Position numbers and translations under genes: made by a program. Shown in pieces: positions 1-61,059 of a DNA stretch of 61,059 nucleotides (position 1 is its first letter; each line of letters starts with the position of its first letter). Location of the stretch: positions 1 through 61,059 of the IMG/VR virus record IMGVR_UViG_3300036806_000045. One strand, 5' to 3'. The notes under the pieces are model-generated. The model did not search any database, had not been told where the DNA came from, and saw only the letters and a list, made by a program, of their open reading frames with translations. The stretch comes from a virus (Duplodnaviria > Caudoviricetes).

Positions 1-127
1 GCCGGCATATCTTCGCCGTTGGCATCACGCTTCGCGAGGGGAAGAAGTTCCGTCTTGATCGTGCGCACCTTGGTCACAAGCGCGGCGCGGTCGCGCTTCA
101 GCGTTGCGACACTGAGTCGCAGATCAC
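1..127. repeat. Terminal direct repeat, left copy (circular assembly overlap)
   Basis: Bases 1-127 (gccggcatatcttcgcc...agatcac) are identical to 60933-61059. Confidence 0.97.
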
Positions 128-137
128 CGTCAGGCAT
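1..137 (-). CDS. 5' part of major capsid protein (gene spans the origin and continues through 60932 to 59618; about 483 aa)
   Basis: ATG at 137 with GGAGG just upstream reads MPDGDLRLSVATLKRDRAAL, in frame with VTKVRTIK of the 59618..61009 ORF. Confidence 0.9.
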   Translation of the reverse strand, partial: MPDGDLRLSVATLKRDRAALVTKVRTIKTELLPLAKRDANGEDMP

Positions 138-215
138 AGAAGGCCTCCGTCTAAGGGATGCTGCGTCTCTCGACGCTGCTCGCCTTGCCCAAGGGCATGG
201 GGGCAACCGCGCGGA

Positions 216-1352
216 TTAGGCCGCGGTCAACTCGCGTTCGAGGCGCGTGGCGAGGGCTTGGAAGAACCTCCGCCGACCTGCGGAACTCGTCAGCTTCGCC
301 GGTTGCGTGTTCCGTGCACGCGCTCGATGCAATCCGATCAGGAAGCGCGCCATAGCTGGCGTGCGTGCCTGGGTTACAATCTCGACCTCGGCCGGCTCGA
401 CGATATCATCGACGGCCTCACCGCCGCCGACCATTTCGGCCACTTCTTCGGCCGTCATGTTGATCAGCACATCGCCGAGCGCCTTCATGGCCTCGCCGAG
501 CTGGCGTGGAACATCGCTACCATCTTGCTCAACACCGGCTTCCCACTCCACGCTGGATTTGAGCCATCCGAGATTTTCGAGTGTCATGGCGAGACTGCCG
601 CACTCGTAGAGCCCGCGGGTTTTCAACGCCGAGATCACGGATGCGCGGCGATCCGTATTGCCAGCGCCATTATCAAGCGTGATCTTCACAGTCCTGCGTT
701 CGACCGCTTCTTCTACCATCCGTTCAATCTCCGCCGCGGACCGCTGCGTCACGAGCGCGTCGGGAACGGCCGGGATGCTCACGAAACTCATCTCCTGCAA
801 TTCCCACTTCGTGATGCGCGTGCCGTCCGACGGCTTGTTCCGATCGATCAGCTCCTGGGCAATAACATCGAAGCCCGTAGATGCGGCGGAAATCACTCCG
901 GCGCGGATCAGGCCCAACACTTCATCCGCGCGCGCCGACACGCCGGCAGGCGGGAATCGAACGCGAGACACCAGCTTGTCGCTGCCATTGTCGATCGTCT
1001 CACTGCGGGCGATCGGCCAATCCGGATTGTGCTGCCAGAGCCAGATCGGGTTGGCCCGGTAATTGTCTAGATTCGCCCCGCGTGTCATGAGCACGATCTT
1101 GTCGCGTCCCATCATTTCGGTGGAGCACGTCACCGTCACCGCGCGGTCGTCGGCCTCGTCAATTTGCATCGAGGCGCGGAGGATGGCGCGTCGCACGCCC
1201 AGGGGAGCCGAACGATTCTCGCCCCATGCGGAATAGCAAACCGCCGAGCGCTGATCGTTGTCCGGATAGTCCGAAACCATCGTGTCATTCCCCATGCATC
1301 GCGAGATGAAATCTTCTTCCTTCTCGCCGTCATTCGGGCTGGGAATTGGCAT
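216..1352 (-). CDS. HK97-family prohead maturation protease with N- and C-terminal extensions
   Basis: Motifs YRANPIWLWQHN, SAASTGF and WELQEMSFVSIPA; lies between portal and capsid. Confidence 0.9.
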   Translation of the reverse strand: MPIPSPNDGEKEEDFISRCMGNDTMVSDYPDNDQRSAVCYSAWGENRSAPLGVRRAILRASMQIDEADDRAVTVTCSTEMMGRDKIVLMTRGANLDNYRANPIWLWQHNPDWPIARSETIDNGSDKLVSRVRFPPAGVSARADEVLGLIRAGVISAASTGFDVIAQELIDRNKPSDGTRITKWELQEMSFVSIPAVPDALVTQRSAAEIERMVEEAVERRTVKITLDNGAGNTDRRASVISALKTRGLYECGSLAMTLENLGWLKSSVEWEAGVEQDGSDVPRQLGEAMKALGDVLINMTAEEVAEMVGGGEAVDDIVEPAEVEIVTQARTPAMARFLIGLHRARARNTQPAKLTSSAGRRRFFQALATRLERELTAA

Positions 1353-1427
1353 CGCTACCTCGTTACGATCATTTTGCCTGATGCGGGCCGTTTCTTCCGC
1401 GTCGGCATTACCGGTCGCGTCACCCGC

Positions 1428-1730
1428 TCAGGCGTATGTGGCAAGTCCCGCGGCAACGAGGGCATCTGCTTCGACGCTAGGCCATTGGCAGGCGTCTCCT
1501 GCTCGCACAGCGGTCCGCGTCGGGTATCGGTTGACGATGCTGGGCTCATATGCCGACGCCATTACCACATTCGTGAAAGGACCATAGGCGGCGATCCAGG
1601 CATTGACCGTGCCGGCGGCCGGGGAGTCGAAGTCACCCCACAGCGCGAAGATCCACGCGAGACCGCCCGACACACGATAGGAGCCAAGCTGCGCATAGCC
1701 GGGCCGATATCCGAAGGTCGCACCAGACAT
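1428..1730 (-). CDS. Hypothetical head-module protein, 100 aa
   Basis: Start overlaps the upstream stop; sits in the head operon. Confidence 0.6.
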   Translation of the reverse strand: MSGATFGYRPGYAQLGSYRVSGGLAWIFALWGDFDSPAAGTVNAWIAAYGPFTNVVMASAYEPSIVNRYPTRTAVRAGDACQWPSVEADALVAAGLATYA

Positions 1731-2416
1731 TACGCTGCCCGCAGAGATTGCCTATTCGACAGCTTCGTCAGGCGGTCGACGACATCTTGGAATTCCGACG
1801 ATTGAATCCATGCCAGGAACGCCGCCTTGTCGAGCGCCGCACCGCTGTCGCCAATCTGATACGTGCTATCGATTGGCGCCCGTCCATTGGCGTGGTGCAG
1901 ATGCTCCACTCTGACCGTCATGTCGCAGTGCCAGAGATTCAGGCCTCGGCCGATGAATTCCCAGAAATCGTCGACGTACCAATGTCGCACGCAGGGCGGC
2001 ATCCAGAATCCGGCCGCGCACAGCACGTCGCCACGCCAGACGGCGGCACTGCCGAGACGCCAGGGCGATTGCCAGCCGTCATCTCCGGTCGCTATGCCGT
2101 GGCGGTTGGCCGCCTCGATGAGCTTCACATCCCATCGCTGCGTGACCGGATAATCATCATCGGCGATCATGCCGTACCAGCTGCGGAATTCATCCAGCGC
2201 GAAGAACCGATTGAGCACATGCACGAGCGATCGGTCGCTTTCAGCCCGCAGCGTTACGCTCCATTGTTCCGGCAATTCCTCGCGGATCGCGGCAATATCT
2301 CTCGCCTGGCTCGCCCCTAGGATTACAACGCCCGGCGTCGACATCCCGGTCGCTCGCATCGCGCGCAGAGTTTCCACCAGGCGCTGCGGCCGATTGAGGC
2401 TCGGAAGCACCCACAT
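1730..2416 (-). CDS. GT-A fold (GT2-like) glycosyltransferase
   Basis: N-terminal VLPSLNRPQRL, acidic motif MIADDDYP, WYVDD and VEHLH; coupled to the portal stop. Confidence 0.65.
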   Translation of the reverse strand: MWVLPSLNRPQRLVETLRAMRATGMSTPGVVILGASQARDIAAIREELPEQWSVTLRAESDRSLVHVLNRFFALDEFRSWYGMIADDDYPVTQRWDVKLIEAANRHGIATGDDGWQSPWRLGSAAVWRGDVLCAAGFWMPPCVRHWYVDDFWEFIGRGLNLWHCDMTVRVEHLHHANGRAPIDSTYQIGDSGAALDKAAFLAWIQSSEFQDVVDRLTKLSNRQSLRAA

Positions 2417-3789
2417 CAGATCACCGCCTGGTCGGCCGTTTCGCTTTCCACCGGCTTCAGATCGCCGGGAATCACATCGCTGCCGAGGCCTCCGGGCTTC
2501 GAACCATCCTTGGTTGACGGCGGCGGTGCGTTGCCCTGGTCGTCTAGTTGCGCGGTGTTGGCGGGGATCCGGAACTTGTCGCCACCCGGTACAGGCGGCA
2601 GCCCCAGTTTCGCGCGCGCCTCGTTCCGGCTCATCAGGCCGTTGTTCACGGTCGATCCGTAGAACTCAGCCTGCGACTTCATGTCGCCCTGCAGCATGTC
2701 GGAATAGTCAATCCGAAGCCGCACGCGCCCAAGCTCGTCCGCGTAGAAACACTTCTGGAAGCCTTGCGCGAGATTGACGATCCGCGGCTTAATCGTCTCG
2801 TTCGCGTAAGCCTGATCCTGCTGCTCCAGCGTCGAAAATGCCGCCTTGCTCAGATCATAGACCTTGTGCGGCGGCACGCCGAACATGCGGCAAATCTCAA
2901 TCACCTGGAACTGCCGGGTTTCGAGAAACTGGCTGTCCTCGTTGGTCATCGTCAGCTTCTCGAACCCCATCCCTTCCTCAAGGATCGCGGTCCTATGCGA
3001 GTTCTGCACGCCACCGTAGACATTGCCGAACGCCGTCGCCAGCCGCTCGCTTGCCTCTTTGCTCAGCTTGCCCGGATGCTTCAGTATACCATTGAGCTGC
3101 GCACCCTGCCGGAATAGCACCGCGCCGTGTTGCTGCGTCGCGATGGCGAGGCCAACCACATCCTGGGCCACAGCAATCGGCGTCATGCCGAGATAGCCGC
3201 CATCCACGGTCAGACCGCGGACATGCACGACGTCCTCCTGATGGAATGTGACGCCCCAGCCGATCTGCGGGTGCGATATATTGTAGAACAGGATGCCCTG
3301 CGGTGACAGCAGCACCGATACGCGATCCCAGTTCAGCGGGATCAGTTCTTCCGGCGAGCCGTCCCAGCCCCGCTTGATCACCGCAATCGCATTGCCGCGC
3401 AGTTCGAGCGACATGACCATGTAGCGAAAGAACTCGAACCAGGTCATCCAGCGGTTAGGCTTGCACAGCACCAGATTGAATGGATGCTCGGCATCAAGCG
3501 TCCAACCATGATCCGGCACGAATTTCTCCACGCCGAACTTTAGGCCGGCGATGTCCTCGGATAGCCGCTTGACGCAGGCATAAACCGTTGCTGCCTGCAA
3601 CGCGGATAGCGGCGTGATCGGAATGCCCGTACTGGAGCCGCCGCCGCCGAACAGGCCCCACAGCATTGGCGTGGGCCACGCAAGACTATAATCGCGGACG
3701 ACACGATCAACCGCACCGCGAACACGCTCGCCGATTTCAGCTTCCGACGCGAACCCTAGCCGTCGTGCAAAAGCGTCGACAAACTTCAC
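2416..3789 (-). CDS. HK97-family portal protein
   Basis: VYACVKRLSEDIA, LRGNA, ILEEGM, SQFLETR, ICRMFGVPP and NEAR motifs. Confidence 0.96.
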   Translation of the reverse strand: MKFVDAFARRLGFASEAEIGERVRGAVDRVVRDYSLAWPTPMLWGLFGGGGSSTGIPITPLSALQAATVYACVKRLSEDIAGLKFGVEKFVPDHGWTLDAEHPFNLVLCKPNRWMTWFEFFRYMVMSLELRGNAIAVIKRGWDGSPEELIPLNWDRVSVLLSPQGILFYNISHPQIGWGVTFHQEDVVHVRGLTVDGGYLGMTPIAVAQDVVGLAIATQQHGAVLFRQGAQLNGILKHPGKLSKEASERLATAFGNVYGGVQNSHRTAILEEGMGFEKLTMTNEDSQFLETRQFQVIEICRMFGVPPHKVYDLSKAAFSTLEQQDQAYANETIKPRIVNLAQGFQKCFYADELGRVRLRIDYSDMLQGDMKSQAEFYGSTVNNGLMSRNEARAKLGLPPVPGGDKFRIPANTAQLDDQGNAPPPSTKDGSKPGGLGSDVIPGDLKPVESETADQAVI

Positions 3790-3974
3790 GGAGCGTCTGC
3801 CACATCCGCGTCATCAACCCATTCCCACACGATGCAGCCGTTCACCGGCTGGAACCAATACAGCCAGCGCTTGTTGAACCGCATGCGGTGCACGCCGAGT
3901 TCGAAGCTGTCCGGGGTCACGACTGACTGTATGGTGTGAACGGGAATATCGTCGTCTGGCATCTCATCCTCCAA
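3786..3974 (-). CDS. Hypothetical protein, 62 aa
   Basis: Overlaps both terL and portal, filling the gap between them. Confidence 0.5.
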   Translation of the reverse strand: MEDEMPDDDIPVHTIQSVVTPDSFELGVHRMRFNKRWLYWFQPVNGCIVWEWVDDADVADAP

Positions 3975-5736
3975 GCACTGTCAGTCCGCGGCCTTCGTAG
4001 ACAGACGGCCCGTCATCGGCCATCGAGCGCCCGATTGCCATGATCAGCGCTGACATCCCATCGATGCGGCCGCGCGAGAATTTCTTATGCGGCATGCGAT
4101 TGTCGTTCTTATCGAACTGAACCCGCAAATTTGACGCCATCCAGGTCAACACCGGATTCGATCCATGATCCAGCTTCGAAGCGAGCAACCACGCCTCAAG
4201 CTCCTTCGTCGGCGCGGTATAGGAGCGGATGCCCTGGACGAACTCGAATACCGGAAGTCCATCGCTCTGCAGGCCGACGGCAAGCTGCGTTGCATTCCAA
4301 GGATCATATGCAATCGCGCCAACATCGAATTGCCGACAGTCATCGGTCACCGCGGCCTGGATCTCCTGATGATCGATCACGTTGCCGATCGTCGGCTCGA
4401 TCCATCCATCATCGATCCAGCGCTGGTACTGCACTCGGTCACGGTCAGATTTCTCAGCCACCGTGTCCGCCGGCATCCAGAACCGGGCGAGCGCATGCCA
4501 GCGGTCGTTCTCGTCCGCAGGGGCGAATATCTTCACCCACGCCGATAGATCGACCTTGCTTGATAAATCGAGGGCGCCGAGGAAGCGTCGCCCCTTCAGT
4601 TGCTCCACCAATTCGGCCTGATATTGCCCAGGCTGCCTATCCGCCGGACACAGGCTGTTCTTCGCCCACACGTCCATGTCGACGTAGCGATCAGCCGATG
4701 CGGTCCGCAGATTGAGCCGCAGCCGCTTGAATTCGACCTGTGCCGACGGTGAATTCTTCGCCTTGTGCGCCTGTCGCTTCAGATCATCGAGCTTGACGCT
4801 GATCCCAAGGTTCGGATTTGCCTTCGCCCAGGCCTTTGGATCGTCCCAGCGGTCTTCCTTGTCGATCGTGGTGATGAAGACGAACGCGGAGTCATCCTCC
4901 AGCACACCCTCCAGGACCTTCTCAGCGTAGTCATGCTCCTCCGCGTAGACACTCTCCGGCGTGTCGTCGCCGGCGGTGGTGATGATCCAGAGTAATGGCT
5001 GCCGGCGCGAACCCAGAGCCGTGTCCAGCACGTCCAGCACGCCGCGCGATTTGTGTTTGTGCAGCTCGTCAATCAGCACGACGTGCGGGTTGAGGCCATC
5101 CAGCGTGCGCTCGTCGGCGGACAGTGGCTCGAACTTCGACGCCGTGCTGTCGATCGACATATTCGACCGGAAGATACCGATGCGCTGGCTCAGTTCGGGA
5201 GAGGCGCGCACCATGCGCTTCGCCTCGTCGAAGATGATCCGCGCCTGTTCCTTCCGCGTGGCCGCCGTATAGACCTCGGCGCCGGGCTCGTTATCCGCCA
5301 CCAGGCTCTTGATGCCTACGCCGGCCAACAGGCTTGACTTCCCGTTCTTCCGCGGCAGTTCGATGTAGGCTGTCCGGAACCGGCGTGTGCCGTCGGTACG
5401 CTTCCAGCCGTAGACCGAGCCGACAATGAACTTCTGCCACGGCGCCAGGACGAACTCGGTGCCGCCCCACTCGCCCTTGCTGTGGTGCAGATAGGCGTAG
5501 AACCCGATCGCGTTCGCCGCCCTAACTGGATCCCAATGCAGTCCGCGGCGAGCTGCCCGCTGGATGTCCTTCAGATGCCGACGGCAGGCCAGCTGCACGA
5601 AGCGGCAGGCCGGAACACGGCCATCATCCACCGACTGCGCATAAGCCGTAACCGGATCAGTTGATGGCCGCGCTTTCGGCAAGGTAGTCGTCGAGGCTCT
5701 TGCGCTGGGTGGCGGACGGGATGCTGGCGGAGGCAT
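3964..5736 (-). CDS. terL: Terminase large subunit (HK97/cos type)
   Basis: Walker A PRKNGKS, Walker B VLIDELH, ITTAG, nuclease DLS and RIDG motifs. Confidence 0.97.
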   Translation of the reverse strand: MPPPASRPPPSARASTTTLPKARPSTDPVTAYAQSVDDGRVPACRFVQLACRRHLKDIQRAARRGLHWDPVRAANAIGFYAYLHHSKGEWGGTEFVLAPWQKFIVGSVYGWKRTDGTRRFRTAYIELPRKNGKSSLLAGVGIKSLVADNEPGAEVYTAATRKEQARIIFDEAKRMVRASPELSQRIGIFRSNMSIDSTASKFEPLSADERTLDGLNPHVVLIDELHKHKSRGVLDVLDTALGSRRQPLLWIITTAGDDTPESVYAEEHDYAEKVLEGVLEDDSAFVFITTIDKEDRWDDPKAWAKANPNLGISVKLDDLKRQAHKAKNSPSAQVEFKRLRLNLRTASADRYVDMDVWAKNSLCPADRQPGQYQAELVEQLKGRRFLGALDLSSKVDLSAWVKIFAPADENDRWHALARFWMPADTVAEKSDRDRVQYQRWIDDGWIEPTIGNVIDHQEIQAAVTDDCRQFDVGAIAYDPWNATQLAVGLQSDGLPVFEFVQGIRSYTAPTKELEAWLLASKLDHGSNPVLTWMASNLRVQFDKNDNRMPHKKFSRGRIDGMSALIMAIGRSMADDGPSVYEGRGLTVLGG

Positions 5737-6169
5737 TGAACCCTTCGCCCGCCGTCGGAGCTACGAAAACCCGTGGCCGGCTCGTCGGACTGAAGCCCAG
5801 TTCCGAGGATGCCCGGATCATGATCAGCGCCTGGCGGTTGATGATGGCGAGGTACGGCGACATTACATCGCCCTTCGGGGACGTAACCGTGAGTTCGCTG
5901 GTAAGGTTGTAGGCAACCAGCGCCTGCCGATGCAGATCGAACGCGATGCACCACGCCGCTAGCGGCGCGAGATCAATGCGCTTCAACATCCCCGGCGGCG
6001 CGTGCGCCAGTGCGTATTCCCAAATGCCTCGCTGCTCGTCGCTGAAGTGGTCGGGTGCTGCGGCAAGATCGCCGACCGGCTTCGGCTCAGCCGGGTTCGG
6101 CTTCCGTCCGTGGCTCGGATTGCCGCGCAGGTTCGCGAGAACCGTCGGGACCGGCTTGCGTCCTCTCAT
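5657..6169 (-). CDS. terS: Terminase small subunit (P27 family)
   Basis: MRGRKPVPT...LRGNP start, SPYLAI and ELGFSPTSR motifs; directly upstream of terL. Confidence 0.93.
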   Translation of the reverse strand: MRGRKPVPTVLANLRGNPSHGRKPNPAEPKPVGDLAAAPDHFSDEQRGIWEYALAHAPPGMLKRIDLAPLAAWCIAFDLHRQALVAYNLTSELTVTSPKGDVMSPYLAIINRQALIMIRASSELGFSPTSRPRVFVAPTAGEGFNASASIPSATQRKSLDDYLAESAAIN

Positions 6170-6272
6170 AGCGCGAGATTCCTGGGAAATTTTATTTCGG
6201 GGACGCGTACGCGGGGTTGGGACGCGGTCATTGGCGCAAAAGTCTCACGACTTCAGGCCCCTATAGGGGGCG
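6170..6272. other. Probable cos region
   Basis: Non-coding gap between HNH and terS, the usual cos position in HK97-like phages; contains the dyad CCCCTATAGGGG; cut site not defined. Confidence 0.45.
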
Positions 6273-6602
6273 TCACGCCCCTCGGCGGCTGGCGTTGACC
6301 TCGCGCGCCGTCCGCGCATCGTGGCACGGCTTGCACAGGCTGCGCAGGTTGGCGTGGTCGAGTCGAAGGTCAGGCCGATCGCGGATGGTGCGGATGTGGT
6401 CGACCACCTCAGCGGCGCGGATGGTGCCTGCTTCCATGCAGAAGCGGCACAACGGCTCTTGCTTCAGATGATCCAGCCTGACGGCGGGCCACGCATCGGC
6501 GTAGCCTCGCTGCTTGGTCGTGCCTCGTTCGCGATCGAACTGGCGTCTAGCCTGGGCGGCCGATCCGTGTAGCGGTTGGTGGACTGGCGGCCGCGTTGGC
6601 AT
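6273..6602 (-). CDS. Terminase-associated HNH endonuclease (HK97 gp74-like)
   Basis: RGY..W, EPLCRFC, VVDHI and NLRSLCKPCHDART motifs; start taken at MPTRPP. Confidence 0.92.
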   Translation of the reverse strand: MPTRPPVHQPLHGSAAQARRQFDRERGTTKQRGYADAWPAVRLDHLKQEPLCRFCMEAGTIRAAEVVDHIRTIRDRPDLRLDHANLRSLCKPCHDARTAREVNASRRGA

Positions 6603-6772
6603 GGGGACCGCTTTCGACCGACGGTGGATCAGCCGCGCCGTGATAGGCATGGTAGGCAGCCAACTGTTTCTGCCAACGAGCTTCGCAAGCGGCGCAACCA
6701 CAGTGGATCAGAATGTCGTCGGGGTGCGCCGGAGCGCCTTCGGCTTTGAGATACGGCAGCGGAAACGACATC

Positions 6773-7411
6773 TTATGCCGCCGCCGGGGACAATTCCCGA
6801 GCGATACTGGATGATGGGGCTTTTCGTTCCCGGTTGTCAAGCGGTTGTGTTCGGGCCCGTCCAGGTGGGTTGTAGTGCTCGTCCAGGGCGGTGAGCGCTG
6901 CCCGCAGCCAGCCGTAGGCAGTGGCATGCCGCAACCGGTGCGTCTCGGCGAACTCCTTGGGCGTGCGGTTGTCGATCACCACCCACCAGAACACCGTGTC
7001 CCGGTTCAGCCCCAGCATCAGCCGCACCACCGTAACACGGCGGATGGCACGCGCCTGAGCCTCGGGCATGCCGTCGCGTGTGCCACCGTGCATGGCCATG
7101 GACAGGAATGAGGCCGAGCTGCCACCGGACGCCAGCGAGCAATCATCGAGGAACCGGTTCGCTGCGTCGAACATGGGCTTGGTGATTGCGTCGTCGAGCC
7201 ATAAATTGCGCAGCGCCATGCGCCGGCGAGCGCCACGAACCACGGGACCGCGCACCTTGCCGCGGTCGTTGGCTGGGTCGGCTGAGCGGTCCTCCAGGTC
7301 CACGGCACCTGGCCCGGCGCTGTGCATGCGGCCGTCGCTGCCTAGCGTGATTGATGGGCCGTAGTCGGCGTGCGCGTCCAGGGCGATGACCTTGCGTGTG
7401 CGAGCCTTCAA
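6773..7411 (-). CDS. Putative late transcription regulator (Q-like position, C-terminal HTH)
   Basis: Last early gene before the packaging genes; C-terminal helical segment ending WLRAALTALDEHY. Confidence 0.55.
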   Translation of the reverse strand: MKARTRKVIALDAHADYGPSITLGSDGRMHSAGPGAVDLEDRSADPANDRGKVRGPVVRGARRRMALRNLWLDDAITKPMFDAANRFLDDCSLASGGSSASFLSMAMHGGTRDGMPEAQARAIRRVTVVRLMLGLNRDTVFWWVVIDNRTPKEFAETHRLRHATAYGWLRAALTALDEHYNPPGRARTQPLDNRERKAPSSSIARELSPAAA

Positions 7412-7481
7412 TTCATCCTCCGCAGCGGGCAGCGTGTGGTGCAGTCGCAGGGCTTCTGGTCCATTGGGCAGGTCTGGGCGC

Positions 7482-7655
7482 TCATCGCAGCGGTTTCCCA
7501 GGTAACGAGTAGTCGACCTTGCAGCCGCGGCATTCGCGCCCGTCCTCGGCCTTCCCGGTGTCGCCGCAGCAGATGCACACGAACGTGCCGGCTTCCTTGG
7601 CGATCTCCCGCCACCGGGCGTTGATGTACTCGAGTTCCTCGGCGGCGGGCTTCAC
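7482..7655 (-). CDS. Small Cys-rich hypothetical protein
   Basis: GTG start overlaps the upstream stop; CICCG...CRGC. Confidence 0.5.
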   Translation of the reverse strand: MKPAAEELEYINARWREIAKEAGTFVCICCGDTGKAEDGRECRGCKVDYSLPGKPLR

Positions 7656-8044
7656 GTGCCGCTCGCCCGAACCAGGCAGTGAACCTCGCCGCCATGCCAG
7701 CATGCCACTGGCTCGCCCTCCGGGTTTGGCTGCGGTGGCAACACGGCGTCGTCCGCAACTGCCACCCATGCGTCAGGTGCCGTGTCACCGAATGTCGCCT
7801 TGTCGATGAACACCTCCCAATGCGTGCCGACCGTGCGCGCGTTGACAACGCGGCAGTCGGAGACAGAGCAGCAGCCGTAGCCGGTGCTGGGCTCGGTGAG
7901 TGAGCGATACCAGCGGGCGACGGGGGAGTTCGGATCGGTGCCTGCCGGTGGGGCGGCGTGGGCGGCGGCCAGCAGGAGATAAACGCCGATCGCAGCCGCC
8001 CACAGAGCGAACCAGGCGGCGGTTTCCAGGAGGTGGGCTTTCAC
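7652..8044 (-). CDS. Secreted or membrane-anchored Cys-rich hypothetical protein
   Basis: Hydrophobic N-terminus ending AHA; WYRSL...GCCSVSDC motif. Confidence 0.6.
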   Translation of the reverse strand: MKAHLLETAAWFALWAAAIGVYLLLAAAHAAPPAGTDPNSPVARWYRSLTEPSTGYGCCSVSDCRVVNARTVGTHWEVFIDKATFGDTAPDAWVAVADDAVLPPQPNPEGEPVACWHGGEVHCLVRASGT

Positions 8045-8229
8045 GCCGCCACCCGCGTCATAGCCGCAAGCCACAACCGCCGCACCGAATCCCACGAGTG
8101 GCCCTCGTGGCGAGCCGTGAACACCACCCGCCAGAGCGACGGCTGAATGGCGCACAGCTGCATGACGCGGTGCTTGGCAAACATCCGCGCTGGTCCGGAG
8201 GTTCGGTCGGATTCTCCGAAGGCTTTCAT
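8041..8229 (-). CDS. Hypothetical protein, 62 aa
   Basis: 4-nt overlaps with both neighbours. Confidence 0.5.
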   Translation of the reverse strand: MKAFGESDRTSGPARMFAKHRVMQLCAIQPSLWRVVFTARHEGHSWDSVRRLWLAAMTRVAA

Positions 8230-10016
8230 TCAGCTTGCTCCGTCCAAGCTGGCGGCATCTGGCCATCAAGGTCAGCAATCGGCGTCATGTAGCGGCCGGT
8301 GATCTCGTTGAAATCCAGCGTCACCACTGCGCCGCGCCGTGCCCACCGACGAAATCTTGATTTCCACACGTGAAGCTCGACGGAACCGGCTTGTGGGGAA
8401 TGCAGCGTCAAACCGAGATCAGCCTTGTTCGCCCAATGCTGACTGCCGCTGATCGAATATGGCCCAGGCGCGACCAGCTTCTCGCCCGGCCGCAGCGGAA
8501 GCGGCTTCGCTGGGTGAGCGATAATCCAAACGTTGCATCCGTGTCGTAGCGCAAATGCACGCAACCGCTGTAGAGCGCGACCGATATAATCCGTCTCGCT
8601 CATGTCGGCCTTCTGGTGATCGATCTCATTCCACGGGTCGATCAACAGGTCAGTCACGCCGTCTCGCAACACAGCGGCGCGCGCACGTTCAAGCACCCAA
8701 TCAAGCGCTGGCGCATCGTCCTCGGCATCACAGACCAGCATCGTTATCCGATCGGACAGCCACATCTCGGCGTCAGCGATCTCAACATCAGTCATGCATT
8801 CCATGGCCGGATTTGGATAAAATGGCTTGCCGACGAATACTTCAGCGCACTGTGCTGCAAAATGTTCCCAAGGTTGATGCTCAGGCGAAAACACTGCCCA
8901 CCGGCGCGCATGATCGGCTGCGGTGTGCACCATCACGAACCGAGTCCAGCTTGTTTTGCCGTGCGTGGGATACCCGGTGACGATGCACAGCCTACCTTCT
9001 GCCGGAAGCTTCAGCACGGCGTCGCTTGCGCGTACGCCGGTCGTCATTGTGCCTGGCGCCGGACGAGCGCGCAGGGAGAGCAGCGTGCCCGGCTTGATAC
9101 GCTGCAATCCCTCGATGGGATAAGGCTGTGCGGATTGCACGGCGGCGACAACCGCATCCGGTCCATGCAGCCGCAGCACGTCGCAGGCGTCTTTGCAGTC
9201 ATCCGGCCACGTCACGATGTAGCAGCGGTGACGACCAAGGCGCCGGGCGAGTTCCTCACGGAGAGCAAGACCAGCCCTGTCGGTGTCACCGGCCAAGACT
9301 ACGCGCCGCGCTTTCGCGAGAATGTCACCATGCGTGCGGAGCGCCTCGAACCGCTTATCACCACCGCCTGGTTGGGATGGTGCTCCGTCCTTCAGCGTGA
9401 CCGCATGCGGAAGGCCGCACTCGAACATCGCCATGACGTCGGGCTCGCCTTCGACCCAGACAATCTCGTCCGGAGCGTTGCCGAGAGCATCGATGTTGAA
9501 CAACGTGTGCTCGGCGTTCGGCTCCTGCAATTGCGGCGTCTTGGCCGGGTGCGGGCGATATTTCCGGTTCACCACGTTGCCCTGCCACACGTAGGGGAAC
9601 ACGATGCAGGGGCTTTCGCCGATCGGATCTGCGAACCGTCTGGTCACTGCGTAGCACCCGAACGCACTCACGGTTCGGTAGCCAATTTTGCGCTCGGAGA
9701 AGAAATCGTAGAGCCACTCGGGCCGGTTCTCTCGCTGCTCGGCGGTGTGCTCACGCGGCTTCTGCCGCGGCTGCTGACGCTCGATAGGTGGCGTATCGTG
9801 GCCGCTGCGCACGCCGTCGTGCCAGCCGCATGAGCCTCGGTGGCACACCCACTTCGCGCCTTCGCCATCGGCATCGACGGTGACTGACAGGCTGACTTCG
9901 CGCGTTTTACCGCCCTCGCATTTCGGGCATCGGATGTGCTCGTTGCGGCCGGGCTCGAAATGCTTCAGCCGGATGCCGACGTTGGCCAGGGCTTCGAACA
10001 GCGTGCTCGGCATCAA
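8226..10016 (-). CDS. Primase-helicase (T7 gp4/Twinkle-like)
   Basis: Zn finger CPKC...CHRGSC, TOPRIM VEGEPD and GDTDRAG, Walker A TGYPTHGKT, LIDPWN and IIAHP. Confidence 0.92.
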   Translation of the reverse strand: MMPSTLFEALANVGIRLKHFEPGRNEHIRCPKCEGGKTREVSLSVTVDADGEGAKWVCHRGSCGWHDGVRSGHDTPPIERQQPRQKPREHTAEQRENRPEWLYDFFSERKIGYRTVSAFGCYAVTRRFADPIGESPCIVFPYVWQGNVVNRKYRPHPAKTPQLQEPNAEHTLFNIDALGNAPDEIVWVEGEPDVMAMFECGLPHAVTLKDGAPSQPGGGDKRFEALRTHGDILAKARRVVLAGDTDRAGLALREELARRLGRHRCYIVTWPDDCKDACDVLRLHGPDAVVAAVQSAQPYPIEGLQRIKPGTLLSLRARPAPGTMTTGVRASDAVLKLPAEGRLCIVTGYPTHGKTSWTRFVMVHTAADHARRWAVFSPEHQPWEHFAAQCAEVFVGKPFYPNPAMECMTDVEIADAEMWLSDRITMLVCDAEDDAPALDWVLERARAAVLRDGVTDLLIDPWNEIDHQKADMSETDYIGRALQRLRAFALRHGCNVWIIAHPAKPLPLRPGEKLVAPGPYSISGSQHWANKADLGLTLHSPQAGSVELHVWKSRFRRWARRGAVVTLDFNEITGRYMTPIADLDGQMPPAWTEQAE

Positions 10017-10852
10017 CCGAATCCTCCGACCATGCGGGTGATCGGCCTGCCGAGCGGGTTGGCCTCTGTGCGCTCGATGGGCAGCTCAGGGGCGGCGCCG
10101 GTAGCGGCGCGGGCCAGCCAAGCTCGCGGGTCTGCGGGCCGCAGGCTCTCGGCTTCTCGCAGGGCCTGCATGATGCGTGGGCAGTCGTCGTGGCTGTCCT
10201 TCAGCAGCTTGCCGAGGAAGGCTCGGGACTGCGCATCCGACGTGCCCACGAGCTGCCGAACGATGGGCAGGCCGTCTTGCCAAAGCGCGTCTCGGGCAGA
10301 TCGCGGAGCGCCGCCTTTCGACGCCTCGGCGTCCGAACGAAGTTCGGAATGTGATTGTGAATGTGAGGGGGTAGTAAGGGGGGGTATGGGGGGGAAAGGA
10401 GGGGGAGTTAACGGAAACTCAACGGGACTGCCGGTTTCGTTGCCTGCCTCGTTGCCTCCTTCGTTGCCTGCCCGTTGAACGGGCGTTGGAATTCCGTTGA
10501 CCTTTCCGTTGGAGTTTCGTTGCCTAGCTCGTGCCGCCGCCGATGCCTTCCCCGCTAACCTCCGTTGCTCTAAAGCGGACGACGTCGTTCCCAACTCCTT
10601 GTCGATACGCTTGTGCCTAAGGACCTCCCCGCACCGCTGGAAAAACCCCAAGATCGTGGCCCGCGAATGCTTCCATTCCTGCCTGTCCATTCTGGTCATT
10701 GACCGGAGCCGTTCGTCGTCCACGGGAAGCTCTCCAGATCGCGACCACGCTTGCATCAGCAGCAGAAGATATGCCCCGTGCTCGGCCGTGGTGAGATGCC
10801 CGGTGTCTCGGAGATAATCGCCGACATACAATGGCATCCATGCGGACCTCAT
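10013..10852 (-). CDS. DUF1376/YdaU-family replication protein
   Basis: WMPLYVGDYLRDTGHLTTAEHGAYLLLL signature; ATGA overlap at the start. Confidence 0.88.
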   Translation of the reverse strand: MRSAWMPLYVGDYLRDTGHLTTAEHGAYLLLLMQAWSRSGELPVDDERLRSMTRMDRQEWKHSRATILGFFQRCGEVLRHKRIDKELGTTSSALEQRRLAGKASAAARARQRNSNGKVNGIPTPVQRAGNEGGNEAGNETGSPVEFPLTPPPFPPIPPLTTPSHSQSHSELRSDAEASKGGAPRSARDALWQDGLPIVRQLVGTSDAQSRAFLGKLLKDSHDDCPRIMQALREAESLRPADPRAWLARAATGAAPELPIERTEANPLGRPITRMVGGFG

Positions 10853-11319
10853 GCCGAACCTTCCACCCGTTCGAACGTGACGCCCCACGCCCATGTCAGT
10901 GGCCACTCGGCACGCAGCTCGAGCAGCTTTGGCTCCGACGCGGGCACAATAATGTGGCAATAATGCTGATCGGCCGGGATATCACTGACCGCGAGTGCAA
11001 GCTGAGACTTGGCCTGGCGGATGATGCCGAACACCGTGTGAATGCGTGGCTTGATCTCGAACAGGCTGACGACCGTCGTGAGATTGACGGTTAGAATCTC
11101 AATGGCATCCACGTACGCCACAACCTGCCCACGGCGGCGCAGCGGTCGCTCGGCCTCAACCTCCCGATGGACAAATGCACCCTTGGGGACGGCCGCGACG
11201 GGGCGGCTTCTAAGGAAATCTAGGAACGCGGCTTGCATCGCGTCGTGGCCGCGGTCGCGCTTGTAGGCTTGGTCATGCGCGCCGCTTGGCGTCAGAGGGG
11301 GTAGGCCGCCGATAGTCAT
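10849..11319 (-). CDS. Possible PD-(D/E)xK nuclease-fold protein
   Basis: EAERP...YVDAIE...LFEIKP pattern; ATGA overlaps on both sides. Confidence 0.45.
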   Translation of the reverse strand: MTIGGLPPLTPSGAHDQAYKRDRGHDAMQAAFLDFLRSRPVAAVPKGAFVHREVEAERPLRRRGQVVAYVDAIEILTVNLTTVVSLFEIKPRIHTVFGIIRQAKSQLALAVSDIPADQHYCHIIVPASEPKLLELRAEWPLTWAWGVTFERVEGSA

Positions 11320-11807
11320 GCCGCCACCGCCATGCCCCTGGTGCCCGTCAGAAAGGCCCACGCGGCGGTGGCATCAGCGGCATCGTAGTCAGGGCCACCC
11401 ACCGAACTCGGCACGCTCCAGCCCTGTGAGCCGCACCACGCCACGACGTCATCCTTGGTGGCATTGCCGCGGCCGACAGTGCGCGAACGCACACGGTTCA
11501 CATTGCATTCGATCAGGCGAACCTCGCGCCGCCAGCAAATCACCTTGGCCATCATGGCGAGACCGAGAGCGATCGCGCCGGCATTGATGCTCTTATGGTG
11601 CGGGATGGCCGCCTCAATGCCGACTAGCGCCGGATCGAACAGCGTGATCCGGTCTGCTAGCCAATCGGCGAGCGCTGCACCGATCGCGCCGTCTTCCGGA
11701 CCGCGCCCGATCAGCTGCACGGAACCCATGCGCGGCGACTGGCCAGGCGCGCCCACACACCAACCGGTTGAGGTAGCAAGATCGAGCGTGAGTACTACGC
11801 CCTTCAT
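11316..11807 (-). CDS. RuvC-like Holliday junction resolvase
   Basis: LTLDLATSTGW, IEAA, GRGNATKDDV and DAADA motifs. Confidence 0.8.
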   Translation of the reverse strand: MKGVVLTLDLATSTGWCVGAPGQSPRMGSVQLIGRGPEDGAIGAALADWLADRITLFDPALVGIEAAIPHHKSINAGAIALGLAMMAKVICWRREVRLIECNVNRVRSRTVGRGNATKDDVVAWCGSQGWSVPSSVGGPDYDAADATAAWAFLTGTRGMAVAA

Positions 11808-12409
11808 GCAGCCGGCCGATCTTCCGGATTGCCTGATGTTGCACGGCGTCCCTGCGATTTCGGCTTCGTCAGTCCCTTCGCGAGATGCGCTTGCCCGCGA
11901 TGCCAGCCTGCGCGCCAACTGGTGAACTCGTCAGACGCTTCGGCTTGGTGGTGTGGATTATCGTCAATTGAACGGCCATTCAGCCCGGCGCGATAGCCGC
12001 CATCATCGGCATCGAAAATGCGCTGCTTCTGCGCCTCCTCGCTATCGTCGGTGAAGCGAATCGGTTCTTCTGACGGCGGGAACAAATCCTGCTGATGCAA
12101 CGGCATGTTCAGCAATGCCGCATAGCGCACGTAAGTGCGTTCCTCGTCGATGACGTCAGAAAGTTCGCGGCGCCGATCGGCTATGACACGCACCAGCACA
12201 TCCTGCTGGATGCCCGCCTTCTTCGCCGCCTTGAGCATGGCGCGACGCTGGCCAACGAGCGACTTGCGGGCGTCGTTTACTTCATCGATCTCATTGTCTT
12301 TGGCGATGATTTGCCGCGCGAAATCGCGGATCAGTTCGACGCTGGGGCCATTGTGCCCGGCTGACGGCGTTTCATCGGCACCATTCGCATGCCCGTTCTT
12401 CTTCGCCAT
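11804..12409 (-). CDS. GapR/DUF2312-like DNA-binding protein with an RMF-like C-terminal motif
   Basis: Coiled N-terminus with AKKAGIQQDVLVRVIADRRR...Y; C-terminal GYRAGLNG..NPH...WRAGW. Confidence 0.6.
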   Translation of the reverse strand: MAKKNGHANGADETPSAGHNGPSVELIRDFARQIIAKDNEIDEVNDARKSLVGQRRAMLKAAKKAGIQQDVLVRVIADRRRELSDVIDEERTYVRYAALLNMPLHQQDLFPPSEEPIRFTDDSEEAQKQRIFDADDGGYRAGLNGRSIDDNPHHQAEASDEFTSWRAGWHRGQAHLAKGLTKPKSQGRRATSGNPEDRPAA

Positions 12410-12450
12410 CTCTCTCTCCTGTTCAACGCGCTATCCGGCGCGGTTGTGTG

Positions 12451-13401
12451 TTACGGCCGCGCCTCGAACTGGAACGGCCGGTGTCCGATTGCGCGCGCCT
12501 TGGCGTTGACGGTCGCCAGATCGGCGCGCGTTTCCATCTGAATGCCCCACACGGCTGCTCTTGCGCGGATGGTTTCGAAGTCCGTGACGATCGGCGTGGT
12601 GGTGTCGATCTGCTGCTCCGGCATCCGAAGGGCAGCGGCGAGCCGGTTGGGACCGAGATTTGGCCGTGGCGTCGGGGCCTTCGCCGGAGGTTCCCAGCGG
12701 ATCCCGAGCGCGATCGCGCGCGCTTGCATCTTGCCTCGATTGGGGCATTCCGGTCCCGGCATCGCGGCAATCGCCGGGTGATAGAGCGACGGATATTCGC
12801 CAGCCTTGATTCGCCTTTCGAGTTCCGCCCGCCGCTCCGGCGTTAGCCAATCGCCAGGCTGACGCGCGACGATCTCCGGTTGGGGCTCATCCGGGGGCGC
12901 TTGGGGCGCCTCTACCACAAGCGTTGTTGCCGACGCCGAATACATCCGGAAAGCATCGGCTAATGTTACGGGCGCGGTGGTGTGGTCGAAACCTACCGGC
13001 CGCCTGAGACCGCGTGAGGATGCGCGAGCTGCAATGCCGCCGTTCGATACCGCGGGCCCGGGGAGTGCATTGAACTGCTTTGCAATGGCCGCGATGGCAA
13101 CGCCGGCCGGATACAAGATATCCAGAAGGGCACCGCGCTCAGGAGTTACCTGTGGGCCAAGATGCGCGGACTTTACGAGCACCGCTGGGGCATCCGGCAT
13201 CTGCAATACGGCAGATGGTTCAGGCGTCACGACGACCGGAAGTTCAATAGGATCGCCGTCAATAGATCCAAGGTCTCGCTTGATCGCCTCGGTCGTCAGC
13301 GCCCTGGCGTACAACTGGACCGCCGACGCCAGTCCGTCGATCGCCGCGAGCAGCTCGGGCGCTGGCCTCAACTCGACAACGATGGTGATGGCGCCGTTCA
13401 C
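12451..13401 (-). CDS. Hypothetical protein with two GcrA-like HTH repeats
   Basis: Two copies of TPER..L......G.....I...PGP......A..LG. Confidence 0.5.
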   Translation of the reverse strand: MNGAITIVVELRPAPELLAAIDGLASAVQLYARALTTEAIKRDLGSIDGDPIELPVVVTPEPSAVLQMPDAPAVLVKSAHLGPQVTPERGALLDILYPAGVAIAAIAKQFNALPGPAVSNGGIAARASSRGLRRPVGFDHTTAPVTLADAFRMYSASATTLVVEAPQAPPDEPQPEIVARQPGDWLTPERRAELERRIKAGEYPSLYHPAIAAMPGPECPNRGKMQARAIALGIRWEPPAKAPTPRPNLGPNRLAAALRMPEQQIDTTTPIVTDFETIRARAAVWGIQMETRADLATVNAKARAIGHRPFQFEARP

Positions 13402-13997
13402 GCCGCAGCATCCTCACGTCGATCGCGCACAGTCACGTACGCCACCTCGCAGTGGCTGCGGCAGTAAGGTCGTCCGGTCACTGCCGCGTCATCGCAGAAC
13501 CGGAATGCGCGCGTGCCAGGATCGCCGATCGGCCAGCAGCACGTCTGCGCAGTGCCGGCGCGCTTTTCCAAAACGCGTGGCGAATTATGCACGACGCTAT
13601 GCAGCGTCATTTCGGGAGCGCCTATGCCACCATCGGGCCGTCTGGCGTGGCGATCGCTAATGCCTATCGCGGCCTTGAGCGATGGTTGCTTCGGCGCGGC
13701 CGGCGGCAGGATCGCTGTTCGCGCGGCAATGCGCCAGTCAGGCACTGCTGCCGATGCGAGCGGTGGCAGCGTGGGACCTGCGGTGCGGCGCGCGCGCGGC
13801 TTACGCGGCTCGCCTGACAACCTGATCGGGCAGGGCCGTCCCGCCAGGCCCATGCGATGCGCCTTGCCGACGATGCCGTTCTTGCTCATGCCCATGCGCC
13901 GGCCGATCTCGGCGGTGGAGAGCTTCAGGTCCCAGAGCACGCGGAGCTGCGCGATCTGCGCGTCGGTCCACTCAGCCACGACGCACCGTCCGCGCAC
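13398..13997 (-). CDS. gcrA: GcrA-like cell-cycle regulator
   Basis: WTDAQIAQLRVLW...STAEIGRRMGMSKNGIVGKAHRMGL and CCWPIGDP...FC...PYCRSH; true start may be GTG at 13979. Confidence 0.85.
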   Translation of the reverse strand: MRGRCVVAEWTDAQIAQLRVLWDLKLSTAEIGRRMGMSKNGIVGKAHRMGLAGRPCPIRLSGEPRKPRARRTAGPTLPPLASAAVPDWRIAARTAILPPAAPKQPSLKAAIGISDRHARRPDGGIGAPEMTLHSVVHNSPRVLEKRAGTAQTCCWPIGDPGTRAFRFCDDAAVTGRPYCRSHCEVAYVTVRDRREDAAA

Positions 13998-14051
13998 GCC
14001 AGCGCCGGAACACGTTGTTCCACTGTTCGAAGCCGTCGAGATCGTGGCGTC

Positions 14052-14459
14052 TCACCGCGCGCCGTCCGCGCCACTGGGCGAAGTGAGCGAGCACGTCATA
14101 GAACCAACACCGCATTCCCCGCCCCTTTTTTGGAGGTCAAGCCGTAGCTGCATCTTCTGCATGCGGATTTTTTCCACTTCGGCCAGAAGGATCGTTTGGC
14201 GTTCGTCCAGGTGACGCTCGTACCGCGCCAGCAACCGGTCGTGCTCGGCGCGCGCGAGCTTCCAAATCTTGTCGCGATAGAACAGCGACTTGCTGCGGTT
14301 CGGCGACAGATCGAGCGCGCACGCGCCAGCCTCGATCGCATGCGCGGTCGGAAGGCCGGCGAACTGACGATAAAAACAGGCGACATCGCGCACGATGCGC
14401 ACGGCGGCTTCGAGACAGTCGCCGGCCGATTTGTCCGAAAAGTTTTGGGTGGCACTCAT
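14052..14459 (-). CDS. CII-like regulator (positional call)
   Basis: Downstream of cro and a terminator; HTH-like segment followed by a coiled coil. Confidence 0.45.
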   Translation of the reverse strand: MSATQNFSDKSAGDCLEAAVRIVRDVACFYRQFAGLPTAHAIEAGACALDLSPNRSKSLFYRDKIWKLARAEHDRLLARYERHLDERQTILLAEVEKIRMQKMQLRLDLQKRGGECGVGSMTCSLTSPSGADGAR

Positions 14460-15031
14460 GCCGCGCTCCGTTCAATCTGGGTTTCGCCAGCAACAGAGGA
14501 GCGCTGCGCGGGGGAGAAATTCACAGTGTCAGACAGAGCAAAAAAGCGGCCGGCGTGCTCAGACCAGCGCCGGCCGCTGAGTTTGAGGGAGGACAAATGC
14601 GCCGAACCGTCCCGCGTCGGCTGCGGATGCGCGCCCGCAGTGCGGACCGAAGGCGCGAATGGGGTTGCCACCGAATCGAGCACGTCACGCTCGGTGGCCA
14701 GACGTGTAGCGGCGGGGAAAGGTACCCGCACGCGCCCGATAGCGAGAATTGCTGCCAGCGCGCCGCCCAGCAGCCAGAGCGACGATGGCTCCGGCACGGA
14801 CACAGGCGCACCAGCCACGCCAGCACCGGCGCCAGGGGCCGAGCCGCCCCACGAGCGCCATACAGGGGGCGCCAGGAGCGCGGCCGCACCGCCCGCCACC
14901 TGCACACACACGATCGACGCCACGGCGGCCCTGACAGCCCGGCGCGGCCAGACGTGGTGCGACGGCGCGTGCCAGGCGCCCGTGCGGAGGCGCGTTGTCG
15001 GGTGGGACAGAATGGGCCAGCAGCGCCACAT
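14456..15031 (-). CDS. Protein containing a PEP-CTERM-like sorting motif
   Basis: SVPEPSSLWLLGGALAAILAIGRVR; TGATG coupling to the cro stop. Confidence 0.55.
   Translation of the reverse strand: MWRCWPILSHPTTRLRTGAWHAPSHHVWPRRAVRAAVASIVCVQVAGGAAALLAPPVWRSWGGSAPGAGAGVAGAPVSVPEPSSLWLLGGALAAILAIGRVRVPFPAATRLATERDVLDSVATPFAPSVRTAGAHPQPTRDGSAHLSSLKLSGRRWSEHAGRFFALSDTVNFSPAQRSSVAGETQIERSAA
14540..14578 (-). terminator. Intrinsic terminator (tR1-like)
   Basis: GCGGCCGGCG / CGCCGGCCGC stem followed by six T on the minus strand. Confidence 0.75.
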
Positions 15032-15234
15032 CAGGCGGCGGCCTTCGCGGGCGGAATGCAAATGTCAGGACGAAGGACATGCCGAGGAATGCCGGTCGCC
15101 CGCTCAACTGCTGGCAAATGCTCTGCCGGCACGCGTTCCCAATCAGCAACCGCTTGCCGAGTGATACCGGCCTCGCGCGCGGCAGCAGCCATCGCACCAC
15201 GTTTCGCCCGTAAAAGCTGCATTCCGTCGTCCAT
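15031..15234 (-). CDS. cro: Cro-like repressor (YdaS/Cro family)
   Basis: AAAREAGITRQAVADW..VPAEHLPAVERATGIPRHVLRPDI; divergent from cI. Confidence 0.88.
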   Translation of the reverse strand: MDDGMQLLRAKRGAMAAAAREAGITRQAVADWERVPAEHLPAVERATGIPRHVLRPDICIPPAKAAA

Positions 15235-15242
15235 ACGGATAT

Positions 15243-15283
15243 GTGAAGCACAGCTTGACGCGTCACGTCAAGTGATACTTGAC
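15243..15283. promoter_or_regulatory. Two operators between cro and cI (GTCAAG-N5-CTTGAC)
   Basis: GTGAAG-CACAG-CTTGAC at 15243-15259 and GTCAAG-TGATA-CTTGAC at 15267-15283. Confidence 0.8.
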
Positions 15284-15307
15284 GGGGCTTCGCCTACAAT
15301 CGGGGGC

Positions 15308-15646
15308 ATGAAGATCGGTCAGAAAATCCGAGAACGACGCACTGAGCTGAAGATGTCCTTACAGGACGTGGGAGAGCTCGTCGGTGTATCGCGAAATGCT
15401 GTCTACCTATGGGAGACATCAGAGGAAACGGAGATTACGGTCGTTAACTGTATAAAGCTCAGCGAGGCGCTCCAAATGCCTCTCGTTGACTTGCTTCCGC
15501 CTGAGGCGAGCGGTGAGGAGACTACGATCCGCGATCCGCAGGAGCTTTTATTGGTCCAGCGATTTCGCAAACTCGACGAGCAACAGAAAGAAGTCTATCT
15601 GCGACTTCTCCTGGTGATGCGCGAGGCCCCTTCCCAAGAAAGCTGA
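15308..15646 (+). CDS. cI: CI-like XRE repressor (112 aa, no S24 peptidase domain)
   Basis: IGQKIRERRTELKMSLQDVGELVGVSRNAVYLWE HTH; TACAAT at 15295-15300 ends 7 nt before the ATG. Confidence 0.88.
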   Translation: MKIGQKIRERRTELKMSLQDVGELVGVSRNAVYLWETSEETEITVVNCIKLSEALQMPLVDLLPPEASGEETTIRDPQELLLVQRFRKLDEQQKEVYLRLLLVMREAPSQES

Positions 15647-15693
15647 TATCGGCGATCGCCTGCATCTCAGCCGTCAAGTCAGCCAAATTATTT

Positions 15694-15735
15694 GTCAAGT
15701 TACGCTTGACCTGATTGTCTAGCTGTGCTTAACAT
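15694..15735 (+). promoter_or_regulatory. Two operators overlapping an early rightward promoter
   Basis: GTCAAG-TTACG-CTTGAC at 15694-15710 and GTCTAG-CTGTG-CTTAAC at 15717-15733; TTGACC-N18-TAACAT. Confidence 0.75.
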
Positions 15736-16277
15736 GCCTCCAACAAGACGGAGGCTACAGTGCTTCGACATTCCTCACCCTTCCTTCTGACAGCACACCG
15801 CGCTGAGCCTCACGGGCGTGTGATTATGACAGAGCAATGTCGGTCCATGCCAACCAGATTCGGCAGTGAATATAGCGTCAATGCCACGAGTTCACACCCG
15901 AAACGATGGGAGAGTTCTGTCACTCTCGCCGCGGTATCGTGCGTCTTTGATACGACTTCGATTTATAAAAAAATGGAAAGGATCGTCCATGCCACTTCGC
16001 ACGCGGCGATCGCCGCTGACGTGGAAGCAGATGCTCGACGCTGCGGATTTAGCGGAGGCTCGAATAAGCGAGGTGCTGCTCCACAATCGATTGCCGCGCC
16101 ATTCGCGAACATTGCTGAGCACGACGCGGCAGGAACTGCGGGCGATGCTGATCCGCGCCGGGCGGCGACCGACAGGAACGTTACCGGAGTAACATTCCGA
16201 AACGCGATTAATGGGGTCGCTCCTGCCGCGCTCCTAGCCGCCCTGCTCAACTCTCTCTCGGCCGTGGGTGCGTCGCT

Positions 16278-16580
16278 ATGACGCCGCGCGAGATTCTCAT
16301 CGCCGCCCGCGCGCTGATCGCCGACCTGAAGTCATGGACGCAGGGTGCGTACCAGCGTGACGCAAAAGGCCGCATGTGCAAGCCGGAGAATGCCGTCTGC
16401 TGGTGTAGCGAAGCCGCGATCTTGCGCAGCGGCCGAGGCTTTCCGGCACCAACATGGGCGGCAGCAGACATCCTGCAATCTGTTGTGGGTGGCCTGATTT
16501 TCGACTGGAACGACGCCCCCGACCGCACGCATGCCGAGGTGCTGGCCGCGTTCGATCGCGCGATCGAGGTGGCGCCATGA
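16278..16580 (+). CDS. Conserved phage hypothetical protein
   Basis: WTQGAY...CWCSEAAI...WNDAPDRTHAEVLAAFDRAI motif. Confidence 0.7.
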   Translation: MTPREILIAARALIADLKSWTQGAYQRDAKGRMCKPENAVCWCSEAAILRSGRGFPAPTWAAADILQSVVGGLIFDWNDAPDRTHAEVLAAFDRAIEVAP

Positions 16581-16840
16581 CTACCACCCCCTCAGACGCC
16601 CAGTTCCTGTCGCTCTGCATCGAGGCAACGCGCGTCGTGATGCAGGACCTCGGTGGTGAGCATCGCCCGTCGTGCGCGGCGGCAGACGCCTCGATTGATA
16701 AGGCTTTGGAATTTCTGGACGAGGCGTTGTCGTCGCTGCGTGCGGCGCGGCGTGAGGTTAAGTGCGAGTTGCTGGAGGCCGACGAGATCGAGGCTGGCGA
16801 CAAGCGGTATCGGTCTTGGGGTGTGGAGGTGGTGCGATGA
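16577..16840 (+). CDS. Hypothetical protein
   Basis: ATGA overlaps on both sides; starts MTTTPSDAQ. Confidence 0.6.
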   Translation: MTTTPSDAQFLSLCIEATRVVMQDLGGEHRPSCAAADASIDKALEFLDEALSSLRAARREVKCELLEADEIEAGDKRYRSWGVEVVR

Positions 16841-17037
16841 TTCCACCACCCCGTCACGACCCCGAGGCCCTGTTCATGGCGATGTGCGATATCCGCAACT
16901 GCTGCATATCAATCGGGCGTCGACGCACTGACGATCCGACAATCCGCGAGGCTCTGCGGAAGCTCGATTGCCTAGCTGGCGAAATGCACCTTGAGATCGA
17001 GACATGTGAGCCGCAGTCACCGCTGGTGACGCCATGA
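16837..17037 (+). CDS. Hypothetical protein
   Basis: GGAGG upstream and ATGA overlaps; starts MIPPPRHD. Confidence 0.55.
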   Translation: MIPPPRHDPEALFMAMCDIRNCCISIGRRRTDDPTIREALRKLDCLAGEMHLEIETCEPQSPLVTP

Positions 17038-17288
17038 GCGAGTGGCAACCGATCGAGACGGCGCCGAAGGATGGTAGCGCAATCCTAATTTATGAACCAA
17101 TGGGTCATTTCGGCAGGTTGCGTTGTGATTATCGAGCAGAGCGCGATGGTCCTATATTGGAATTCGACGACTACCGTTTTGCGATCGGATATTGGCGTCC
17201 GTATCGAAGTGGAGGTTGGGGCAATCGCAATTGTAGCGATGTAAAGCCGACCCACTGGATGCCGCTACCGGAGCCACCCAAGCCATGA
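17034..17288 (+). CDS. DUF551-like phage protein
   Basis: EWQPIETAPKDG...PTHWMPLPEPP. Confidence 0.8.
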   Translation: MSEWQPIETAPKDGSAILIYEPMGHFGRLRCDYRAERDGPILEFDDYRFAIGYWRPYRSGGWGNRNCSDVKPTHWMPLPEPPKP

Positions 17289-17530
17289 AACGCGCCACGG
17301 TCCACCTGGTCGATCGCAGCGTCGCAGAGGCGTGGCTGCGCTGCGGTGTTAAGCCGCCGGGCGATGGGTTTCGCGAAGTGCGGCGGCGCCGCGTCAACTG
17401 GGAACTCCTCGGCGCGTGGGTAGCCACAGCCGCTATCGGCGTTGTGGTTTGGTATGTCGCGCTGCTGGAGTTTACGCGCGGGCTGGAGTGGCTTTTTGTT
17501 GCAATAAGTGAAGGGAGAGTAACTTGGTAG
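17285..17530 (+). CDS. Small membrane protein
   Basis: One hydrophobic segment; ATGA overlap. Confidence 0.55.
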   Translation: MKRATVHLVDRSVAEAWLRCGVKPPGDGFREVRRRRVNWELLGAWVATAAIGVVVWYVALLEFTRGLEWLFVAISEGRVTW

Positions 17531-17781
17531 AAGAGCATATTCACATTGTCGTCGAGATGCCGACCGCTGACGGCCGGTTCGAACAAGCGCGTAATACGCT
17601 GAAGCTGGAGCCAGTGCTGGCCGCGATTGCAGACGCAATGGTGAATGCCGGCCTGCAATACCGTATATCGCACCAAGAAGCCCCCGCCGCGAAGGGGAAG
17701 AAGCCCCGCGCGCCGCGCAGTGACGCCGGCAAGCCGCGGGCGAAGAAGGCGAACGGCGAGGCGGCGGAGTCGGTGGTGTGA
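17524..17781 (+). CDS. Small basic hypothetical protein
   Basis: KKPRAPRSDAGKPRAKK motif; overlaps both neighbours. Confidence 0.55.
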   Translation: MVEEHIHIVVEMPTADGRFEQARNTLKLEPVLAAIADAMVNAGLQYRISHQEAPAAKGKKPRAPRSDAGKPRAKKANGEAAESVV

Positions 17782-18467
17782 TCACTTACTACAAGGATCT
17801 GATCCAGGGCAGTGATGAGTGGCTTGCTGCCCGCTGCGGATTACTCACCGCCAGCGAAATCAAGCACATCCTGACGCCCACGCTCAAGCTCGCTAACAAC
17901 GACAAGACGCGCGCCCACGTGTGGGAACTCCTGGCCCAGCGCATCACGAAATACGTCGAGCCCAGCTACATATCTGACGACATGCTACGCGGTCGAGAAG
18001 ACGAGATACTGGCGCGCGCTTACTATTCCGAGTTCTACGCGCCAGTGACCGACATGGGCTTCATCACCAACGATCGGTGGGGCTTCACCATCGGCTGCTC
18101 ACCTGACGGCTTAGTGGGCGAAGATGGCGCGATCGAGTGCAAGTCTCGCCGTCAGCACTTTCAGGTCGAGACGATCGCGGAATCAATGCTTGGCCAGGTC
18201 GCGCCGTCAGACTTCATGATGCAAACCCAGACGATCATGCTCGTGTCTGAGCGCAAGTGGGTTGATTTCATCAGCTACAGCGGCGGCCTGCCGATGGTCA
18301 CGATCCGCGTGTATCCGGACCCGGTTGTGCAAAAGGCCATCATCGATGCGGCGACCGCGTTCGAGGAGAGGCTGGCCGAGAAGATGGACAAATATGCGGA
18401 GGCGCTTTCGTCTCGGATGCGGCTGATTGCCACTGAGCGCCGGATAGAACAGGAGATATTCGCTTAA
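17778..18467 (+). CDS. YqaJ/lambda-exonuclease family recombination nuclease
   Basis: QGSDEWLAARCGLLTAS, MLRG..E, GCSPDGLV and IECK motifs. Confidence 0.92.
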   Translation: MITYYKDLIQGSDEWLAARCGLLTASEIKHILTPTLKLANNDKTRAHVWELLAQRITKYVEPSYISDDMLRGREDEILARAYYSEFYAPVTDMGFITNDRWGFTIGCSPDGLVGEDGAIECKSRRQHFQVETIAESMLGQVAPSDFMMQTQTIMLVSERKWVDFISYSGGLPMVTIRVYPDPVVQKAIIDAATAFEERLAEKMDKYAEALSSRMRLIATERRIEQEIFA

Positions 18468-18468
18468 G

Positions 18469-19185
18469 ATGCAAGAGCCACAACATTACGTCTACTTGCA
18501 CCGGCGAGCGACGGATGGCGCGATATTCTACGTAGGTAAGGGAAAGAGAGGACGCGCGTGGAGCGCTAGCGGTAGAAACAGGCAATGGAGATTTGTGCAG
18601 AAGAAACATGGCCACGGAGTGCAGATCATTAAAGACAGGATGCACGAGCCATGCGCACTTGCCATGGAGAGGATTATCATCTTCCACATAGGCCGTCCGT
18701 CTTTGGTTAACCTAGTTGACGGTGGTGGAGGCACGACCGGATGGAGGCACTCCGAAGATACAAAGAAGCGCATCGGAGCATTCAACAAGGGTAAGAAGGC
18801 AACACAGAAAGCGCTTGATGCTCTTGATAGGTTTAGGTTCCAACCACGCACCGAGGCGTGGCGAGCCAACATGAGCGTGGCGGCGAAGGCTAGGACTGCG
18901 AACAGGACACGCTCGCCAGAAACCCGTGCGAAGATTGCCGCTTCTCATATTGGGATGAGACCGTCTCCTGAAACTTTGGAAAAACTTAGAGTGTCACATT
19001 TGGGGAAATGTGGGCGTCTAAACTCCAGTTATGATCACACAATAAGGACTTTTGAACACCCTACTCATGGGATATTTATCGGCACCCAAGGCGATCTGAT
19101 CGCAACCTATAACTTGGGAAGTTCCTGTGTGTCATCGGTAATCCATGGCAAACAGAAGACAGTAAAGGGATGGAGGATAGTATGA
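18469..19185 (+). mobile_element. Free-standing GIY-YIG-like homing endonuclease with NUMOD3 repeats
   Basis: YVYLH...FYVGKG...R; repeats HSEDTKKRIG, SPETRAKIAASH and SPETLEKLRVSH; visibly AT-richer than its flanks. Confidence 0.82.
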
Positions 19186-19895
19186 TAGACATGCGTCCAA
19201 CGATCGAGCCAAAAACGGACCAGCTGAATGCGGACTCGCTAATAGCCGGACCGATCACGATCAAGGTAACGAAGGTATCACTCTGCAAAGAGCCAGAGCA
19301 GCCGATCGCGATCAACTTCGAGGGTGACAATGGGAAACCATATCGCCCAGGAAAATCCATGCGTCGCGTTCTGGTGAACGTGTGGGGACCCGACGGCGCG
19401 GCCTACGTCGGCCGCAGCATGACGCTCTATCGCGACGATGCGGTGAAGTTCGGCGGCCTCGATGTCGGCGGCATTCGCATCAGCCACCTGTCGCACATCA
19501 CGCGGCCCGTCACGATGGCGCTGACGGCGAGCCGCGCAGCGCGCAAGCCGTTCACGGTTCAGCCGCTCGTCGCCGTGGAGGAGCCTAAGAAGCGCACCGT
19601 GGCCACGTTCCTTGATGAGATCGAGGCGGAATTCTCGGCTGCTGATTCTGTTGCCGCCGTCGATGCGCTGGAGGCCCGCGACGACGTGCATAAGGCGCTG
19701 AGCACGTTCCGCAACGGCGGCCTTGAGAGGTTGCGCGGTATCATCGACGGCGCCCGCACACGCCTCGCGTCGGCCGGCGAGGATGATGGTCTGACGGACG
19801 AGGCGCCCGCTATCGAGAACGCGCCGGAGAACGCCAGCGACTGGCCCGGCCCCGACCCCGACGAGATGCGGCGCCAGCGTGAGGCTGCGGCGTGA
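19182..19895 (+). CDS. YqaJ partner protein (putative ssDNA binding or annealing)
   Basis: PKTDQLNADSL...KSMRRVL...WG...GGIRISH pattern; acidic tail; GGAGG at 19172. Confidence 0.6.
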   Translation: MIDMRPTIEPKTDQLNADSLIAGPITIKVTKVSLCKEPEQPIAINFEGDNGKPYRPGKSMRRVLVNVWGPDGAAYVGRSMTLYRDDAVKFGGLDVGGIRISHLSHITRPVTMALTASRAARKPFTVQPLVAVEEPKKRTVATFLDEIEAEFSAADSVAAVDALEARDDVHKALSTFRNGGLERLRGIIDGARTRLASAGEDDGLTDEAPAIENAPENASDWPGPDPDEMRRQREAAA

Positions 19896-20113
19896 GCGCG
19901 CCCATCACCCTCGACGCGCAGATCGCCGATGTCGAGCGCGAGATCAGCATGCGCAAGGCGGTGTACCCCAAGTGGATCGCAGCCGGGAAGTTGAAGCAGG
20001 CGAAGGCTGACGCACAGATCGCCTCGATGGAGGCGGTCAGCGTCACGCTCAACTGGCTGCGGCGCAACGAGGAGACAATCCGGCGCGCGGTGAATGCGGC
20101 GAAGGGTGTGTGA
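19892..20113 (+). CDS. Conserved phage hypothetical protein
   Basis: QIADVEREISMRKAVYPKWIAAGKL motif. Confidence 0.7.
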   Translation: MSAPITLDAQIADVEREISMRKAVYPKWIAAGKLKQAKADAQIASMEAVSVTLNWLRRNEETIRRAVNAAKGV

Positions 20114-20466
20114 TGAATCTGACCTACCTAGCCACTCCCTACACGCGGTACCCAGGCGGACACGCTGCGGCATTCGAACTCGCGTGCCGGTCGGCTGCCA
20201 CGTTCCTCTCGGCCGGCATCCCGGTTTTCTCACCGATCGCGCACTCGCACCCGATCGCGCTGTTCATGACCAAGGAGCAGGTGTTCGACCACGATCTCTG
20301 GGTGAAGATCGACGCGCCTATGCTGGCCGCCTGTGATTCGATGATCGTCGTCACAGCAGACGGATGGCGTGAGAGCACGGGCGTAAAGCATGAGATCGCC
20401 ATGTTCGAGAAGGCCGGCAAGCCGATCGTTTATTGGGCGCCAGGGGAGCCGGTTCTCGATGCCTGA
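20110..20466 (+). CDS. DUF1937 / nucleoside deoxyribosyltransferase-like protein
   Basis: YLATPYT, VFSPIAHSH and GWRESTGVKHEI motifs. Confidence 0.8.
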   Translation: MMNLTYLATPYTRYPGGHAAAFELACRSAATFLSAGIPVFSPIAHSHPIALFMTKEQVFDHDLWVKIDAPMLAACDSMIVVTADGWRESTGVKHEIAMFEKAGKPIVYWAPGEPVLDA

Positions 20467-20806
20467 CGACGCCCCCCGCTGGCTCGACGCAGAAGGCGCC
20501 GCCAAGTACATCAGCGTGAAGCCGTCCTCGCTGCCGCGCCTGGTGCGCGAGGGCCGAATCCCCCCGCCGAACCGCGAACTGGGCGAGCGCCGGCCCCGCT
20601 GGGACCGCCTGGCACTTGACGCGGCGTTCGAGGGCGGCACAGCGTCTACGGACGTGCGGGCGGTATTCCAAGGAGTCGCCGATGAAATTGCGGCCGAAGG
20701 GTCGAAAGGCCGGCCGGGTCGTCAGGCACACTCTGGCAGACGGAACGGCCAAGGAATACCACTACGCCCCGCACCGTCGGGAGCCGAAAGAGCAGATCGG
20801 CGCTGA
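20459..20806 (+). CDS. xis: Excisionase (AlpA/Xis-like HTH)
   Basis: WLDAEGAAKYISV...LVREGRIPPP...RWDRLALD; overlaps the 5' end of int. Confidence 0.75.
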   Translation: MPDDAPRWLDAEGAAKYISVKPSSLPRLVREGRIPPPNRELGERRPRWDRLALDAAFEGGTASTDVRAVFQGVADEIAAEGSKGRPGRQAHSGRRNGQGIPLRPAPSGAERADRR

Positions 20807-21671
20807 CAGCCTCCACACGCTGATCGCGGCATTCCAGCGCAGTCCGAAGTGGCGGAATCTGTCCGCCGCCACCCAGCAAAATTACATCCACTACCTGAAA
20901 CCGCTTCACCGCGCCGCGCATGTGCGCGTGACGGAGATCCGACGTCGCGATCTCGTCGCTGTCCGCGATCAGATAGCAGCGTCCCGCGGCGACGGAGCAG
21001 CGATCGGCTTTGTGCGATCGGTCTCGGCGCTGCTGGCGTGGGCGGTCGAGAATGACTGGCTCGAGTACAATCCGGCCCGTGGACTGGCCAAGGACCTCGC
21101 ACACGGGCATCTGCCTGCATGGCGCCCAGAGGACGCCGCCATCGCCATGGAGCGCCTACCGGAGCCTCTGCGGCGGGTGGTCGTCCTGGCGCTCTACACG
21201 GGCCAGCGCCGCGGCGATCTGTGCGCCCTGACCTGGGCGGCGTACGATGGACGCGCGATCCGGTTGACGCAGGAGAAGACGGACGAGCCGCTGGTCATTC
21301 CCTGCCACCCGGAGCTGAAGGCCGAGCTCGACGCGTGGCGGGCAGGACCGGTTGCCGCGCTGCCATCAGCGCCGATCCTGACCGCGCCGGGCGGCAAGCC
21401 GTGGAAGCCCAATCTGCTGTCGCACTACTTGCCGCCCGCGCTGGTGCGCATCGGCCTGTCCAACGAGTTGAATGTCCACGGGCTGCGGAAGCTGGCGGCC
21501 GCGACACTGGCCGAGGTCGGCTGCACGGAAAAGGAAATCGCAGCGATCACCGGGCATAAGACGCTTGGGATGGTGCAGCTCTACACCAAATCTGCCGATC
21601 AGCAGAAGCTGGCCGGCGCCGCGATGGTCCGGTGGATCGGACAAACCGGGACAAATAAACAAAACCGCTAG
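20682..21671 (+). CDS. int: Tyrosine integrase
   Basis: TGQRRGD (R), QEKT (K), HGLR, GH and LY catalytic pattern; AGGAG at 20671. Confidence 0.95.
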   Translation: MKLRPKGRKAGRVVRHTLADGTAKEYHYAPHRREPKEQIGADSLHTLIAAFQRSPKWRNLSAATQQNYIHYLKPLHRAAHVRVTEIRRRDLVAVRDQIAASRGDGAAIGFVRSVSALLAWAVENDWLEYNPARGLAKDLAHGHLPAWRPEDAAIAMERLPEPLRRVVVLALYTGQRRGDLCALTWAAYDGRAIRLTQEKTDEPLVIPCHPELKAELDAWRAGPVAALPSAPILTAPGGKPWKPNLLSHYLPPALVRIGLSNELNVHGLRKLAAATLAEVGCTEKEIAAITGHKTLGMVQLYTKSADQQKLAGAAMVRWIGQTGTNKQNR

Positions 21672-21891
21672 GAATATCAGAGGGTTATATGCGTGCGATC
21701 TTCGTCATGATAAGATGGAATCGTTGATTTGATTGATGATTTTGGACAAATGCAGCGGGTGGTCCGGCTGCGGCGTGAGTTCATCACCTTCCAACAAAAA
21801 AGGTGAATTCCGCAGCCGCCCTAGGCGGCCCGATACAAGATTCGCCTAGGTCGCGTAACGGTCGGAGGCGGCCGGCGGGTTTGTGTCAGGT
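21639..21891. other. Candidate attP region with two hairpins
   Basis: Non-coding, partly AT-rich gap after int; GGACAAA occurs three times; two inverted repeats at 21765-21818 and 21820-21850. Confidence 0.5.
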
Positions 21892-22158
21892 TTACTCGGC
21901 ATCGGTGACATCATCCTCAAAGTCTCCATTCTCGATTTGATCGAGTGCCGCGTTGATGACGGCCGCGCGATCCTCTCTGTCACCGGCATTCGGCCCCCAT
22001 GTGGCATGAGCCTGGACAACGCCCATTGCCTTGAAACGTTTGCGTAGCCGATCCTGCTCTGGTGCGGTGGTTCGGTTTTCGTAGCCTATCCATTCCGACA
22101 GCTTGTGAAGCCCCGCGTCGATAGCTTCCTGGTCACGAGGATCGGTGGTTTCAGACAT
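21892..22158 (-). CDS. Hypothetical protein, 88 aa
   Basis: Last ORF of the tightly overlapped operon downstream of the serine recombinase. Confidence 0.65.
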   Translation of the reverse strand: MSETTDPRDQEAIDAGLHKLSEWIGYENRTTAPEQDRLRKRFKAMGVVQAHATWGPNAGDREDRAAVINAALDQIENGDFEDDVTDAE

Positions 22159-22534
22159 GGGGTTGTTCCAACTTCATAGTGAGACGATAGCCGACGTGGC
22201 CGTCTATGTTGGTCAACCCCTGGCTTGCTGCCCATGTGTCGAAGAACACGCTCTCAGGCCAAGGGACCGGCCCTTCCATGCCGGCGTCCATCCACTGAGT
22301 CATCGAATGCATGACGCCAGCGTGGTATCCGTGCCCAAATCCACCGAACTCACGAATGATCTTGAGCGCAATGCGCAGTCGTATCACCCGCGTTCCAGCG
22401 CGCGCCGCTACACGTTGGTAGTGGACCGGACAGTCGCACTCTCGACCGACCATGCCCAAGCCATTGTGACTGAGTTCGCAGTCGCAGAGATCGAGCGGTT
22501 CGGTGGTTCGGATTTTGTCAGGCATTAGTTGCAA
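22151..22534 (-). CDS. Hypothetical protein
   Basis: Overlapping ORF in the same operon. Confidence 0.6.
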   Translation of the reverse strand: MQLMPDKIRTTEPLDLCDCELSHNGLGMVGRECDCPVHYQRVAARAGTRVIRLRIALKIIREFGGFGHGYHAGVMHSMTQWMDAGMEGPVPWPESVFFDTWAASQGLTNIDGHVGYRLTMKLEQPHV

Positions 22535-22721
22535 GCTCCTTCCACGTCCATACGACAGCGGAAGTTGAAAGCATGATTGCGGCGGGAAGGGCCAAGTGCT
22601 GGAATTGGGTCACGCTCAGCAGAAACCAGACAACCCCGGCACCAGTCAAAACGCCACGACATGCAGCCCCGATAAGCCGCGTCTCTCTGCGATAATCATC
22701 GGTGGTTTGGTTTTCACTCAT
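22518..22721 (-). CDS. Small two-TM membrane protein
   Basis: Two hydrophobic segments; ATGA overlap. Confidence 0.6.
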   Translation of the reverse strand: MSENQTTDDYRRETRLIGAACRGVLTGAGVVWFLLSVTQFQHLALPAAIMLSTSAVVWTWKELATNA

Positions 22722-22936
22722 GGCGCCGCAACCTCCATCTCGTCCCAGCCCAACAGTGAGATGCGATCATCGATGTCACCTAGTAGTTCATCCATCAGGC
22801 CATAACCCGAGAACTCGAATTCCTGATCTGGCACATCATTGACCAGCCGACGCACACGGATGGCATAGGTGATCGTGGTTTTGTCGGTCACTGACTGATC
22901 CTCAAAATGGGGAAGGACTATCGGAGGGGTCCACAT
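22718..22936 (-). CDS. Hypothetical acidic protein
   Basis: Overlapping ORF in the operon. Confidence 0.55.
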   Translation of the reverse strand: MWTPPIVLPHFEDQSVTDKTTITYAIRVRRLVNDVPDQEFEFSGYGLMDELLGDIDDRISLLGWDEMEVAAP

Positions 22937-23114
22937 AGGACTGCCTCAAGGCGGCGGCTACCGCGTCAGCCTTCTCCCGAGCCATGTAGCCACTGCCCAC
23001 GACTAAAAGCACCCCATCAGGCAGTCGGACATACCACTCCGTAGTGCCGCCCATCTCGCCAGCGATGTGCCGATGGCACACAACGGCAGCGGTGGTTTTG
23101 GGGTTAGCCGGCAT
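22902..23114 (-). CDS. Hypothetical protein
   Basis: Overlapping ORF in the operon. Confidence 0.55.
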   Translation of the reverse strand: MPANPKTTAAVVCHRHIAGEMGGTTEWYVRLPDGVLLVVGSGYMAREKADAVAAALRQSYVDPSDSPSPF

Positions 23115-23331
23115 TGTATTTCACTCCATGCTTCTTGCACCACGCTCGACTGCCGCAGAACAATTCGCTGTTTCGGTTCGGGCATTCCCAGTCGCACTCC
23201 TCGGAGCCCGCCTTGAGGCATTGGCCATCCGGCATGAGGCCACAATCCTCGTAGCCGTCGCCGTCTTCTTCATCCCAATCGCGAGGGTCATCGTCGTAAT
23301 ATTCCGGCTCCGCGGTCGTTTTGTCGGTCAT
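23104..23331 (-). CDS. Cys-rich acidic protein
   Basis: DCGLMPDGQCLKAGSEECDWECP; ATGA overlap. Confidence 0.65.
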   Translation of the reverse strand: MTDKTTAEPEYYDDDPRDWDEEDGDGYEDCGLMPDGQCLKAGSEECDWECPNRNSELFCGSRAWCKKHGVKYNAG

Positions 23332-23894
23332 GACGTTTTACCTTCTGCCTTCGAGATCGCGGCATCAATCACATCGGCTATCCACTGATGTGGCAGATCG
23401 ATCTTGCCTTCTCGGTCCGCCTTCTGTACGGCCAATAGCGCATCCAGTAAGTCTGGCGCGGCGGCGATGAGGCGCGCGTTTGCGGCATTGTCGATCAGGT
23501 CCGCAATCATGCCGTCTCGCATCGCTGGGACAATCATGTTGATGTTGCCCGTGTGGAATATGGCCCACGGCCCTGGGGTTTCACCCTCAGCCTCTGCTAT
23601 GGCGGCATGAGCCAAATCAAACTCGGCTGTCTTGCGGTCTGCCACGCTTACAACGGCCCGGAGCGCCGCCAGCAGTTGAGGCGCTGTAGCCATTAGGCGC
23701 GCCGCCACCGAGTCTCCCAGGTGCATTCTCGCAAGCGCTTCAGTGAGCGCGCGGGTAATATTCATTTCGCGTTCGGTCGTCCGTGGAGAATGCCCTGGAC
23801 ATTCAATCCAGTCGCATCCGCCTTCGCCAGCTTTGCGCCCACAATGTGAGCAAGCGTCGTTGACCGTGAGTAAGTCGGCGGTCTTCTCACTCAT
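23328..23894 (-). CDS. Hypothetical protein with a duplicated ARL(I/M)A.AP.LL.AL motif
   Basis: AARLMATAPQLLAAL...AIAEAEG and NARLIAAAPDLLDAL...AISKAEG. Confidence 0.65.
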   Translation of the reverse strand: MSEKTADLLTVNDACSHCGRKAGEGGCDWIECPGHSPRTTEREMNITRALTEALARMHLGDSVAARLMATAPQLLAALRAVVSVADRKTAEFDLAHAAIAEAEGETPGPWAIFHTGNINMIVPAMRDGMIADLIDNAANARLIAAAPDLLDALLAVQKADREGKIDLPHQWIADVIDAAISKAEGKTS

Positions 23895-24513
23895 CGGATT
23901 TTCCTTTCTCGGCGAGCGCTCGATCGCGGGCCTTGATGAAGCCGGAGACAGTCAAGCCTGCGGCGCGAGCGCCAGGCTTCGTGCCCAGCTTGGCGAACTC
24001 CAGGATGGCGTCAGACGTATGCTTCCGAGCAGCGCCGCCCACCCTGCCCTCGGACCGTGCCCGAGCCAGCCCGGCCATGGTGCGCTCTTTGCCGATGCCC
24101 GCCTCGAACTCGGCGAACACCGCCAGCATCCCGAACATCGCCCGGCCCATAGGCGTCGAGGTATCCATGCCAGGCGTCGTCAGGACCCGCAGATTGGCGC
24201 CCTTAGCCTGGATGTCCTGCGAGGTCTGGTAGAGCTGCATGGCATTCCGGCCGAGCCTGTCCAGCTTCCAGATCACGACGGTATCGCCTTCGCGCACGTC
24301 CTTCATCATCGCCTGGAACTCGCGCCGCTTTTTGATGCCGGTCCCGCTCGCCTTCTCCCAATATATGTCGCGGGCGTCCACGCCGGCTGCTACAAGGGCA
24401 TCAATCTGCAATTGCGGATTTTGGTCGGCCATGGACACTCTCGCGTAGCCTATTAGGTGCGGTTCGGCCGGCGGTTCGGGTTGCGATTTCCTGTTCGATG
24501 CAGATTTCGACAA
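23887..24513 (-). CDS. Small serine recombinase (resolvase/invertase, Hin/Gin/Pin-like)
   Basis: GYARVS catalytic Ser, KLDRLGR, FAEFE...ERTMAGLARARSEGRVGG and a short C-terminal HTH. Confidence 0.95.
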   Translation of the reverse strand: MSKSASNRKSQPEPPAEPHLIGYARVSMADQNPQLQIDALVAAGVDARDIYWEKASGTGIKKRREFQAMMKDVREGDTVVIWKLDRLGRNAMQLYQTSQDIQAKGANLRVLTTPGMDTSTPMGRAMFGMLAVFAEFEAGIGKERTMAGLARARSEGRVGGAARKHTSDAILEFAKLGTKPGARAAGLTVSGFIKARDRALAEKGKSDE

Positions 24514-24531
24514 GGCGGCGAAACTTTCTAT

Positions 24532-24573
24532 CTTGACGGTTAACTATACGGGGTATACTTTGACGGTGTCAAG
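24532..24573. promoter_or_regulatory. Divergent promoter/dyad between recombinase and cassette array
   Basis: Minus strand TTGACA-N18-TATAGT; plus strand TTGACG-N15-TATACT; CTTGAC...GTCAAG and TATAC-GGG-GTATA dyads; TTGACGGT occurs twice. Confidence 0.65.
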
Positions 24574-24594
24574 GCGAACCAGCGGTCGATAACG

Positions 24595-24798
24595 ATGCCC
24601 CACAGACACGGCAACTCATCGAAATATGTTGCGCGTCAGATCACACTCTCGACGGAGATTGACGATGCACTGCGCACCATTTGCGGGCGCGCTGGCAAGT
24701 CGCCCAGCGAGGTGGTGCGCGTCATCCTATCGCGCGATCCGGGCATCGCTAAGTTGCTGCGGCCCGCGTCGAACGATCTGATGGCCGTTCCTGAATAA
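24595..24798 (+). CDS. Ribbon-helix-helix (CopG-like) regulator heading the array
   Basis: RQITLSTEIDDALRTICGRAGKSPSEVVRVIL strand-helix-helix pattern. Confidence 0.65.
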   Translation: MPHRHGNSSKYVARQITLSTEIDDALRTICGRAGKSPSEVVRVILSRDPGIAKLLRPASNDLMAVPE

Positions 24799-24824
24799 CC
24801 CCCCTAGACCCCGGAGCGAAATTG

Positions 24825-24986
24825 ATGCCGCAATTGATCGGTGACAACTGGGTTAGAACGCCGACTGAAGCGGACGAAATGCGGCGACAGTGGAAGCGCT
24901 GGTATCTCCAGAACTTGCCGACGAACGATGAGCTACAGGAACTTGTCGAGTGGGCGAAACGTCGTTCCGCTCAGAATGCAACGTAA
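24825..24986 (+). CDS. Array cassette 1, 53 aa hypothetical (MPQLIGDNWV...)
   Basis: Translated by hand; runs exactly from junction 1 ATG to junction 2 TAA. Confidence 0.7.
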   Translation: MPQLIGDNWVRTPTEADEMRRQWKRWYLQNLPTNDELQELVEWAKRRSAQNAT

Positions 24987-25000
24987 CCCCGGTGAGAGAA

Positions 25001-25192
25001 ATGGCCCGCGAAGATCTACACTTCGACATGATGAACGCGATGACCGACGTGGTTCTCAGGCGCGTTGAAGGCTGCATCAAAAACCTGCGCGCTGATACGT
25101 CGGCCGTAGCCCATGAACATCAGGTCGGGTTCGAGGCTGGCTATCGTGCGGCAAAAGTCGCCATGCTCGACCTGCTTGCCGATTGCACCTAA
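25001..25192 (+). CDS. Array cassette 2, 63 aa hypothetical (MAREDLHF...)
   Basis: Junction 2 ATG to junction 3 TAA. Confidence 0.75.
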   Translation: MAREDLHFDMMNAMTDVVLRRVEGCIKNLRADTSAVAHEHQVGFEAGYRAAKVAMLDLLADCT

Positions 25193-25206
25193 CCCCGGTG
25201 AGTGAG

Positions 25207-25479
25207 ATGACGCAGTTCAATGACATCCCGACTGGTCCGCACTTCGCAATCCTCGGCCAGACTTCGGTGTATATACCTGGCGATGAGCGTTCGAGAACGC
25301 ATCCTGGGCACGGCTATCCGGCCAGCACTGAGTACTACATCACCTATCGCGCTTTCACGGACCGCGCCGAATGGGAGTGCGAGATTGAGCACTTGGCGGC
25401 GCGTGGCGACAGCTTCCGAGCCATCGTGGTCACTCCAGCTAAAGTGACCACTTCGACATCCGTCACAGTGAACACCTAG
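25207..25479 (+). CDS. Array cassette 3, 90 aa hypothetical (IPGDERSRTHPGHGYPA motif)
   Basis: Junction 3 ATG to junction 4 TAG. Confidence 0.78.
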   Translation: MTQFNDIPTGPHFAILGQTSVYIPGDERSRTHPGHGYPASTEYYITYRAFTDRAEWECEIEHLAARGDSFRAIVVTPAKVTTSTSVTVNT

Positions 25480-25497
25480 AACCCCCCGGTGAATGAG

Positions 25498-25740
25498 ATG
25501 GACACACGACATATGCAATTCGCGCACCCAGAATCAGCGGTGCCGGTAGCAGTTCAAAAGTTCGCAGATGTCGGACCTGGCCAGTGGTGGTTCGTCCATC
25601 ATCCTGACGGTTTCCTTATCGAATGCGCAACCGAGGTGCGAGCTAAGCAGATAGCCTACGAGATCAATGCAGGACGATCGTCGATGCAGGCGAGGGATGC
25701 GATGGTGCCGTTTAGACCTCACATTGACCCAATATCCTAG
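25498..25740 (+). CDS. Array cassette 4, 80 aa hypothetical
   Basis: Junction 4 ATG to junction 5 TAG. Confidence 0.72.
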   Translation: MDTRHMQFAHPESAVPVAVQKFADVGPGQWWFVHHPDGFLIECATEVRAKQIAYEINAGRSSMQARDAMVPFRPHIDPIS

Positions 25741-25760
25741 AACCCCAAAGGAGAAAGGCG

Positions 25761-25928
25761 ATGGACTTCAACGCATGGCTGAACGAACTGAACGCAGAAT
25801 CGAAGCGCCGCGGTTATGCGGGCGCCGATGAGTTCTGGCAGGGCACGGGAGCCGACTGCTGGCGCCCTTCCTACGATGATGGCATGACGCCGGTAGACGC
25901 TCTCGCTGATGACGCGTCCTACCTCTAA
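25761..25928 (+). CDS. Array cassette 5, 55 aa acidic hypothetical (MDFNAWLNEL...)
   Basis: Translated by hand; AAGGAG upstream; junction 5 ATG to junction 6 TAA. Confidence 0.75.
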   Translation: MDFNAWLNELNAESKRRGYAGADEFWQGTGADCWRPSYDDGMTPVDALADDASYL

Positions 25929-25953
25929 CCTAGAACCCGGTGAGGAACTGACA

Positions 25954-26148
25954 GTGAGTAAGATTGTCCAGATCGCAGTGATGAACTTGGCCGAAGAGCG
26001 CACCGCTGAAGGCGTTGGCATCCGAGAGGGCGGGGACCTGCTATTCGTTCTGACCGACGACGGAAAGATTTGGGAGCGGTTCAATCGTCGTGACTGGGTG
26101 GCCGTCCCCTCGCCTCCCGGCACTGACGGATTCCAGCCCGTATCGTAA
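25954..26148 (+). CDS. Array cassette 6, 64 aa hypothetical (KIVQIA...LTDDGKIW)
   Basis: GTG after junction 6 with GAGG upstream, to TAA at 26148. Confidence 0.7.
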   Translation: MSKIVQIAVMNLAEERTAEGVGIREGGDLLFVLTDDGKIWERFNRRDWVAVPSPPGTDGFQPVS

Positions 26149-26176
26149 AGCCACCCCCTAACCCCGGATTATCACG

Positions 26177-26647
26177 ATGCACGAAGACTACGATGACATT
26201 AGGTCTAAGATCGCACAGGCGCCACAATGGTTCGATGAGTATGCTGTGCCTCGCTATTGCACCTTTGAGCCGAAGCGATGCGCTGATATCTATTGTGATG
26301 AAGCGGTATTGGCCGAGATTACTTGCCAAGGCTGTGGGGCGGAATTCCGTGTGGCATTTAGCCAAGGTAGCTTTGACCGCTTCGGACGCGACGGCCGCCG
26401 TCTGGCGGATGACATTCGTGCGCGCGAATTGCATTATGGAGATCCGCCAAATATCCGCTGCTGCGCGGCGGGTCCGACTATGAACAGTGAGCCTCGTCGC
26501 GTGTTGCAGTACTGGCACACACACCACAAAGAATACGTCGGCGAGAATGGCATCGTCACTGACATGGCGTATTTCGACTGGCGGCGAGATCCAACGCTGG
26601 AAATCGAAATCGAGCCGGAGTGGGTCTCCGGCGGACGTGCCCTCTAA
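26177..26647 (+). CDS. Array cassette 7, 156 aa Cys-containing hypothetical (CQGC; LHYGDPPN)
   Basis: Junction 7 ATG to junction 8 TAA. Confidence 0.8.
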   Translation: MHEDYDDIRSKIAQAPQWFDEYAVPRYCTFEPKRCADIYCDEAVLAEITCQGCGAEFRVAFSQGSFDRFGRDGRRLADDIRARELHYGDPPNIRCCAAGPTMNSEPRRVLQYWHTHHKEYVGENGIVTDMAYFDWRRDPTLEIEIEPEWVSGGRAL

Positions 26648-26661
26648 CCCCGGCGAGTGAG

Positions 26662-26872
26662 ATGAGTGAGATTATCGACGCGATCAGGCTGGCAGACCGA
26701 GTGTTGGATAAGCCATACATTGGAGGCGCTTGAGGAAAGCGTGAAACTTCAAAGCCATTATGCCAGCATTCTAAACATGCACGACGGCGGTGAGCGGTTG
26801 CAGTTCGAGACTGCTCGTGATTGGCTTGACCGGCTCCGCGCCGTTCGTTCCGCAACGACTGAAACTGCCTGA
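26662..26872 (+). pseudogene. Array cassette 8, apparently frameshifted or internally deleted
   Basis: Junction 8 ATG frame stops after 23 aa (MSEIIDAIRLADRVLDKPYIGGA); the +1 frame (ALEESVKLQSHY...) ends at the junction 9 TGA. Confidence 0.55.
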
Positions 26873-26880
26873 ACCCCCCC

Positions 26881-28974
26881 CTACCGCGTAAAACCCACCT
26901 GAGCGAACTTGAACTCGGTCGCGCCGGCACTTTGAACCGCCGCTGTGTCGACGCAGAACTTCATGGCGTTGGTCGGGGACCGGTTCGCATCCATCCAAGC
27001 GCGCGCCGTAATCGCGTTCGGATCGGCAATCGCGTCGATCAGTGCTCCGAGGCTCCCATAACGCAATGCCGCATAGGCAGGATCGCCCCCGGTGATCTGG
27101 TCGACGGGCGGCTGGTTGTTCGGGTCGGCCAGCCGGATCGTGGCTAACGTCGGCCAATCCGATGCGAGCGTCCCAGTTGATCCGGTGAGCGTCAGCTGGT
27201 AGGGCCACGCGCCCTCAACGGGGTACCCCAGATTGCGGAACGGCCCGGACAGGAAGCTCGCGGTCTCCGCCAGCACGTCGGCGCACTCCATGCCGAGCCT
27301 GTGCATCCAGGCCAGCACCATCGCGTAGTAGTCGACCTGCCACATGGGAATACCGGCCCACACGGCGCCGCTCGATAGCTGCCCTGGGATCAGCGCCAGG
27401 TCTCCCTGGAACGGCCTGGCGAACGCCATATAGTCGCGCAACGCCACGATGTTGCCGGCGACGATCGTCCGCAGCGCGGTCGACAGATAGCGGGCATCCG
27501 GGATCAGCGCGGCACCGAGCATCAGCGTTCGGAGTGACCACGCCATCGCGCGGGTTTGGCCGTTGCCCACGGTGAACGGGAGCGCCGACGCGTTGGATGT
27601 CGGAAAGCTCACGACGATGGACCTGTTGCCGTGATCGTCCACCTGCGTTGACTGCGTGGCCGCAGCCTGGGCCTCCAGGTCATCGAGCCACATGCGCCGT
27701 CCCGTCAGATACCACGGAACCGCCGCAGCACAGCCAGCGTGCGCGCTGTCGATCGTCCAGCCGTTGCCCTGCGAGAGCTGCTGGATCTGCTGGCCAGGGA
27801 AGTCCGTTGCCGAGAACCACTTGCCACTGGCCCGGTCGCGTAGATGCCACGGCACGGCGCCGAAGCCGCGCAGCATCGGCAGCGTGGCCAGATAGGCGCC
27901 TGGATCCTGGGAGATTAGCCAACTCGCGACTGGACCGGGCATGGGGCCTATCTCGTCGCGGTCGCCGGTCGACGGGAAGTATCGCGTCACACCACCATCG
28001 GCCAGTGGCGCGATCGGTGGCCATGCCGAAACGGGAATTCCCGTAACGCCCAGATCGTCCCGGTGGATCATCAGGCCGCACTGTCGTAGCAGCTGTGTGT
28101 CAAACATCGGATGGACCGGCTGCTCGTTGACCGTATGCCGCCAGACCTGGCCTAGCGCATGGGTGTTGCCCTGCGAGAAGCAGAACAGGCCGGAGTAGCG
28201 CGCGTGGTTGAGGGTGAAGGTGTTTGTCGGTGGATCGAACGCGGTCAGCTCTACGTCAGGCTCAAGCGAGTAGCCGTCAGCACGTAGGGCCGAGACGCCA
28301 GTGTTGATTATTGGAACACCGTTCACTTTGCCGATGACGGTTGCCGTGGTGCCGACAACGTTGGCGATAAAGGAGCAGCCATCCAACGAGTACGAAGCAA
28401 TCTGTCCCTCACCTTCGATTCTCACGTCGTAAGAGAGGTTCGGCACCAACGCTGGCGCGGCAGTGCCGATGTCCACCAGCGAGCGGGAGAAGCCCACATC
28501 CACGCGGGTCGGGGTGCCATCACGGAAGCAGGCCACGTCAACCACAAGCTCGAAGTCAGGCGATAAGTCGGGAACCGGGATGTAGACGCGACCCTCCGTC
28601 ACGAGCGGCCCGTTGCGCCATGGATCATTTTGCCAACTGCCTTGCAGTGGGATGGTGATGGGAGCTGCACCAGCTACGGCGATCGTAACCACCGCGTCGG
28701 TCACCAGGGCAAGAGGCGTCCCTACAAGTGCCCCACCAACCGTCAAATCCCCCGGCGCCCATTCGCCCATCGCCAGCGCTGGCACTTGCACCGCGACGAG
28801 GGCGTGCTTGACGCTGCCGTCTGGGCGGCTCTGCAGTACGTCCACCTGCGCTGGCTGGTTGCCTATCAACAGGCCAGCGCCTCGTGGCAGAAAGCCGGGC
28901 AGGAACGGATGCGCGAACGTGACGGTGCGCGGCTGGGTGGGAACGTCGAAGGGGTGGAAGGCTAGGAATGTCAT
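26881..28974 (-). CDS. 697-aa protein, possibly polysaccharide-lyase-like (alpha/alpha barrel)
   Basis: PAQVDV...PDGSVKHA N-terminus; TGDRDEIGP, DSAHAG and GQTRAMAWSLRTL in a helical C-terminal half. Confidence 0.45.
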   Translation of the reverse strand: MTFLAFHPFDVPTQPRTVTFAHPFLPGFLPRGAGLLIGNQPAQVDVLQSRPDGSVKHALVAVQVPALAMGEWAPGDLTVGGALVGTPLALVTDAVVTIAVAGAAPITIPLQGSWQNDPWRNGPLVTEGRVYIPVPDLSPDFELVVDVACFRDGTPTRVDVGFSRSLVDIGTAAPALVPNLSYDVRIEGEGQIASYSLDGCSFIANVVGTTATVIGKVNGVPIINTGVSALRADGYSLEPDVELTAFDPPTNTFTLNHARYSGLFCFSQGNTHALGQVWRHTVNEQPVHPMFDTQLLRQCGLMIHRDDLGVTGIPVSAWPPIAPLADGGVTRYFPSTGDRDEIGPMPGPVASWLISQDPGAYLATLPMLRGFGAVPWHLRDRASGKWFSATDFPGQQIQQLSQGNGWTIDSAHAGCAAAVPWYLTGRRMWLDDLEAQAAATQSTQVDDHGNRSIVVSFPTSNASALPFTVGNGQTRAMAWSLRTLMLGAALIPDARYLSTALRTIVAGNIVALRDYMAFARPFQGDLALIPGQLSSGAVWAGIPMWQVDYYAMVLAWMHRLGMECADVLAETASFLSGPFRNLGYPVEGAWPYQLTLTGSTGTLASDWPTLATIRLADPNNQPPVDQITGGDPAYAALRYGSLGALIDAIADPNAITARAWMDANRSPTNAMKFCVDTAAVQSAGATEFKFAQVGFTR

Positions 28975-29141
28975 ATCGGTTCACCGTATGCTATGCGGCG
29001 AAGTTCTTCGAGTTCTCGCGCTGCTTGTCGGATAATTTGCGCTTCAGAACACGGTGATGCTACCGCGCTAGCATCTAACTCATCAGCTATTTGGCGTAGG
29101 TAGTCTATGCGATTCGCGTAATCATCGCTGGCCTTGCTCAT
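28971..29141 (-). CDS. 56-aa hypothetical protein (MSKASDDYAN...)
   Basis: Translated by hand; TGATG and ATGA coupling on the two sides. Confidence 0.55.
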   Translation of the reverse strand: MSKASDDYANRIDYLRQIADELDASAVASPCSEAQIIRQAARELEELRRIAYGEPI

Positions 29142-29218
29142 CACGCCACCCTCGGCGCCAGGGTGACGGTGCGCGCGGCGGTGGGTTGGTCGAAGGGGCG
29201 GAAGGCGAGGAAGGTCAT
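29141..29218 (-). pseudogene. Truncated duplicate of the 5' end of the 697-aa gene
   Basis: [19 protein letters not shown] versus MTFLAFHPFDVPTQPRTVT; 46 of 56 nt identical. Confidence 0.8.
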
Positions 29219-29529
29219 GGTTTCGTGTCCGGAGGAATGTCCCCCATATCCCAATTCGCGAGCGTCAGAAACACGTGCCACTCGCAGCCGTCAGGTTGTT
29301 CCGGATAATTGGTTCCGCGCTTGTGGTAGAAAGAAGCGGTGACGGTCCCATCGGCGTGTACGTGGTGCAGTCCTATTCCGGTAACGTGACCACAATTGCA
29401 CCGGATCAATGGCTTGAGCGGGCGCCCGGTCCCGTATTCTGTGACTTTGTACCAGCCTGGCTTTCCCACCACTGGGAAATCCTTATAGACACTCTCCCCT
29501 TCGGGCAGCCGCGGAATGATAATGTTCAT
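29215..29529 (-). CDS. Small putative Zn-binding protein
   Basis: CNCGH...GTVTASF...GCEWH; ATGA overlaps. Confidence 0.6.
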
Positions 29530-30653
29530 GCGAACCTCGGCGCCAGCGTCCCGCCAGCATTGCTAATCGCCGCAGTGAATGGTGCCGCGGCGAGATTGGT
29601 TGCCACAACAGGCGGCGGAGGAGATGGCGGAGACACGGGCGGAGGCGCCCCCGTCGCGCCACCTGTTCCGGATGATCCGCTCGGCGACGGTTCAGAGCCG
29701 GCACTCAGCGCGGCGATCTGCGCCGCAGTCAGCGTGCCTCGGAACACCATCATCGCACGCCAGCGGCCGGTGAAGGACGGGAACGGCGTCGCCGCGGCGG
29801 GATCGGCGCCAATCGTGCCCCCGTCCGGCGCCGTGGTGAACATGACGTCGCCACCGCCCCAGACCGGGCTGCTATTGCCATCCGTCCGCGTGTCCACGTT
29901 CACGGACAGCGTATCGGGCTGGCCGGCTACCGGCGTGAGAAGCGTCACGCCCATGAACCAAGTGCCGGCGGACACCGAGCCAACAGTCTGTCCGTTCGTG
30001 GCGTTCGGCGAATCGTTGTCCACGCCCTGCCCGCCCGTCGGTGTCCATCGAGTTCCGTAGCCGCTCGCCCAGAGCCAGAACAGCATCCCGTTCCCCGGCT
30101 TGCGGGCGCACAGCCACGTCACGGGATCGTTGCCGTGCGCGATGTCGATGCTCGCGGCGTCCGGGTTGCCGATCCACACGATCGACAGCGGCCCGGCGTT
30201 GACGTTGCGCCACACGCCGTCGCCTGGGGACAGAGCGACAAACGTAGAGGCGTCCAGTTGCAGCGCCTGACCGACAGGCGCGGCCGACAATGCGATCGGC
30301 CCATGAACGGTGCCGTCCTGGCCGTGGCCGCTTTCGTCGGGGATCGTCGTGTCAACGAGTGACGACGCTCGCCAATAGCCGAGCATCGGTGGCCACGCAT
30401 TGGTGCTGCCGCCGCCGGTGTTGGTGGTGCCCGTGGCGCCGGTTGTGCCCGTGCTGCCGGTGGCGCCGGTCGAGCCCGTGCTTCCCGTGGCGCCTATGCT
30501 GCCTGTCGCGCCCGTTGTACCAGTGGAGCCTGTCGAGCCCGTCGCCCCGGTACTTCCCGTGGCGCCCTCGAGTACGGCCACCCGCGCAGTGAGCACATCC
30601 ATCTCAGCAGTCAGCGCGTCGAAATCCTCGATCGTTGGCACATTCACTGGCAT
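29526..30653 (-). CDS. Collagen-like (Gly-X-Thr) repeat plus LamG/ConA-like domain protein
   Basis: [19 protein letters not shown]... then LGYW...[10 protein letters not shown]...FTGRW...LTAAQIAAL; AAGGAG upstream. Confidence 0.7.
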
Positions 30654-30680
30654 CAGAATCACTCCTTGCATTCACACAAC

Positions 30681-30712
30681 AAAAAAGGCCACCAGGTTTC
30701 CCCCGGTGGCCC
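30681..30712 (-). terminator. Intrinsic terminator after the lysis-region genes
   Basis: GGCCACCGG / CTGGTGGCC stem followed by six T on the minus strand. Confidence 0.8.
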
Positions 30713-30736
30713 GTCATCTCGGATTGTCCCCAGACA

Positions 30737-31477
30737 TCAGCCGGTGAACTCGTCCAGTTCGGCCCGTAGCGTGTCGGCATCGACGCCGCTGTTCTGTCGC
30801 CACGTGAGCGCATAGGCCTCGTCCACCCGCGCCCGCAGCCACGGCCATGTCGCAGGCTGGAACTGCCCCCACGTCACCAGCCGCACCGTGTCGCCGTCCT
30901 GGAGCCCCGTGTAGTCCCAGGCAACAAGGCAATGGCCACCAACCACGGCACCATCGTCCCGGCCGTCCTGCACGTCCCAGAGCGCCGCCATGTCCATGTC
31001 CCGCTCACGCAGCGTGACGCCGAGATAGGCATGGGACAGCCGGTCGATCGCGTGCGGAATGTTGGCCAGCGGCAGCGTGCCGAATAGGCCCACCAGCGGC
31101 ACCTGCTGGCCCACGTCGAAGCCCAGCGTTGCCTGCCGCGTCAGCACGTCGAGCATGACGGCGCCGTCCGTGGCCATCAGTTCGGCATCGGTGGCGCTCG
31201 GTCGGTTGATGCACGCAGCGTAGAAATCCACCACTAGGGCCGGTTGGATGACGGGCTGAAACCCCTGCTCGGCCCACGCCACCGCTGAGGCAGCGTTTGC
31301 CAAGCCGGCAGCGGTGCAGTCGGGGAGGCTGTCGTTCTGGTACAGCCCAGGCGAAAACGGTATCCCCGACCGGTCCACCACAGCGCGCGGTGGCGCGGCT
31401 GCGGCGAACCGATGCGCCGCCAGCGACGGTGCGCTGGCAACGCGGGCGGGATCGTGGGGAAGGCGGCCGAGCTTCAT
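30737..31477 (-). CDS. Papain-fold cysteine peptidase-like protein
   Basis: NDSLPDCTAAG (Cys), GGHCLVAWDY (His) and LVTWG. Confidence 0.65.
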   Translation of the reverse strand: MKLGRLPHDPARVASAPSLAAHRFAAAAPPRAVVDRSGIPFSPGLYQNDSLPDCTAAGLANAASAVAWAEQGFQPVIQPALVVDFYAACINRPSATDAELMATDGAVMLDVLTRQATLGFDVGQQVPLVGLFGTLPLANIPHAIDRLSHAYLGVTLRERDMDMAALWDVQDGRDDGAVVGGHCLVAWDYTGLQDGDTVRLVTWGQFQPATWPWLRARVDEAYALTWRQNSGVDADTLRAELDEFTG

Positions 31478-31484
31478 GGCTTAC

Positions 31485-31949
31485 CTACCGCGCAACCGCC
31501 TTGAGGGCGGCGCGCGCCTGGTCCGGTGTCATGGCGCCTCGCACGGCGGAGGCAGGAACCACGAAACCGACGGCTACCTCGATAATCGGCAGAAGGACCG
31601 CCGCGGCCTGGATAGCCGTGCTGAACGGCGCCGGGATGGGGAACGCAGCCAGCGCGTTGACGATGGTGTTCACGTCCGTCTCGACCTGCTTGACGATCGG
31701 CTGCGCCGCCGTGGTGCTGGCTGCGGACGACACCTGCGAGGCAAGCGATTGCAGGTCGGCCACCGCGGCGCCAACCGCTGCCATGGTGGCAGACGGAATG
31801 ATGTTCGCCGGCAGGTTCGGCAGCACGCCGAGCAGACCCGACGCAATCGTGGCAACGTCCTGTGCGACGGTGGCGAGCGCAGTGTTGCCGGTGACACAGC
31901 CTGCCAGCAGGAGTGCCGGCGTGGCGATGAGAAGGTGGCGGCGGTTCAT
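31485..31949 (-). CDS. Lipoprotein
   Basis: MNRRHLLIATPALLLAGC lipobox; AAGGA upstream. Confidence 0.7.
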   Translation of the reverse strand: MNRRHLLIATPALLLAGCVTGNTALATVAQDVATIASGLLGVLPNLPANIIPSATMAAVGAAVADLQSLASQVSSAASTTAAQPIVKQVETDVNTIVNALAAFPIPAPFSTAIQAAAVLLPIIEVAVGFVVPASAVRGAMTPDQARAALKAVAR

Positions 31950-31960
31950 GTGGTGTCCTT

Positions 31961-32086
31961 TCATGGACAGTCGGGATGGTAGACAGGATGCCGCGCCATC
32001 TCCTGGACGCAGCCGGGGTTGAGATAGCAGTCGGGGCAGATGCAGCCGGTCGTCAGCAGCGCGAGTAGGAGCGCTGCCAGCCTCAC
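31961..32086 (-). CDS. Small Cys-rich lipoprotein, 41 aa
   Basis: LLLALLTTGC lipobox-like; GTGA overlap with the holin stop. Confidence 0.45.
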   Translation of the reverse strand: MRLAALLLALLTTGCICPDCYLNPGCVQEMARHPVYHPDCP

Positions 32087-32340
32087 GGCTTGGTCGGCGC
32101 CAGCAGCGCCGTCTTCGCTGCCGAGCCGCTGGATGAGCCGTAGTAGAATTGGATGACGGTCGTGACGTTCGACACGACGGCGCCGAGCATGATTGCCAGG
32201 GCGTTGTCGTTCTTTGCCCACCAGGCAACGCCGAGCCCGGCGGCAAATAGGGCCAGAGAGAAGAATGCAATACTTGGCTTGGCCCACGACGGCTCAGCCA
32301 TCGTGACTGGCGCTGGCGGCGTGGTGGTGGTCTCGCTCAT
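32083..32340 (-). CDS. Putative holin
   Basis: Two TM segments and the QFYYGSSSGS..K motif; adjacent to the putative lysin. Confidence 0.7.
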   Translation of the reverse strand: MSETTTTPPAPVTMAEPSWAKPSIAFFSLALFAAGLGVAWWAKNDNALAIMLGAVVSNVTTVIQFYYGSSSGSAAKTALLAPTKP

Positions 32341-32906
32341 GGTTGCTCCGTTTCACGTGAAACATTGGACAGTTCTGCTGCATTAAGTTCGTCAGCAGAC
32401 ACATCGGGAAAGCCGCCAGCCGGCGCCGCATGTCCCGTCGCCGCCGCGAGGAACGCAGGCCAGCGCGCATCGCACAGGATCATGCCAGCCGCGATCTCAG
32501 CGATTGGCCACTGCGCCTGGTAGTCTTCCCAATGCGCGATCGCTTGGCACAGCGCCTGCCGGGTAGCCACGACGTGCACGTCAACATCAGCATCGAGCGC
32601 CAGACCGAGCTTTGCCGCGACGCCGGCGGCATAGGATGCGGTGGCGTTCTCGGAGGGTGGCGCGAATACGTCGATCATGGCGCCGACGCTGCGCAGGCCT
32701 CGATTATCGTGCGCATCAAGCAGCCACAGGCCGAGCGCTGCCCAGCCATCCGGCCGCGTGGCAAAGATCGCGAATGGACCGCCGGGGCCGTTGTCCACTG
32801 CCACCTGCCCAGGCCACGGAGGCGCACCGTGACGCGGACGCAGATCGCCGGGATTCCAGTTCCGCCAGGGGCGGTGGTGCGTCCAGGGGGCGACGGGATC
32901 GGTCAC
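32337..32906 (-). CDS. Putative endolysin (lysozyme-like, RNxNPGxLR family)
   Basis: RNWNPGDLR, FAIF...DGWAAL and FAPPSENATASY. Confidence 0.65.
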   Translation of the reverse strand: MTDPVAPWTHHRPWRNWNPGDLRPRHGAPPWPGQVAVDNGPGGPFAIFATRPDGWAALGLWLLDAHDNRGLRSVGAMIDVFAPPSENATASYAAGVAAKLGLALDADVDVHVVATRQALCQAIAHWEDYQAQWPIAEIAAGMILCDARWPAFLAAATGHAAPAGGFPDVSADELNAAELSNVSRETEQP

Positions 32907-33169
32907 GGCGCCACCAGCGCCAGCACGCGCTCCAGCCGCGCCCGGCAGACCTCAAGAGCGGAGGCCGTTTCAGACCTGGCAGTTTCAGTCTTCCTCGCCC
33001 ACTCGATCGCCGCCTCAAACGTGCGAGGCGCTGGCGGCACCGGCACCGCAGGCACAGCATGCGGGCACGACAGGAGATCAGCCGATATCTCAATGTGAGC
33101 CGCCGCCGGCGGCTCGACCACTGCCTGCGAACAGCAGGACAGCAGCATGATAGGCAGGAGGCGGATCAT
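32903..33169 (-). CDS. Lipoprotein, o-spanin-like
   Basis: LLLSCC lipobox; ISADLLSCP...Pro-rich...CRARL. Confidence 0.6.
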   Translation of the reverse strand: MIRLLPIMLLSCCSQAVVEPPAAAHIEISADLLSCPHAVPAVPVPPAPRTFEAAIEWARKTETARSETASALEVCRARLERVLALVAP

Positions 33170-33591
33170 TTGTGCCCCGTCAGTTGCGCGCGGGATGCGG
33201 CGTCGATGCCGTCCACGCGCACGGCCATGCCAGCTTCCAGTTGCTCGAGCGCCCGAATACGCGCGTCGTAGGCATCCATGCGGCCAGCTTCTTCGGACAG
33301 CCGCCGCACGATATCCTGCATCTGGTCCATGCGCGGCCCGTGGTCGATCTTGTCGCTGAGCGCGCCGATGGACATTTGCATCTGGTCGAGCTGCTTCTGG
33401 AATTGCCCGACGGTCGCAGCGTCATGCCCAAGCACACCGCCTGCGCCGAACACATTCTGTCCCACGCTCAATAGCAGCATGAGCACGGTCCCGATCGAGA
33501 CCACCCACGCGCTGGTATCCATCTGCCGCAGTCGTTCAACCATCGACGTTCCAGTTCCGAACCGAGGGTGGCAAAGCAGAAGCGTGTGCAT
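33166..33591 (-). CDS. Membrane-anchored coiled-coil protein (i-spanin- or holin-like)
   Basis: One TM segment followed by a coiled coil; GGAGG upstream. Confidence 0.5.
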   Translation of the reverse strand: MHTLLLCHPRFGTGTSMVERLRQMDTSAWVVSIGTVLMLLLSVGQNVFGAGGVLGHDAATVGQFQKQLDQMQMSIGALSDKIDHGPRMDQMQDIVRRLSEEAGRMDAYDARIRALEQLEAGMAVRVDGIDAASRAQLTGHK

Positions 33592-33664
33592 GCGGATATC
33601 CTCCGCGCCGCCCTATGTGAGCGGCGTCACTGTGTCGGCTTGCGTTTCGTGACATCCTTTCTCA

Positions 33665-33748
33665 CCCGTGGCTGTTGATGCAGTCATGGGACTTGGACCG
33701 TGAGGTCCGGGGGAGAGGGATCGGGCCGTCCAACCGGCTCGGTCCCTC
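33665..33748 (+). ncRNA. Candidate structured RNA with three hairpins
   Basis: Stems of 10, 8 and 14 bp, each with two G-U pairs on the plus strand; one GNRA loop (GTGA). Confidence 0.4.
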
Positions 33749-33754
33749 GCTGGA

Positions 33755-34006
33755 TTACTTCCCGTCTGAATCAGATGACTTCGGCGGATCGACCGGCTTC
33801 GGAGCCTGCGCTGCTCGCTGTGCCGCCTGGGCCGCGTCGATGATCTGCTTGGCCAGGAGCGCGCCCTCGTTATGGCTCCCGCCGTTCTGCAGGAACGCCA
33901 TTGTAGCGCCGAGCACGTCAGCCGGCACGGGCACGGTCTGCGGCGGCTGCTGGGCGTGGGCGAGCATCGGCGCCACCAGGGCGGCGGCTAGGATCAGGCG
34001 GCGCAT
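33755..34006 (-). CDS. Small secreted protein
   Basis: MRRLILAAALVAPMLAHAQ signal peptide; AAGGA upstream. Confidence 0.65.
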   Translation of the reverse strand: MRRLILAAALVAPMLAHAQQPPQTVPVPADVLGATMAFLQNGGSHNEGALLAKQIIDAAQAAQRAAQAPKPVDPPKSSDSDGK

Positions 34007-34135
34007 AGGGGATTCCTTGACTTCGTGGCATGATCTGACGATGAGTGCCGACGGCGGGATAGGTTGATCCCCGAACGTCCGGCACCACACCGGGCTTCCC
34101 GCCGCAACCTTGTGGGCACCAGTGGAGGTGTTTCA

Positions 34136-34999
34136 ATGACCAAACTACATCTTTCCGAGGCGTTCCCTGGCGAGCGAGTCACTGAGGAAATTTACCCCAA
34201 ACTGCTGGAATGGCTCGGAAGTCCCAGCATAACCGTTACTCTTATCCCTGGCCGGTGTGGCAGCACATTCCTTGCCGATATCGTCCGTGGTACGGGCATC
34301 TGTGGCACCGGCGATGAGACATTCAACGAAATACCGCGGGATGCGTGGATCAAGACAGCGCCTCAACTGCTATGGGCGTTCGCACAAGCTCTGAAACGAG
34401 CCAAGCTCGGGGGCGTTTCATGGTTTCAGATCGCGCCGCACAGGTTTGACGCTCTCTCTGATGTCATAGACAGTTCAATATTGCGCCAGTGGCGTTACAC
34501 GACGCTGTTGCGTCGCGACATCTTGGCGCAGGCAATCTCTTACGTTTATGCGACAGAATCCGGGGTATGGCATTCCTCGCAACATGGCCAGGATTCCAAC
34601 ATCAATATAACAGTCGGCGCCGCAGTCGCTCTGGTAGTCGAATGGGTGCAGGCAATCACTGAGGCCGAGACGGCTATCGATCACATCATCCATCACTTCG
34701 CGAGCGCGCCGCCGTTGGCTCAGTTCTACGAGGATATCGTTGCTTCGCCCTACGAGGAGTTGGGCCGGTTCCTGCGATTCAACGGAGTGCGGTATAACCC
34801 AGCTGACATCGCGATGGGCGAAACGTCCCTAAAACTGCGCAAGTCGGGCGCCATGGCACTTTACGACGAATGTTGCACTCGTCATCCGTGGGTGGAAAAG
34901 CTGGTGCAGACTAGAAAGACCGTCAAGGCTCCACGTCCTAGGCTCTGCGTGAGCAATCCGATCTTCCTGAGCGAGACGGCACTGGAGTGGCTGTCCTAG
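34136..34999 (+). CDS. Stf0-like PAPS-dependent sulfotransferase
   Basis: 5'-PSB-like PGRCGSTFL, ETFN, LLRRDILAQAISYVYATESGVWH and FYED; GGAGG at 34124. Confidence 0.78.
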   Translation: MTKLHLSEAFPGERVTEEIYPKLLEWLGSPSITVTLIPGRCGSTFLADIVRGTGICGTGDETFNEIPRDAWIKTAPQLLWAFAQALKRAKLGGVSWFQIAPHRFDALSDVIDSSILRQWRYTTLLRRDILAQAISYVYATESGVWHSSQHGQDSNINITVGAAVALVVEWVQAITEAETAIDHIIHHFASAPPLAQFYEDIVASPYEELGRFLRFNGVRYNPADIAMGETSLKLRKSGAMALYDECCTRHPWVEKLVQTRKTVKAPRPRLCVSNPIFLSETALEWLS

Positions 35000-37962
35000 T
35001 CAAAAGCGTAGACATCACAGGCGTTGAATGATGCGGATGCCGATATGTTCGCGTCAGTCAGAGCCGTGTCGGCATTGGTAATTCCGGTGAACAGCGCCAT
35101 AAGCGACTGCCCCTTATTGATTTGCATTACCGGCGGCTTCGTCAGGCTAGAAAAATTGGATGCGCTGGACATAGCGATAGGCTGTGCGAATCCCAGCGTG
35201 TTGCTGGCCGCGACCGGCATGCCCGTCACAGTTATGACTCCTGCCGATACGCCCGACTTACCCGATATCACCACCCGAAGACAGGCTCTGAGATTCTTAC
35301 CCTGCCAGTAGTAGCTGCCGATATTGGTCTCGGTCCAACCTGTCGATGATCCGTTGCTGTTCATCACCGGCGTCCAGGAGTACGGCGCTGAGTCGTATAT
35401 CGTATTATTGGACGAACCAGACAGATTGTACGTTCCGCTGCTCCCTGCCTGAAACTGATTATCAGATACGTAATTGTTCGTGCTTCTCAGCACTAGCGCA
35501 TATGTGTGCCCGCTGACGTTGGTCATGCGAGTGCCGGAGATCCTGAAGTTGGTGACCCCTGTATCAGCCGTGATGGCAGCCCCCGTCAGCGTCGCGGTGT
35601 CGATCGTCCAATTCTGTAAGGTCACATTGCTTGGCGTTCCGCCGACATCCCCCGCCGATGTGATCGACACAATCTGCGTGCCGTTGATGTTATAACAGTG
35701 AATGTTCCTGACGAGGATGTTGGTCCCGCTGCCAGAAATCTTCATGCAGTTCGCGGCAACGCCCGTTCCATCAATATCCTCGTTCTCAATCAGGACATTT
35801 GACGCACCGGAGTTGGCAAAGTTCAGTCCCTGTATCCAGATCGGTGTAAAGCTCCCAGAGGTCAGCACTGTTGTCTGGTTGTTCGCTATCGTGACGTGGT
35901 TTGCGTATCCGGCACCGGTCTCGATGCTCCCGGTGACAAGCGTACTGAACCCCCTAGCCACCGTAACTGTGCAATGATTCCCAAGAATGTGCAGATGCGT
36001 CGGATGGTTCCAATTATCCCAGCAGGCATTCTGCATGTTGTACGCGACGTTATTCGTCGCCCACGTGTCATCACTTCCGATGAATGCCACGCAATCAGAA
36101 CCGGCATTGCAGTAGTTCTTATCGGCCCATGCGCGCTGCACTGACATGAACGCAATGTGCTTTGAGACCGTGGCGCTATTGGTGGCAGAGTCGAATGAGC
36201 AGCCTTCCACCCGAAGATCATGGTCCGTTATTGTCGTCGCGGTGTTGTTAACGTTGGTGATTGTAGAGCCAACCACAATCGTCAGCGTATCCGCTGTGAC
36301 CGATGTAGTCGTGGCGATATCGAGCGTTATGCTGCCGGCCCCTATATTAATCGACGCTATCCGATTGTTGTTCGGGAAGTTAGCTGTGATGCCCGATCCC
36401 TGGACCGCCTGTCCTACGATCAGTTTAGCGATGTCGGCCGGCGAAATTCCGTCAACCGTAGTGCTGGAGTGCGTGTTCCCGGTGATGGTGAATGGCGCCG
36501 CTGGTTGAAGAATGGCGCCGCCTGCGCACGAAACCGTTGTGCCGGATTTCATCAGAAGGTTCGCGCCGATCGCGTAGGTCCCGGCGGGAATCCTAATTGT
36601 TCCGCCGCTAGATGGCACCGAGTTGAGGACGGCCTGAAGATTGGCCGTGTCGGTGGCAACCACACCAACCGCAACGGGAGCTTCCGTGATGGACACCAAC
36701 GTCTGAGGAGCGCCCCAGGTGTTCACGCCATTCAGCAGCGGCACAGTCCCGCCCGATGCGCCCGTGTTCTTCCCCGCCGCCGTGCCGAACGCCACGCCGC
36801 CGAAGCTCGATACCGTCAGCGCTCCGGTGTTCGCCAGGGTGGCGTCGCCGCTGATCGCGACGGATGCCGCGACATTGGACCCGTTGCCGACGTACAGGTT
36901 GCCGGATGTCAGCGCCGGCATCTGCGCGGTGGTGACGATGCCGGAGATGTCCGTGAACGCAGGCTGCGACAGCGACGGAACGCCCAACGTCGAGATCGAG
37001 GCAATCCACTGGTGCGATACCGATGCCGCGCTTTGCACACCGCCGAGCGTTGTGGCGGACGGGTTCGGCAACTGCGCCGCCGCAACCGATCCCGATATGT
37101 CAGAGAATGCGGGCTGTGCGAGGGCCGGTACGCCGCTGGTGGAGATCGAGGTAAGCCACTGGTGGCTGACGACCGCCGCGCTTTGGACTCCTCCCAGGGA
37201 CACCGCTGACGGGTTCGGCAGCCGTGCAGCAGGCAATGTGCCCGACGATATGTTCGACGCGCTGGTGGTGTCCGTGGTCGCACTGGCGGCCAGGCCGGAA
37301 ATGTCCGCTGCAGATGGCTGTGCGAGCGCCGGTACGCCCAGTGTGGAGATCGAAGTGACGAACTGGTGCGAGACAGCCCCAACCGCCTGGACGCCGCCTA
37401 GCGTGCCCGTGGTAGGGTTGGGGAGGCGTGCGGCGCCGAGCGTGCCGGACGTGATCACGCCAGCATCCAGCGAGACCGGAGCGGCCGAGGTCGCGGAGAG
37501 AATGCCGCCCGAAAGGGACAATCCGGCGCCCACAGACACGCCGCCCAACGCGCTCCCATTGCCGCTGAGAAGAGCCGCGGTCGGGATGCTGACCGCAAAT
37601 CCCGAGAATCGCGAATCATTGCCGGCGGCCACCGTGCCGACCGTCGTGCCGAACAGTACCTTCAGACCGTTCACGTCGTTGGTCAGACCAGTGCCTGGCG
37701 TGTTCACCGTCAGCAGGTTGAACGTGCCGTTGGCAGGAACCGCGGATCCGATCGGCACACCGTCGATGAAGCCGCCGGTGATCAGGACGTTGTTTGCGGG
37801 CTGCGTGGCAATCGTGCCGAGGCCGAGATTCGTCCTGGCCTGGCCGATATTCGTCAGATCGAGGAGGTTGTTCTGACGCTGCATAGGCCCGGTCTGGGCG
37901 TGCGCGAACCCGCACAGCAGCCCAAACGCCAGAACGGCACGGCGAATCAGATGCTGCGCCAT
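34996..37962 (-). CDS. Tail fibre/spike-like protein with a beta-helix (pectin-lyase-like) domain
   Basis: DTANLQAVLN...GGTIRIPAGTY and Asn-rich beta-helix rungs; three internal repeats; signal-peptide-like N-terminus. Confidence 0.7.
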   Translation of the reverse strand: MAQHLIRRAVLAFGLLCGFAHAQTGPMQRQNNLLDLTNIGQARTNLGLGTIATQPANNVLITGGFIDGVPIGSAVPANGTFNLLTVNTPGTGLTNDVNGLKVLFGTTVGTVAAGNDSRFSGFAVSIPTAALLSGNGSALGGVSVGAGLSLSGGILSATSAAPVSLDAGVITSGTLGAARLPNPTTGTLGGVQAVGAVSHQFVTSISTLGVPALAQPSAADISGLAASATTDTTSASNISSGTLPAARLPNPSAVSLGGVQSAAVVSHQWLTSISTSGVPALAQPAFSDISGSVAAAQLPNPSATTLGGVQSAASVSHQWIASISTLGVPSLSQPAFTDISGIVTTAQMPALTSGNLYVGNGSNVAASVAISGDATLANTGALTVSSFGGVAFGTAAGKNTGASGGTVPLLNGVNTWGAPQTLVSITEAPVAVGVVATDTANLQAVLNSVPSSGGTIRIPAGTYAIGANLLMKSGTTVSCAGGAILQPAAPFTITGNTHSSTTVDGISPADIAKLIVGQAVQGSGITANFPNNNRIASINIGAGSITLDIATTTSVTADTLTIVVGSTITNVNNTATTITDHDLRVEGCSFDSATNSATVSKHIAFMSVQRAWADKNYCNAGSDCVAFIGSDDTWATNNVAYNMQNACWDNWNHPTHLHILGNHCTVTVARGFSTLVTGSIETGAGYANHVTIANNQTTVLTSGSFTPIWIQGLNFANSGASNVLIENEDIDGTGVAANCMKISGSGTNILVRNIHCYNINGTQIVSITSAGDVGGTPSNVTLQNWTIDTATLTGAAITADTGVTNFRISGTRMTNVSGHTYALVLRSTNNYVSDNQFQAGSSGTYNLSGSSNNTIYDSAPYSWTPVMNSNGSSTGWTETNIGSYYWQGKNLRACLRVVISGKSGVSAGVITVTGMPVAASNTLGFAQPIAMSSASNFSSLTKPPVMQINKGQSLMALFTGITNADTALTDANISASASFNACDVYAFD

Positions 37963-38417
37963 AGCGTCGCCGAAACCTGGAGATATTCAGGATTGCCGAT
38001 GTTCACCACCGAGTCGGCGACGTTGGTGCCCAGGTTTTCGATCTGCGCGCCCACTGGCGGATAGACATTGATGGTCACGCCAGTGCGGTTCAGCGGTTTG
38101 ATCGATCCCGTGAAGCTCCCATCGGTCGGGGGAGTGAGGATCACGCCGCCGGTGCCGCTGGCGATGAGGGAAATCGGAGCGGAAATCGGCGTAGCGGTGC
38201 CCTGATTATTGCCGGCCGCCGCATAGGTGACGAATCGCTTGGCGATGGCGAGCAACTGACCGATCAGCGCGCGATAAGGCAGGTTACTCGGCGGCGTAGC
38301 GGATGATGTGAACTGCGAAATGACCGCGGTATCTGTCGCGTTGACCTGCGTCGCTGGAACGCCGGCGCCGCCAACTTCCGGCAGACTGTCCCAGCCGACC
38401 CCACCTGATCCTGACAT
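37947..38417 (-). CDS. Tail-fibre-associated protein
   Basis: Beta-rich, Gly/Thr-rich; AAGNNQGTATPI...INVYPPVGAQI. Confidence 0.55.
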   Translation of the reverse strand: MSGSGGVGWDSLPEVGGAGVPATQVNATDTAVISQFTSSATPPSNLPYRALIGQLLAIAKRFVTYAAAGNNQGTATPISAPISLIASGTGGVILTPPTDGSFTGSIKPLNRTGVTINVYPPVGAQIENLGTNVADSVVNIGNPEYLQVSATLWRSI

Positions 38418-40820
38418 TCACGAAACTCCTGGCAGCACGAGGACTTGGCCGGACGGCAGCACGAGCGGCTTGTCGGCGATCAGCAATGTGTTGGCCGGCA
38501 ACGTCAGCGGCCCGGGCGACAGCGAGAGCGTGCCGGCGGCGGTCACGGCGATCGTGCCGGTGATCGAGAAACTGCGGCCACCCTTGCTCTGCACGTTGAT
38601 CCCGACGGCGTACGACTGCCCGACCACGCCGCCGCTGAGATAGAAGCAGGCGAACTGGCCTGCGATCATTGTCCAGTCGAGCGCCAGGTCGTTGATGCCG
38701 TTCGGCTGGAGCGCGACCGAGATAGCGCCCAGATCGTCGCCGGCGTCGAACATGCCGGTTGTGTCGATCCAGTAGTCCAGACCGTCCTGCGTGGTGCGAT
38801 CGGGCCACGAGGGCTGCCCGGCAGAGATCAGCAGATCGAACGCCATCGACGGCAGGAACCGGGTCAGCGTGACCGTGCGGGATGGCGTAGGCGATAGCGT
38901 GCGGAGCGCGACGAATTTGACGACGCGCGAGACGACGGCCGCGGTGATGACCGCGAAGGATTGCAGTAGGCCGACGAAGTGGCCAAACCGGGTTTGCACC
39001 CGGGCGGTCTGCCCTTGTGCTGCGTGCACTGCCAGGCGTGTGAGCCGATGCGGAGCAGCTGCAGCGATCTCCAGTTGTGCCAGTCGCACGGCTATGCGAG
39101 CGGTATTCCGCCCGCCGATCATGGTTATGTTGGTGAAGGCCACCGCCTTGCCGGCACGGCGTTTGACGGCGACGATCTGTGCCGATGCGATAGCAGCGAG
39201 TTTCCCCGTCTGCTTCCGAACGGCTACCGTCTCGGTCAGCGCAACGGCTGCTGATTGGCTTCTCGCCTTGATGGTCGACGCACTGAATGCCTGCGTTTGG
39301 AGGAATGGGACGGACAGGCCGTTCCGGATTACAACAGTGCCGGCAGTAATGATCTGGCCAACGGAGAACGCGATCAGTTTGCCCACACGACGGACGATAG
39401 AGACTGTCTGCGCCAGCGCTAAGGTGATCGTATATCGCGCCTGATTACGCGTGGTGATCGTCTGAGTGATGGAGACGGCACGAGCGAGCGACGCACGGCG
39501 CGCAACAGAAATGATTTCTGCCAGCGTGGCAGTTGCACTCTGTAGCTTTGTCTTGATCGCCGCGGCGGAGAACGATTCTGTTAGCGTGACAGCGGTCACA
39601 TGGGTGACCTGTTTCAGCGTCGCCAGCACCTGCGCCAATGAGAAATCGACGCTCTGGCTACTGACTTGTTTCAGGACATTGGTCGTTTGGCCGAGCAGAA
39701 AGTCAGCGCCCTGGCTGCCGGCCTGCTTGATGACAGTAATGGTTTCGGCCTGCGCGGCGGCAGCGGATTGCAGTTTCGTCTTGATCTGCGCCGAAACGAA
39801 GGTCTCACCAAGCGTAATGGGTGTTTTATGCCGCGCCTGCTTCTTCGCGGTCAACGTCTCGGCCAGCGTGATCTTACGAATTGCTCTGCCCTGGTTTTTG
39901 ACCTTTAGTGTCTGCCCGAGCAATGCAGACCTGATAACTCTGCCCTGGTTCTTAAGCTTCAGTGTTTCGGCAAGTACTAGCGCAACTGGATGGCCTCGCG
40001 CATTACCGGAAGACAAAGCCTCGGCTAGCGTAAGAGTGACAATCTGGCTGCGCTGGACTGGGCCGCCTGCACCGATGATAAGGCGACGAGGCACCAGCAA
40101 GCCAGCTCCTCCGGATGTGTTGCTAGCAAGCCGCGCGACATCGGCCGGAGACAGTGCCCGATTATAGAGGCGGAAGTCCTTTAGCCTTCCATTCCAGAAC
40201 TGGCTGAAGTTGTCGTTGCCTATCTTACCGACGGATGTGATCGAACCGATGGACCAGGTGGTGGATGCGCGAGCGATCCCGTTGACGTAGAGCGTCCAGT
40301 TGTCGTTCTGAGCCGTTACGCAGTAGTGCCACCAGGCGTTATTAGGCGGGACCACTGCATACTGGTTGTCAGTGGCATTCAGGTACATGTCCAGAAACCC
40401 GGACGAATTCAGATAGAACCCTGGGCCAAAGGAGCCAGAACCCGTGTCAAACCGGAAGATCGTCCGGTAGCCGCTGCCTCCGCCAATATATACCCAACAT
40501 GCAAGAGCGAAGGCTGTGCTGCTGTAGGTTATGGATGGCGTCGTGACATAGGAGCTACTGAACGCGAGCGACTGACCGAATAACGCACTGGCCGGAGCGG
40601 GGGAGCTTACCGTGGCGCCGTCGTTGCGGTTGCCCGACAGGTCGCGAACTGTGGTCCCTGAGATCGTGTAGGAGTCCAGGCTGTAGTAGTAGACCAGTCC
40701 CTGCGACAGAGGATCGAGCTTATTGAGCCTCGGATACCCGCGCATGGCCGGGTCCGACCGCCCCAGGAATAGGCCCTGAGCAGGGGACTGCGCCGGAAGT
40801 TTGCCTGGATAGATCAGCAC
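38418..40820 (-). CDS. LamG domain, long basic repeat stalk and C-terminal adaptor-like domain
   Basis: GLVYYYSLD...DLSGNRNDG...WNGRLKDFRLYNRALS; repeats L.ET/Q.....Q.R; C-terminus paralogous to 43971..44459. Confidence 0.7.
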   Translation of the reverse strand: MLIYPGKLPAQSPAQGLFLGRSDPAMRGYPRLNKLDPLSQGLVYYYSLDSYTISGTTVRDLSGNRNDGATVSSPAPASALFGQSLAFSSSYVTTPSITYSSTAFALACWVYIGGGSGYRTIFRFDTGSGSFGPGFYLNSSGFLDMYLNATDNQYAVVPPNNAWWHYCVTAQNDNWTLYVNGIARASTTWSIGSITSVGKIGNDNFSQFWNGRLKDFRLYNRALSPADVARLASNTSGGAGLLVPRRLIIGAGGPVQRSQIVTLTLAEALSSGNARGHPVALVLAETLKLKNQGRVIRSALLGQTLKVKNQGRAIRKITLAETLTAKKQARHKTPITLGETFVSAQIKTKLQSAAAAQAETITVIKQAGSQGADFLLGQTTNVLKQVSSQSVDFSLAQVLATLKQVTHVTAVTLTESFSAAAIKTKLQSATATLAEIISVARRASLARAVSITQTITTRNQARYTITLALAQTVSIVRRVGKLIAFSVGQIITAGTVVIRNGLSVPFLQTQAFSASTIKARSQSAAVALTETVAVRKQTGKLAAIASAQIVAVKRRAGKAVAFTNITMIGGRNTARIAVRLAQLEIAAAAPHRLTRLAVHAAQGQTARVQTRFGHFVGLLQSFAVITAAVVSRVVKFVALRTLSPTPSRTVTLTRFLPSMAFDLLISAGQPSWPDRTTQDGLDYWIDTTGMFDAGDDLGAISVALQPNGINDLALDWTMIAGQFACFYLSGGVVGQSYAVGINVQSKGGRSFSITGTIAVTAAGTLSLSPGPLTLPANTLLIADKPLVLPSGQVLVLPGVS

Positions 40821-41288
40821 TTAGTACTGCGAGGGCGTTGGGAATATATCGAGTGTGTTGCCGCTTGCCGGCAGCGTGCCAGCGCCAGCTCCCACGTAGA
40901 CTAGCACCGTCTTGAACTTGCCCGCCGGAATGAAGACACCCTCCAGCCACTCGTCCACCGTGTTCGCCGATTGCGTAGCCGGATTGAGCGCGATCGAACC
41001 AACGAGATAATTTGACTCGGCCAGCTTGTAGCTGCTGCCACTGGTGTAAGTCGGATAGGTGCTGCCTGCGTTCGAGGACAGGAAGAACACGTTGCACTGG
41101 GAGCCAACAACAAGCGCCAAAGAGTTGGATGCGAGGTGAAGATGCAGCCTGCCGATCTGATAGGCGAATGTCGTATTGTCGATCTCAGGTCCAAGCGCGG
41201 TGCCGCTGCCGGATGCCAGAGAGTTCAGCTCGGTTGTCAGAAGATTATAGGCACTCGGTACAGTGCCCCAGAGAAAGTTCGCGACCAC
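40821..41288 (-). CDS. Virion-associated beta-sandwich protein (hypothetical)
   Basis: Located in the tail-fibre block; beta-rich composition. Confidence 0.55.
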   Translation of the reverse strand: MVANFLWGTVPSAYNLLTTELNSLASGSGTALGPEIDNTTFAYQIGRLHLHLASNSLALVVGSQCNVFFLSSNAGSTYPTYTSGSSYKLAESNYLVGSIALNPATQSANTVDEWLEGVFIPAGKFKTVLVYVGAGAGTLPASGNTLDIFPTPSQY

Positions 41289-41314
41289 TATCTGAATCCT
41301 TCAGCCTTCATGGC

Positions 41315-41986
41315 TTACGCCCCGCTGAACTGATCCGTTATCGTGAACAGGATCGAATCGCTGGTGTTGAGCGCGAGACCGGCAAAGTCAGCGGCGGCAA
41401 ACATATTGCCGCCTTGCGCCGCGGCAACGGTCGCAGTCTGGCCGCCAAGAGTGAACGATGCGCGCGCGCCGCCATCTCCACCGACCGTGAATGAGGAGCC
41501 GGATGCCTGGATTGCGGCAGTGCTGCCCAGCTGCGCGCGGGTGATGGTAAGCACGCTGGTGTTCTGGCCGCCGGTGACCAGCACGCATTCGTTGCCGACC
41601 TGGCCGTAGAAGTTCAGCGTGGTCGGTCCGATGGTCGCAGACAGGGTCGCCGACGTTGCCGAGGCAGTGATCGACGCCGCGAGCGTAGCGGTGCCCGAGA
41701 GCGTGGTCGTGTCGAACAACCCTACTTCGGTGATTGTCTTGGCACCGGCTGCGGTGATCGCGCCGGTCACCTGGTAGGTATCCGCCAGGAACGATGTGCT
41801 TACGCCTGTGCTGGTGCCAGCGACGCGTGTCTCGCTGCCTGGCACGAACAGATTGACATCGCTATTTGCATGTCCGGTTGCGGTGCCGGTGCCCCAACCA
41901 ATATTGAGCGGTTCGGCACCGGTTCCCCTGAGTCGCGTGACCAGGATCGACCGACCGGAAAATGTCACGCTACCAGTGTGCGCCAT
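41315..41986 (-). CDS. Putative virion structural protein
   Basis: IGWGTGT...ITEVGLFD...GNMF...DSILFT pattern; Thr/Ser/Ala-rich. Confidence 0.6.
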   Translation of the reverse strand: MAHTGSVTFSGRSILVTRLRGTGAEPLNIGWGTGTATGHANSDVNLFVPGSETRVAGTSTGVSTSFLADTYQVTGAITAAGAKTITEVGLFDTTTLSGTATLAASITASATSATLSATIGPTTLNFYGQVGNECVLVTGGQNTSVLTITRAQLGSTAAIQASGSSFTVGGDGGARASFTLGGQTATVAAAQGGNMFAAADFAGLALNTSDSILFTITDQFSGA

Positions 41987-41989
41987 CTC

Positions 41990-43360
41990 TCAAAGCTCCT
42001 TCAGGGCCTTCGCCACGTCAGTCACAACCTGCGTCCAATCGCCGCGGTGCTTCTGCCGGAACAGCCGCACAGAGGGGTACCAAGCCGTCAGCGTCTCGTT
42101 CCGACCCCATGCCCAGAACGCCTCGTGGCAGAGCATGACGAAGCATGGCACGCCGAGCGCTCCAGCGAGATGCGCGATGGAAGTGCAGCACGTCACCACG
42201 ACGTCGAGTTCAAGCATCGCGGAGGCACACACGACGAGGTCCTGCGAAATACCGTTCACGCGATCAGCGTTGAGGTCCTCGATCAGATGCTGCACACCGA
42301 GGCGCGCAATGTCGTCCTGTCCAGGCCCGCATTGCAGCGAATAGAGAACGTTGTCTGGATCGATTGTCAGATAGAGCAGAGTTTCGAGCGGCACCGATCG
42401 CTGTTTGTTCGCCACCTGCTCCGGATTGCCGGTCCAACAGATGCCGACCTTGCGCGCCGGGCGCAGAGGCTGTTGCAGCTGGTATGGCACCTTGGCCTGC
42501 TGCTGAAGCGCGCGCCGGCGGATCAGGCCAGGATCGGCTGCCACGCAATCAGCGCGGGCATTCGCGTGCCGCGCCAGGCTATGCAGATACACGCCATAAT
42601 CGAAGGCGTCATCGCCTTCTGGGATCAGTGTGCCGGTCGGTATGAACTCGCAGATATCGCGAAATTCCCACAGCAGGTTGCTGTAGACATGATTGCAGCA
42701 AAGCTTGATCGAGGCGGTCGGCCACGTGGCTTTCACCCATGGGATGAACCGTGAGAACAGGATCGTGTCGCCGATACCCTGTTCGGTCTGCACATAGAGT
42801 GTCTTGCCGGTAAGGTCCTCGCCTTCCCAGTATGGCACGCCGTGGAACTTCGGCAGCTTCCACTCTTGCGCCACGATGCCGTAGCGTTCCTCGTAGAGAT
42901 CGAGCCCGCGCTGCCAATCACCATGATAGAGCAGCATCAACGACAGATTGAGCCGCTGCTTCTTGCGCTGCTCGGGTATCTCCATGAGCGCGCGCATGAT
43001 GTGTTCCGCTTCGGCGACGTTACCAAGTTCGCCCAGCGTCAAGGCGAGATTTGACTGCGCCTCGGCATTGTCCGGGTTGAGTTCGACCGCCCGTTCCAGA
43101 GCGCGTCGCGCATCCGTCAAATGCCAACTATCGTGGTAGGCCGCACCGAGGCATCCCCACAGATCGGAGCTATCCGGCGCCAGCGTCAGCGCGCGGCGAC
43201 ATGTGGCGATCGCCGCCGGATACAGCTTGGCATTGATCAATGCCCGGCCATGCTGGTGAAGCACATCGACTTCACGCAGTTGCGCTTCACGGAGCGCCTC
43301 GGCTTCCTGCTGTTCCGCAGTTGGGACAGCCTGGACAATGATGATCGGCAGAGCATCCAT
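41990..43360 (-). CDS. TPR-repeat GT-B (GT9-like) glycosyltransferase
   Basis: TPR repeats, then EQGIGDTILFSRF, VGICWTGNP, YSLQ, LDVVVTCCTSIAHLAGALG and WYPSVRLFRQ. Confidence 0.85.
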   Translation of the reverse strand: MDALPIIIVQAVPTAEQQEAEALREAQLREVDVLHQHGRALINAKLYPAAIATCRRALTLAPDSSDLWGCLGAAYHDSWHLTDARRALERAVELNPDNAEAQSNLALTLGELGNVAEAEHIMRALMEIPEQRKKQRLNLSLMLLYHGDWQRGLDLYEERYGIVAQEWKLPKFHGVPYWEGEDLTGKTLYVQTEQGIGDTILFSRFIPWVKATWPTASIKLCCNHVYSNLLWEFRDICEFIPTGTLIPEGDDAFDYGVYLHSLARHANARADCVAADPGLIRRRALQQQAKVPYQLQQPLRPARKVGICWTGNPEQVANKQRSVPLETLLYLTIDPDNVLYSLQCGPGQDDIARLGVQHLIEDLNADRVNGISQDLVVCASAMLELDVVVTCCTSIAHLAGALGVPCFVMLCHEAFWAWGRNETLTAWYPSVRLFRQKHRGDWTQVVTDVAKALKEL

Positions 43361-43632
43361 CAGACGGTTTCGGTGCTCGGCCCATCCATAGACAGGGTGA
43401 TGTAACCGCCTTCGACCGCAACCAGTTTGGCTGCCTCGACCTCAGCGGATTTGTGGAAGCTGAACCGAGCGGATCCATGCTGGCCGCTTTCGTCGATCAG
43501 TTCGATCTGCACTTCGGTCACGTCGGCGGTCGCTTCTTCGCCCTGAAACGTGACCGTTTTGGAGATCTTGTGGCTCGACACCCGGTTGACGAAGAACCGA
43601 CCGACCTGCATGTCACGCTTCCTTTTTGCCAA
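43360..43632 (-). CDS. Hypothetical protein
   Basis: Coupled ORF in the late operon. Confidence 0.55.
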   Translation of the reverse strand: MAKRKRDMQVGRFFVNRVSSHKISKTVTFQGEEATADVTEVQIELIDESGQHGSARFSFHKSAEVEAAKLVAVEGGYITLSMDGPSTETV

Positions 43633-43963
43633 AACCGAGTGCGCCGAATAGCCAACCCGCCGTCGCTTTCATGATGTGCACCGGCTGCGCGAGCGGCGCT
43701 CGGCCGAGGCCGCAGTTCGGACAGGTCTCGCCGACATAGATGCCGGCACGTGGATCATCGTCACCGACAATGACACCGGGCCACCGACAGGCGCCGAAGC
43801 GAGCGATGAAATCCGGATCATTGACGGCAATCGCGCATGCATGCCTCGCGTGATCCAGCGAGGTCATGAACCGCCCAGGCGCACCACAGTGACGGCAGCC
43901 AGTCACAATCTGCGCTTGCACTCCGATCTTTGGGGCGACAGCAGAGCGTGTGTCCTGATCCAT
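43613..43963 (-). CDS. Putative Zn-binding protein
   Basis: CRHC...CPNC; GAGG upstream. Confidence 0.55.
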   Translation of the reverse strand: MDQDTRSAVAPKIGVQAQIVTGCRHCGAPGRFMTSLDHARHACAIAVNDPDFIARFGACRWPGVIVGDDDPRAGIYVGETCPNCGLGRAPLAQPVHIMKATAGWLFGALGFGKKEA

Positions 43964-43970
43964 TCGATCC

Positions 43971-44459
43971 TCACGGTGGCGGCAGAATGAGCATCAACCC
44001 ATTCGGCAGAAACAGCGGCTTTGCGAGCAGCGTCAACGCACCGGATGGCAGCAGAAGCACGCCGGGCGGCACAGATGGCGTCCCCGCACCGATCACGGAC
44101 AGAAGCGGCGCAACCGACAGGACCAGGCCCTGCTCGCTCCTTATGCTGATCCCGATCGTGTATTGCGTGCCAACAACGCCATTGATCAGATAAAGACCAA
44201 TGAAGACGCCCGATAGCATCGTGAAGGACACTGCCAGGTCATCCGGATCGGCACTCGGCGAAACGGTGACATTCACGCCGCCCGGCGCATCCTCGTCATC
44301 GAAAACGCCAGTGGTGTCCAACCAGTAATCGAGACCATCGAGCGCTGTGCGGTCGGGCCATGTCGCGGGACCGCCGGATGTGACGGTGCCAAATTGTGTG
44401 TTGGGCAGGAAGTTCGCAAGCGTGATCGTCCGCGCCGGAACCGGCAGGAGCGCCATCAA
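43971..44459 (-). CDS. Fibre adaptor-like protein
   Basis: WPDRTALDGLDYWLDTTG domain shared with the C-terminus of 38418..40820. Confidence 0.6.
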   Translation of the reverse strand: MMALLPVPARTITLANFLPNTQFGTVTSGGPATWPDRTALDGLDYWLDTTGVFDDEDAPGGVNVTVSPSADPDDLAVSFTMLSGVFIGLYLINGVVGTQYTIGISIRSEQGLVLSVAPLLSVIGAGTPSVPPGVLLLPSGALTLLAKPLFLPNGLMLILPPP

Positions 44460-45400
44460 CCGTACTCGAGGAATTCCAGCAGCGGACCGCCACCCACACC
44501 ACCGGTGAGGTTGCTCTGGCTTACTCCTGCCATCGTAGCGCCGCCGCCGCCGCCATAGCTTGGCGATGTGATGCCTGGGCTGCCGTTCTGTACGAAATTC
44601 GCTGACGCGCCAGGACCATATTCGCTTTCGCCGCCGCCCCCGGTAGACAGCGTAACAGTCGCACTGGGGTAATAGAGCACGCCACCTTCCTTGCCGACGC
44701 GTGCCTTAGCCACGAGGCCAGACGTCGATGTCGGCGTAGCCGTCTGCGCGCCACCCGGGCCCGCCGCTGGCAGCGAGGCGGTCGCGAGAACCCCCGACGA
44801 TGGACCGCCTTTGCCGCCTTTTATGGTGGCAAATACGCCGGCATTCCCCGAAATGGTGAAATCACCACCATCAGTGCCCGCCGCGCCCGTCGCCGCACCC
44901 GCTGCCGCGCCGAGGGTAAATACAAGATGTCCGCTTGTCAGGAGCCCAGTGACCTGTGCAGCAGTCATCCAAAGATCGAGAAATGCGCCACCGCCGCCAT
45001 GGCCGCCCATGCTCACCTGGCTGCCACTGGTTGCAACGGCTCCGCCGCCGCCGCCGCCAGAAGCCTGACACCGAAAGCGGACCAGCTTCATCGTCGCCGA
45101 CGGTACATAGTTATACGCACCCGTCGCGGTGATCAGCGTCGGACCGGTTGAGGACAGAACGCGGCCAAGCAGCAGATATTGCGCCAACTGACTCCAGTTC
45201 GTGTCGTCGAGCGTGCCGCCCATGGCTGTGATCAGGTTGCACAGCTCGTCCTGGATCATGTTCCAAGCATAGGCTGGCCACTGCGTCGCTGGCGTGCTGG
45301 TCGCCGGGTTGCCGTCCGTCGCATATTGTGGCGTGCCTGAGACCGGGGCAGTATCCCGGCTTGCAAAGACGACCGAGTTTGTGGCGCGCAGCCGATTCAT
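44456..45400 (-). CDS. Tail fibre proximal protein (Mu gp49 position) with a glycine-rich domain
   Basis: TDGNP...PAT...WNMIQDELCNLI...QL N-terminus; GGGGGG...GGGG repeats. Confidence 0.8.
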   Translation of the reverse strand: MNRLRATNSVVFASRDTAPVSGTPQYATDGNPATSTPATQWPAYAWNMIQDELCNLITAMGGTLDDTNWSQLAQYLLLGRVLSSTGPTLITATGAYNYVPSATMKLVRFRCQASGGGGGGAVATSGSQVSMGGHGGGGAFLDLWMTAAQVTGLLTSGHLVFTLGAAAGAATGAAGTDGGDFTISGNAGVFATIKGGKGGPSSGVLATASLPAAGPGGAQTATPTSTSGLVAKARVGKEGGVLYYPSATVTLSTGGGGESEYGPGASANFVQNGSPGITSPSYGGGGGATMAGVSQSNLTGGVGGGPLLEFLEYG

Positions 45401-45412
45401 CGCGGCATCCTG

Positions 45413-46297
45413 TCAGGTCACGTTGAGAACGATGTTCGAATCCAGGCTTTCGCCGGCGCCATTGAACGCCGTCACTTTCCAGTCATGCGCGGAGAAGTCA
45501 GCAACATTGACCGGGAGGTGAATTGCAGGCGCGATCGGCGTACTGGTCACATAGGTCCAAGGCAGCGTGCCCGTCGGGCGGCTCCAGATGTAATATCCCC
45601 AGACTTCCGGCGGCATGGCTGGCGCCGTCCACGCCAAGAATGCCGTCAGCACGGGAGGGAACAGACCGACCGTCAGACTTGTCGGCGGTCCGGGCTTATC
45701 GGCGCCAAGTGTGAACAACACGATCGTATGTGCCGGCGCAGCATGCTCGATGCGGCACTGAATTTCGGTCGAGCCCCATGTCGCGAAGAACTGGCCGAAC
45801 GGCTGGCCGAACAGCAGATCCGTGACGAGCAGCCCCGGAATGCTGACCAGCCACGCGAAGGCCCATGCATCGCCGCCGAACGGCTCGCCGAACAATCCGC
45901 CGAAGCGTGATGGCGCATATTGCTGGATCGAAACGCCAGGATAGCCGAGCAGCAGCGCTAGGTGGATGTAGTAGGCTGTCGTCTGGCCACCGCGCGCCGC
46001 CCATTTCGCTCGCACTGCTGCTTGGCGCTGCGAGAAACTGGGGTTAGCCGGGGTGCATGCATCCGGTAGGCCGAGCGACTTTTCCCACTCTGGCAGCAGA
46101 TTGACCGTCAAGGTCGGGTCCATGTCGACCAGGAGTTGCGTCGCAGCGTCCGAACTTCGCGTGTATGTCGGGGACAATGCGCCAAGCATGCGTGCAAGCA
46201 CGCTGGTCAGTTCGCGCTGCCAGACGCGCCCCTGCGGAAGCAGTGCCAGCATCGCACCCTGATAGTCATCGTCGCCGAATTGCGGAGGCGTCGCCAT
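45413..46297 (-). CDS. Baseplate wedge protein (Mu gp48/YmfQ-like) with a C-terminal Fn3-like domain
   Basis: LLPQGRVW...LLPEWEKSLGLPD...PAHT; then PPTSL...WTAP...VTAFNGAGES. Confidence 0.85.
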   Translation of the reverse strand: MATPPQFGDDDYQGAMLALLPQGRVWQRELTSVLARMLGALSPTYTRSSDAATQLLVDMDPTLTVNLLPEWEKSLGLPDACTPANPSFSQRQAAVRAKWAARGGQTTAYYIHLALLLGYPGVSIQQYAPSRFGGLFGEPFGGDAWAFAWLVSIPGLLVTDLLFGQPFGQFFATWGSTEIQCRIEHAAPAHTIVLFTLGADKPGPPTSLTVGLFPPVLTAFLAWTAPAMPPEVWGYYIWSRPTGTLPWTYVTSTPIAPAIHLPVNVADFSAHDWKVTAFNGAGESLDSNIVLNVT

Positions 46298-47424
46298 CAG
46301 GTGAACGTCACGGCGCCCAGAGTGAACAGATGGCCGAGCGCTGGTGTGATTGGCCAGGATGATGGACTGTCAACCGCGAATGGCACCACGCCAGGGACTG
46401 CCGCGATTGCAGCATCAACATCACTTTGCTCAATCGATTGCGTCGCGAGTGGCGAGCCTTTGTTGACTAACATCTGCGCAAGAGCGGCTTCTACGTCAGC
46501 TTGCACGTCGGAACCAACGCCGGAGAGCCCGGATATCGAGAAGGCCTGCGTTGTGGCGATCGGTGCGACGGCATAGACCAGCGCGGTCACCGGCTGGAGC
46601 GGATAGATGTGATTCGCGACAACGAGCTGATCACCGACAGCCGGTGATGTCCGCGTTTCCGCCGTGGCGCCGCCATCGGTGCCTTGCGGGAACCCATTGA
46701 ACGCGGACCGCGCGACGTCTTCCATGAAGTAGACGACAACCGTGCCAGGCCCCATGCCGTTTGGATTGCACCAGGCTCGGGTGACGGCCGGAACCTGGAG
46801 TGACCAGGTGACGTAATCCTGTGCGTCGCCGCCGGCGGGAGGAGCGCCATAGCTTTCCAGCATCCGCGAGCGCAGCGAATCATTGCTCTCCAGATCGGTG
46901 CCGAGCGTGATCGTTGCAGTGATCGAGCCGGCTGAATTGATGCCTGGTATCGTCACGCCAAGGTTGATCGGCGTCCCATTGTCGGTGTTGCCATTGGATC
47001 CGGCGTCTGTCGCGATGACATTGACCGAGGCGGTGCCCCCACCGCTGATCGTCCCATCGTTCTGGACGTTGTACTGGAACCCATCCTGACGCAGCGCTGC
47101 GGTTCCGGCTGGAATGACGCGCGCAGGCGTTCCGGCGAATTCCGCGGTCAGGACGGCCGAAACAGGAGCCAACCGGATGACCGGCGTCGGTGCATAGGAT
47201 GCCCACGCATCCAGGAATTCATCCTCGGACGTGAAAGGCGTGCCCATGCGCGCGATCCAGTCGAGATAGCCGTAGTGCAGATACGCGAGCCCAGCTTGCA
47301 CCCATGCGAGAACCCGGAGAGCGGCAAAGCGAAGGAAGCCGTCAGCGTTGGGCAAATCCGATGCAGTGATGTCCTGCATCGCCTGCGTACGCAGTGTGGT
47401 CAGCGTGGGACGGGAAAACGGCAT
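46297..47424 (-). CDS. Baseplate J / Mu gp47-like protein
   Basis: MPFSRPTL, GTDLESNDSLRSR, PPAGGDAQDYVTW and GPGTVVV. Confidence 0.92.
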   Translation of the reverse strand: MPFSRPTLTTLRTQAMQDITASDLPNADGFLRFAALRVLAWVQAGLAYLHYGYLDWIARMGTPFTSEDEFLDAWASYAPTPVIRLAPVSAVLTAEFAGTPARVIPAGTAALRQDGFQYNVQNDGTISGGGTASVNVIATDAGSNGNTDNGTPINLGVTIPGINSAGSITATITLGTDLESNDSLRSRMLESYGAPPAGGDAQDYVTWSLQVPAVTRAWCNPNGMGPGTVVVYFMEDVARSAFNGFPQGTDGGATAETRTSPAVGDQLVVANHIYPLQPVTALVYAVAPIATTQAFSISGLSGVGSDVQADVEAALAQMLVNKGSPLATQSIEQSDVDAAIAAVPGVVPFAVDSPSSWPITPALGHLFTLGAVTFT

Positions 47425-47427
47425 TCC

Positions 47428-47871
47428 TCACCTTTCCTGCGCCCATGCATAGCGATACACGGAATTGTCGCCGCTCGGTTCCACGATGTAGATCGTCAGC
47501 GCCAGACCGCCCGAACCATAGAATTGTGGTTGCACGGTCACCGATTGCGCCACGCCGTCATCGATCATCCATTGCAGTGCGATCTGTGCGGTGTTGCGCG
47601 CCCAATTCAGCGTGTCGTCATTCCGCACACGCCAAAACGCCTGCCAGAGCTTCGACCCGATCGGCTGGGTTTCGTAGATGTTGGCCCACCAACCACGCGG
47701 ATCCTTCGATATGTCCGGAGGGATCACATCATCAGGCGAAGCGGTCGCGTCGGTGAACAGGCTGATCAGGATTGCCGTTTCGAGATCGTGACCGAGTTCC
47801 AGCGAATGATCGACGATATTGAAGTCCGCCGTCGCAGTTGACGGATCCCAAATCAGGCGAATGTCACCCAT
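47428..47871 (-). CDS. Mu gp46-like baseplate protein
   Basis: LETAILISLFTD, RGWW, IGSKLW and ALQWMIDDGVA. Confidence 0.92.
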   Translation of the reverse strand: MGDIRLIWDPSTATADFNIVDHSLELGHDLETAILISLFTDATASPDDVIPPDISKDPRGWWANIYETQPIGSKLWQAFWRVRNDDTLNWARNTAQIALQWMIDDGVAQSVTVQPQFYGSGGLALTIYIVEPSGDNSVYRYAWAQER

Positions 47872-47874
47872 GCA

Positions 47875-48456
47875 TCACCAGAGAGGAACGGGCACCGAAA
47901 CGTCGCCGCCCTGCGGATCGTGATGGATGTGAATGTCATAGATATTGCTTCGGAAGTATCCGAGGCCGTTTGTGTTCGTGTTGTAGTGATCGAGGATTTC
48001 CCCGCTCACACGGAACAGCGTCACGTCAGCGGTGATGGTAGGCGAATTCTGGATCATGATGTTCTGACCGCCGCCATCGATGACGATGCCGCTGGCGCCC
48101 ATCAATACCGATGTGCCGGTCACCTTGTTGTAAAGAACCGCCTCACCGTTCGCCAAGCCAGTGAAGCGATATTGCTGGTGGTTCGTCGCCACCACCACAC
48201 CGCTCGATCGCTCGCCGTTGCCGAAGATCACGACGTGATCGCCGCCGAGCGGCATCGAGGCGCTGAATCCATAGTGATATAGCACCGGCATCGCATCGCG
48301 GATCGAGAGAGCATCGATCTGGCCCTGGAGGGTCTGGACGGTGCCGCTGTCAACTGGCTGGTTGGTCGATCGCGCGAAAGCTACGCCCATTGCCGTGCGG
48401 CGCTCCAGGCGATCGAGACGTCGTTCCAGCGTGGCGATGCGTGCTGATTCATCCAT
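47875..48456 (-). CDS. Baseplate spike (Mu gp45/gpV-like)
   Basis: HYGFSA, GLANGEAVLY and a C-terminal HxH motif. Confidence 0.88.
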   Translation of the reverse strand: MDESARIATLERRLDRLERRTAMGVAFARSTNQPVDSGTVQTLQGQIDALSIRDAMPVLYHYGFSASMPLGGDHVVIFGNGERSSGVVVATNHQQYRFTGLANGEAVLYNKVTGTSVLMGASGIVIDGGGQNIMIQNSPTITADVTLFRVSGEILDHYNTNTNGLGYFRSNIYDIHIHHDPQGGDVSVPVPLW

Positions 48457-49637
48457 CAGGTTGGCGCCCCGCCGGTTGGATTGCTGGTCTGCGGCTCTGG
48501 CGGGTTCTGTGACTTGGGCGAGCCTTGCGTGAGTTCGCGATCATAGAGATTGAGCGCGACCGGTACCGGGTCGAAGGCGTCCGGTGGCATTAGAACAATA
48601 TCGGCGTGCGTCCCGGACAGGTCTTTGCGGAATACGACGGTGCCGATGATCCACTTTTTCTTGTCGAGCTTCAGCGCGGGCGCATCAACGACCGCCAGTT
48701 GATTTGGCGTCCATAGGTTGCCCTTGCTGTCGCGCCAGGAATCGCAGGACAGAGAAACGGATGAAGACCGTCCGAACCTTCGCGCCCTTTCCCAGTCACC
48801 ACGCTTCTTGCCGAAATCAAAATCAGGAACGATCTGCTCAGACACGATGATCTTTGGCCTATACCTAGGCACCCTCTGATCGGCAACGACATATCGCTGA
48901 TAGCCGGCATTTCCAAGATCGGAGTACGTGTTAACTGCGGTCCACACCACGCAATAGACCGAATATAACTGATCTATAGACATGACAGCCGCAGCGGATT
49001 CTATATTACCCTGTGCATCAGCGGCTGCTGACATGACGAACCCGGATGCCATTTCCTTGGTACCGACGCGATCCAGCACCATCGCACCGTTCTCATCCTC
49101 GTAGACGAGATACCCGGCATAACGCGCTACCCGCTCAATGACTTCGTATGCCGTTTCTCCGGCCATGATTTGAAAGAACGGGATCGGCTGCCCCAGGTCG
49201 GAAACGGCGCTACGGACTTTGATCTTCTCGAATGGCTTGGCGAGCTTAGTGGCAAGGTCCAGCGCATTCGATGCGTTGACCATGCCGTTTCTCAAATCTT
49301 TGGTAGGATTGATCAGATCGACCGAGCAATCCACCAAATCTTCGCAAAGGCCGCGGCCGGTGATCATCACGCTATGCATACGTGGCCCGATGTGCATCTC
49401 GTAGCGATCGACATAGCCGGTGATCACCAAGTCGGAACCGATAAACACCTGACAGAACGCGCCGGGTTGAATCAGGATACGCTTCGCATCGTATGGAAAC
49501 GCCTCGGTGCCCGTGACTGAGAAGCTGTTCGGGAACGCCTCCGCGCTCCGCATGATCTGGATCGACTGCCAGCCCGCATAGCGATTGTTGTCGATGACGA
49601 TCGCCACGTCGTCTGGTGTGGCGGACAGGTCGCTCAC
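48456..49637 (-). CDS. Baseplate hub (Mu gp44/gpP-like)
   Basis: YAGWQSI, LVITGYVD, DLVDCS, GETAYEVIER and GNLWTPN. Confidence 0.9.
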   Translation of the reverse strand: MSDLSATPDDVAIVIDNNRYAGWQSIQIMRSAEAFPNSFSVTGTEAFPYDAKRILIQPGAFCQVFIGSDLVITGYVDRYEMHIGPRMHSVMITGRGLCEDLVDCSVDLINPTKDLRNGMVNASNALDLATKLAKPFEKIKVRSAVSDLGQPIPFFQIMAGETAYEVIERVARYAGYLVYEDENGAMVLDRVGTKEMASGFVMSAAADAQGNIESAAAVMSIDQLYSVYCVVWTAVNTYSDLGNAGYQRYVVADQRVPRYRPKIIVSEQIVPDFDFGKKRGDWERARRFGRSSSVSLSCDSWRDSKGNLWTPNQLAVVDAPALKLDKKKWIIGTVVFRKDLSGTHADIVLMPPDAFDPVPVALNLYDRELTQGSPKSQNPPEPQTSNPTGGAPT

Positions 49638-51001
49638 GCGGCCAATGCCTGAAACACCGGCTTGCAGAACGCCGGATGCGGCGGGTTGGCCTCCTGGGTG
49701 ATCTGGTCGGACCGGCTCGCGTCCCGATACAGCATCTGCGCCATGACAAGGCTCGGCATCGCAGCCCGGAAGCTGGTTGTGATGACCTGCGGCAGTGATG
49801 CGCCACGTTTGGTCAGATCGGCGATCACTGCGGTCCGGAGCGTCTTCAGTGCCGTGTAGCTCTGGTCGTCGCCAGCATCGCCAGCCGCCGTTATTTCCAC
49901 ATCCAACGCGTCCGCCACGACGGTACGGATGTTCACCGCATCCTGGTAGCTGATAGGCTGATAGGCCGCTGAGGCGCGCGCCAGGCTGACCACGACGGCG
50001 CGCCGGCAGGCTGTTGCCACCGTATCCCGGACTGTCGCGATGTTGCCGCCCTCATACGGGCCGGTGAAGGCATCGGTGAAGCTGAACGTCGCAAGCGCGA
50101 GCAGGGAACGGATCTGATCTGCCGGATCGGTCATGGTTGCCCGCATGGCTTCCACCAGCGTGTCCATGGCGGCGGTGACGTTCGCCCCGGTCAAAGTGGT
50201 GAAGGCTTCCGCCGAGGCCGTCAGTGCCGTCCCAGAGGCCGCCACGAGGGTGCGCTGGTTGGCGATCTGAAGTTGTAGGGTTGCCACCGTCGTGCCGATC
50301 GGGAGTGCCGTGGTCGCGTTCCCGCCGCCATAACGGCCATAGGTCGAATTGATGTTCAGCGGCGGCAGCCCGGCCGCCATGCTGACCAACGCCGCCGGGT
50401 CCGTGGCTGCGGTCCCGATCTGCCCCGAGAAGGCCTCGCAGACCGTCACGCCTTCACCGAGCGCATCTGTGCCAGTCGCCGCCGCTGGCCCCGCCACGCC
50501 GCCCAGGTCAGCGCCGAAGGCCGGGCTGCACAGTCCCGCTGCGGCGATCGTCTGGATGATCGTGGCGATGATCGTCGCCGGAAAGAACTGCTGGCCCTGT
50601 TCGATGAACTCGAATCCGACCTCAATCACCCGCATCCGATCCTTGCGGACCGCCGTGCCACACGAGAGCAGGCTGACCTGCACCGCGCCGATCGTCGGAT
50701 GGATCAGCAGTCCTGGGCCCGGCTGTTCGGAGGCGCGGTCCAGCAAGAGCTGCATCAGCGGCGCATCGTCGCCGACCAGATAACCGGTGAACGAATAGGT
50801 CCGCATCGCGCGACCCATGTCCTCGGCCCAGCCGCCATCGCGGAACGGATATTCATGGACCGCCAGGCGCCTGCCTTTGCGTACCTGGGAGCCGATCACC
50901 TTGAACGGCACGCCACGCCAGAAAGCGTTCTGCAGCAGCGACATAAAGCCGGACGCGCTTGTCGGCGGGGCGAAGCCCGTGATGTTCTGGAAGCCGCTCA
51001 T
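49634..51001 (-). CDS. Mu N-like DNA circularization protein
   Basis: AFWRGVPF, GRRLAVHEYPFRD...EDMGR, GLLIHPTIG and HPAF. Confidence 0.9.
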   Translation of the reverse strand: MSGFQNITGFAPPTSASGFMSLLQNAFWRGVPFKVIGSQVRKGRRLAVHEYPFRDGGWAEDMGRAMRTYSFTGYLVGDDAPLMQLLLDRASEQPGPGLLIHPTIGAVQVSLLSCGTAVRKDRMRVIEVGFEFIEQGQQFFPATIIATIIQTIAAAGLCSPAFGADLGGVAGPAAATGTDALGEGVTVCEAFSGQIGTAATDPAALVSMAAGLPPLNINSTYGRYGGGNATTALPIGTTVATLQLQIANQRTLVAASGTALTASAEAFTTLTGANVTAAMDTLVEAMRATMTDPADQIRSLLALATFSFTDAFTGPYEGGNIATVRDTVATACRRAVVVSLARASAAYQPISYQDAVNIRTVVADALDVEITAAGDAGDDQSYTALKTLRTAVIADLTKRGASLPQVITTSFRAAMPSLVMAQMLYRDASRSDQITQEANPPHPAFCKPVFQALAA

Positions 51002-52719
51002 CAGTGAACGCTCGGCATCGGTGTTTCAATCCGCGGCGGGGCTGCCGACACGGGCCCGGTTGTCGTCACGGCCGCCGTCGTGCCCGCTGGCGCGCCGTGC
51101 AGATGCACGTCGACCTGGACGTGCCCGCTCTGCAAGCCGGCGACACGGCCGGCATTGGCAACGTGTCCGGGTAACTGCGATTGCAACCCCGGGTCGTTGC
51201 CTGATTCGAAGGGGAAGAACGCCGCCGCTGCCGAAGTCGGATCACGCGCCGATCGCACCGCATTCAGCGTATCGGGATGCGCCCGGATGTCTTCCACCAG
51301 ATAGTCGTAATTCGTCTGCGGATCAGCGATGTCGCGGTGATGTGCTGCGGCCCACTGCTCGAACGCGATGCGACGCGATCCGGTCCATTGCGCCCATCCG
51401 AAACCGCCGCGCGTGCCAGGGGCCGGGTTGCGTTCGTTTATCCCCTCCATCGTGCCGCCCTCGGCGAGCAGATTACTCACGATTCCGGAGGATTGATCGC
51501 GGGTCAGATTGAGATCACGAGCGAGGCGATCACGAACCGAAGCCGCGCTTTCGTCTTGCTCCTGCGTGGTGTGCTGGATTGGTGCCGCTCTGGCCGCTGG
51601 CGCGCGCTGCGGATACGCTCCGCCGCCCGGCATCATCCACGAATAGTCGTCCGGCCCGCTATGGACGACATCGCCCGGCAGCGTGACCGTATCAGGAAAA
51701 CTCGCCCCCACGCCGCCGATCAGACCGCCGATCGGCCCCGCGACCTTGCTGCCGGCCCAATACCCAAGCAGGAACTTCACGACCTGCGGATGACGGTCAA
51801 CCCAATCGCCTACCTTGCCCACCCATTCGAGCAATCCGCTGGCCACAACCTCGCGGTTCGCAGCGGCCCAGGCCGCCATCTTCTCAGCGATCTTCGTCGC
51901 CATTGGCGCCAACTTATCAGCGATCGCCGTGGCAATTCCGCCAACCGCCGTTTCGAGATCGACGAACGACTGCCGCATTTCGTCGGCGCGCTTCGCCATA
52001 TCCTTATCGATCACGCCACCGAACTTCTGCGCGTCCTCGGTCAGTTTCTTGATACCGGCGCTGCCCTGCCGCATCAACGGCAGCAGGTCCTCCGGCAGTC
52101 CCAGAACCTGCAATGCGCGCACCTGCTGGTGCGGGTCCTTCATCGCCGCGATGTGGTCCGCCAACTCGCCAAACGCAGTCGCGGTGTCCTTCACATGGCC
52201 CGGCGTTCCGGGATCAATGTTCAACGACCGGAGCGTCTGCATCGCACCGGCGTCACGGCCCCAAGCCGCCGCCGACAATGTGTCCTGCAGGGTCCGCATC
52301 CCGGTATCAAGCGACGTCGCGCTCGATCCCGCTTTCCGAGCCGCGAACTCCATCGCGCTCAGCTTGTCGACCGGCGTGTTCAGCCGATACGCCGTATTCT
52401 GCACAGTTGTGCCAAGCTGCGCGAACCGCTGTGTCAGCGCGATCACACCGCCGACTGTTGCAGCGCCGGTTATGGCGGTGAGTGATGGCGCCACGCGCTC
52501 CAGCGCGCGGAACGTCTCCTGACCACTACGCGCGAGATTGCCGAAACCTTCTGCCAGCCGGTTGATGCCGGTCACATCGCCGAACTTACCGAGCGATTTG
52601 CTCAGCTTCTCGGCAGGCGCCGACATCGACTGGATTTTCTTATTCACACCATCGATGGTTTTCGATGCCGCATCGACGGCACTGATGGTGACCGAGAAAC
52701 CGCCAACCCTACCGGACAC
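51001..52719 (-). CDS. Tape measure protein with a C-terminal phage-tail lysozyme domain
   Basis: ISAVDAAS start, helical Ala-rich body; GIVSNLLAEGG...GWAQWTGSRR. Confidence 0.85.
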   Translation of the reverse strand: MSGRVGGFSVTISAVDAASKTIDGVNKKIQSMSAPAEKLSKSLGKFGDVTGINRLAEGFGNLARSGQETFRALERVAPSLTAITGAATVGGVIALTQRFAQLGTTVQNTAYRLNTPVDKLSAMEFAARKAGSSATSLDTGMRTLQDTLSAAAWGRDAGAMQTLRSLNIDPGTPGHVKDTATAFGELADHIAAMKDPHQQVRALQVLGLPEDLLPLMRQGSAGIKKLTEDAQKFGGVIDKDMAKRADEMRQSFVDLETAVGGIATAIADKLAPMATKIAEKMAAWAAANREVVASGLLEWVGKVGDWVDRHPQVVKFLLGYWAGSKVAGPIGGLIGGVGASFPDTVTLPGDVVHSGPDDYSWMMPGGGAYPQRAPAARAAPIQHTTQEQDESAASVRDRLARDLNLTRDQSSGIVSNLLAEGGTMEGINERNPAPGTRGGFGWAQWTGSRRIAFEQWAAAHHRDIADPQTNYDYLVEDIRAHPDTLNAVRSARDPTSAAAAFFPFESGNDPGLQSQLPGHVANAGRVAGLQSGHVQVDVHLHGAPAGTTAAVTTTGPVSAAPPRIETPMPSVH

Positions 52720-52936
52720 GTTCTTTCTCCATCACGGTCGGGATCAGATGGTGCCAGCGGATCAATTCATCGACAGGAAGCGCCAGAGCCCAGGACAGGC
52801 CGTCGCCATAAAACCGGCCAAGCTTTGCCGCGATGATGCGGAGTTCGTCACCGGACGAAACCAGGACGGTATTCGGTACCCTCAGTTGCCGGACGCGGCG
52901 GCCTCGCGACGCTGCTGATACCATTGTTCCAAAGGG
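52709..52936 (-). CDS. Frameshift extension (gpGT-like) of the tail assembly chaperone
   Basis: Open -1 frame after the C CCT TTG heptamer at 52930-52936; ends ...LPVDELIRWH... Confidence 0.55.
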   Translation of the reverse strand, partial: PFGTMVSAASRGRRVRQLRVPNTVLVSSGDELRIIAAKLGRFYGDGLSWALALPVDELIRWHHLIPTVMEKERVR

Positions 52937-53223
52937 TCCGGTGCGGGCGCTCCTGCGAACGCATCCATGTAGCCTGACATCTGCTCGATCAGCCAAGTCG
53001 GCAGCAGGATGATCGCCTCGTAAGGAATGCCCTCGGCGCTTACGATGCCGATCAGGCGGCAGGTTGCTTCAAGGTTGGTAGCCGAGCGAACCGCGGTCGC
53101 CTTCAGCGTCTCGGCGACGGTTGGCGAGCGCAATGTGATCGCCGGGTACGTGGCGCCGGCGAATTCCACCGGCTTCTGCAGCGTCCACGTCATCGAATCA
53201 GGCGGAGCAATCCAGTCCGTCAT
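52882..53223 (-). CDS. Tail assembly chaperone
   Basis: TLQKPV...ITLRSPTV motif; lies between tube and tape measure. Confidence 0.8.
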   Translation of the reverse strand: MTDWIAPPDSMTWTLQKPVEFAGATYPAITLRSPTVAETLKATAVRSATNLEATCRLIGIVSAEGIPYEAIILLPTWLIEQMSGYMDAFAGAPAPDPLEQWYQQRREAAASGN

Positions 53224-53627
53224 ACGCCACCCATCTCCTGCACGGTGCCTGTCGCACCCTCGAACCGGAAATCGAACGTCGCGTCGGTGCCGGATACGTC
53301 AGGCTGTCCGACGTACCACATGTTATGGCCGACGATCTGCTTCCCGTTGGCGAGCTGCACAACAAGTGTTGCGTTCGTCAACCCAAGGAAACCCGTCACA
53401 TTCACTGTCTGCGCGTCGCGGAATTTGCCCGATATGTGCCCGGCGATCGGGTTCTCACTGAACCCGTCGACCCCGGAGAGGCTCGTCAGCGTGGCGCGCT
53501 GAACAACGCCAGGGCTCCACGCGAATTCGGTGACATTGAACGTCGACCCGTTCACCGTGAAGCTGGTAATGCCGGATAGCCGACGATTTGTCGGCGTACT
53601 CGGCGCAAGCTGGTTTGTGCCGCTCAT
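53220..53627 (-). CDS. Tail tube protein (Mu-like)
   Basis: GVDGFSE, QLANGK and RFEG; directly after the sheath. Confidence 0.85.
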   Translation of the reverse strand: MSGTNQLAPSTPTNRRLSGITSFTVNGSTFNVTEFAWSPGVVQRATLTSLSGVDGFSENPIAGHISGKFRDAQTVNVTGFLGLTNATLVVQLANGKQIVGHNMWYVGQPDVSGTDATFDFRFEGATGTVQEMGGV

Positions 53628-53635
53628 TTACCGCC

Positions 53636-55153
53636 TCACGTGGTCTGGATGAACTGGATTAACGCCGCGATTTGCACAACGTTGTCACTGAAGTTGATGG
53701 GCAGATATAGCAAGACCTGCCCCTTCTGGCCCTTCGCGCCGTAGCCGTTTTTCGCGAAGCTCTGCACATCTTGCACGATGAATTGCGTGGCAAGATAGGC
53801 ATAGATCGCAACGGCCGCCTGAAACACGAGGCTCGGTGTGGTGGCTGGTGCACCGGGCGGGATCGGCGTTCCGTCTTCGACTAGTATTTTGCCGGCCGAG
53901 ATGAACTGGCTGGTCAGCTGCGCCTTCAGATACCGCGCGGCATACATGCCCTGGAAAAGCAGATTTGTGGACAGGTAACTGTTGTCCGGCTGATCCGATG
54001 CATTGGTCTGATACATCGTGATCGAGCGATCGATGTGGCAGACGGACGCGTGGTCCACTGTGAAGGTGGCGATGCCATCATACAGCAGCGTATTGCGACT
54101 GCTCGGCACGTCGCGATCGGACACCGGCGGCGCCAGAAGATTGAGCGCCATGTCGGTCACGCCGAGAGCCGGATTGACCTTCAGGCGGATTGCATGCGCA
54201 CCGGCCCAGTCTGCGCTTTCGAGCCATGCTGGGGTCGGCGAGTTGTAGAATCCGAGACATGAGACATGTTGGCTGTTGCGCCCCGTGCCGAACGTGGCGC
54301 GCGCGCTGACCGTGCCCCGATATGCCGTGAAGGCGTGGCCATAGAGCATCTGGATCGCTGCCCAGCGGCCAGCCTGGTCATTCAGGAAGGCTTCGATCGC
54401 CGTCATGCTGGTGGCGTCGGTGTAGGGGAACGCTATGAAGTCGAATGTGGTGTCGGCGAGGTTGGCGAGGCCGGTGGTGAGCACCGGGTTCGTCGCGCCG
54501 CCGGAGACGGCCGTGATCGTGATGCCTACGCCGGCGGGCGTGACTTCGCCATTCTGCGGGCCAAGGTAATTGACGCGCAGGTCGATGTCGCCGGCCGCCA
54601 GGCCCTTGTGATTCGCCGTCACGTCGACCTGGTAGTTATGCGTGCCGTCGACCGCTGCCGTCGCGCAGACGCCCACGGCCGCATTGATGGCCGCCGTGAC
54701 GTTGGTGGCGATCGTCGCCGCTGTGTCGGCGCTGGCCACGGCCACGGGGACAGAAACGCCCATGACGTAGAGCGCGATCGTGCCGGCAGCCGTCGCTGGC
54801 CCGGTGAACGAAAGGTTCCCTGTGCCCGCCGTCCCGCCGCCGTTGTCGGAGAGCGGCAGGATCCAGCATTCGCCGTACGGGTCCTGCAACCGGTACTGCG
54901 CATACATCAGTGCCAGCATCGAATCCACGCCGGCCAACAGGTTCACCTGTGTCTGCGAGTAGGCCAGCACCGGAGCGTTTGCCACGGCCGTGCCCGAACT
55001 CAGGATCTGGCCGACGATCAGGGACCGCTGCTGCTCAAGCGCCGTGTTCGCCTGCGACGGATCGAACTCGGCATAGAAGCCGCTCGGGCGCCACGTCGAC
55101 GCCGGGAAATACCGGAAATTCAGCGTCGCCTCGCCTGACTGCGAACCGGACAT
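53636..55153 (-). CDS. Contractile tail sheath protein (Mu gpL-like)
   Basis: FYAEFDPSQA, SMLALM, PYTD, RNTLLYDGIAT and ITMYQTN...DNSYL. Confidence 0.95.
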   Translation of the reverse strand: MSGSQSGEATLNFRYFPASTWRPSGFYAEFDPSQANTALEQQRSLIVGQILSSGTAVANAPVLAYSQTQVNLLAGVDSMLALMYAQYRLQDPYGECWILPLSDNGGGTAGTGNLSFTGPATAAGTIALYVMGVSVPVAVASADTAATIATNVTAAINAAVGVCATAAVDGTHNYQVDVTANHKGLAAGDIDLRVNYLGPQNGEVTPAGVGITITAVSGGATNPVLTTGLANLADTTFDFIAFPYTDATSMTAIEAFLNDQAGRWAAIQMLYGHAFTAYRGTVSARATFGTGRNSQHVSCLGFYNSPTPAWLESADWAGAHAIRLKVNPALGVTDMALNLLAPPVSDRDVPSSRNTLLYDGIATFTVDHASVCHIDRSITMYQTNASDQPDNSYLSTNLLFQGMYAARYLKAQLTSQFISAGKILVEDGTPIPPGAPATTPSLVFQAAVAIYAYLATQFIVQDVQSFAKNGYGAKGQKGQVLLYLPINFSDNVVQIAALIQFIQTT

Positions 55154-55157
55154 CTCG

Positions 55158-55373
55158 TTACTCCTGCTGGGCCGGCGCGGGCTGCGCCTCGGTCGGCGAC
55201 GCTGGGATCACATCGCCGTCGCGAAGCCGGAGCTGCCAGTACTGGTTGTCCGGCACGTTTCCACCGGTCGGCGGCAACACACGTCGCAGCGCAGCGGGAT
55301 CGCGCACGATGAGATGGTCCGGCCACCCGTCGGCACGTTCGGCCGCCGTGGTCTCGCGAGGCTTGACGAACAT
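55158..55373 (-). CDS. DUF2635 (Mu gp38-like) protein
   Basis: MFVKP...VRDP...LP..G..V....YW..RLRDGDV. Confidence 0.85.
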   Translation of the reverse strand: MFVKPRETTAAERADGWPDHLIVRDPAALRRVLPPTGGNVPDNQYWQLRLRDGDVIPASPTEAQPAPAQQE

Positions 55374-55377
55374 GGTG

Positions 55378-55950
55378 CTACTCCGTGGGGAGATCGACTT
55401 CGAAGATAATCGGCGGTGTGTAAGGCCCGTCGCCTGGGATCGTGCCGCGCAGACTGATCGGGGCATCGCCGGAAAGCGGGAAGCCGTCACCGTCGGTGAG
55501 TTGGATCACCAGCGTGTATTCGAACTGCCAGAACAGCCGCGCACGATCGAAGTCGATCAGTCTGCCGCCGCCATATCGTAGGCCGTTCGTGGAACGAAAG
55601 GTGTCGGGGTTCCAATTCAATATTGCGCCGTGCAGAGCGTACCGCATCGCCTGCACCTGATCGACACCGGCCTGCCCGCGGCGATCGGCCTTTGCGTCGA
55701 ACTCCACGATGATGCCGATACGCTCGGTCACCATCTGGTTGAGCTGCGGCCCCATCAACGGATCGAGGTCCTGGGCTTCGTCGTCGAGCGGAATCACGAT
55801 GGCGGATGGATAGGCCAGGCCGCCGGTGGCTGGATCGGTGAACGCCACGATGCTCTGCACACCGGTATCGAAGTCTGCCGCGCCACCGACGCGACCGCCG
55901 AGCGGCTCGCAGTAGGCTCGTATTTGCGTGATCACCGTGTCGATGTTCAT
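55378..55950 (-). CDS. Tail terminator/completion protein
   Basis: GRVGGAADF, DRRGQ, ILNWNP and RARLFWQFEY. Confidence 0.75.
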   Translation of the reverse strand: MNIDTVITQIRAYCEPLGGRVGGAADFDTGVQSIVAFTDPATGGLAYPSAIVIPLDDEAQDLDPLMGPQLNQMVTERIGIIVEFDAKADRRGQAGVDQVQAMRYALHGAILNWNPDTFRSTNGLRYGGGRLIDFDRARLFWQFEYTLVIQLTDGDGFPLSGDAPISLRGTIPGDGPYTPPIIFEVDLPTE

Positions 55951-56477
55951 GGCTTCCCGCGGCGAAACGCGACGCCTTGCGTGACCGAATCCTGAATGCG
56001 CCGTTCCAGATCTGCGCCGGTCACATCGGACAGCGCTCGCGACAGGAATGGATGCGGCGGAACGTTGCGCGTGCCGACAATGGCAGTGCGGATGCTCTTG
56101 CCACCGAATTTCGTGCGCGGGTTGCGCAGACCTTTGCCACCCCGCCTGCCTGGGCTTTTGCCGCCATGCGTGCCACTTTCGAGAAACAGCGCATAGAAGG
56201 CCACGTCCCGGATACTCACACCGTCACCATCGCGGAACGGACGCACCTTGATCGAGTTGGCCAGCGTCCCCGTGCGGCTGATTGGCGGCATCCCTGGCGC
56301 CGAGGTCCTCTTGTTCTTTCCTCTCGAGCGCTGTGCGATCAGCGCCTTTGCACGAGCGGCGACTTCGGCACCGGCCTTGCGCAGTAATGCACGCAGCGGC
56401 CCCTTGCCATAGACCAGCGTCAGGCCTGCGGGGATGGTGACCTTCAGCCGGATCACGACCGGCGCTCCATCTCGCAA
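55947..56477 (-). CDS. HK97 gp10-like neck protein
   Basis: SAPGMPP..RTGTLANSI, YALFLESGT and PHPFL. Confidence 0.82.
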   Translation of the reverse strand: MRDGAPVVIRLKVTIPAGLTLVYGKGPLRALLRKAGAEVAARAKALIAQRSRGKNKRTSAPGMPPISRTGTLANSIKVRPFRDGDGVSIRDVAFYALFLESGTHGGKSPGRRGGKGLRNPRTKFGGKSIRTAIVGTRNVPPHPFLSRALSDVTGADLERRIQDSVTQGVAFRRGKP

Positions 56478-56836
56478 TCCATGTCTAGGAACCGATTTCT
56501 CGGGATCACCATCAGCCGGCGAATGCGGAGCACGTCGCGCTGGATTGAACTATCCGGCAGGCGGTGGTCCCGGAGGATCACATACGTCGTGTCAAGCCAG
56601 GCCAGGAACCGGATCACCACACGATGTGTGACCGGCGTATCGACCTGTTCCGCCGCATAGAAGGTCTGCCGATAAAGGTCCTCGATACTGGCCCAGACGA
56701 ACACACCACCGACGATCGGCTCCAGGATTGACGTGCTGTTTGGATCCGGAACGTTCTGCCGCTTGGCCAGGATTACCGGCGTATCGAGGCGTCCGACGGC
56801 GAATCCGTCTCGCTCACGGGAAAAGGCGAGAGGCAT
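56453..56836 (-). CDS. Head closure protein (SPP1 gp16-like)
   Basis: GRLDTPV, VWASIE and THRVVIR. Confidence 0.75.
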   Translation of the reverse strand: MPLAFSRERDGFAVGRLDTPVILAKRQNVPDPNSTSILEPIVGGVFVWASIEDLYRQTFYAAEQVDTPVTHRVVIRFLAWLDTTYVILRDHRLPDSSIQRDVLRIRRLMVIPRNRFLDMDCEMERRS

Positions 56837-56838
56837 CG

Positions 56839-57483
56839 TCAGCCGCCGCCGAAGAATGCGATGCGATATGGCGCCAGCAGATATTCCATGGCTTTTGGCG
56901 GGTCGGCTGCGGCTTCCGCGACGTCGCCGCGGTGCTCATAGAGCCATGAAACCATCAGCTTGATTGCCAGCAGGATTGGCACCGGGATCTGATCTGGCGC
57001 AACGTATCCCGCAGTGAACGTCACCTGGATATGCTGCAAAAACCGAGGAACCGTGATCCAGTTCAATCGAAGTCGCGCCGGATCGAGCGTGAGATCGGCA
57101 ATCCAGTCCCCGGCGGTCAGCGTGTGGGTTGTGCCGTCGGTATCCGTTTCGGTGACCGACACGATCGATTGGACCGGTGAACGCGGCAGTTCGAGCGGCT
57201 TATTCATGACCTGCGGGGCTGTCATGATGACCGGAAGCACCAGCAGAGGCATCGGCAACAGCGGCAACGCTCCCGTCGGCGGATCTTGGCTCATGGTCCA
57301 AAGCAAGGTCTGCAGCATGAGCGCGCGACCGAGGTAGCTTTCCGCCCACCACCGAGCCGCGGTGATCATGCCGCCGATCAGCGCATCATCCACGTCCTGG
57401 GTGATACGCAGCTGCGCTTTCATCTCGACCAGACTGACCGGCTCGGTCGCGGGAGGCGTGACGACGCGGAGCGACGAGTACAT
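56839..57483 (-). CDS. Head-tail connector (HK97 gp6-like)
   Basis: EPVSLVEMKAQLRI, FTAGY, AIKLMVSWLYEHR and LLAPYR. Confidence 0.9.
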   Translation of the reverse strand: MYSSLRVVTPPATEPVSLVEMKAQLRITQDVDDALIGGMITAARWWAESYLGRALMLQTLLWTMSQDPPTGALPLLPMPLLVLPVIMTAPQVMNKPLELPRSPVQSIVSVTETDTDGTTHTLTAGDWIADLTLDPARLRLNWITVPRFLQHIQVTFTAGYVAPDQIPVPILLAIKLMVSWLYEHRGDVAEAAADPPKAMEYLLAPYRIAFFGGG

Positions 57484-57511
57484 GCCTTACCCCGCGGCGC
57501 GTTGGAATATG

Positions 57512-57919
57512 TCAGGCGCCTCGCGCGGACGCGGGGGCGCGGCGGCCGTCCTGCGGTGCGGGAATGGCGCCGGCGGCGATCAGCTGCTGCTCCAGGGCAT
57601 CGGCAGCATGCAAGGCCGCTGACGCCTGCGACAGCGTCTCGGCAGCGGCAGCGGCGGCGCCAGGCTCGTTGGCTATGGCCTTTGCCTGACGCTGTGCATT
57701 GGTCACTGCGGCGCGAATGTCGGCAATCTTCCGCTGCGCGTCGGTCACAATGACACCAGGGTCGATCCTGGGCACGTTTTCGGTCACCATCCTCGCGAAA
57801 CCGCGCTGCACGAAGTCGCGCGCCATTTCGGGGGCAAAGCCGGCCTTATCGCCGGTGTAATAGTTCGCGCCGGGTTTGATGAACTCGACGACTGACACCA
57901 TTTCCATGAAGGAACTCAC
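57512..57919 (-). CDS. Small head-associated protein (hypothetical)
   Basis: YYTGDKAGF...ARDFVQRGFA; lies before the connector. Confidence 0.55.
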   Translation of the reverse strand: MSSFMEMVSVVEFIKPGANYYTGDKAGFAPEMARDFVQRGFARMVTENVPRIDPGVIVTDAQRKIADIRAAVTNAQRQAKAIANEPGAAAAAAETLSQASAALHAADALEQQLIAAGAIPAPQDGRRAPASARGA

Positions 57920-58674
57920 TCGGTTGGAGTTGAGGAGAAAAGATCGCTCACACGGCCGCCATATTCATGCGGCCCAGTGTGTCCGAGGGCGATTTCGGGG
58001 TCGATCCACACGGAACCGCCCAAAGCACGCCACGCCTGGCAGAAACCGAAGTCCTCGCCGGGCTCGTTGGGGTCCTCGGCGTCGAAAACGAAAAATCGGT
58101 GGTAGTGATTGCGCGCGGCTTCGGTCAGAGAGCCAGGTCCGCGCCGTTTCCACTCGGGATGCGCCTCGATCAGCGCCTCGAACACCCCGCGCTCTATTTT
58201 CAGGAAGCCGGTGCCAATGGCATCGACCAAAATTGCCCCCATTTCGTCCTGAACGATGTCAGGCTTGAATCGGGCGCACCAAACGCGCGGATCGGTGTTC
58301 GGTTCGGGGCATTTTTTGCGTCCAACGCCACCAATGACCTGCCGCTCCGACGCCAGAAGCCAGGAAACGGCTGATTTTTCCCATTTCATGTCGGAATCGA
58401 TGAAGATCAGGTCTGTGCAGTCTGATCCCAGGAATTCCGCGACCAACTCGTTGCGCGCTTTCGGCAAATTCGAGTTTCCGACCACGAACAGATGGCGGCA
58501 AACACGGCCGATGCCGATGCGCTCCATCTCGATCACGGTGCTGCACATCGAAACCGTGTAGCAGAGCGATGTATCCCGATAGACTGGAGTGGCGAAGAAG
58601 GGGCGGCGCGATCGGATCCGATCGATACGCTCCTCAATACCAACGAACCCGTTGCTTAGCGTGCTATCCAGCAT
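57916..58674 (-). CDS. GT-A fold glycosyltransferase
   Basis: FATPVY, NLPKARNELV, LIFIDSD (DxD), GTGFLKIER, GEDFGFC and LGHTG. Confidence 0.82.
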   Translation of the reverse strand: MLDSTLSNGFVGIEERIDRIRSRRPFFATPVYRDTSLCYTVSMCSTVIEMERIGIGRVCRHLFVVGNSNLPKARNELVAEFLGSDCTDLIFIDSDMKWEKSAVSWLLASERQVIGGVGRKKCPEPNTDPRVWCARFKPDIVQDEMGAILVDAIGTGFLKIERGVFEALIEAHPEWKRRGPGSLTEAARNHYHRFFVFDAEDPNEPGEDFGFCQAWRALGGSVWIDPEIALGHTGPHEYGGRVSDLFSSTPTE

Positions 58675-58680
58675 GGGTCC

Positions 58681-59094
58681 TCACTGGTACGGCTGGATCA
58701 GATCGGCAGCAATGTCGGCCGAGAACGTCGTGCCGCCCGCATAGGTTCCGGTCGACGTGTATTTGCCGCGGAGCCATGTGCCGACGATGCCATCTTGCGC
58801 TGTGTTCGCAGTCATCGAACCATCGGTCGGTGTGACTTGCGTTGTCACGGCGGTTACGGACGAAAGATTGATCAGCCGGCGAAGGCTAGCGGTCGTTGCG
58901 TGGAAATTAGCAATGTCCGTCCACGTCACGCCTTTGTCGATGCTAGTCTGCAAGTAGAAGTCGAACGTCGTGCCTCCCGAGCCGTAGACGAGATTAAACT
59001 GCGCTACGATGCTTCGCGGGCGCCCGGTCAGTTGGATGGCCGGCGTGACGAGGGCCGTTACAGCCCCCGTCAGCGTCAGAGACAGGACGTTCAT
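58681..59094 (-). CDS. Putative capsid accessory beta-sandwich protein
   Basis: YLQTSIDKGVTWTDIA; Thr-rich; downstream of the capsid gene. Confidence 0.5.
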   Translation of the reverse strand: MNVLSLTLTGAVTALVTPAIQLTGRPRSIVAQFNLVYGSGGTTFDFYLQTSIDKGVTWTDIANFHATTASLRRLINLSSVTAVTTQVTPTDGSMTANTAQDGIVGTWLRGKYTSTGTYAGGTTFSADIAADLIQPYQ

Positions 59095-59099
59095 CGATC

Positions 59100-59576
59100 T
59101 TACGTCGGCGCCGGTACTTCGTCGAAGCCGCTCAACACGGCAACGCCCATGCCGACGGCAGTATCGGTGCCGGCCCGCGAAAGGTCCGGCGTGAATAGCA
59201 TGCGCACATACTGCCGCGCCGAACGCAGGCTCACGCCGAGTGTCGCCTGGCCGTAAACTTCGCCGCCGCCCGATGGACCGGTGGCGATGATGGCGCTGGC
59301 GAGCGTGGCATAAGCCGACCAGGAAGCGCTATCTGCACTGTCCTGAACGGTGATGCCGACGGAGAGAGATGACCCGCTGGCCAAGGTGGCATCAAACGCC
59401 GCGATGAACTGCGCGGTCAGCGGAACGTCGGATCCGCTGAAGCTCAACCGATCGATCGTGATGCCGGTCACGGTCGTGGCGTCGCCTGATCCAGCAGCAG
59501 TCAGCGCCGAAGATTTCACTGCCGTCACTGACTTCACCAGCGAGGCAATGTCGAGTTGATTCACGATACCCGTCAT
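59100..59576 (-). CDS. Putative capsid decoration/cement protein
   Basis: ITVQDSAD..W...RQYVR; immediately after the capsid gene. Confidence 0.6.
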   Translation of the reverse strand: MTGIVNQLDIASLVKSVTAVKSSALTAAGSGDATTVTGITIDRLSFSGSDVPLTAQFIAAFDATLASGSSLSVGITVQDSADSASWSAYATLASAIIATGPSGGGEVYGQATLGVSLRSARQYVRMLFTPDLSRAGTDTAVGMGVAVLSGFDEVPAPT

Positions 59577-59617
59577 TTGGAGTACCCCTATTCAGAGTGG
59601 ATGGAGGCCGGTCAGCG

Positions 59618-61059
59618 TTAGCTGATGGCCGGCGCCCAGCGCACGCCAGTCGCGACGGCAACCGCCTCGTCGTGGCGCATGTGGAAATCGTGCTCCGCAA
59701 TGCCGCGGATCAGGGTCTGATCCGACTGGAACACCGACACCGTGTTGGAATTCGCGTCCACATAGGTGCCTTCACGCGAGACTGCCAGTTCGAGGCGCAT
59801 GCTGTCGAACAACATAGCCTGCCCCATCGCGACCGCATAGATTTCCGAGCAGTCGGAATTGCTGCTGACGGTCAGGTTGATCGGGATTTGCGTGGTAGTC
59901 TTCCACGGCCAGCCAAGGAGCGTCTTCGAAGACGTCATCTCCTCACGGTACACGTAGAAGCCATTGCTGTTCTGCACGTTGAGGAGATAATTCTTCGTGC
60001 GCGGGTGCATGAACCACACGATCTTGTCCATCGGGACATTCGCGGTCTCAATCTTGTTGATCAGACCGCCAAGCTCCGACGCCGCCGTTGCCAGCGTGTA
60101 GCTCGCGTTTGACGTGATGATGTTGCCTGATAAACAGAAGGTCCGGAACCCTTTCGGGCTGTCCGCCGTGCCATCGCCGCGGATGAACGCCAGGTCCTCG
60201 CGGCGGGCGATCACCGCCGCCAGATCATCGCGCACCAGGGCGTCGACGGCCGGATCGGAATAGCGGATCAGGTCGTTCGTGACCGGGGTGAGCGCCGTCA
60301 GCTTGCGATAGGTCGCCACGACCTGACCAACCGACTGCTGACTGACCGGGATTGCCGTGCTCTCGCCGCCGTAGCTCGCGGTCGCTGCCTGCGTCTGGCG
60401 GGGCATATTCATCGTGCCGCGCGGCATCTCGATCATGCGAGGCCCGCTGTCGCGGACCACGGCCATGGGTCGCAGGACCTCGATCAGTTCCGCCACATAG
60501 TCCGGCGGAACGATAAAGCCGCCCGAGGCGCCTATTGCCAGGTTCATGGCACGTTGATCTGGCGCGGCGCCGGACCAACCGCGAGTGCCGTGCAGCACTT
60601 CGGTCACGGGATGCCGTTCGCCGAGAATTTCAGTCGCAGCTGAGCGGGCCGCATAGATGTTGCCGCCGCCCGCCGCCAGCATGCGGCAGATTGCGCCAAT
60701 CACCAGAGACGGCTGCGTCTCATGGTCCGGCTTGCGTGACCGGGCTTCCGAGCGCTGCGCGGCTGGCTTGCGACTGCGGTCCGTGTCCGCGTCGCTATCG
60801 ACCGGCTGGGCCAAGTCCTTCTCGATGCCGATCGCGTCCTCGGCGCGTGTTATACGCGCGTCGTGATCGCGCAGCGTCTCCTCGTGTTCGCCGAGCGAAT
60901 CGTACAACTCGTCGAGCTTGGTACGATCCTCCGCCGGCATATCTTCGCCGTTGGCATCACGCTTCGCGAGGGGAAGAAGTTCCGTCTTGATCGTGCGCAC
61001 CTTGGTCACAAGCGCGGCGCGGTCGCGCTTCAGCGTTGCGACACTGAGTCGCAGATCAC
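59618..61059 (-). CDS. HK97-fold major capsid protein (3' part; start codon at 137 across the origin)
   Basis: GGFIVPPDY, EDLAFIRGDG...PKG, WFMHP, LLGWP and FQSDQTLIR. Confidence 0.96.
   Translation of the reverse strand, partial: DLRLSVATLKRDRAALVTKVRTIKTELLPLAKRDANGEDMPAEDRTKLDELYDSLGEHEETLRDHDARITRAEDAIGIEKDLAQPVDSDADTDRSRKPAAQRSEARSRKPDHETQPSLVIGAICRMLAAGGGNIYAARSAATEILGERHPVTEVLHGTRGWSGAAPDQRAMNLAIGASGGFIVPPDYVAELIEVLRPMAVVRDSGPRMIEMPRGTMNMPRQTQAATASYGGESTAIPVSQQSVGQVVATYRKLTALTPVTNDLIRYSDPAVDALVRDDLAAVIARREDLAFIRGDGTADSPKGFRTFCLSGNIITSNASYTLATAASELGGLINKIETANVPMDKIVWFMHPRTKNYLLNVQNSNGFYVYREEMTSSKTLLGWPWKTTTQIPINLTVSSNSDCSEIYAVAMGQAMLFDSMRLELAVSREGTYVDANSNTVSVFQSDQTLIRGIAEHDFHMRHDEAVAVATGVRWAPAIS
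60933..61059. repeat. Terminal direct repeat, right copy
   Basis: Identical to bases 1-127. Confidence 0.97.

Follow-up and report, generated by a model that had tools for sequence, protein, structure and literature searches.

The window analyzed here is the complete 61-kb genome of a temperate soil phage (61,059 bp). Within it, a plus-strand operon of nine small ORFs adjoins the gene for a Gin-like small serine recombinase (23887-24513, minus strand), and the same order of elements recurs at 9 of 9 boundaries: stop codon, AACCCC, Shine-Dalgarno (SD) sequence, and start codon. With about even confidence, we read the array as a hypervariable accessory operon in which this linker would both serve translation and act as a recombination hot spot. 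Genes are probably swapped between related phages by recombination at the linker.

A first-pass annotation had placed a leftward resolvase/invertase gene beside an array running against its surroundings, with one motif at nine boundaries and an overlapping layout for most other small genes. These elements were confirmed. The recombinase gene matched PF00239 (E 1.9e-40), the genes flanking the array on either side lie on the minus strand, all nine motif strings were present at their positions, and the small genes pointing left overlap by 4-17 nt. The array opens with a called ORF of 67 aa (24595-24798), possibly a ribbon-helix-helix (RHH) regulator. The RHH identity it had been given was not upheld, as the Pfam RHH_1 match (E 0.03, 14.7 bits) fell under the 20.5-bit cut-off and a single-sequence fold (pLDDT 59.9) gave the two expected helices without the strand.

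Eight cassette slots follow on the plus strand, and seven hold intact ORFs as claimed. ORF 1 (53 aa, 24825-24986), ORF 2 (63 aa, 25001-25192), and ORF 4 (80 aa, 25498-25740) matched no family. Families of unknown function were matched by ORF 3 (90 aa, 25207-25479; phrog_29558, E 3.3e-12), ORF 5 (55 aa, 25761-25928; phrog_519, E 1e-6), and ORF 7 (156 aa, 26177-26647; phrog_27600, E 1.2e-17), while ORF 6 (64 aa, GTG start, 25954-26148) matched phrog_16915 weakly (E 0.0061). The eighth slot (26662-26872) does not contain the intact ORF attributed to it: the motif-tied ATG at 26662 opens only 23 codons (to 26733), and a 68-aa ORF begins at GTG 26666 in another frame, ending at 26872. Over its last 38 nt, which include the stop codon and motif, the slot shares 87% identity with the 3' terminus of an unrelated gene in L005, which encodes an exonuclease.

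The linker comprises a stop codon, which often forms part of CTAA or CTAG, an A-A-C-C-C-C run, an SD (GGTGAG, GGAG, or CTGAGG) at the usual spacing, and a start codon 16-23 nt past the C-run. The plus-strand junctions are, in order, TAACCCCCCTAGACCCCGGAGCGAAATTGATG (24796-24827, a tandem motif), TAACCCCGGTGAGAGAAATG (24984-25003), TAACCCCGGTGAGTGAGATG (25190-25209, family D2), TAGAACCCCCCGGTGAATGAGATG (25477-25500), TAGAACCCCAAAGGAGAAAGGCGATG (25738-25763, preceded by ATATCC), TAACCTAGAACCCGGTGAGGAACTGACAGTG (25926-25956, with only three C), TAAAGCCACCCCCTAACCCCGGATTATCACGATG (26146-26179, a tandem motif with a weak SD), and TAACCCCGGCGAGTGAGATG (26645-26664). The terminal motif, TGAACCCCCCCCTAC (26870-26884), has no gene start after it and abuts the stop codon of a convergent 697-aa gene; the arrays of L004, L005, L006, L045, L162, and L164 likewise end in motif copies.

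As a boundary motif, the linker is restricted to this operon. The pattern AACCCCGG matched the window 7 times (1.71 expected; 0 of 100 shuffles reached 7), with 4 of the 7 matches inside the array, and the 20-mer TAACCCCGGTGAGTGAGATG matched 3 times at up to 3 mismatches (0.00 expected). AACCCC occurs 16 times on the plus strand of the 61,059 bp, 8 of them within 2.1 kb (24797-26872). At -3 to +24 of the stop codon, A[AC]CCC was counted for 6 of 8 array ORFs versus 4 of 82 others; this count used a rough ORF caller and missed two array ORFs because their frames were wrongly chosen. By hand, the motif was seen near the stop codon at 9 of 9 boundaries. Junctions resemble one another more within an array than across arrays, with recurring types in the window (GGTGAGTGAGATG, four times), L004 (ACTGAGGCCGACATG, three times), and L005 (GATCTGAG, twice). 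The L053 initiation region CCCCGGATGAATGAGATG is near-identical to the fourth window junction.

The junctions are unstructured. They showed no dyad or hairpin and no Rfam match, and neither promoter nor terminator was found in the linker. For the eight window junction RNAs, folding was not better than for shuffled sequences (z -0.85 to +1.99), and most of the eight predicted structures left the C-run unpaired. We propose that the linker is an open re-initiation region that would supply each new ORF with the same translation signal. A single promoter would transcribe the array, overlapping back to back with that of the recombinase gene. A promoter region had been noted in the gap between the two (24533-24572) and is present, but the reported dyad is a pair of overlapping divergent sigma-70-like promoters. 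The leftward one reads TTGACA-18-TATAGT (24572 to 24543, 11/12). The rightward one, TTGACG (24533-24538), 17 nt, and TACTTT (24556-24561), is weaker; it scored below the promoter-scan threshold and was read by eye. The TTGAC..N..GTCAA arrangement also occurs in 15 relatives.

Relatives of the recombinase (53-81% identity) reside in otherwise unrelated phage backbones. For example, the window has only a Tyr integrase and the recombinase in common with G001, and the recombinase and two tail-region genes with G002. The comparison of relatives put forward with the original proposal came out in its favor: the recombinase gene, both divergent promoters, and the linker are conserved, while array length differs and the ORFs are almost entirely different (L004, L005, L006, L045, L046, L047, L049, L051, L053, L054, L007, L162, L009, and L164). 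The strict junction pattern was found on the array strand, with at least one junction, in 15 of 20 clade members; among the other five, two had <360 nt of sequence, one had variant spellings, and two had a variant linker. Pattern scans recovered multi-junction arrays in the L004, L005, and L006 contigs, and AACCCCNR clusters lie in G001 (6937-8173), G002 (7141-8251), and G003 (25316-26816). Among 73 ORFs from 14 arrays, proteins matched only between the near-identical L006, L048, and L049. At the DNA level, L004 and L164 have a single cassette in common, with differing junctions. The first-pass annotation had the cassettes perhaps encoding anti-defense or host-takeover functions; in the arrays of relatives, a Pfam family scored above its cut-off in just 1 of 40 ORFs. 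We suggest that recombinase, promoter, and array travel between backbones as one module, with the recombinase as a conserved neighbor.

The recombinase is the sole conserved protein of this module, which is one argument for regarding the motifs as stoperator-like DNA sites, bound by the DNA-binding domain of the recombinase or by the first-ORF product to silence the operon in a lysogen. Such silencing would resemble that by the L5 repressor, which PMC3203893 also mentions. The sites are asymmetric, share one orientation, and sit in short intergenic spaces, and the promoter spacers of L004, L005, L045, and L047 contain T[TA]ACCCC-like words, as does the window spacer on its bottom strand. However, such words are missing from the promoters of L006, L007, L050, L051, L053, and L054, the first ORF differs among relatives and so is not conserved as the opening gene, the conserved core spans just 6-8 nt, and the breakpoints described below are left unexplained. 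We consider this reading very improbable.

The accessory-operon reading draws on where homology between close relatives ends. In four comparisons, the linker was the exact break point. Up to TAACTCAACCCCGATTGAGGAT, L006 and L049 share 99.6% identity, and beyond it they are unrelated. Over 948 nt ending just past ACAACCCC, L162 and L009 share 92% identity, and their unrelated cassettes end in an identical 14 nt. L007 and L053 lose similarity after GAAACCCCGG. Finally, L162 and L164 have the right flank in common from the last motif on, with arrays of 3 versus about 12 ORFs. As the linker is the only sequence common to unrelated ORFs and related arrays, recombination would act there. Homologous or microhomology recombination at the linker could then add, delete, or replace ORFs. 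Against this reading, the homologous stretch at some breakpoints measures only 6-14 nt, a short length for homologous recombination to work efficiently.

The exchange may not require the recombinase. L232 and L267 are 99% identical apart from a 241-bp one-ORF unit, bounded by a 17-nt repeat within the junctions TAAACCCCGGAGCCCACCATG and TTTTTAACCCGGAGCCCACCATG. No recombinase homologue was found in this phage contig, and a RecT-like gene, recognized by eye, lies upstream of the unit. An indel of one ORF between the repeats of a similar linker points to homologous recombination. The first-pass annotation had named arrays lacking the recombinase as favoring homologous-recombination linkers or translation signals over its own proposal, and the L232/L267 indel is a case of this kind. 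In the window, no single-strand annealing protein was identified, another observation against our reading; in its favor, genes for a RecE-like exonuclease and for a RuvC-like resolvase are present.

A precedent for such a recombination site is provided by the PeSL motifs of T4-type phages. In the excerpted accounts of PMC2839356 and PMC4122927, hyperplastic regions carry these regulatory motifs as repeats that separate small ORFan genes that are not essential; recombination between copies inserts, deletes, and replaces sequence and can set mini-circles free. The window array likewise has repeated motifs between small genes, with gene content that would change by recombination between copies. 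As described there, however, PeSL combines a promoter with a stem-loop terminator, whereas the window linker has no promoter, terminator, or stem-loop and is a putative translation region of 15-25 nt between the cistrons of a single operon.

The original proposal was an integron-like system. Integrons comprise IntI, attI, Pc, and attC cassettes, with attC forming a hairpin, and the repeats of chromosomal integrons are homogeneous within an array. The corresponding layout was found in the window: a recombinase gene divergent from a promoter reading into same-strand, promoterless, mostly one-gene units of unassigned function, each ending in a repeat. Content and length vary between relatives, homology breaks at the motif, and repeats are homogeneous within the array. 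The Gin-like recombinase might run site-specific cassette exchange, an unlikely alternative. Each junction would be a crossover site centered on CC, with one good half-site (..TCCTAAACC), while the right half would be degenerate and double as the SD. Direct copies would recombine to excise one-gene circles, and the reverse reaction or exchange with a co-infecting phage would insert or swap cassettes downstream of the fixed promoter.

Synteny is tight, with a divergent small-ORF array in all clade members with enough upstream sequence and in 0 of 13 loci of more distant recombinases (27-51% identity). The motif arrays found adjoin this recombinase clade, the small L232 case apart, and recurrence of the module in otherwise unrelated genomes suggests a functional tie, both of which count against our preferred reading. 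Variation of the motif sequence between recombinase subclades speaks against the integron reading; that the subclade without the N-terminal extension carries a different linker speaks for it. The motif copies that end the arrays, the 14 nt common to the L162 and L009 cassettes, and the position of the four homology breaks within a few nt of CC also fit a crossover site, although the L006/L049 break lies 10 nt to its right. In contrast to integrons, the window encodes a serine enzyme (PF00239) rather than IntI, its array is phage-borne, and its repeat is short, lacks the attC hairpin, and takes in the downstream gene's SD. For two cassettes, the homologues in other phages were without the motif that the check proposed for the system had sought; for ORF 7, neither motif nor recombinase was found near eight homologues (39-51% identity) in other phage contigs. 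The recombinase-free indel is the same kind of event.

Comparison with the Din-family systems (Gin/gix, Hin/hix, Cin/cix, Pin/pix, and Min/mix) bears on the same question. The recombinase matches phrog_125 'DNA invertase' (E 1.1e-52), and its nearest solved chain is the Gin invertase 4m6f (E 7.6e-32, residues 20-167). It has a TTG start and a 19-residue N-terminal extension, with E17, P18, and H19 invariant in 5 relatives, and it keeps YARVS (Ser27), KLDRLGR, and the ERTMAGL..GR.GG arm, so that catalytic residues and DNA-contacting arm are Gin-like. Its C-terminal domain did not align with Gin. Wild-type Din invertases require inverted sites, an enhancer, and Fis. The array copies are all direct, and neither inverted partner sites nor a Din-type invertible segment was found in the window or four relatives. 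The recombinase gene adjoins tail-fiber genes, but the array ORFs encode no fiber parts. Published Din sites read TTCnnnAAACC-NN-GGTTT (Table 3, PMC3241671), with a hix core of TCCT AAA CC AT GG TTT AGGA (Table 1, PMC3985619). Some junctions match TCCTAAACC-NN-GG, and a subset (ATCCTAAACC-CC-GG) matches the left half of Gin/Hin/Min sites: L005 (twice), L046, and L051 have ATCCTAAACC-CC-GG or -GA or -AG, and a window junction has ATCCTAGAACC-CC. These matches, like the Gin-like arm, also weigh against our preferred reading. Min has many mix sites, of which likewise only one half is well kept (PMC3241671). Nevertheless, the junctions lack the right half GGTTT, full AAACC is confined to a minority of them because the preceding base of AACC varies, and the outer half-site positions, where HTH-domain contacts are expected, are not conserved.

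The linker could instead be a pure expression signal with no recombination role, breakpoints falling merely where unrelated genes abut. We regard this as improbable. On the mRNA, UAA-ACCCC-SD would be recognized by the ribosome itself or by a factor of host or phage origin, serving coupled re-initiation or the processing or stability of the transcript. The single strand, fixed start-codon distance, included SD, and lack of structure are consistent with such a signal, as is the motif ahead of the first ORF in L007, L051, and L053, where an upstream gene is absent. The start-associated sequences (SAS) of Cluster K mycobacteriophages, which the linker also resembles as a start signal in our own reading, offer a precedent. 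In the excerpted text of PMC3203893, SAS are short asymmetric repeats that contain an SD and lie within a few nt of the start codon that follows, in some cases including the upstream stop codon. They have one orientation, serve non-structural genes only, are kept across relatives before genes of different families, and are thought to function in translation. As far as that text goes, the window motif is alike in being an asymmetric, SD-containing, one-orientation repeat before differing genes, but SAS read 5'-GGGATAGGAGCCC rather than stop-AACCCC-SD and occur with different hosts. They are scattered over half a genome with no linked recombinase, whereas the window motif fills every boundary of one operon, ends it, and has such a neighbor. 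The excerpted text reports no breakpoints at SAS.

In other phage contigs, matches to the 14-mer CCTAAACCCCGGAG fell at real gene junctions in 16 of 68 cases versus 23 of 1360 random positions, an enrichment that is partly trivial because the 14-mer contains TAA and GGAG. Putative junction spacers from 165 other loci showed no ACCCC enrichment (18 of 1295, by a crude junction call). Overlapping stop and start codons join the genes of the other small-gene operon in the window, so the linker is not a host requirement. Moreover, terminal copies lack a downstream gene; with nothing translated after the last ORF, a pure initiation signal is insufficient. The L232/L267 indel, too, arose between two linkers.

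The small ORFs of the array (plus strand, ~24595-26884) are joined by a linker that is both real and conserved. Each junction opens with a stop codon, in most cases TAA or TAG within CTAA or CTAG. An A-A-C-C-C-C run with 3-8 C follows, then an SD (GGTGAG, GGAG or AAGGAG), and the start codon comes 16-20 nt after the A that begins AACCC. All nine junction strings listed in the first-pass annotation were found in place, and the ninth (26870) closes the array with no gene following. The motif occurs far more often than expected by chance and is confined to the array operon. A 20-mer form, allowing at most 3 mismatches, had 3 matches in the window against 0.00 expected, and AACCCCGG had 7 against 1.71 expected, 4 of them in the array. 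Plus-strand AACCCC occurs 16 times in the window, with 8 copies falling within 24797-26872. At 25926 and 26146 the upstream ORF stops earlier in another frame, yet the motif keeps its own TAA or TAG, which gives it an identity independent of whichever stop is used. As had also been described, the genes of the leftward operon, in which the recombinase comes first, overlap by 4-17 nt instead, so the linker is not the general style of this phage.

The array had been annotated as an RHH gene with eight intact ORF slots. The slot count breaks down at the eighth (26662-26872), which has no clean ORF. Its ATG at 26662 opens 23 codons, and a 68-aa ORF starts from a GTG at 26666 in a different frame. 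Either the true start is shifted by 4 nt or the slot holds a frameshifted remnant. The last 38 nt of the array (ten codons, stop and motif) share 87% identity with the 3' end of an exonuclease gene in the related locus L005, a gene otherwise unrelated to the eighth-slot ORF. The RHH assignment was not borne out, as the first gene gave only a sub-threshold Pfam match (E 0.03) and a low-confidence predicted fold. PHROG matches, all to families of unknown function, were obtained for four window ORFs; one match is weak (E 0.0061). Positions 24001-27000 have a G+C content of 0.57-0.60, slightly below the genome-wide ~0.62, and GC3 is 0.56-0.71 in array ORFs versus 0.70-0.81 in structural genes.

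The element upstream of the array is indeed a promoter, but the dyad proposed for it is in fact two overlapping divergent promoters. This pair, beside the recombinase gene, reads into the array in the layout by which an integron promoter serves promoterless cassettes. A plus-strand scan of 24600-26870 placed neither promoters nor terminators at the junctions and gave a single internal consensus match (9/12), within ORF 7 at 26409-26437. Junction RNAs folded no better than shuffled sequences (z -0.85 to +1.99), and an Rfam search of the junctions gave no match. Sequestration of the SD by the C-run was not seen in the predicted junction folds. No local inverted repeats or hairpins were found at the window junctions. 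We consider it highly improbable that the recurring motif represents a set of operator-like sites.

The minus-strand gene to the left of the array (23887-24513) encodes a small serine recombinase (PF00239, E 1.9e-40; phrog_125 'DNA invertase'). Its nearest solved chain is Gin (E 7.6e-32, residues 20-167). The nucleophilic Ser and DRLxR motif expected of a resolvase catalytic domain are present: the nucleophile context YARVS and the segment KLDRLGR align with Gin and are invariant in five relatives, and the E-helix/arm segment ERTMAGL..AR..GR.GG is conserved with Gin. An N-terminal extension of 19 residues ends in an invariant E-P-H. The C-terminal residues 168-208 (~40) matched no profile or solved chain and appear HTH-like by eye only.

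Several other features surround this gene. The leftward small ORFs (21846-23894, minus strand) start alike (MSENQTTD, MTDKTTAEPE, MSETTDPRD, MSEKTADL). Copies of a 16-nt family, CGGTGGTTCGGTTTTC (plus strand), lie at 22065, 22501, 22700 and 24469, near the starts of leftward small ORFs and in the recombinase N-terminal extension. A 22-nt inverted repeat (19/22) pairs 21521-21542, at the 3' end of the integrase gene, with 24482-24503, at the 5' end of the recombinase gene; the latter arm contains TTCCTGTT, a word kept at the same place in many relatives. As an invertible segment, this pair was treated as a chance occurrence, since it lies inside two genes and has no counterpart in relatives.

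Recombinase searches returned about 20 distinct members (53-81% identity) from viral and metagenome contigs. Every member with enough upstream sequence followed a common plan: a recombinase gene, a promoter region of roughly 80 bp (TTGAC(A/G)...GTCAA(G/C)) and a row of small ORFs on the same strand, joined by the same linker as in the window. The recombinase and linker are kept and the ORFs differ, a pattern anticipated by the first-pass annotation. With a strict pattern, 15 of 20 members had one junction or more; the other five were two very short loci, one locus with a variant spelling, and L056 and L057. The last two form a recombinase subclade that lacks the N-terminal extension, with the same layout and its own uniform linker (TAAAC(C)..ACGGAGG). 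Among genomes holding recombinase relatives, the motif clusters solely in the array operon in two complete (G001, G002) and one partial (G003). Thirteen loci with more distant recombinases (27-51% identity) held no such array.

The genomes around these modules are unrelated. The genes common to the window and G001 are the tyrosine integrase and the recombinase only, and those common to the window and G002 are the recombinase and two tail-region genes. The shared integrase (window 20477-21644; G001 11522-12668) lies 2-3 kb from the recombinase gene in both, and G001 holds the closest recombinase (81%). The window itself is an entire IMG/VR record: it spans 61,059 bp, carries direct terminal repeats and has a completeness rating of 100%. 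Profile matches show that it is a temperate, contractile-tailed phage. Structural genes recognized in this way encode the large terminase, portal, major head protein, sheath, baseplate, tape measure and a collagen-like tail fibre; other matches were a primase/helicase, a RecE-like exonuclease, a RuvC-like resolvase and the tyrosine integrase (20616-21671; phrog_1), which lies 3 kb from the array beyond another operon. A DNA search of a phage database with window 23300-27000 gave no match, and protein searches of the phage collection returned distant relatives only (TerL at most 41% and recombinase at most 47% identity). No close prophage was found in the representative genomes searched, where the best recombinase match (51%) was in a Bacillus. 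In one soil sequencing run, probably the source of the window and available as contigs, short stray pieces were all that aligned to 23000-28000, and no joint was listed.

Array content turns over extensively. Among 73 ORFs from 14 arrays, protein matches were found only among the near-identical loci L006, L048 and L049. Loci L004 and L164 have one cassette in common (71% DNA identity), with differing junctions on both sides. Between diverged modules, nucleotide similarity spans the recombinase gene and promoter and then ends. The number of ORFs between the same flanks ranges from 3 (L162) to about 12 (L164). Only 1 of 40 ORFs of relatives exceeded the Pfam cut-off, as an Rv2179c-like exonuclease. 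Two arrays carry a tRNA gene, in each case followed by the junction motif: a tRNA-Tyr within L006 (5285-5370) and a tRNA-Arg at the end of L005 (3903-3979).

Homology between relatives was lost at the linker in four comparisons. L006 and L049 are 99.6% identical through the tRNA-Tyr gene and TAACTCAACCCCGATTGAGGAT, and are unrelated from the next base onward. L162 and L009 match at 92% identity across 948 nt, as far as ...ACAACCCC, and are unrelated beyond; their third ORFs are unrelated, yet both end in GAACCATCAACCCC. Similarity between L007 and L053 ends after GAAACCCCGG, and the right flank common to L162 and L164 starts at the last AACCCC. A scan of viral contigs for CCTAAACCCCGGAG revealed another pair, L232 and L267, from an unrelated phage, which are 99% identical and contain three consecutive similar junctions (L232 8220-8750; L267 1-1151). 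Compared with L232, L267 lacks one 241-bp single-ORF unit, and the breakpoints fall inside a 17-nt repeat, CC(C)GGAGCCCACCATG, that two junctions have in common. The linker bounds insertions, deletions or replacements in L006/L049, L162/L009, L007/L053 and L232/L267. The gene just upstream of the L232 linkers, recognized by eye, is presumably RecT-like. The L232/L267 pair points to loss or gain of a cassette, probably via homologous recombination between linkers. That the junction, with its SD and start codon, is an expression signal only is an explanation we regard as improbable.

A bolder explanation is that the recombinase itself drives cassette exchange, making the module a phage-borne serine-recombinase counterpart of the integron. 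A Gin-derived enzyme no longer limited to inversion would act at half-degenerate crossover sites (..TCCTAAACC-CC-GG..), and these sites would also serve as ribosome-binding linkers. With the promoter staying in place, one-gene cassettes downstream of it would be excised, captured and exchanged, and the module as a unit would pass between phage genomes that are otherwise unrelated. Comparison with Din-family sites offers some encouragement. These read TTCnnnAAACC-NN-GGTTTnnnGAA, with one half well kept in Min sites (PMC3241671), and the hix core is TCCT AAA CC AT GG TTT AGGA (PMC3985619). The reading ATCCTAAACC-CC, with GG, GA or AG after it, occurs twice in L005 and once each in L046 and L051; ATCCTAGAACC-CC occurs at one window junction, and the ATCC is non-coding in one L005 junction. 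This subset, beside an enzyme with a Gin-like arm, matches the Din left half and centre, and two of its junctions also have the right half's initial two bases. In contrast, the right half GGTTT is absent, AACC is preceded by T, A, G or C, and the outer positions are unconserved. Moreover, Din invertases act in a layout of two inverted 26-bp sites around an invertible segment, with a Fis-bound enhancer in or near the gene, and no convincing inverted pair was found near the gene in the window, L004, L005, L006 or L045. We view recombinase-driven exchange as a tentative and rather unlikely explanation.

Several observations count against a simple integron analogy. The recombinase beside the array is a PF00239 serine enzyme rather than an IntI-type tyrosine recombinase, and integron attC sites are hairpin-forming imperfect inverted repeats at cassette 3' ends, whereas the window junctions are unstructured; the first-pass annotation had correctly stated that both IntI and attC hairpins are missing here. 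The integron repeat travels with its cassette. Here, the expectation that cassette homologues elsewhere might carry the motif failed: it was absent upstream of homologues of the 156-aa ORF (8 loci) and the 90-aa ORF (1 locus) in other phages, all of them distant (38-51% identity), and no recombinase was found near them. The most telling case is L232/L267, where one ORF was gained or lost on a 10.5-kb contig in which no recombinase homologue was found. Finally, junctions resemble each other more within than between arrays, as would follow if linkers repeatedly underwent exchange or gene conversion with one another.

Wider scans gave few further examples. Those with TAACCCCGGTGAGNGA and AACCCCGAWCTGAGG returned mostly single, probably chance matches, with L146 and L130 as single junction-like cases, and 6 of 118 matches to AACCRTCAACCCC were junction-like, with no array. 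The idea that GC-rich phages use the motif widely at gene junctions was also considered and set aside; ACCCC occurred in 18 of 1295 crude spacers from 165 other loci, a set defined by an ORF-based junction call too loose to carry weight.

The explanation we favor, at about an even chance of being correct, is that the linker serves both translation and homologous exchange. Going by the available portion of PMC3203893, the junction motif shares the traits of SAS: it is asymmetric, SD-bearing, present in one orientation, associated with non-structural genes and kept before unrelated genes. It is SAS-like in kind and not a SAS member, because its sequence is unrelated to the mycobacteriophage SAS given there. 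PeSL, in the available portions of PMC2839356 and PMC4122927, are repeated linkers between which homologous recombination occurs; they carry a sigma-70 promoter and a terminator stem-loop, and the window junctions have neither. A SAS-like start/stop linker may thus act as a PeSL-like recombination point within an integron-like layout, with a Gin-like recombinase alongside. Among the papers listed by full-text literature searches, assessed by title and the opening of the abstract, none described a serine recombinase tied to a linker-joined phage ORF array.

Most unexplored small genes reside in phage genomes, and little is understood of how they are acquired and reshuffled. Here, a compact, recognizable module (Gin-like recombinase, promoter pair and linker-joined ORFan array) recurs in unrelated soil phages, with genes that turn over almost completely from phage to phage. 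Read conservatively, it offers a clear-cut example from nature in which a linker for translation also steers modular exchange. The module marks where to seek accessory genes, with anti-defence and exclusion as candidate roles, and its stop-AACCCC-SD-start order provides a simple rule for locating their true starts. If the linkers prove to be substrates of the recombinase, the module would be the first system for cassette capture to rely on a serine recombinase, with evident uses as a tool.

Outside the module, a 64-nt direct repeat (28911-28974 and 29155-29218; 80% identity) was observed, through which the head of a 46-aa ORF duplicates the N-terminus of a convergent 697-aa gene. The 46-aa ORF is a remnant of an alternative tail-fibre-region gene. 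The tail-fibre gene (29526-30671) contains a collagen-like 9-nt periodic repeat at 30398-30575.
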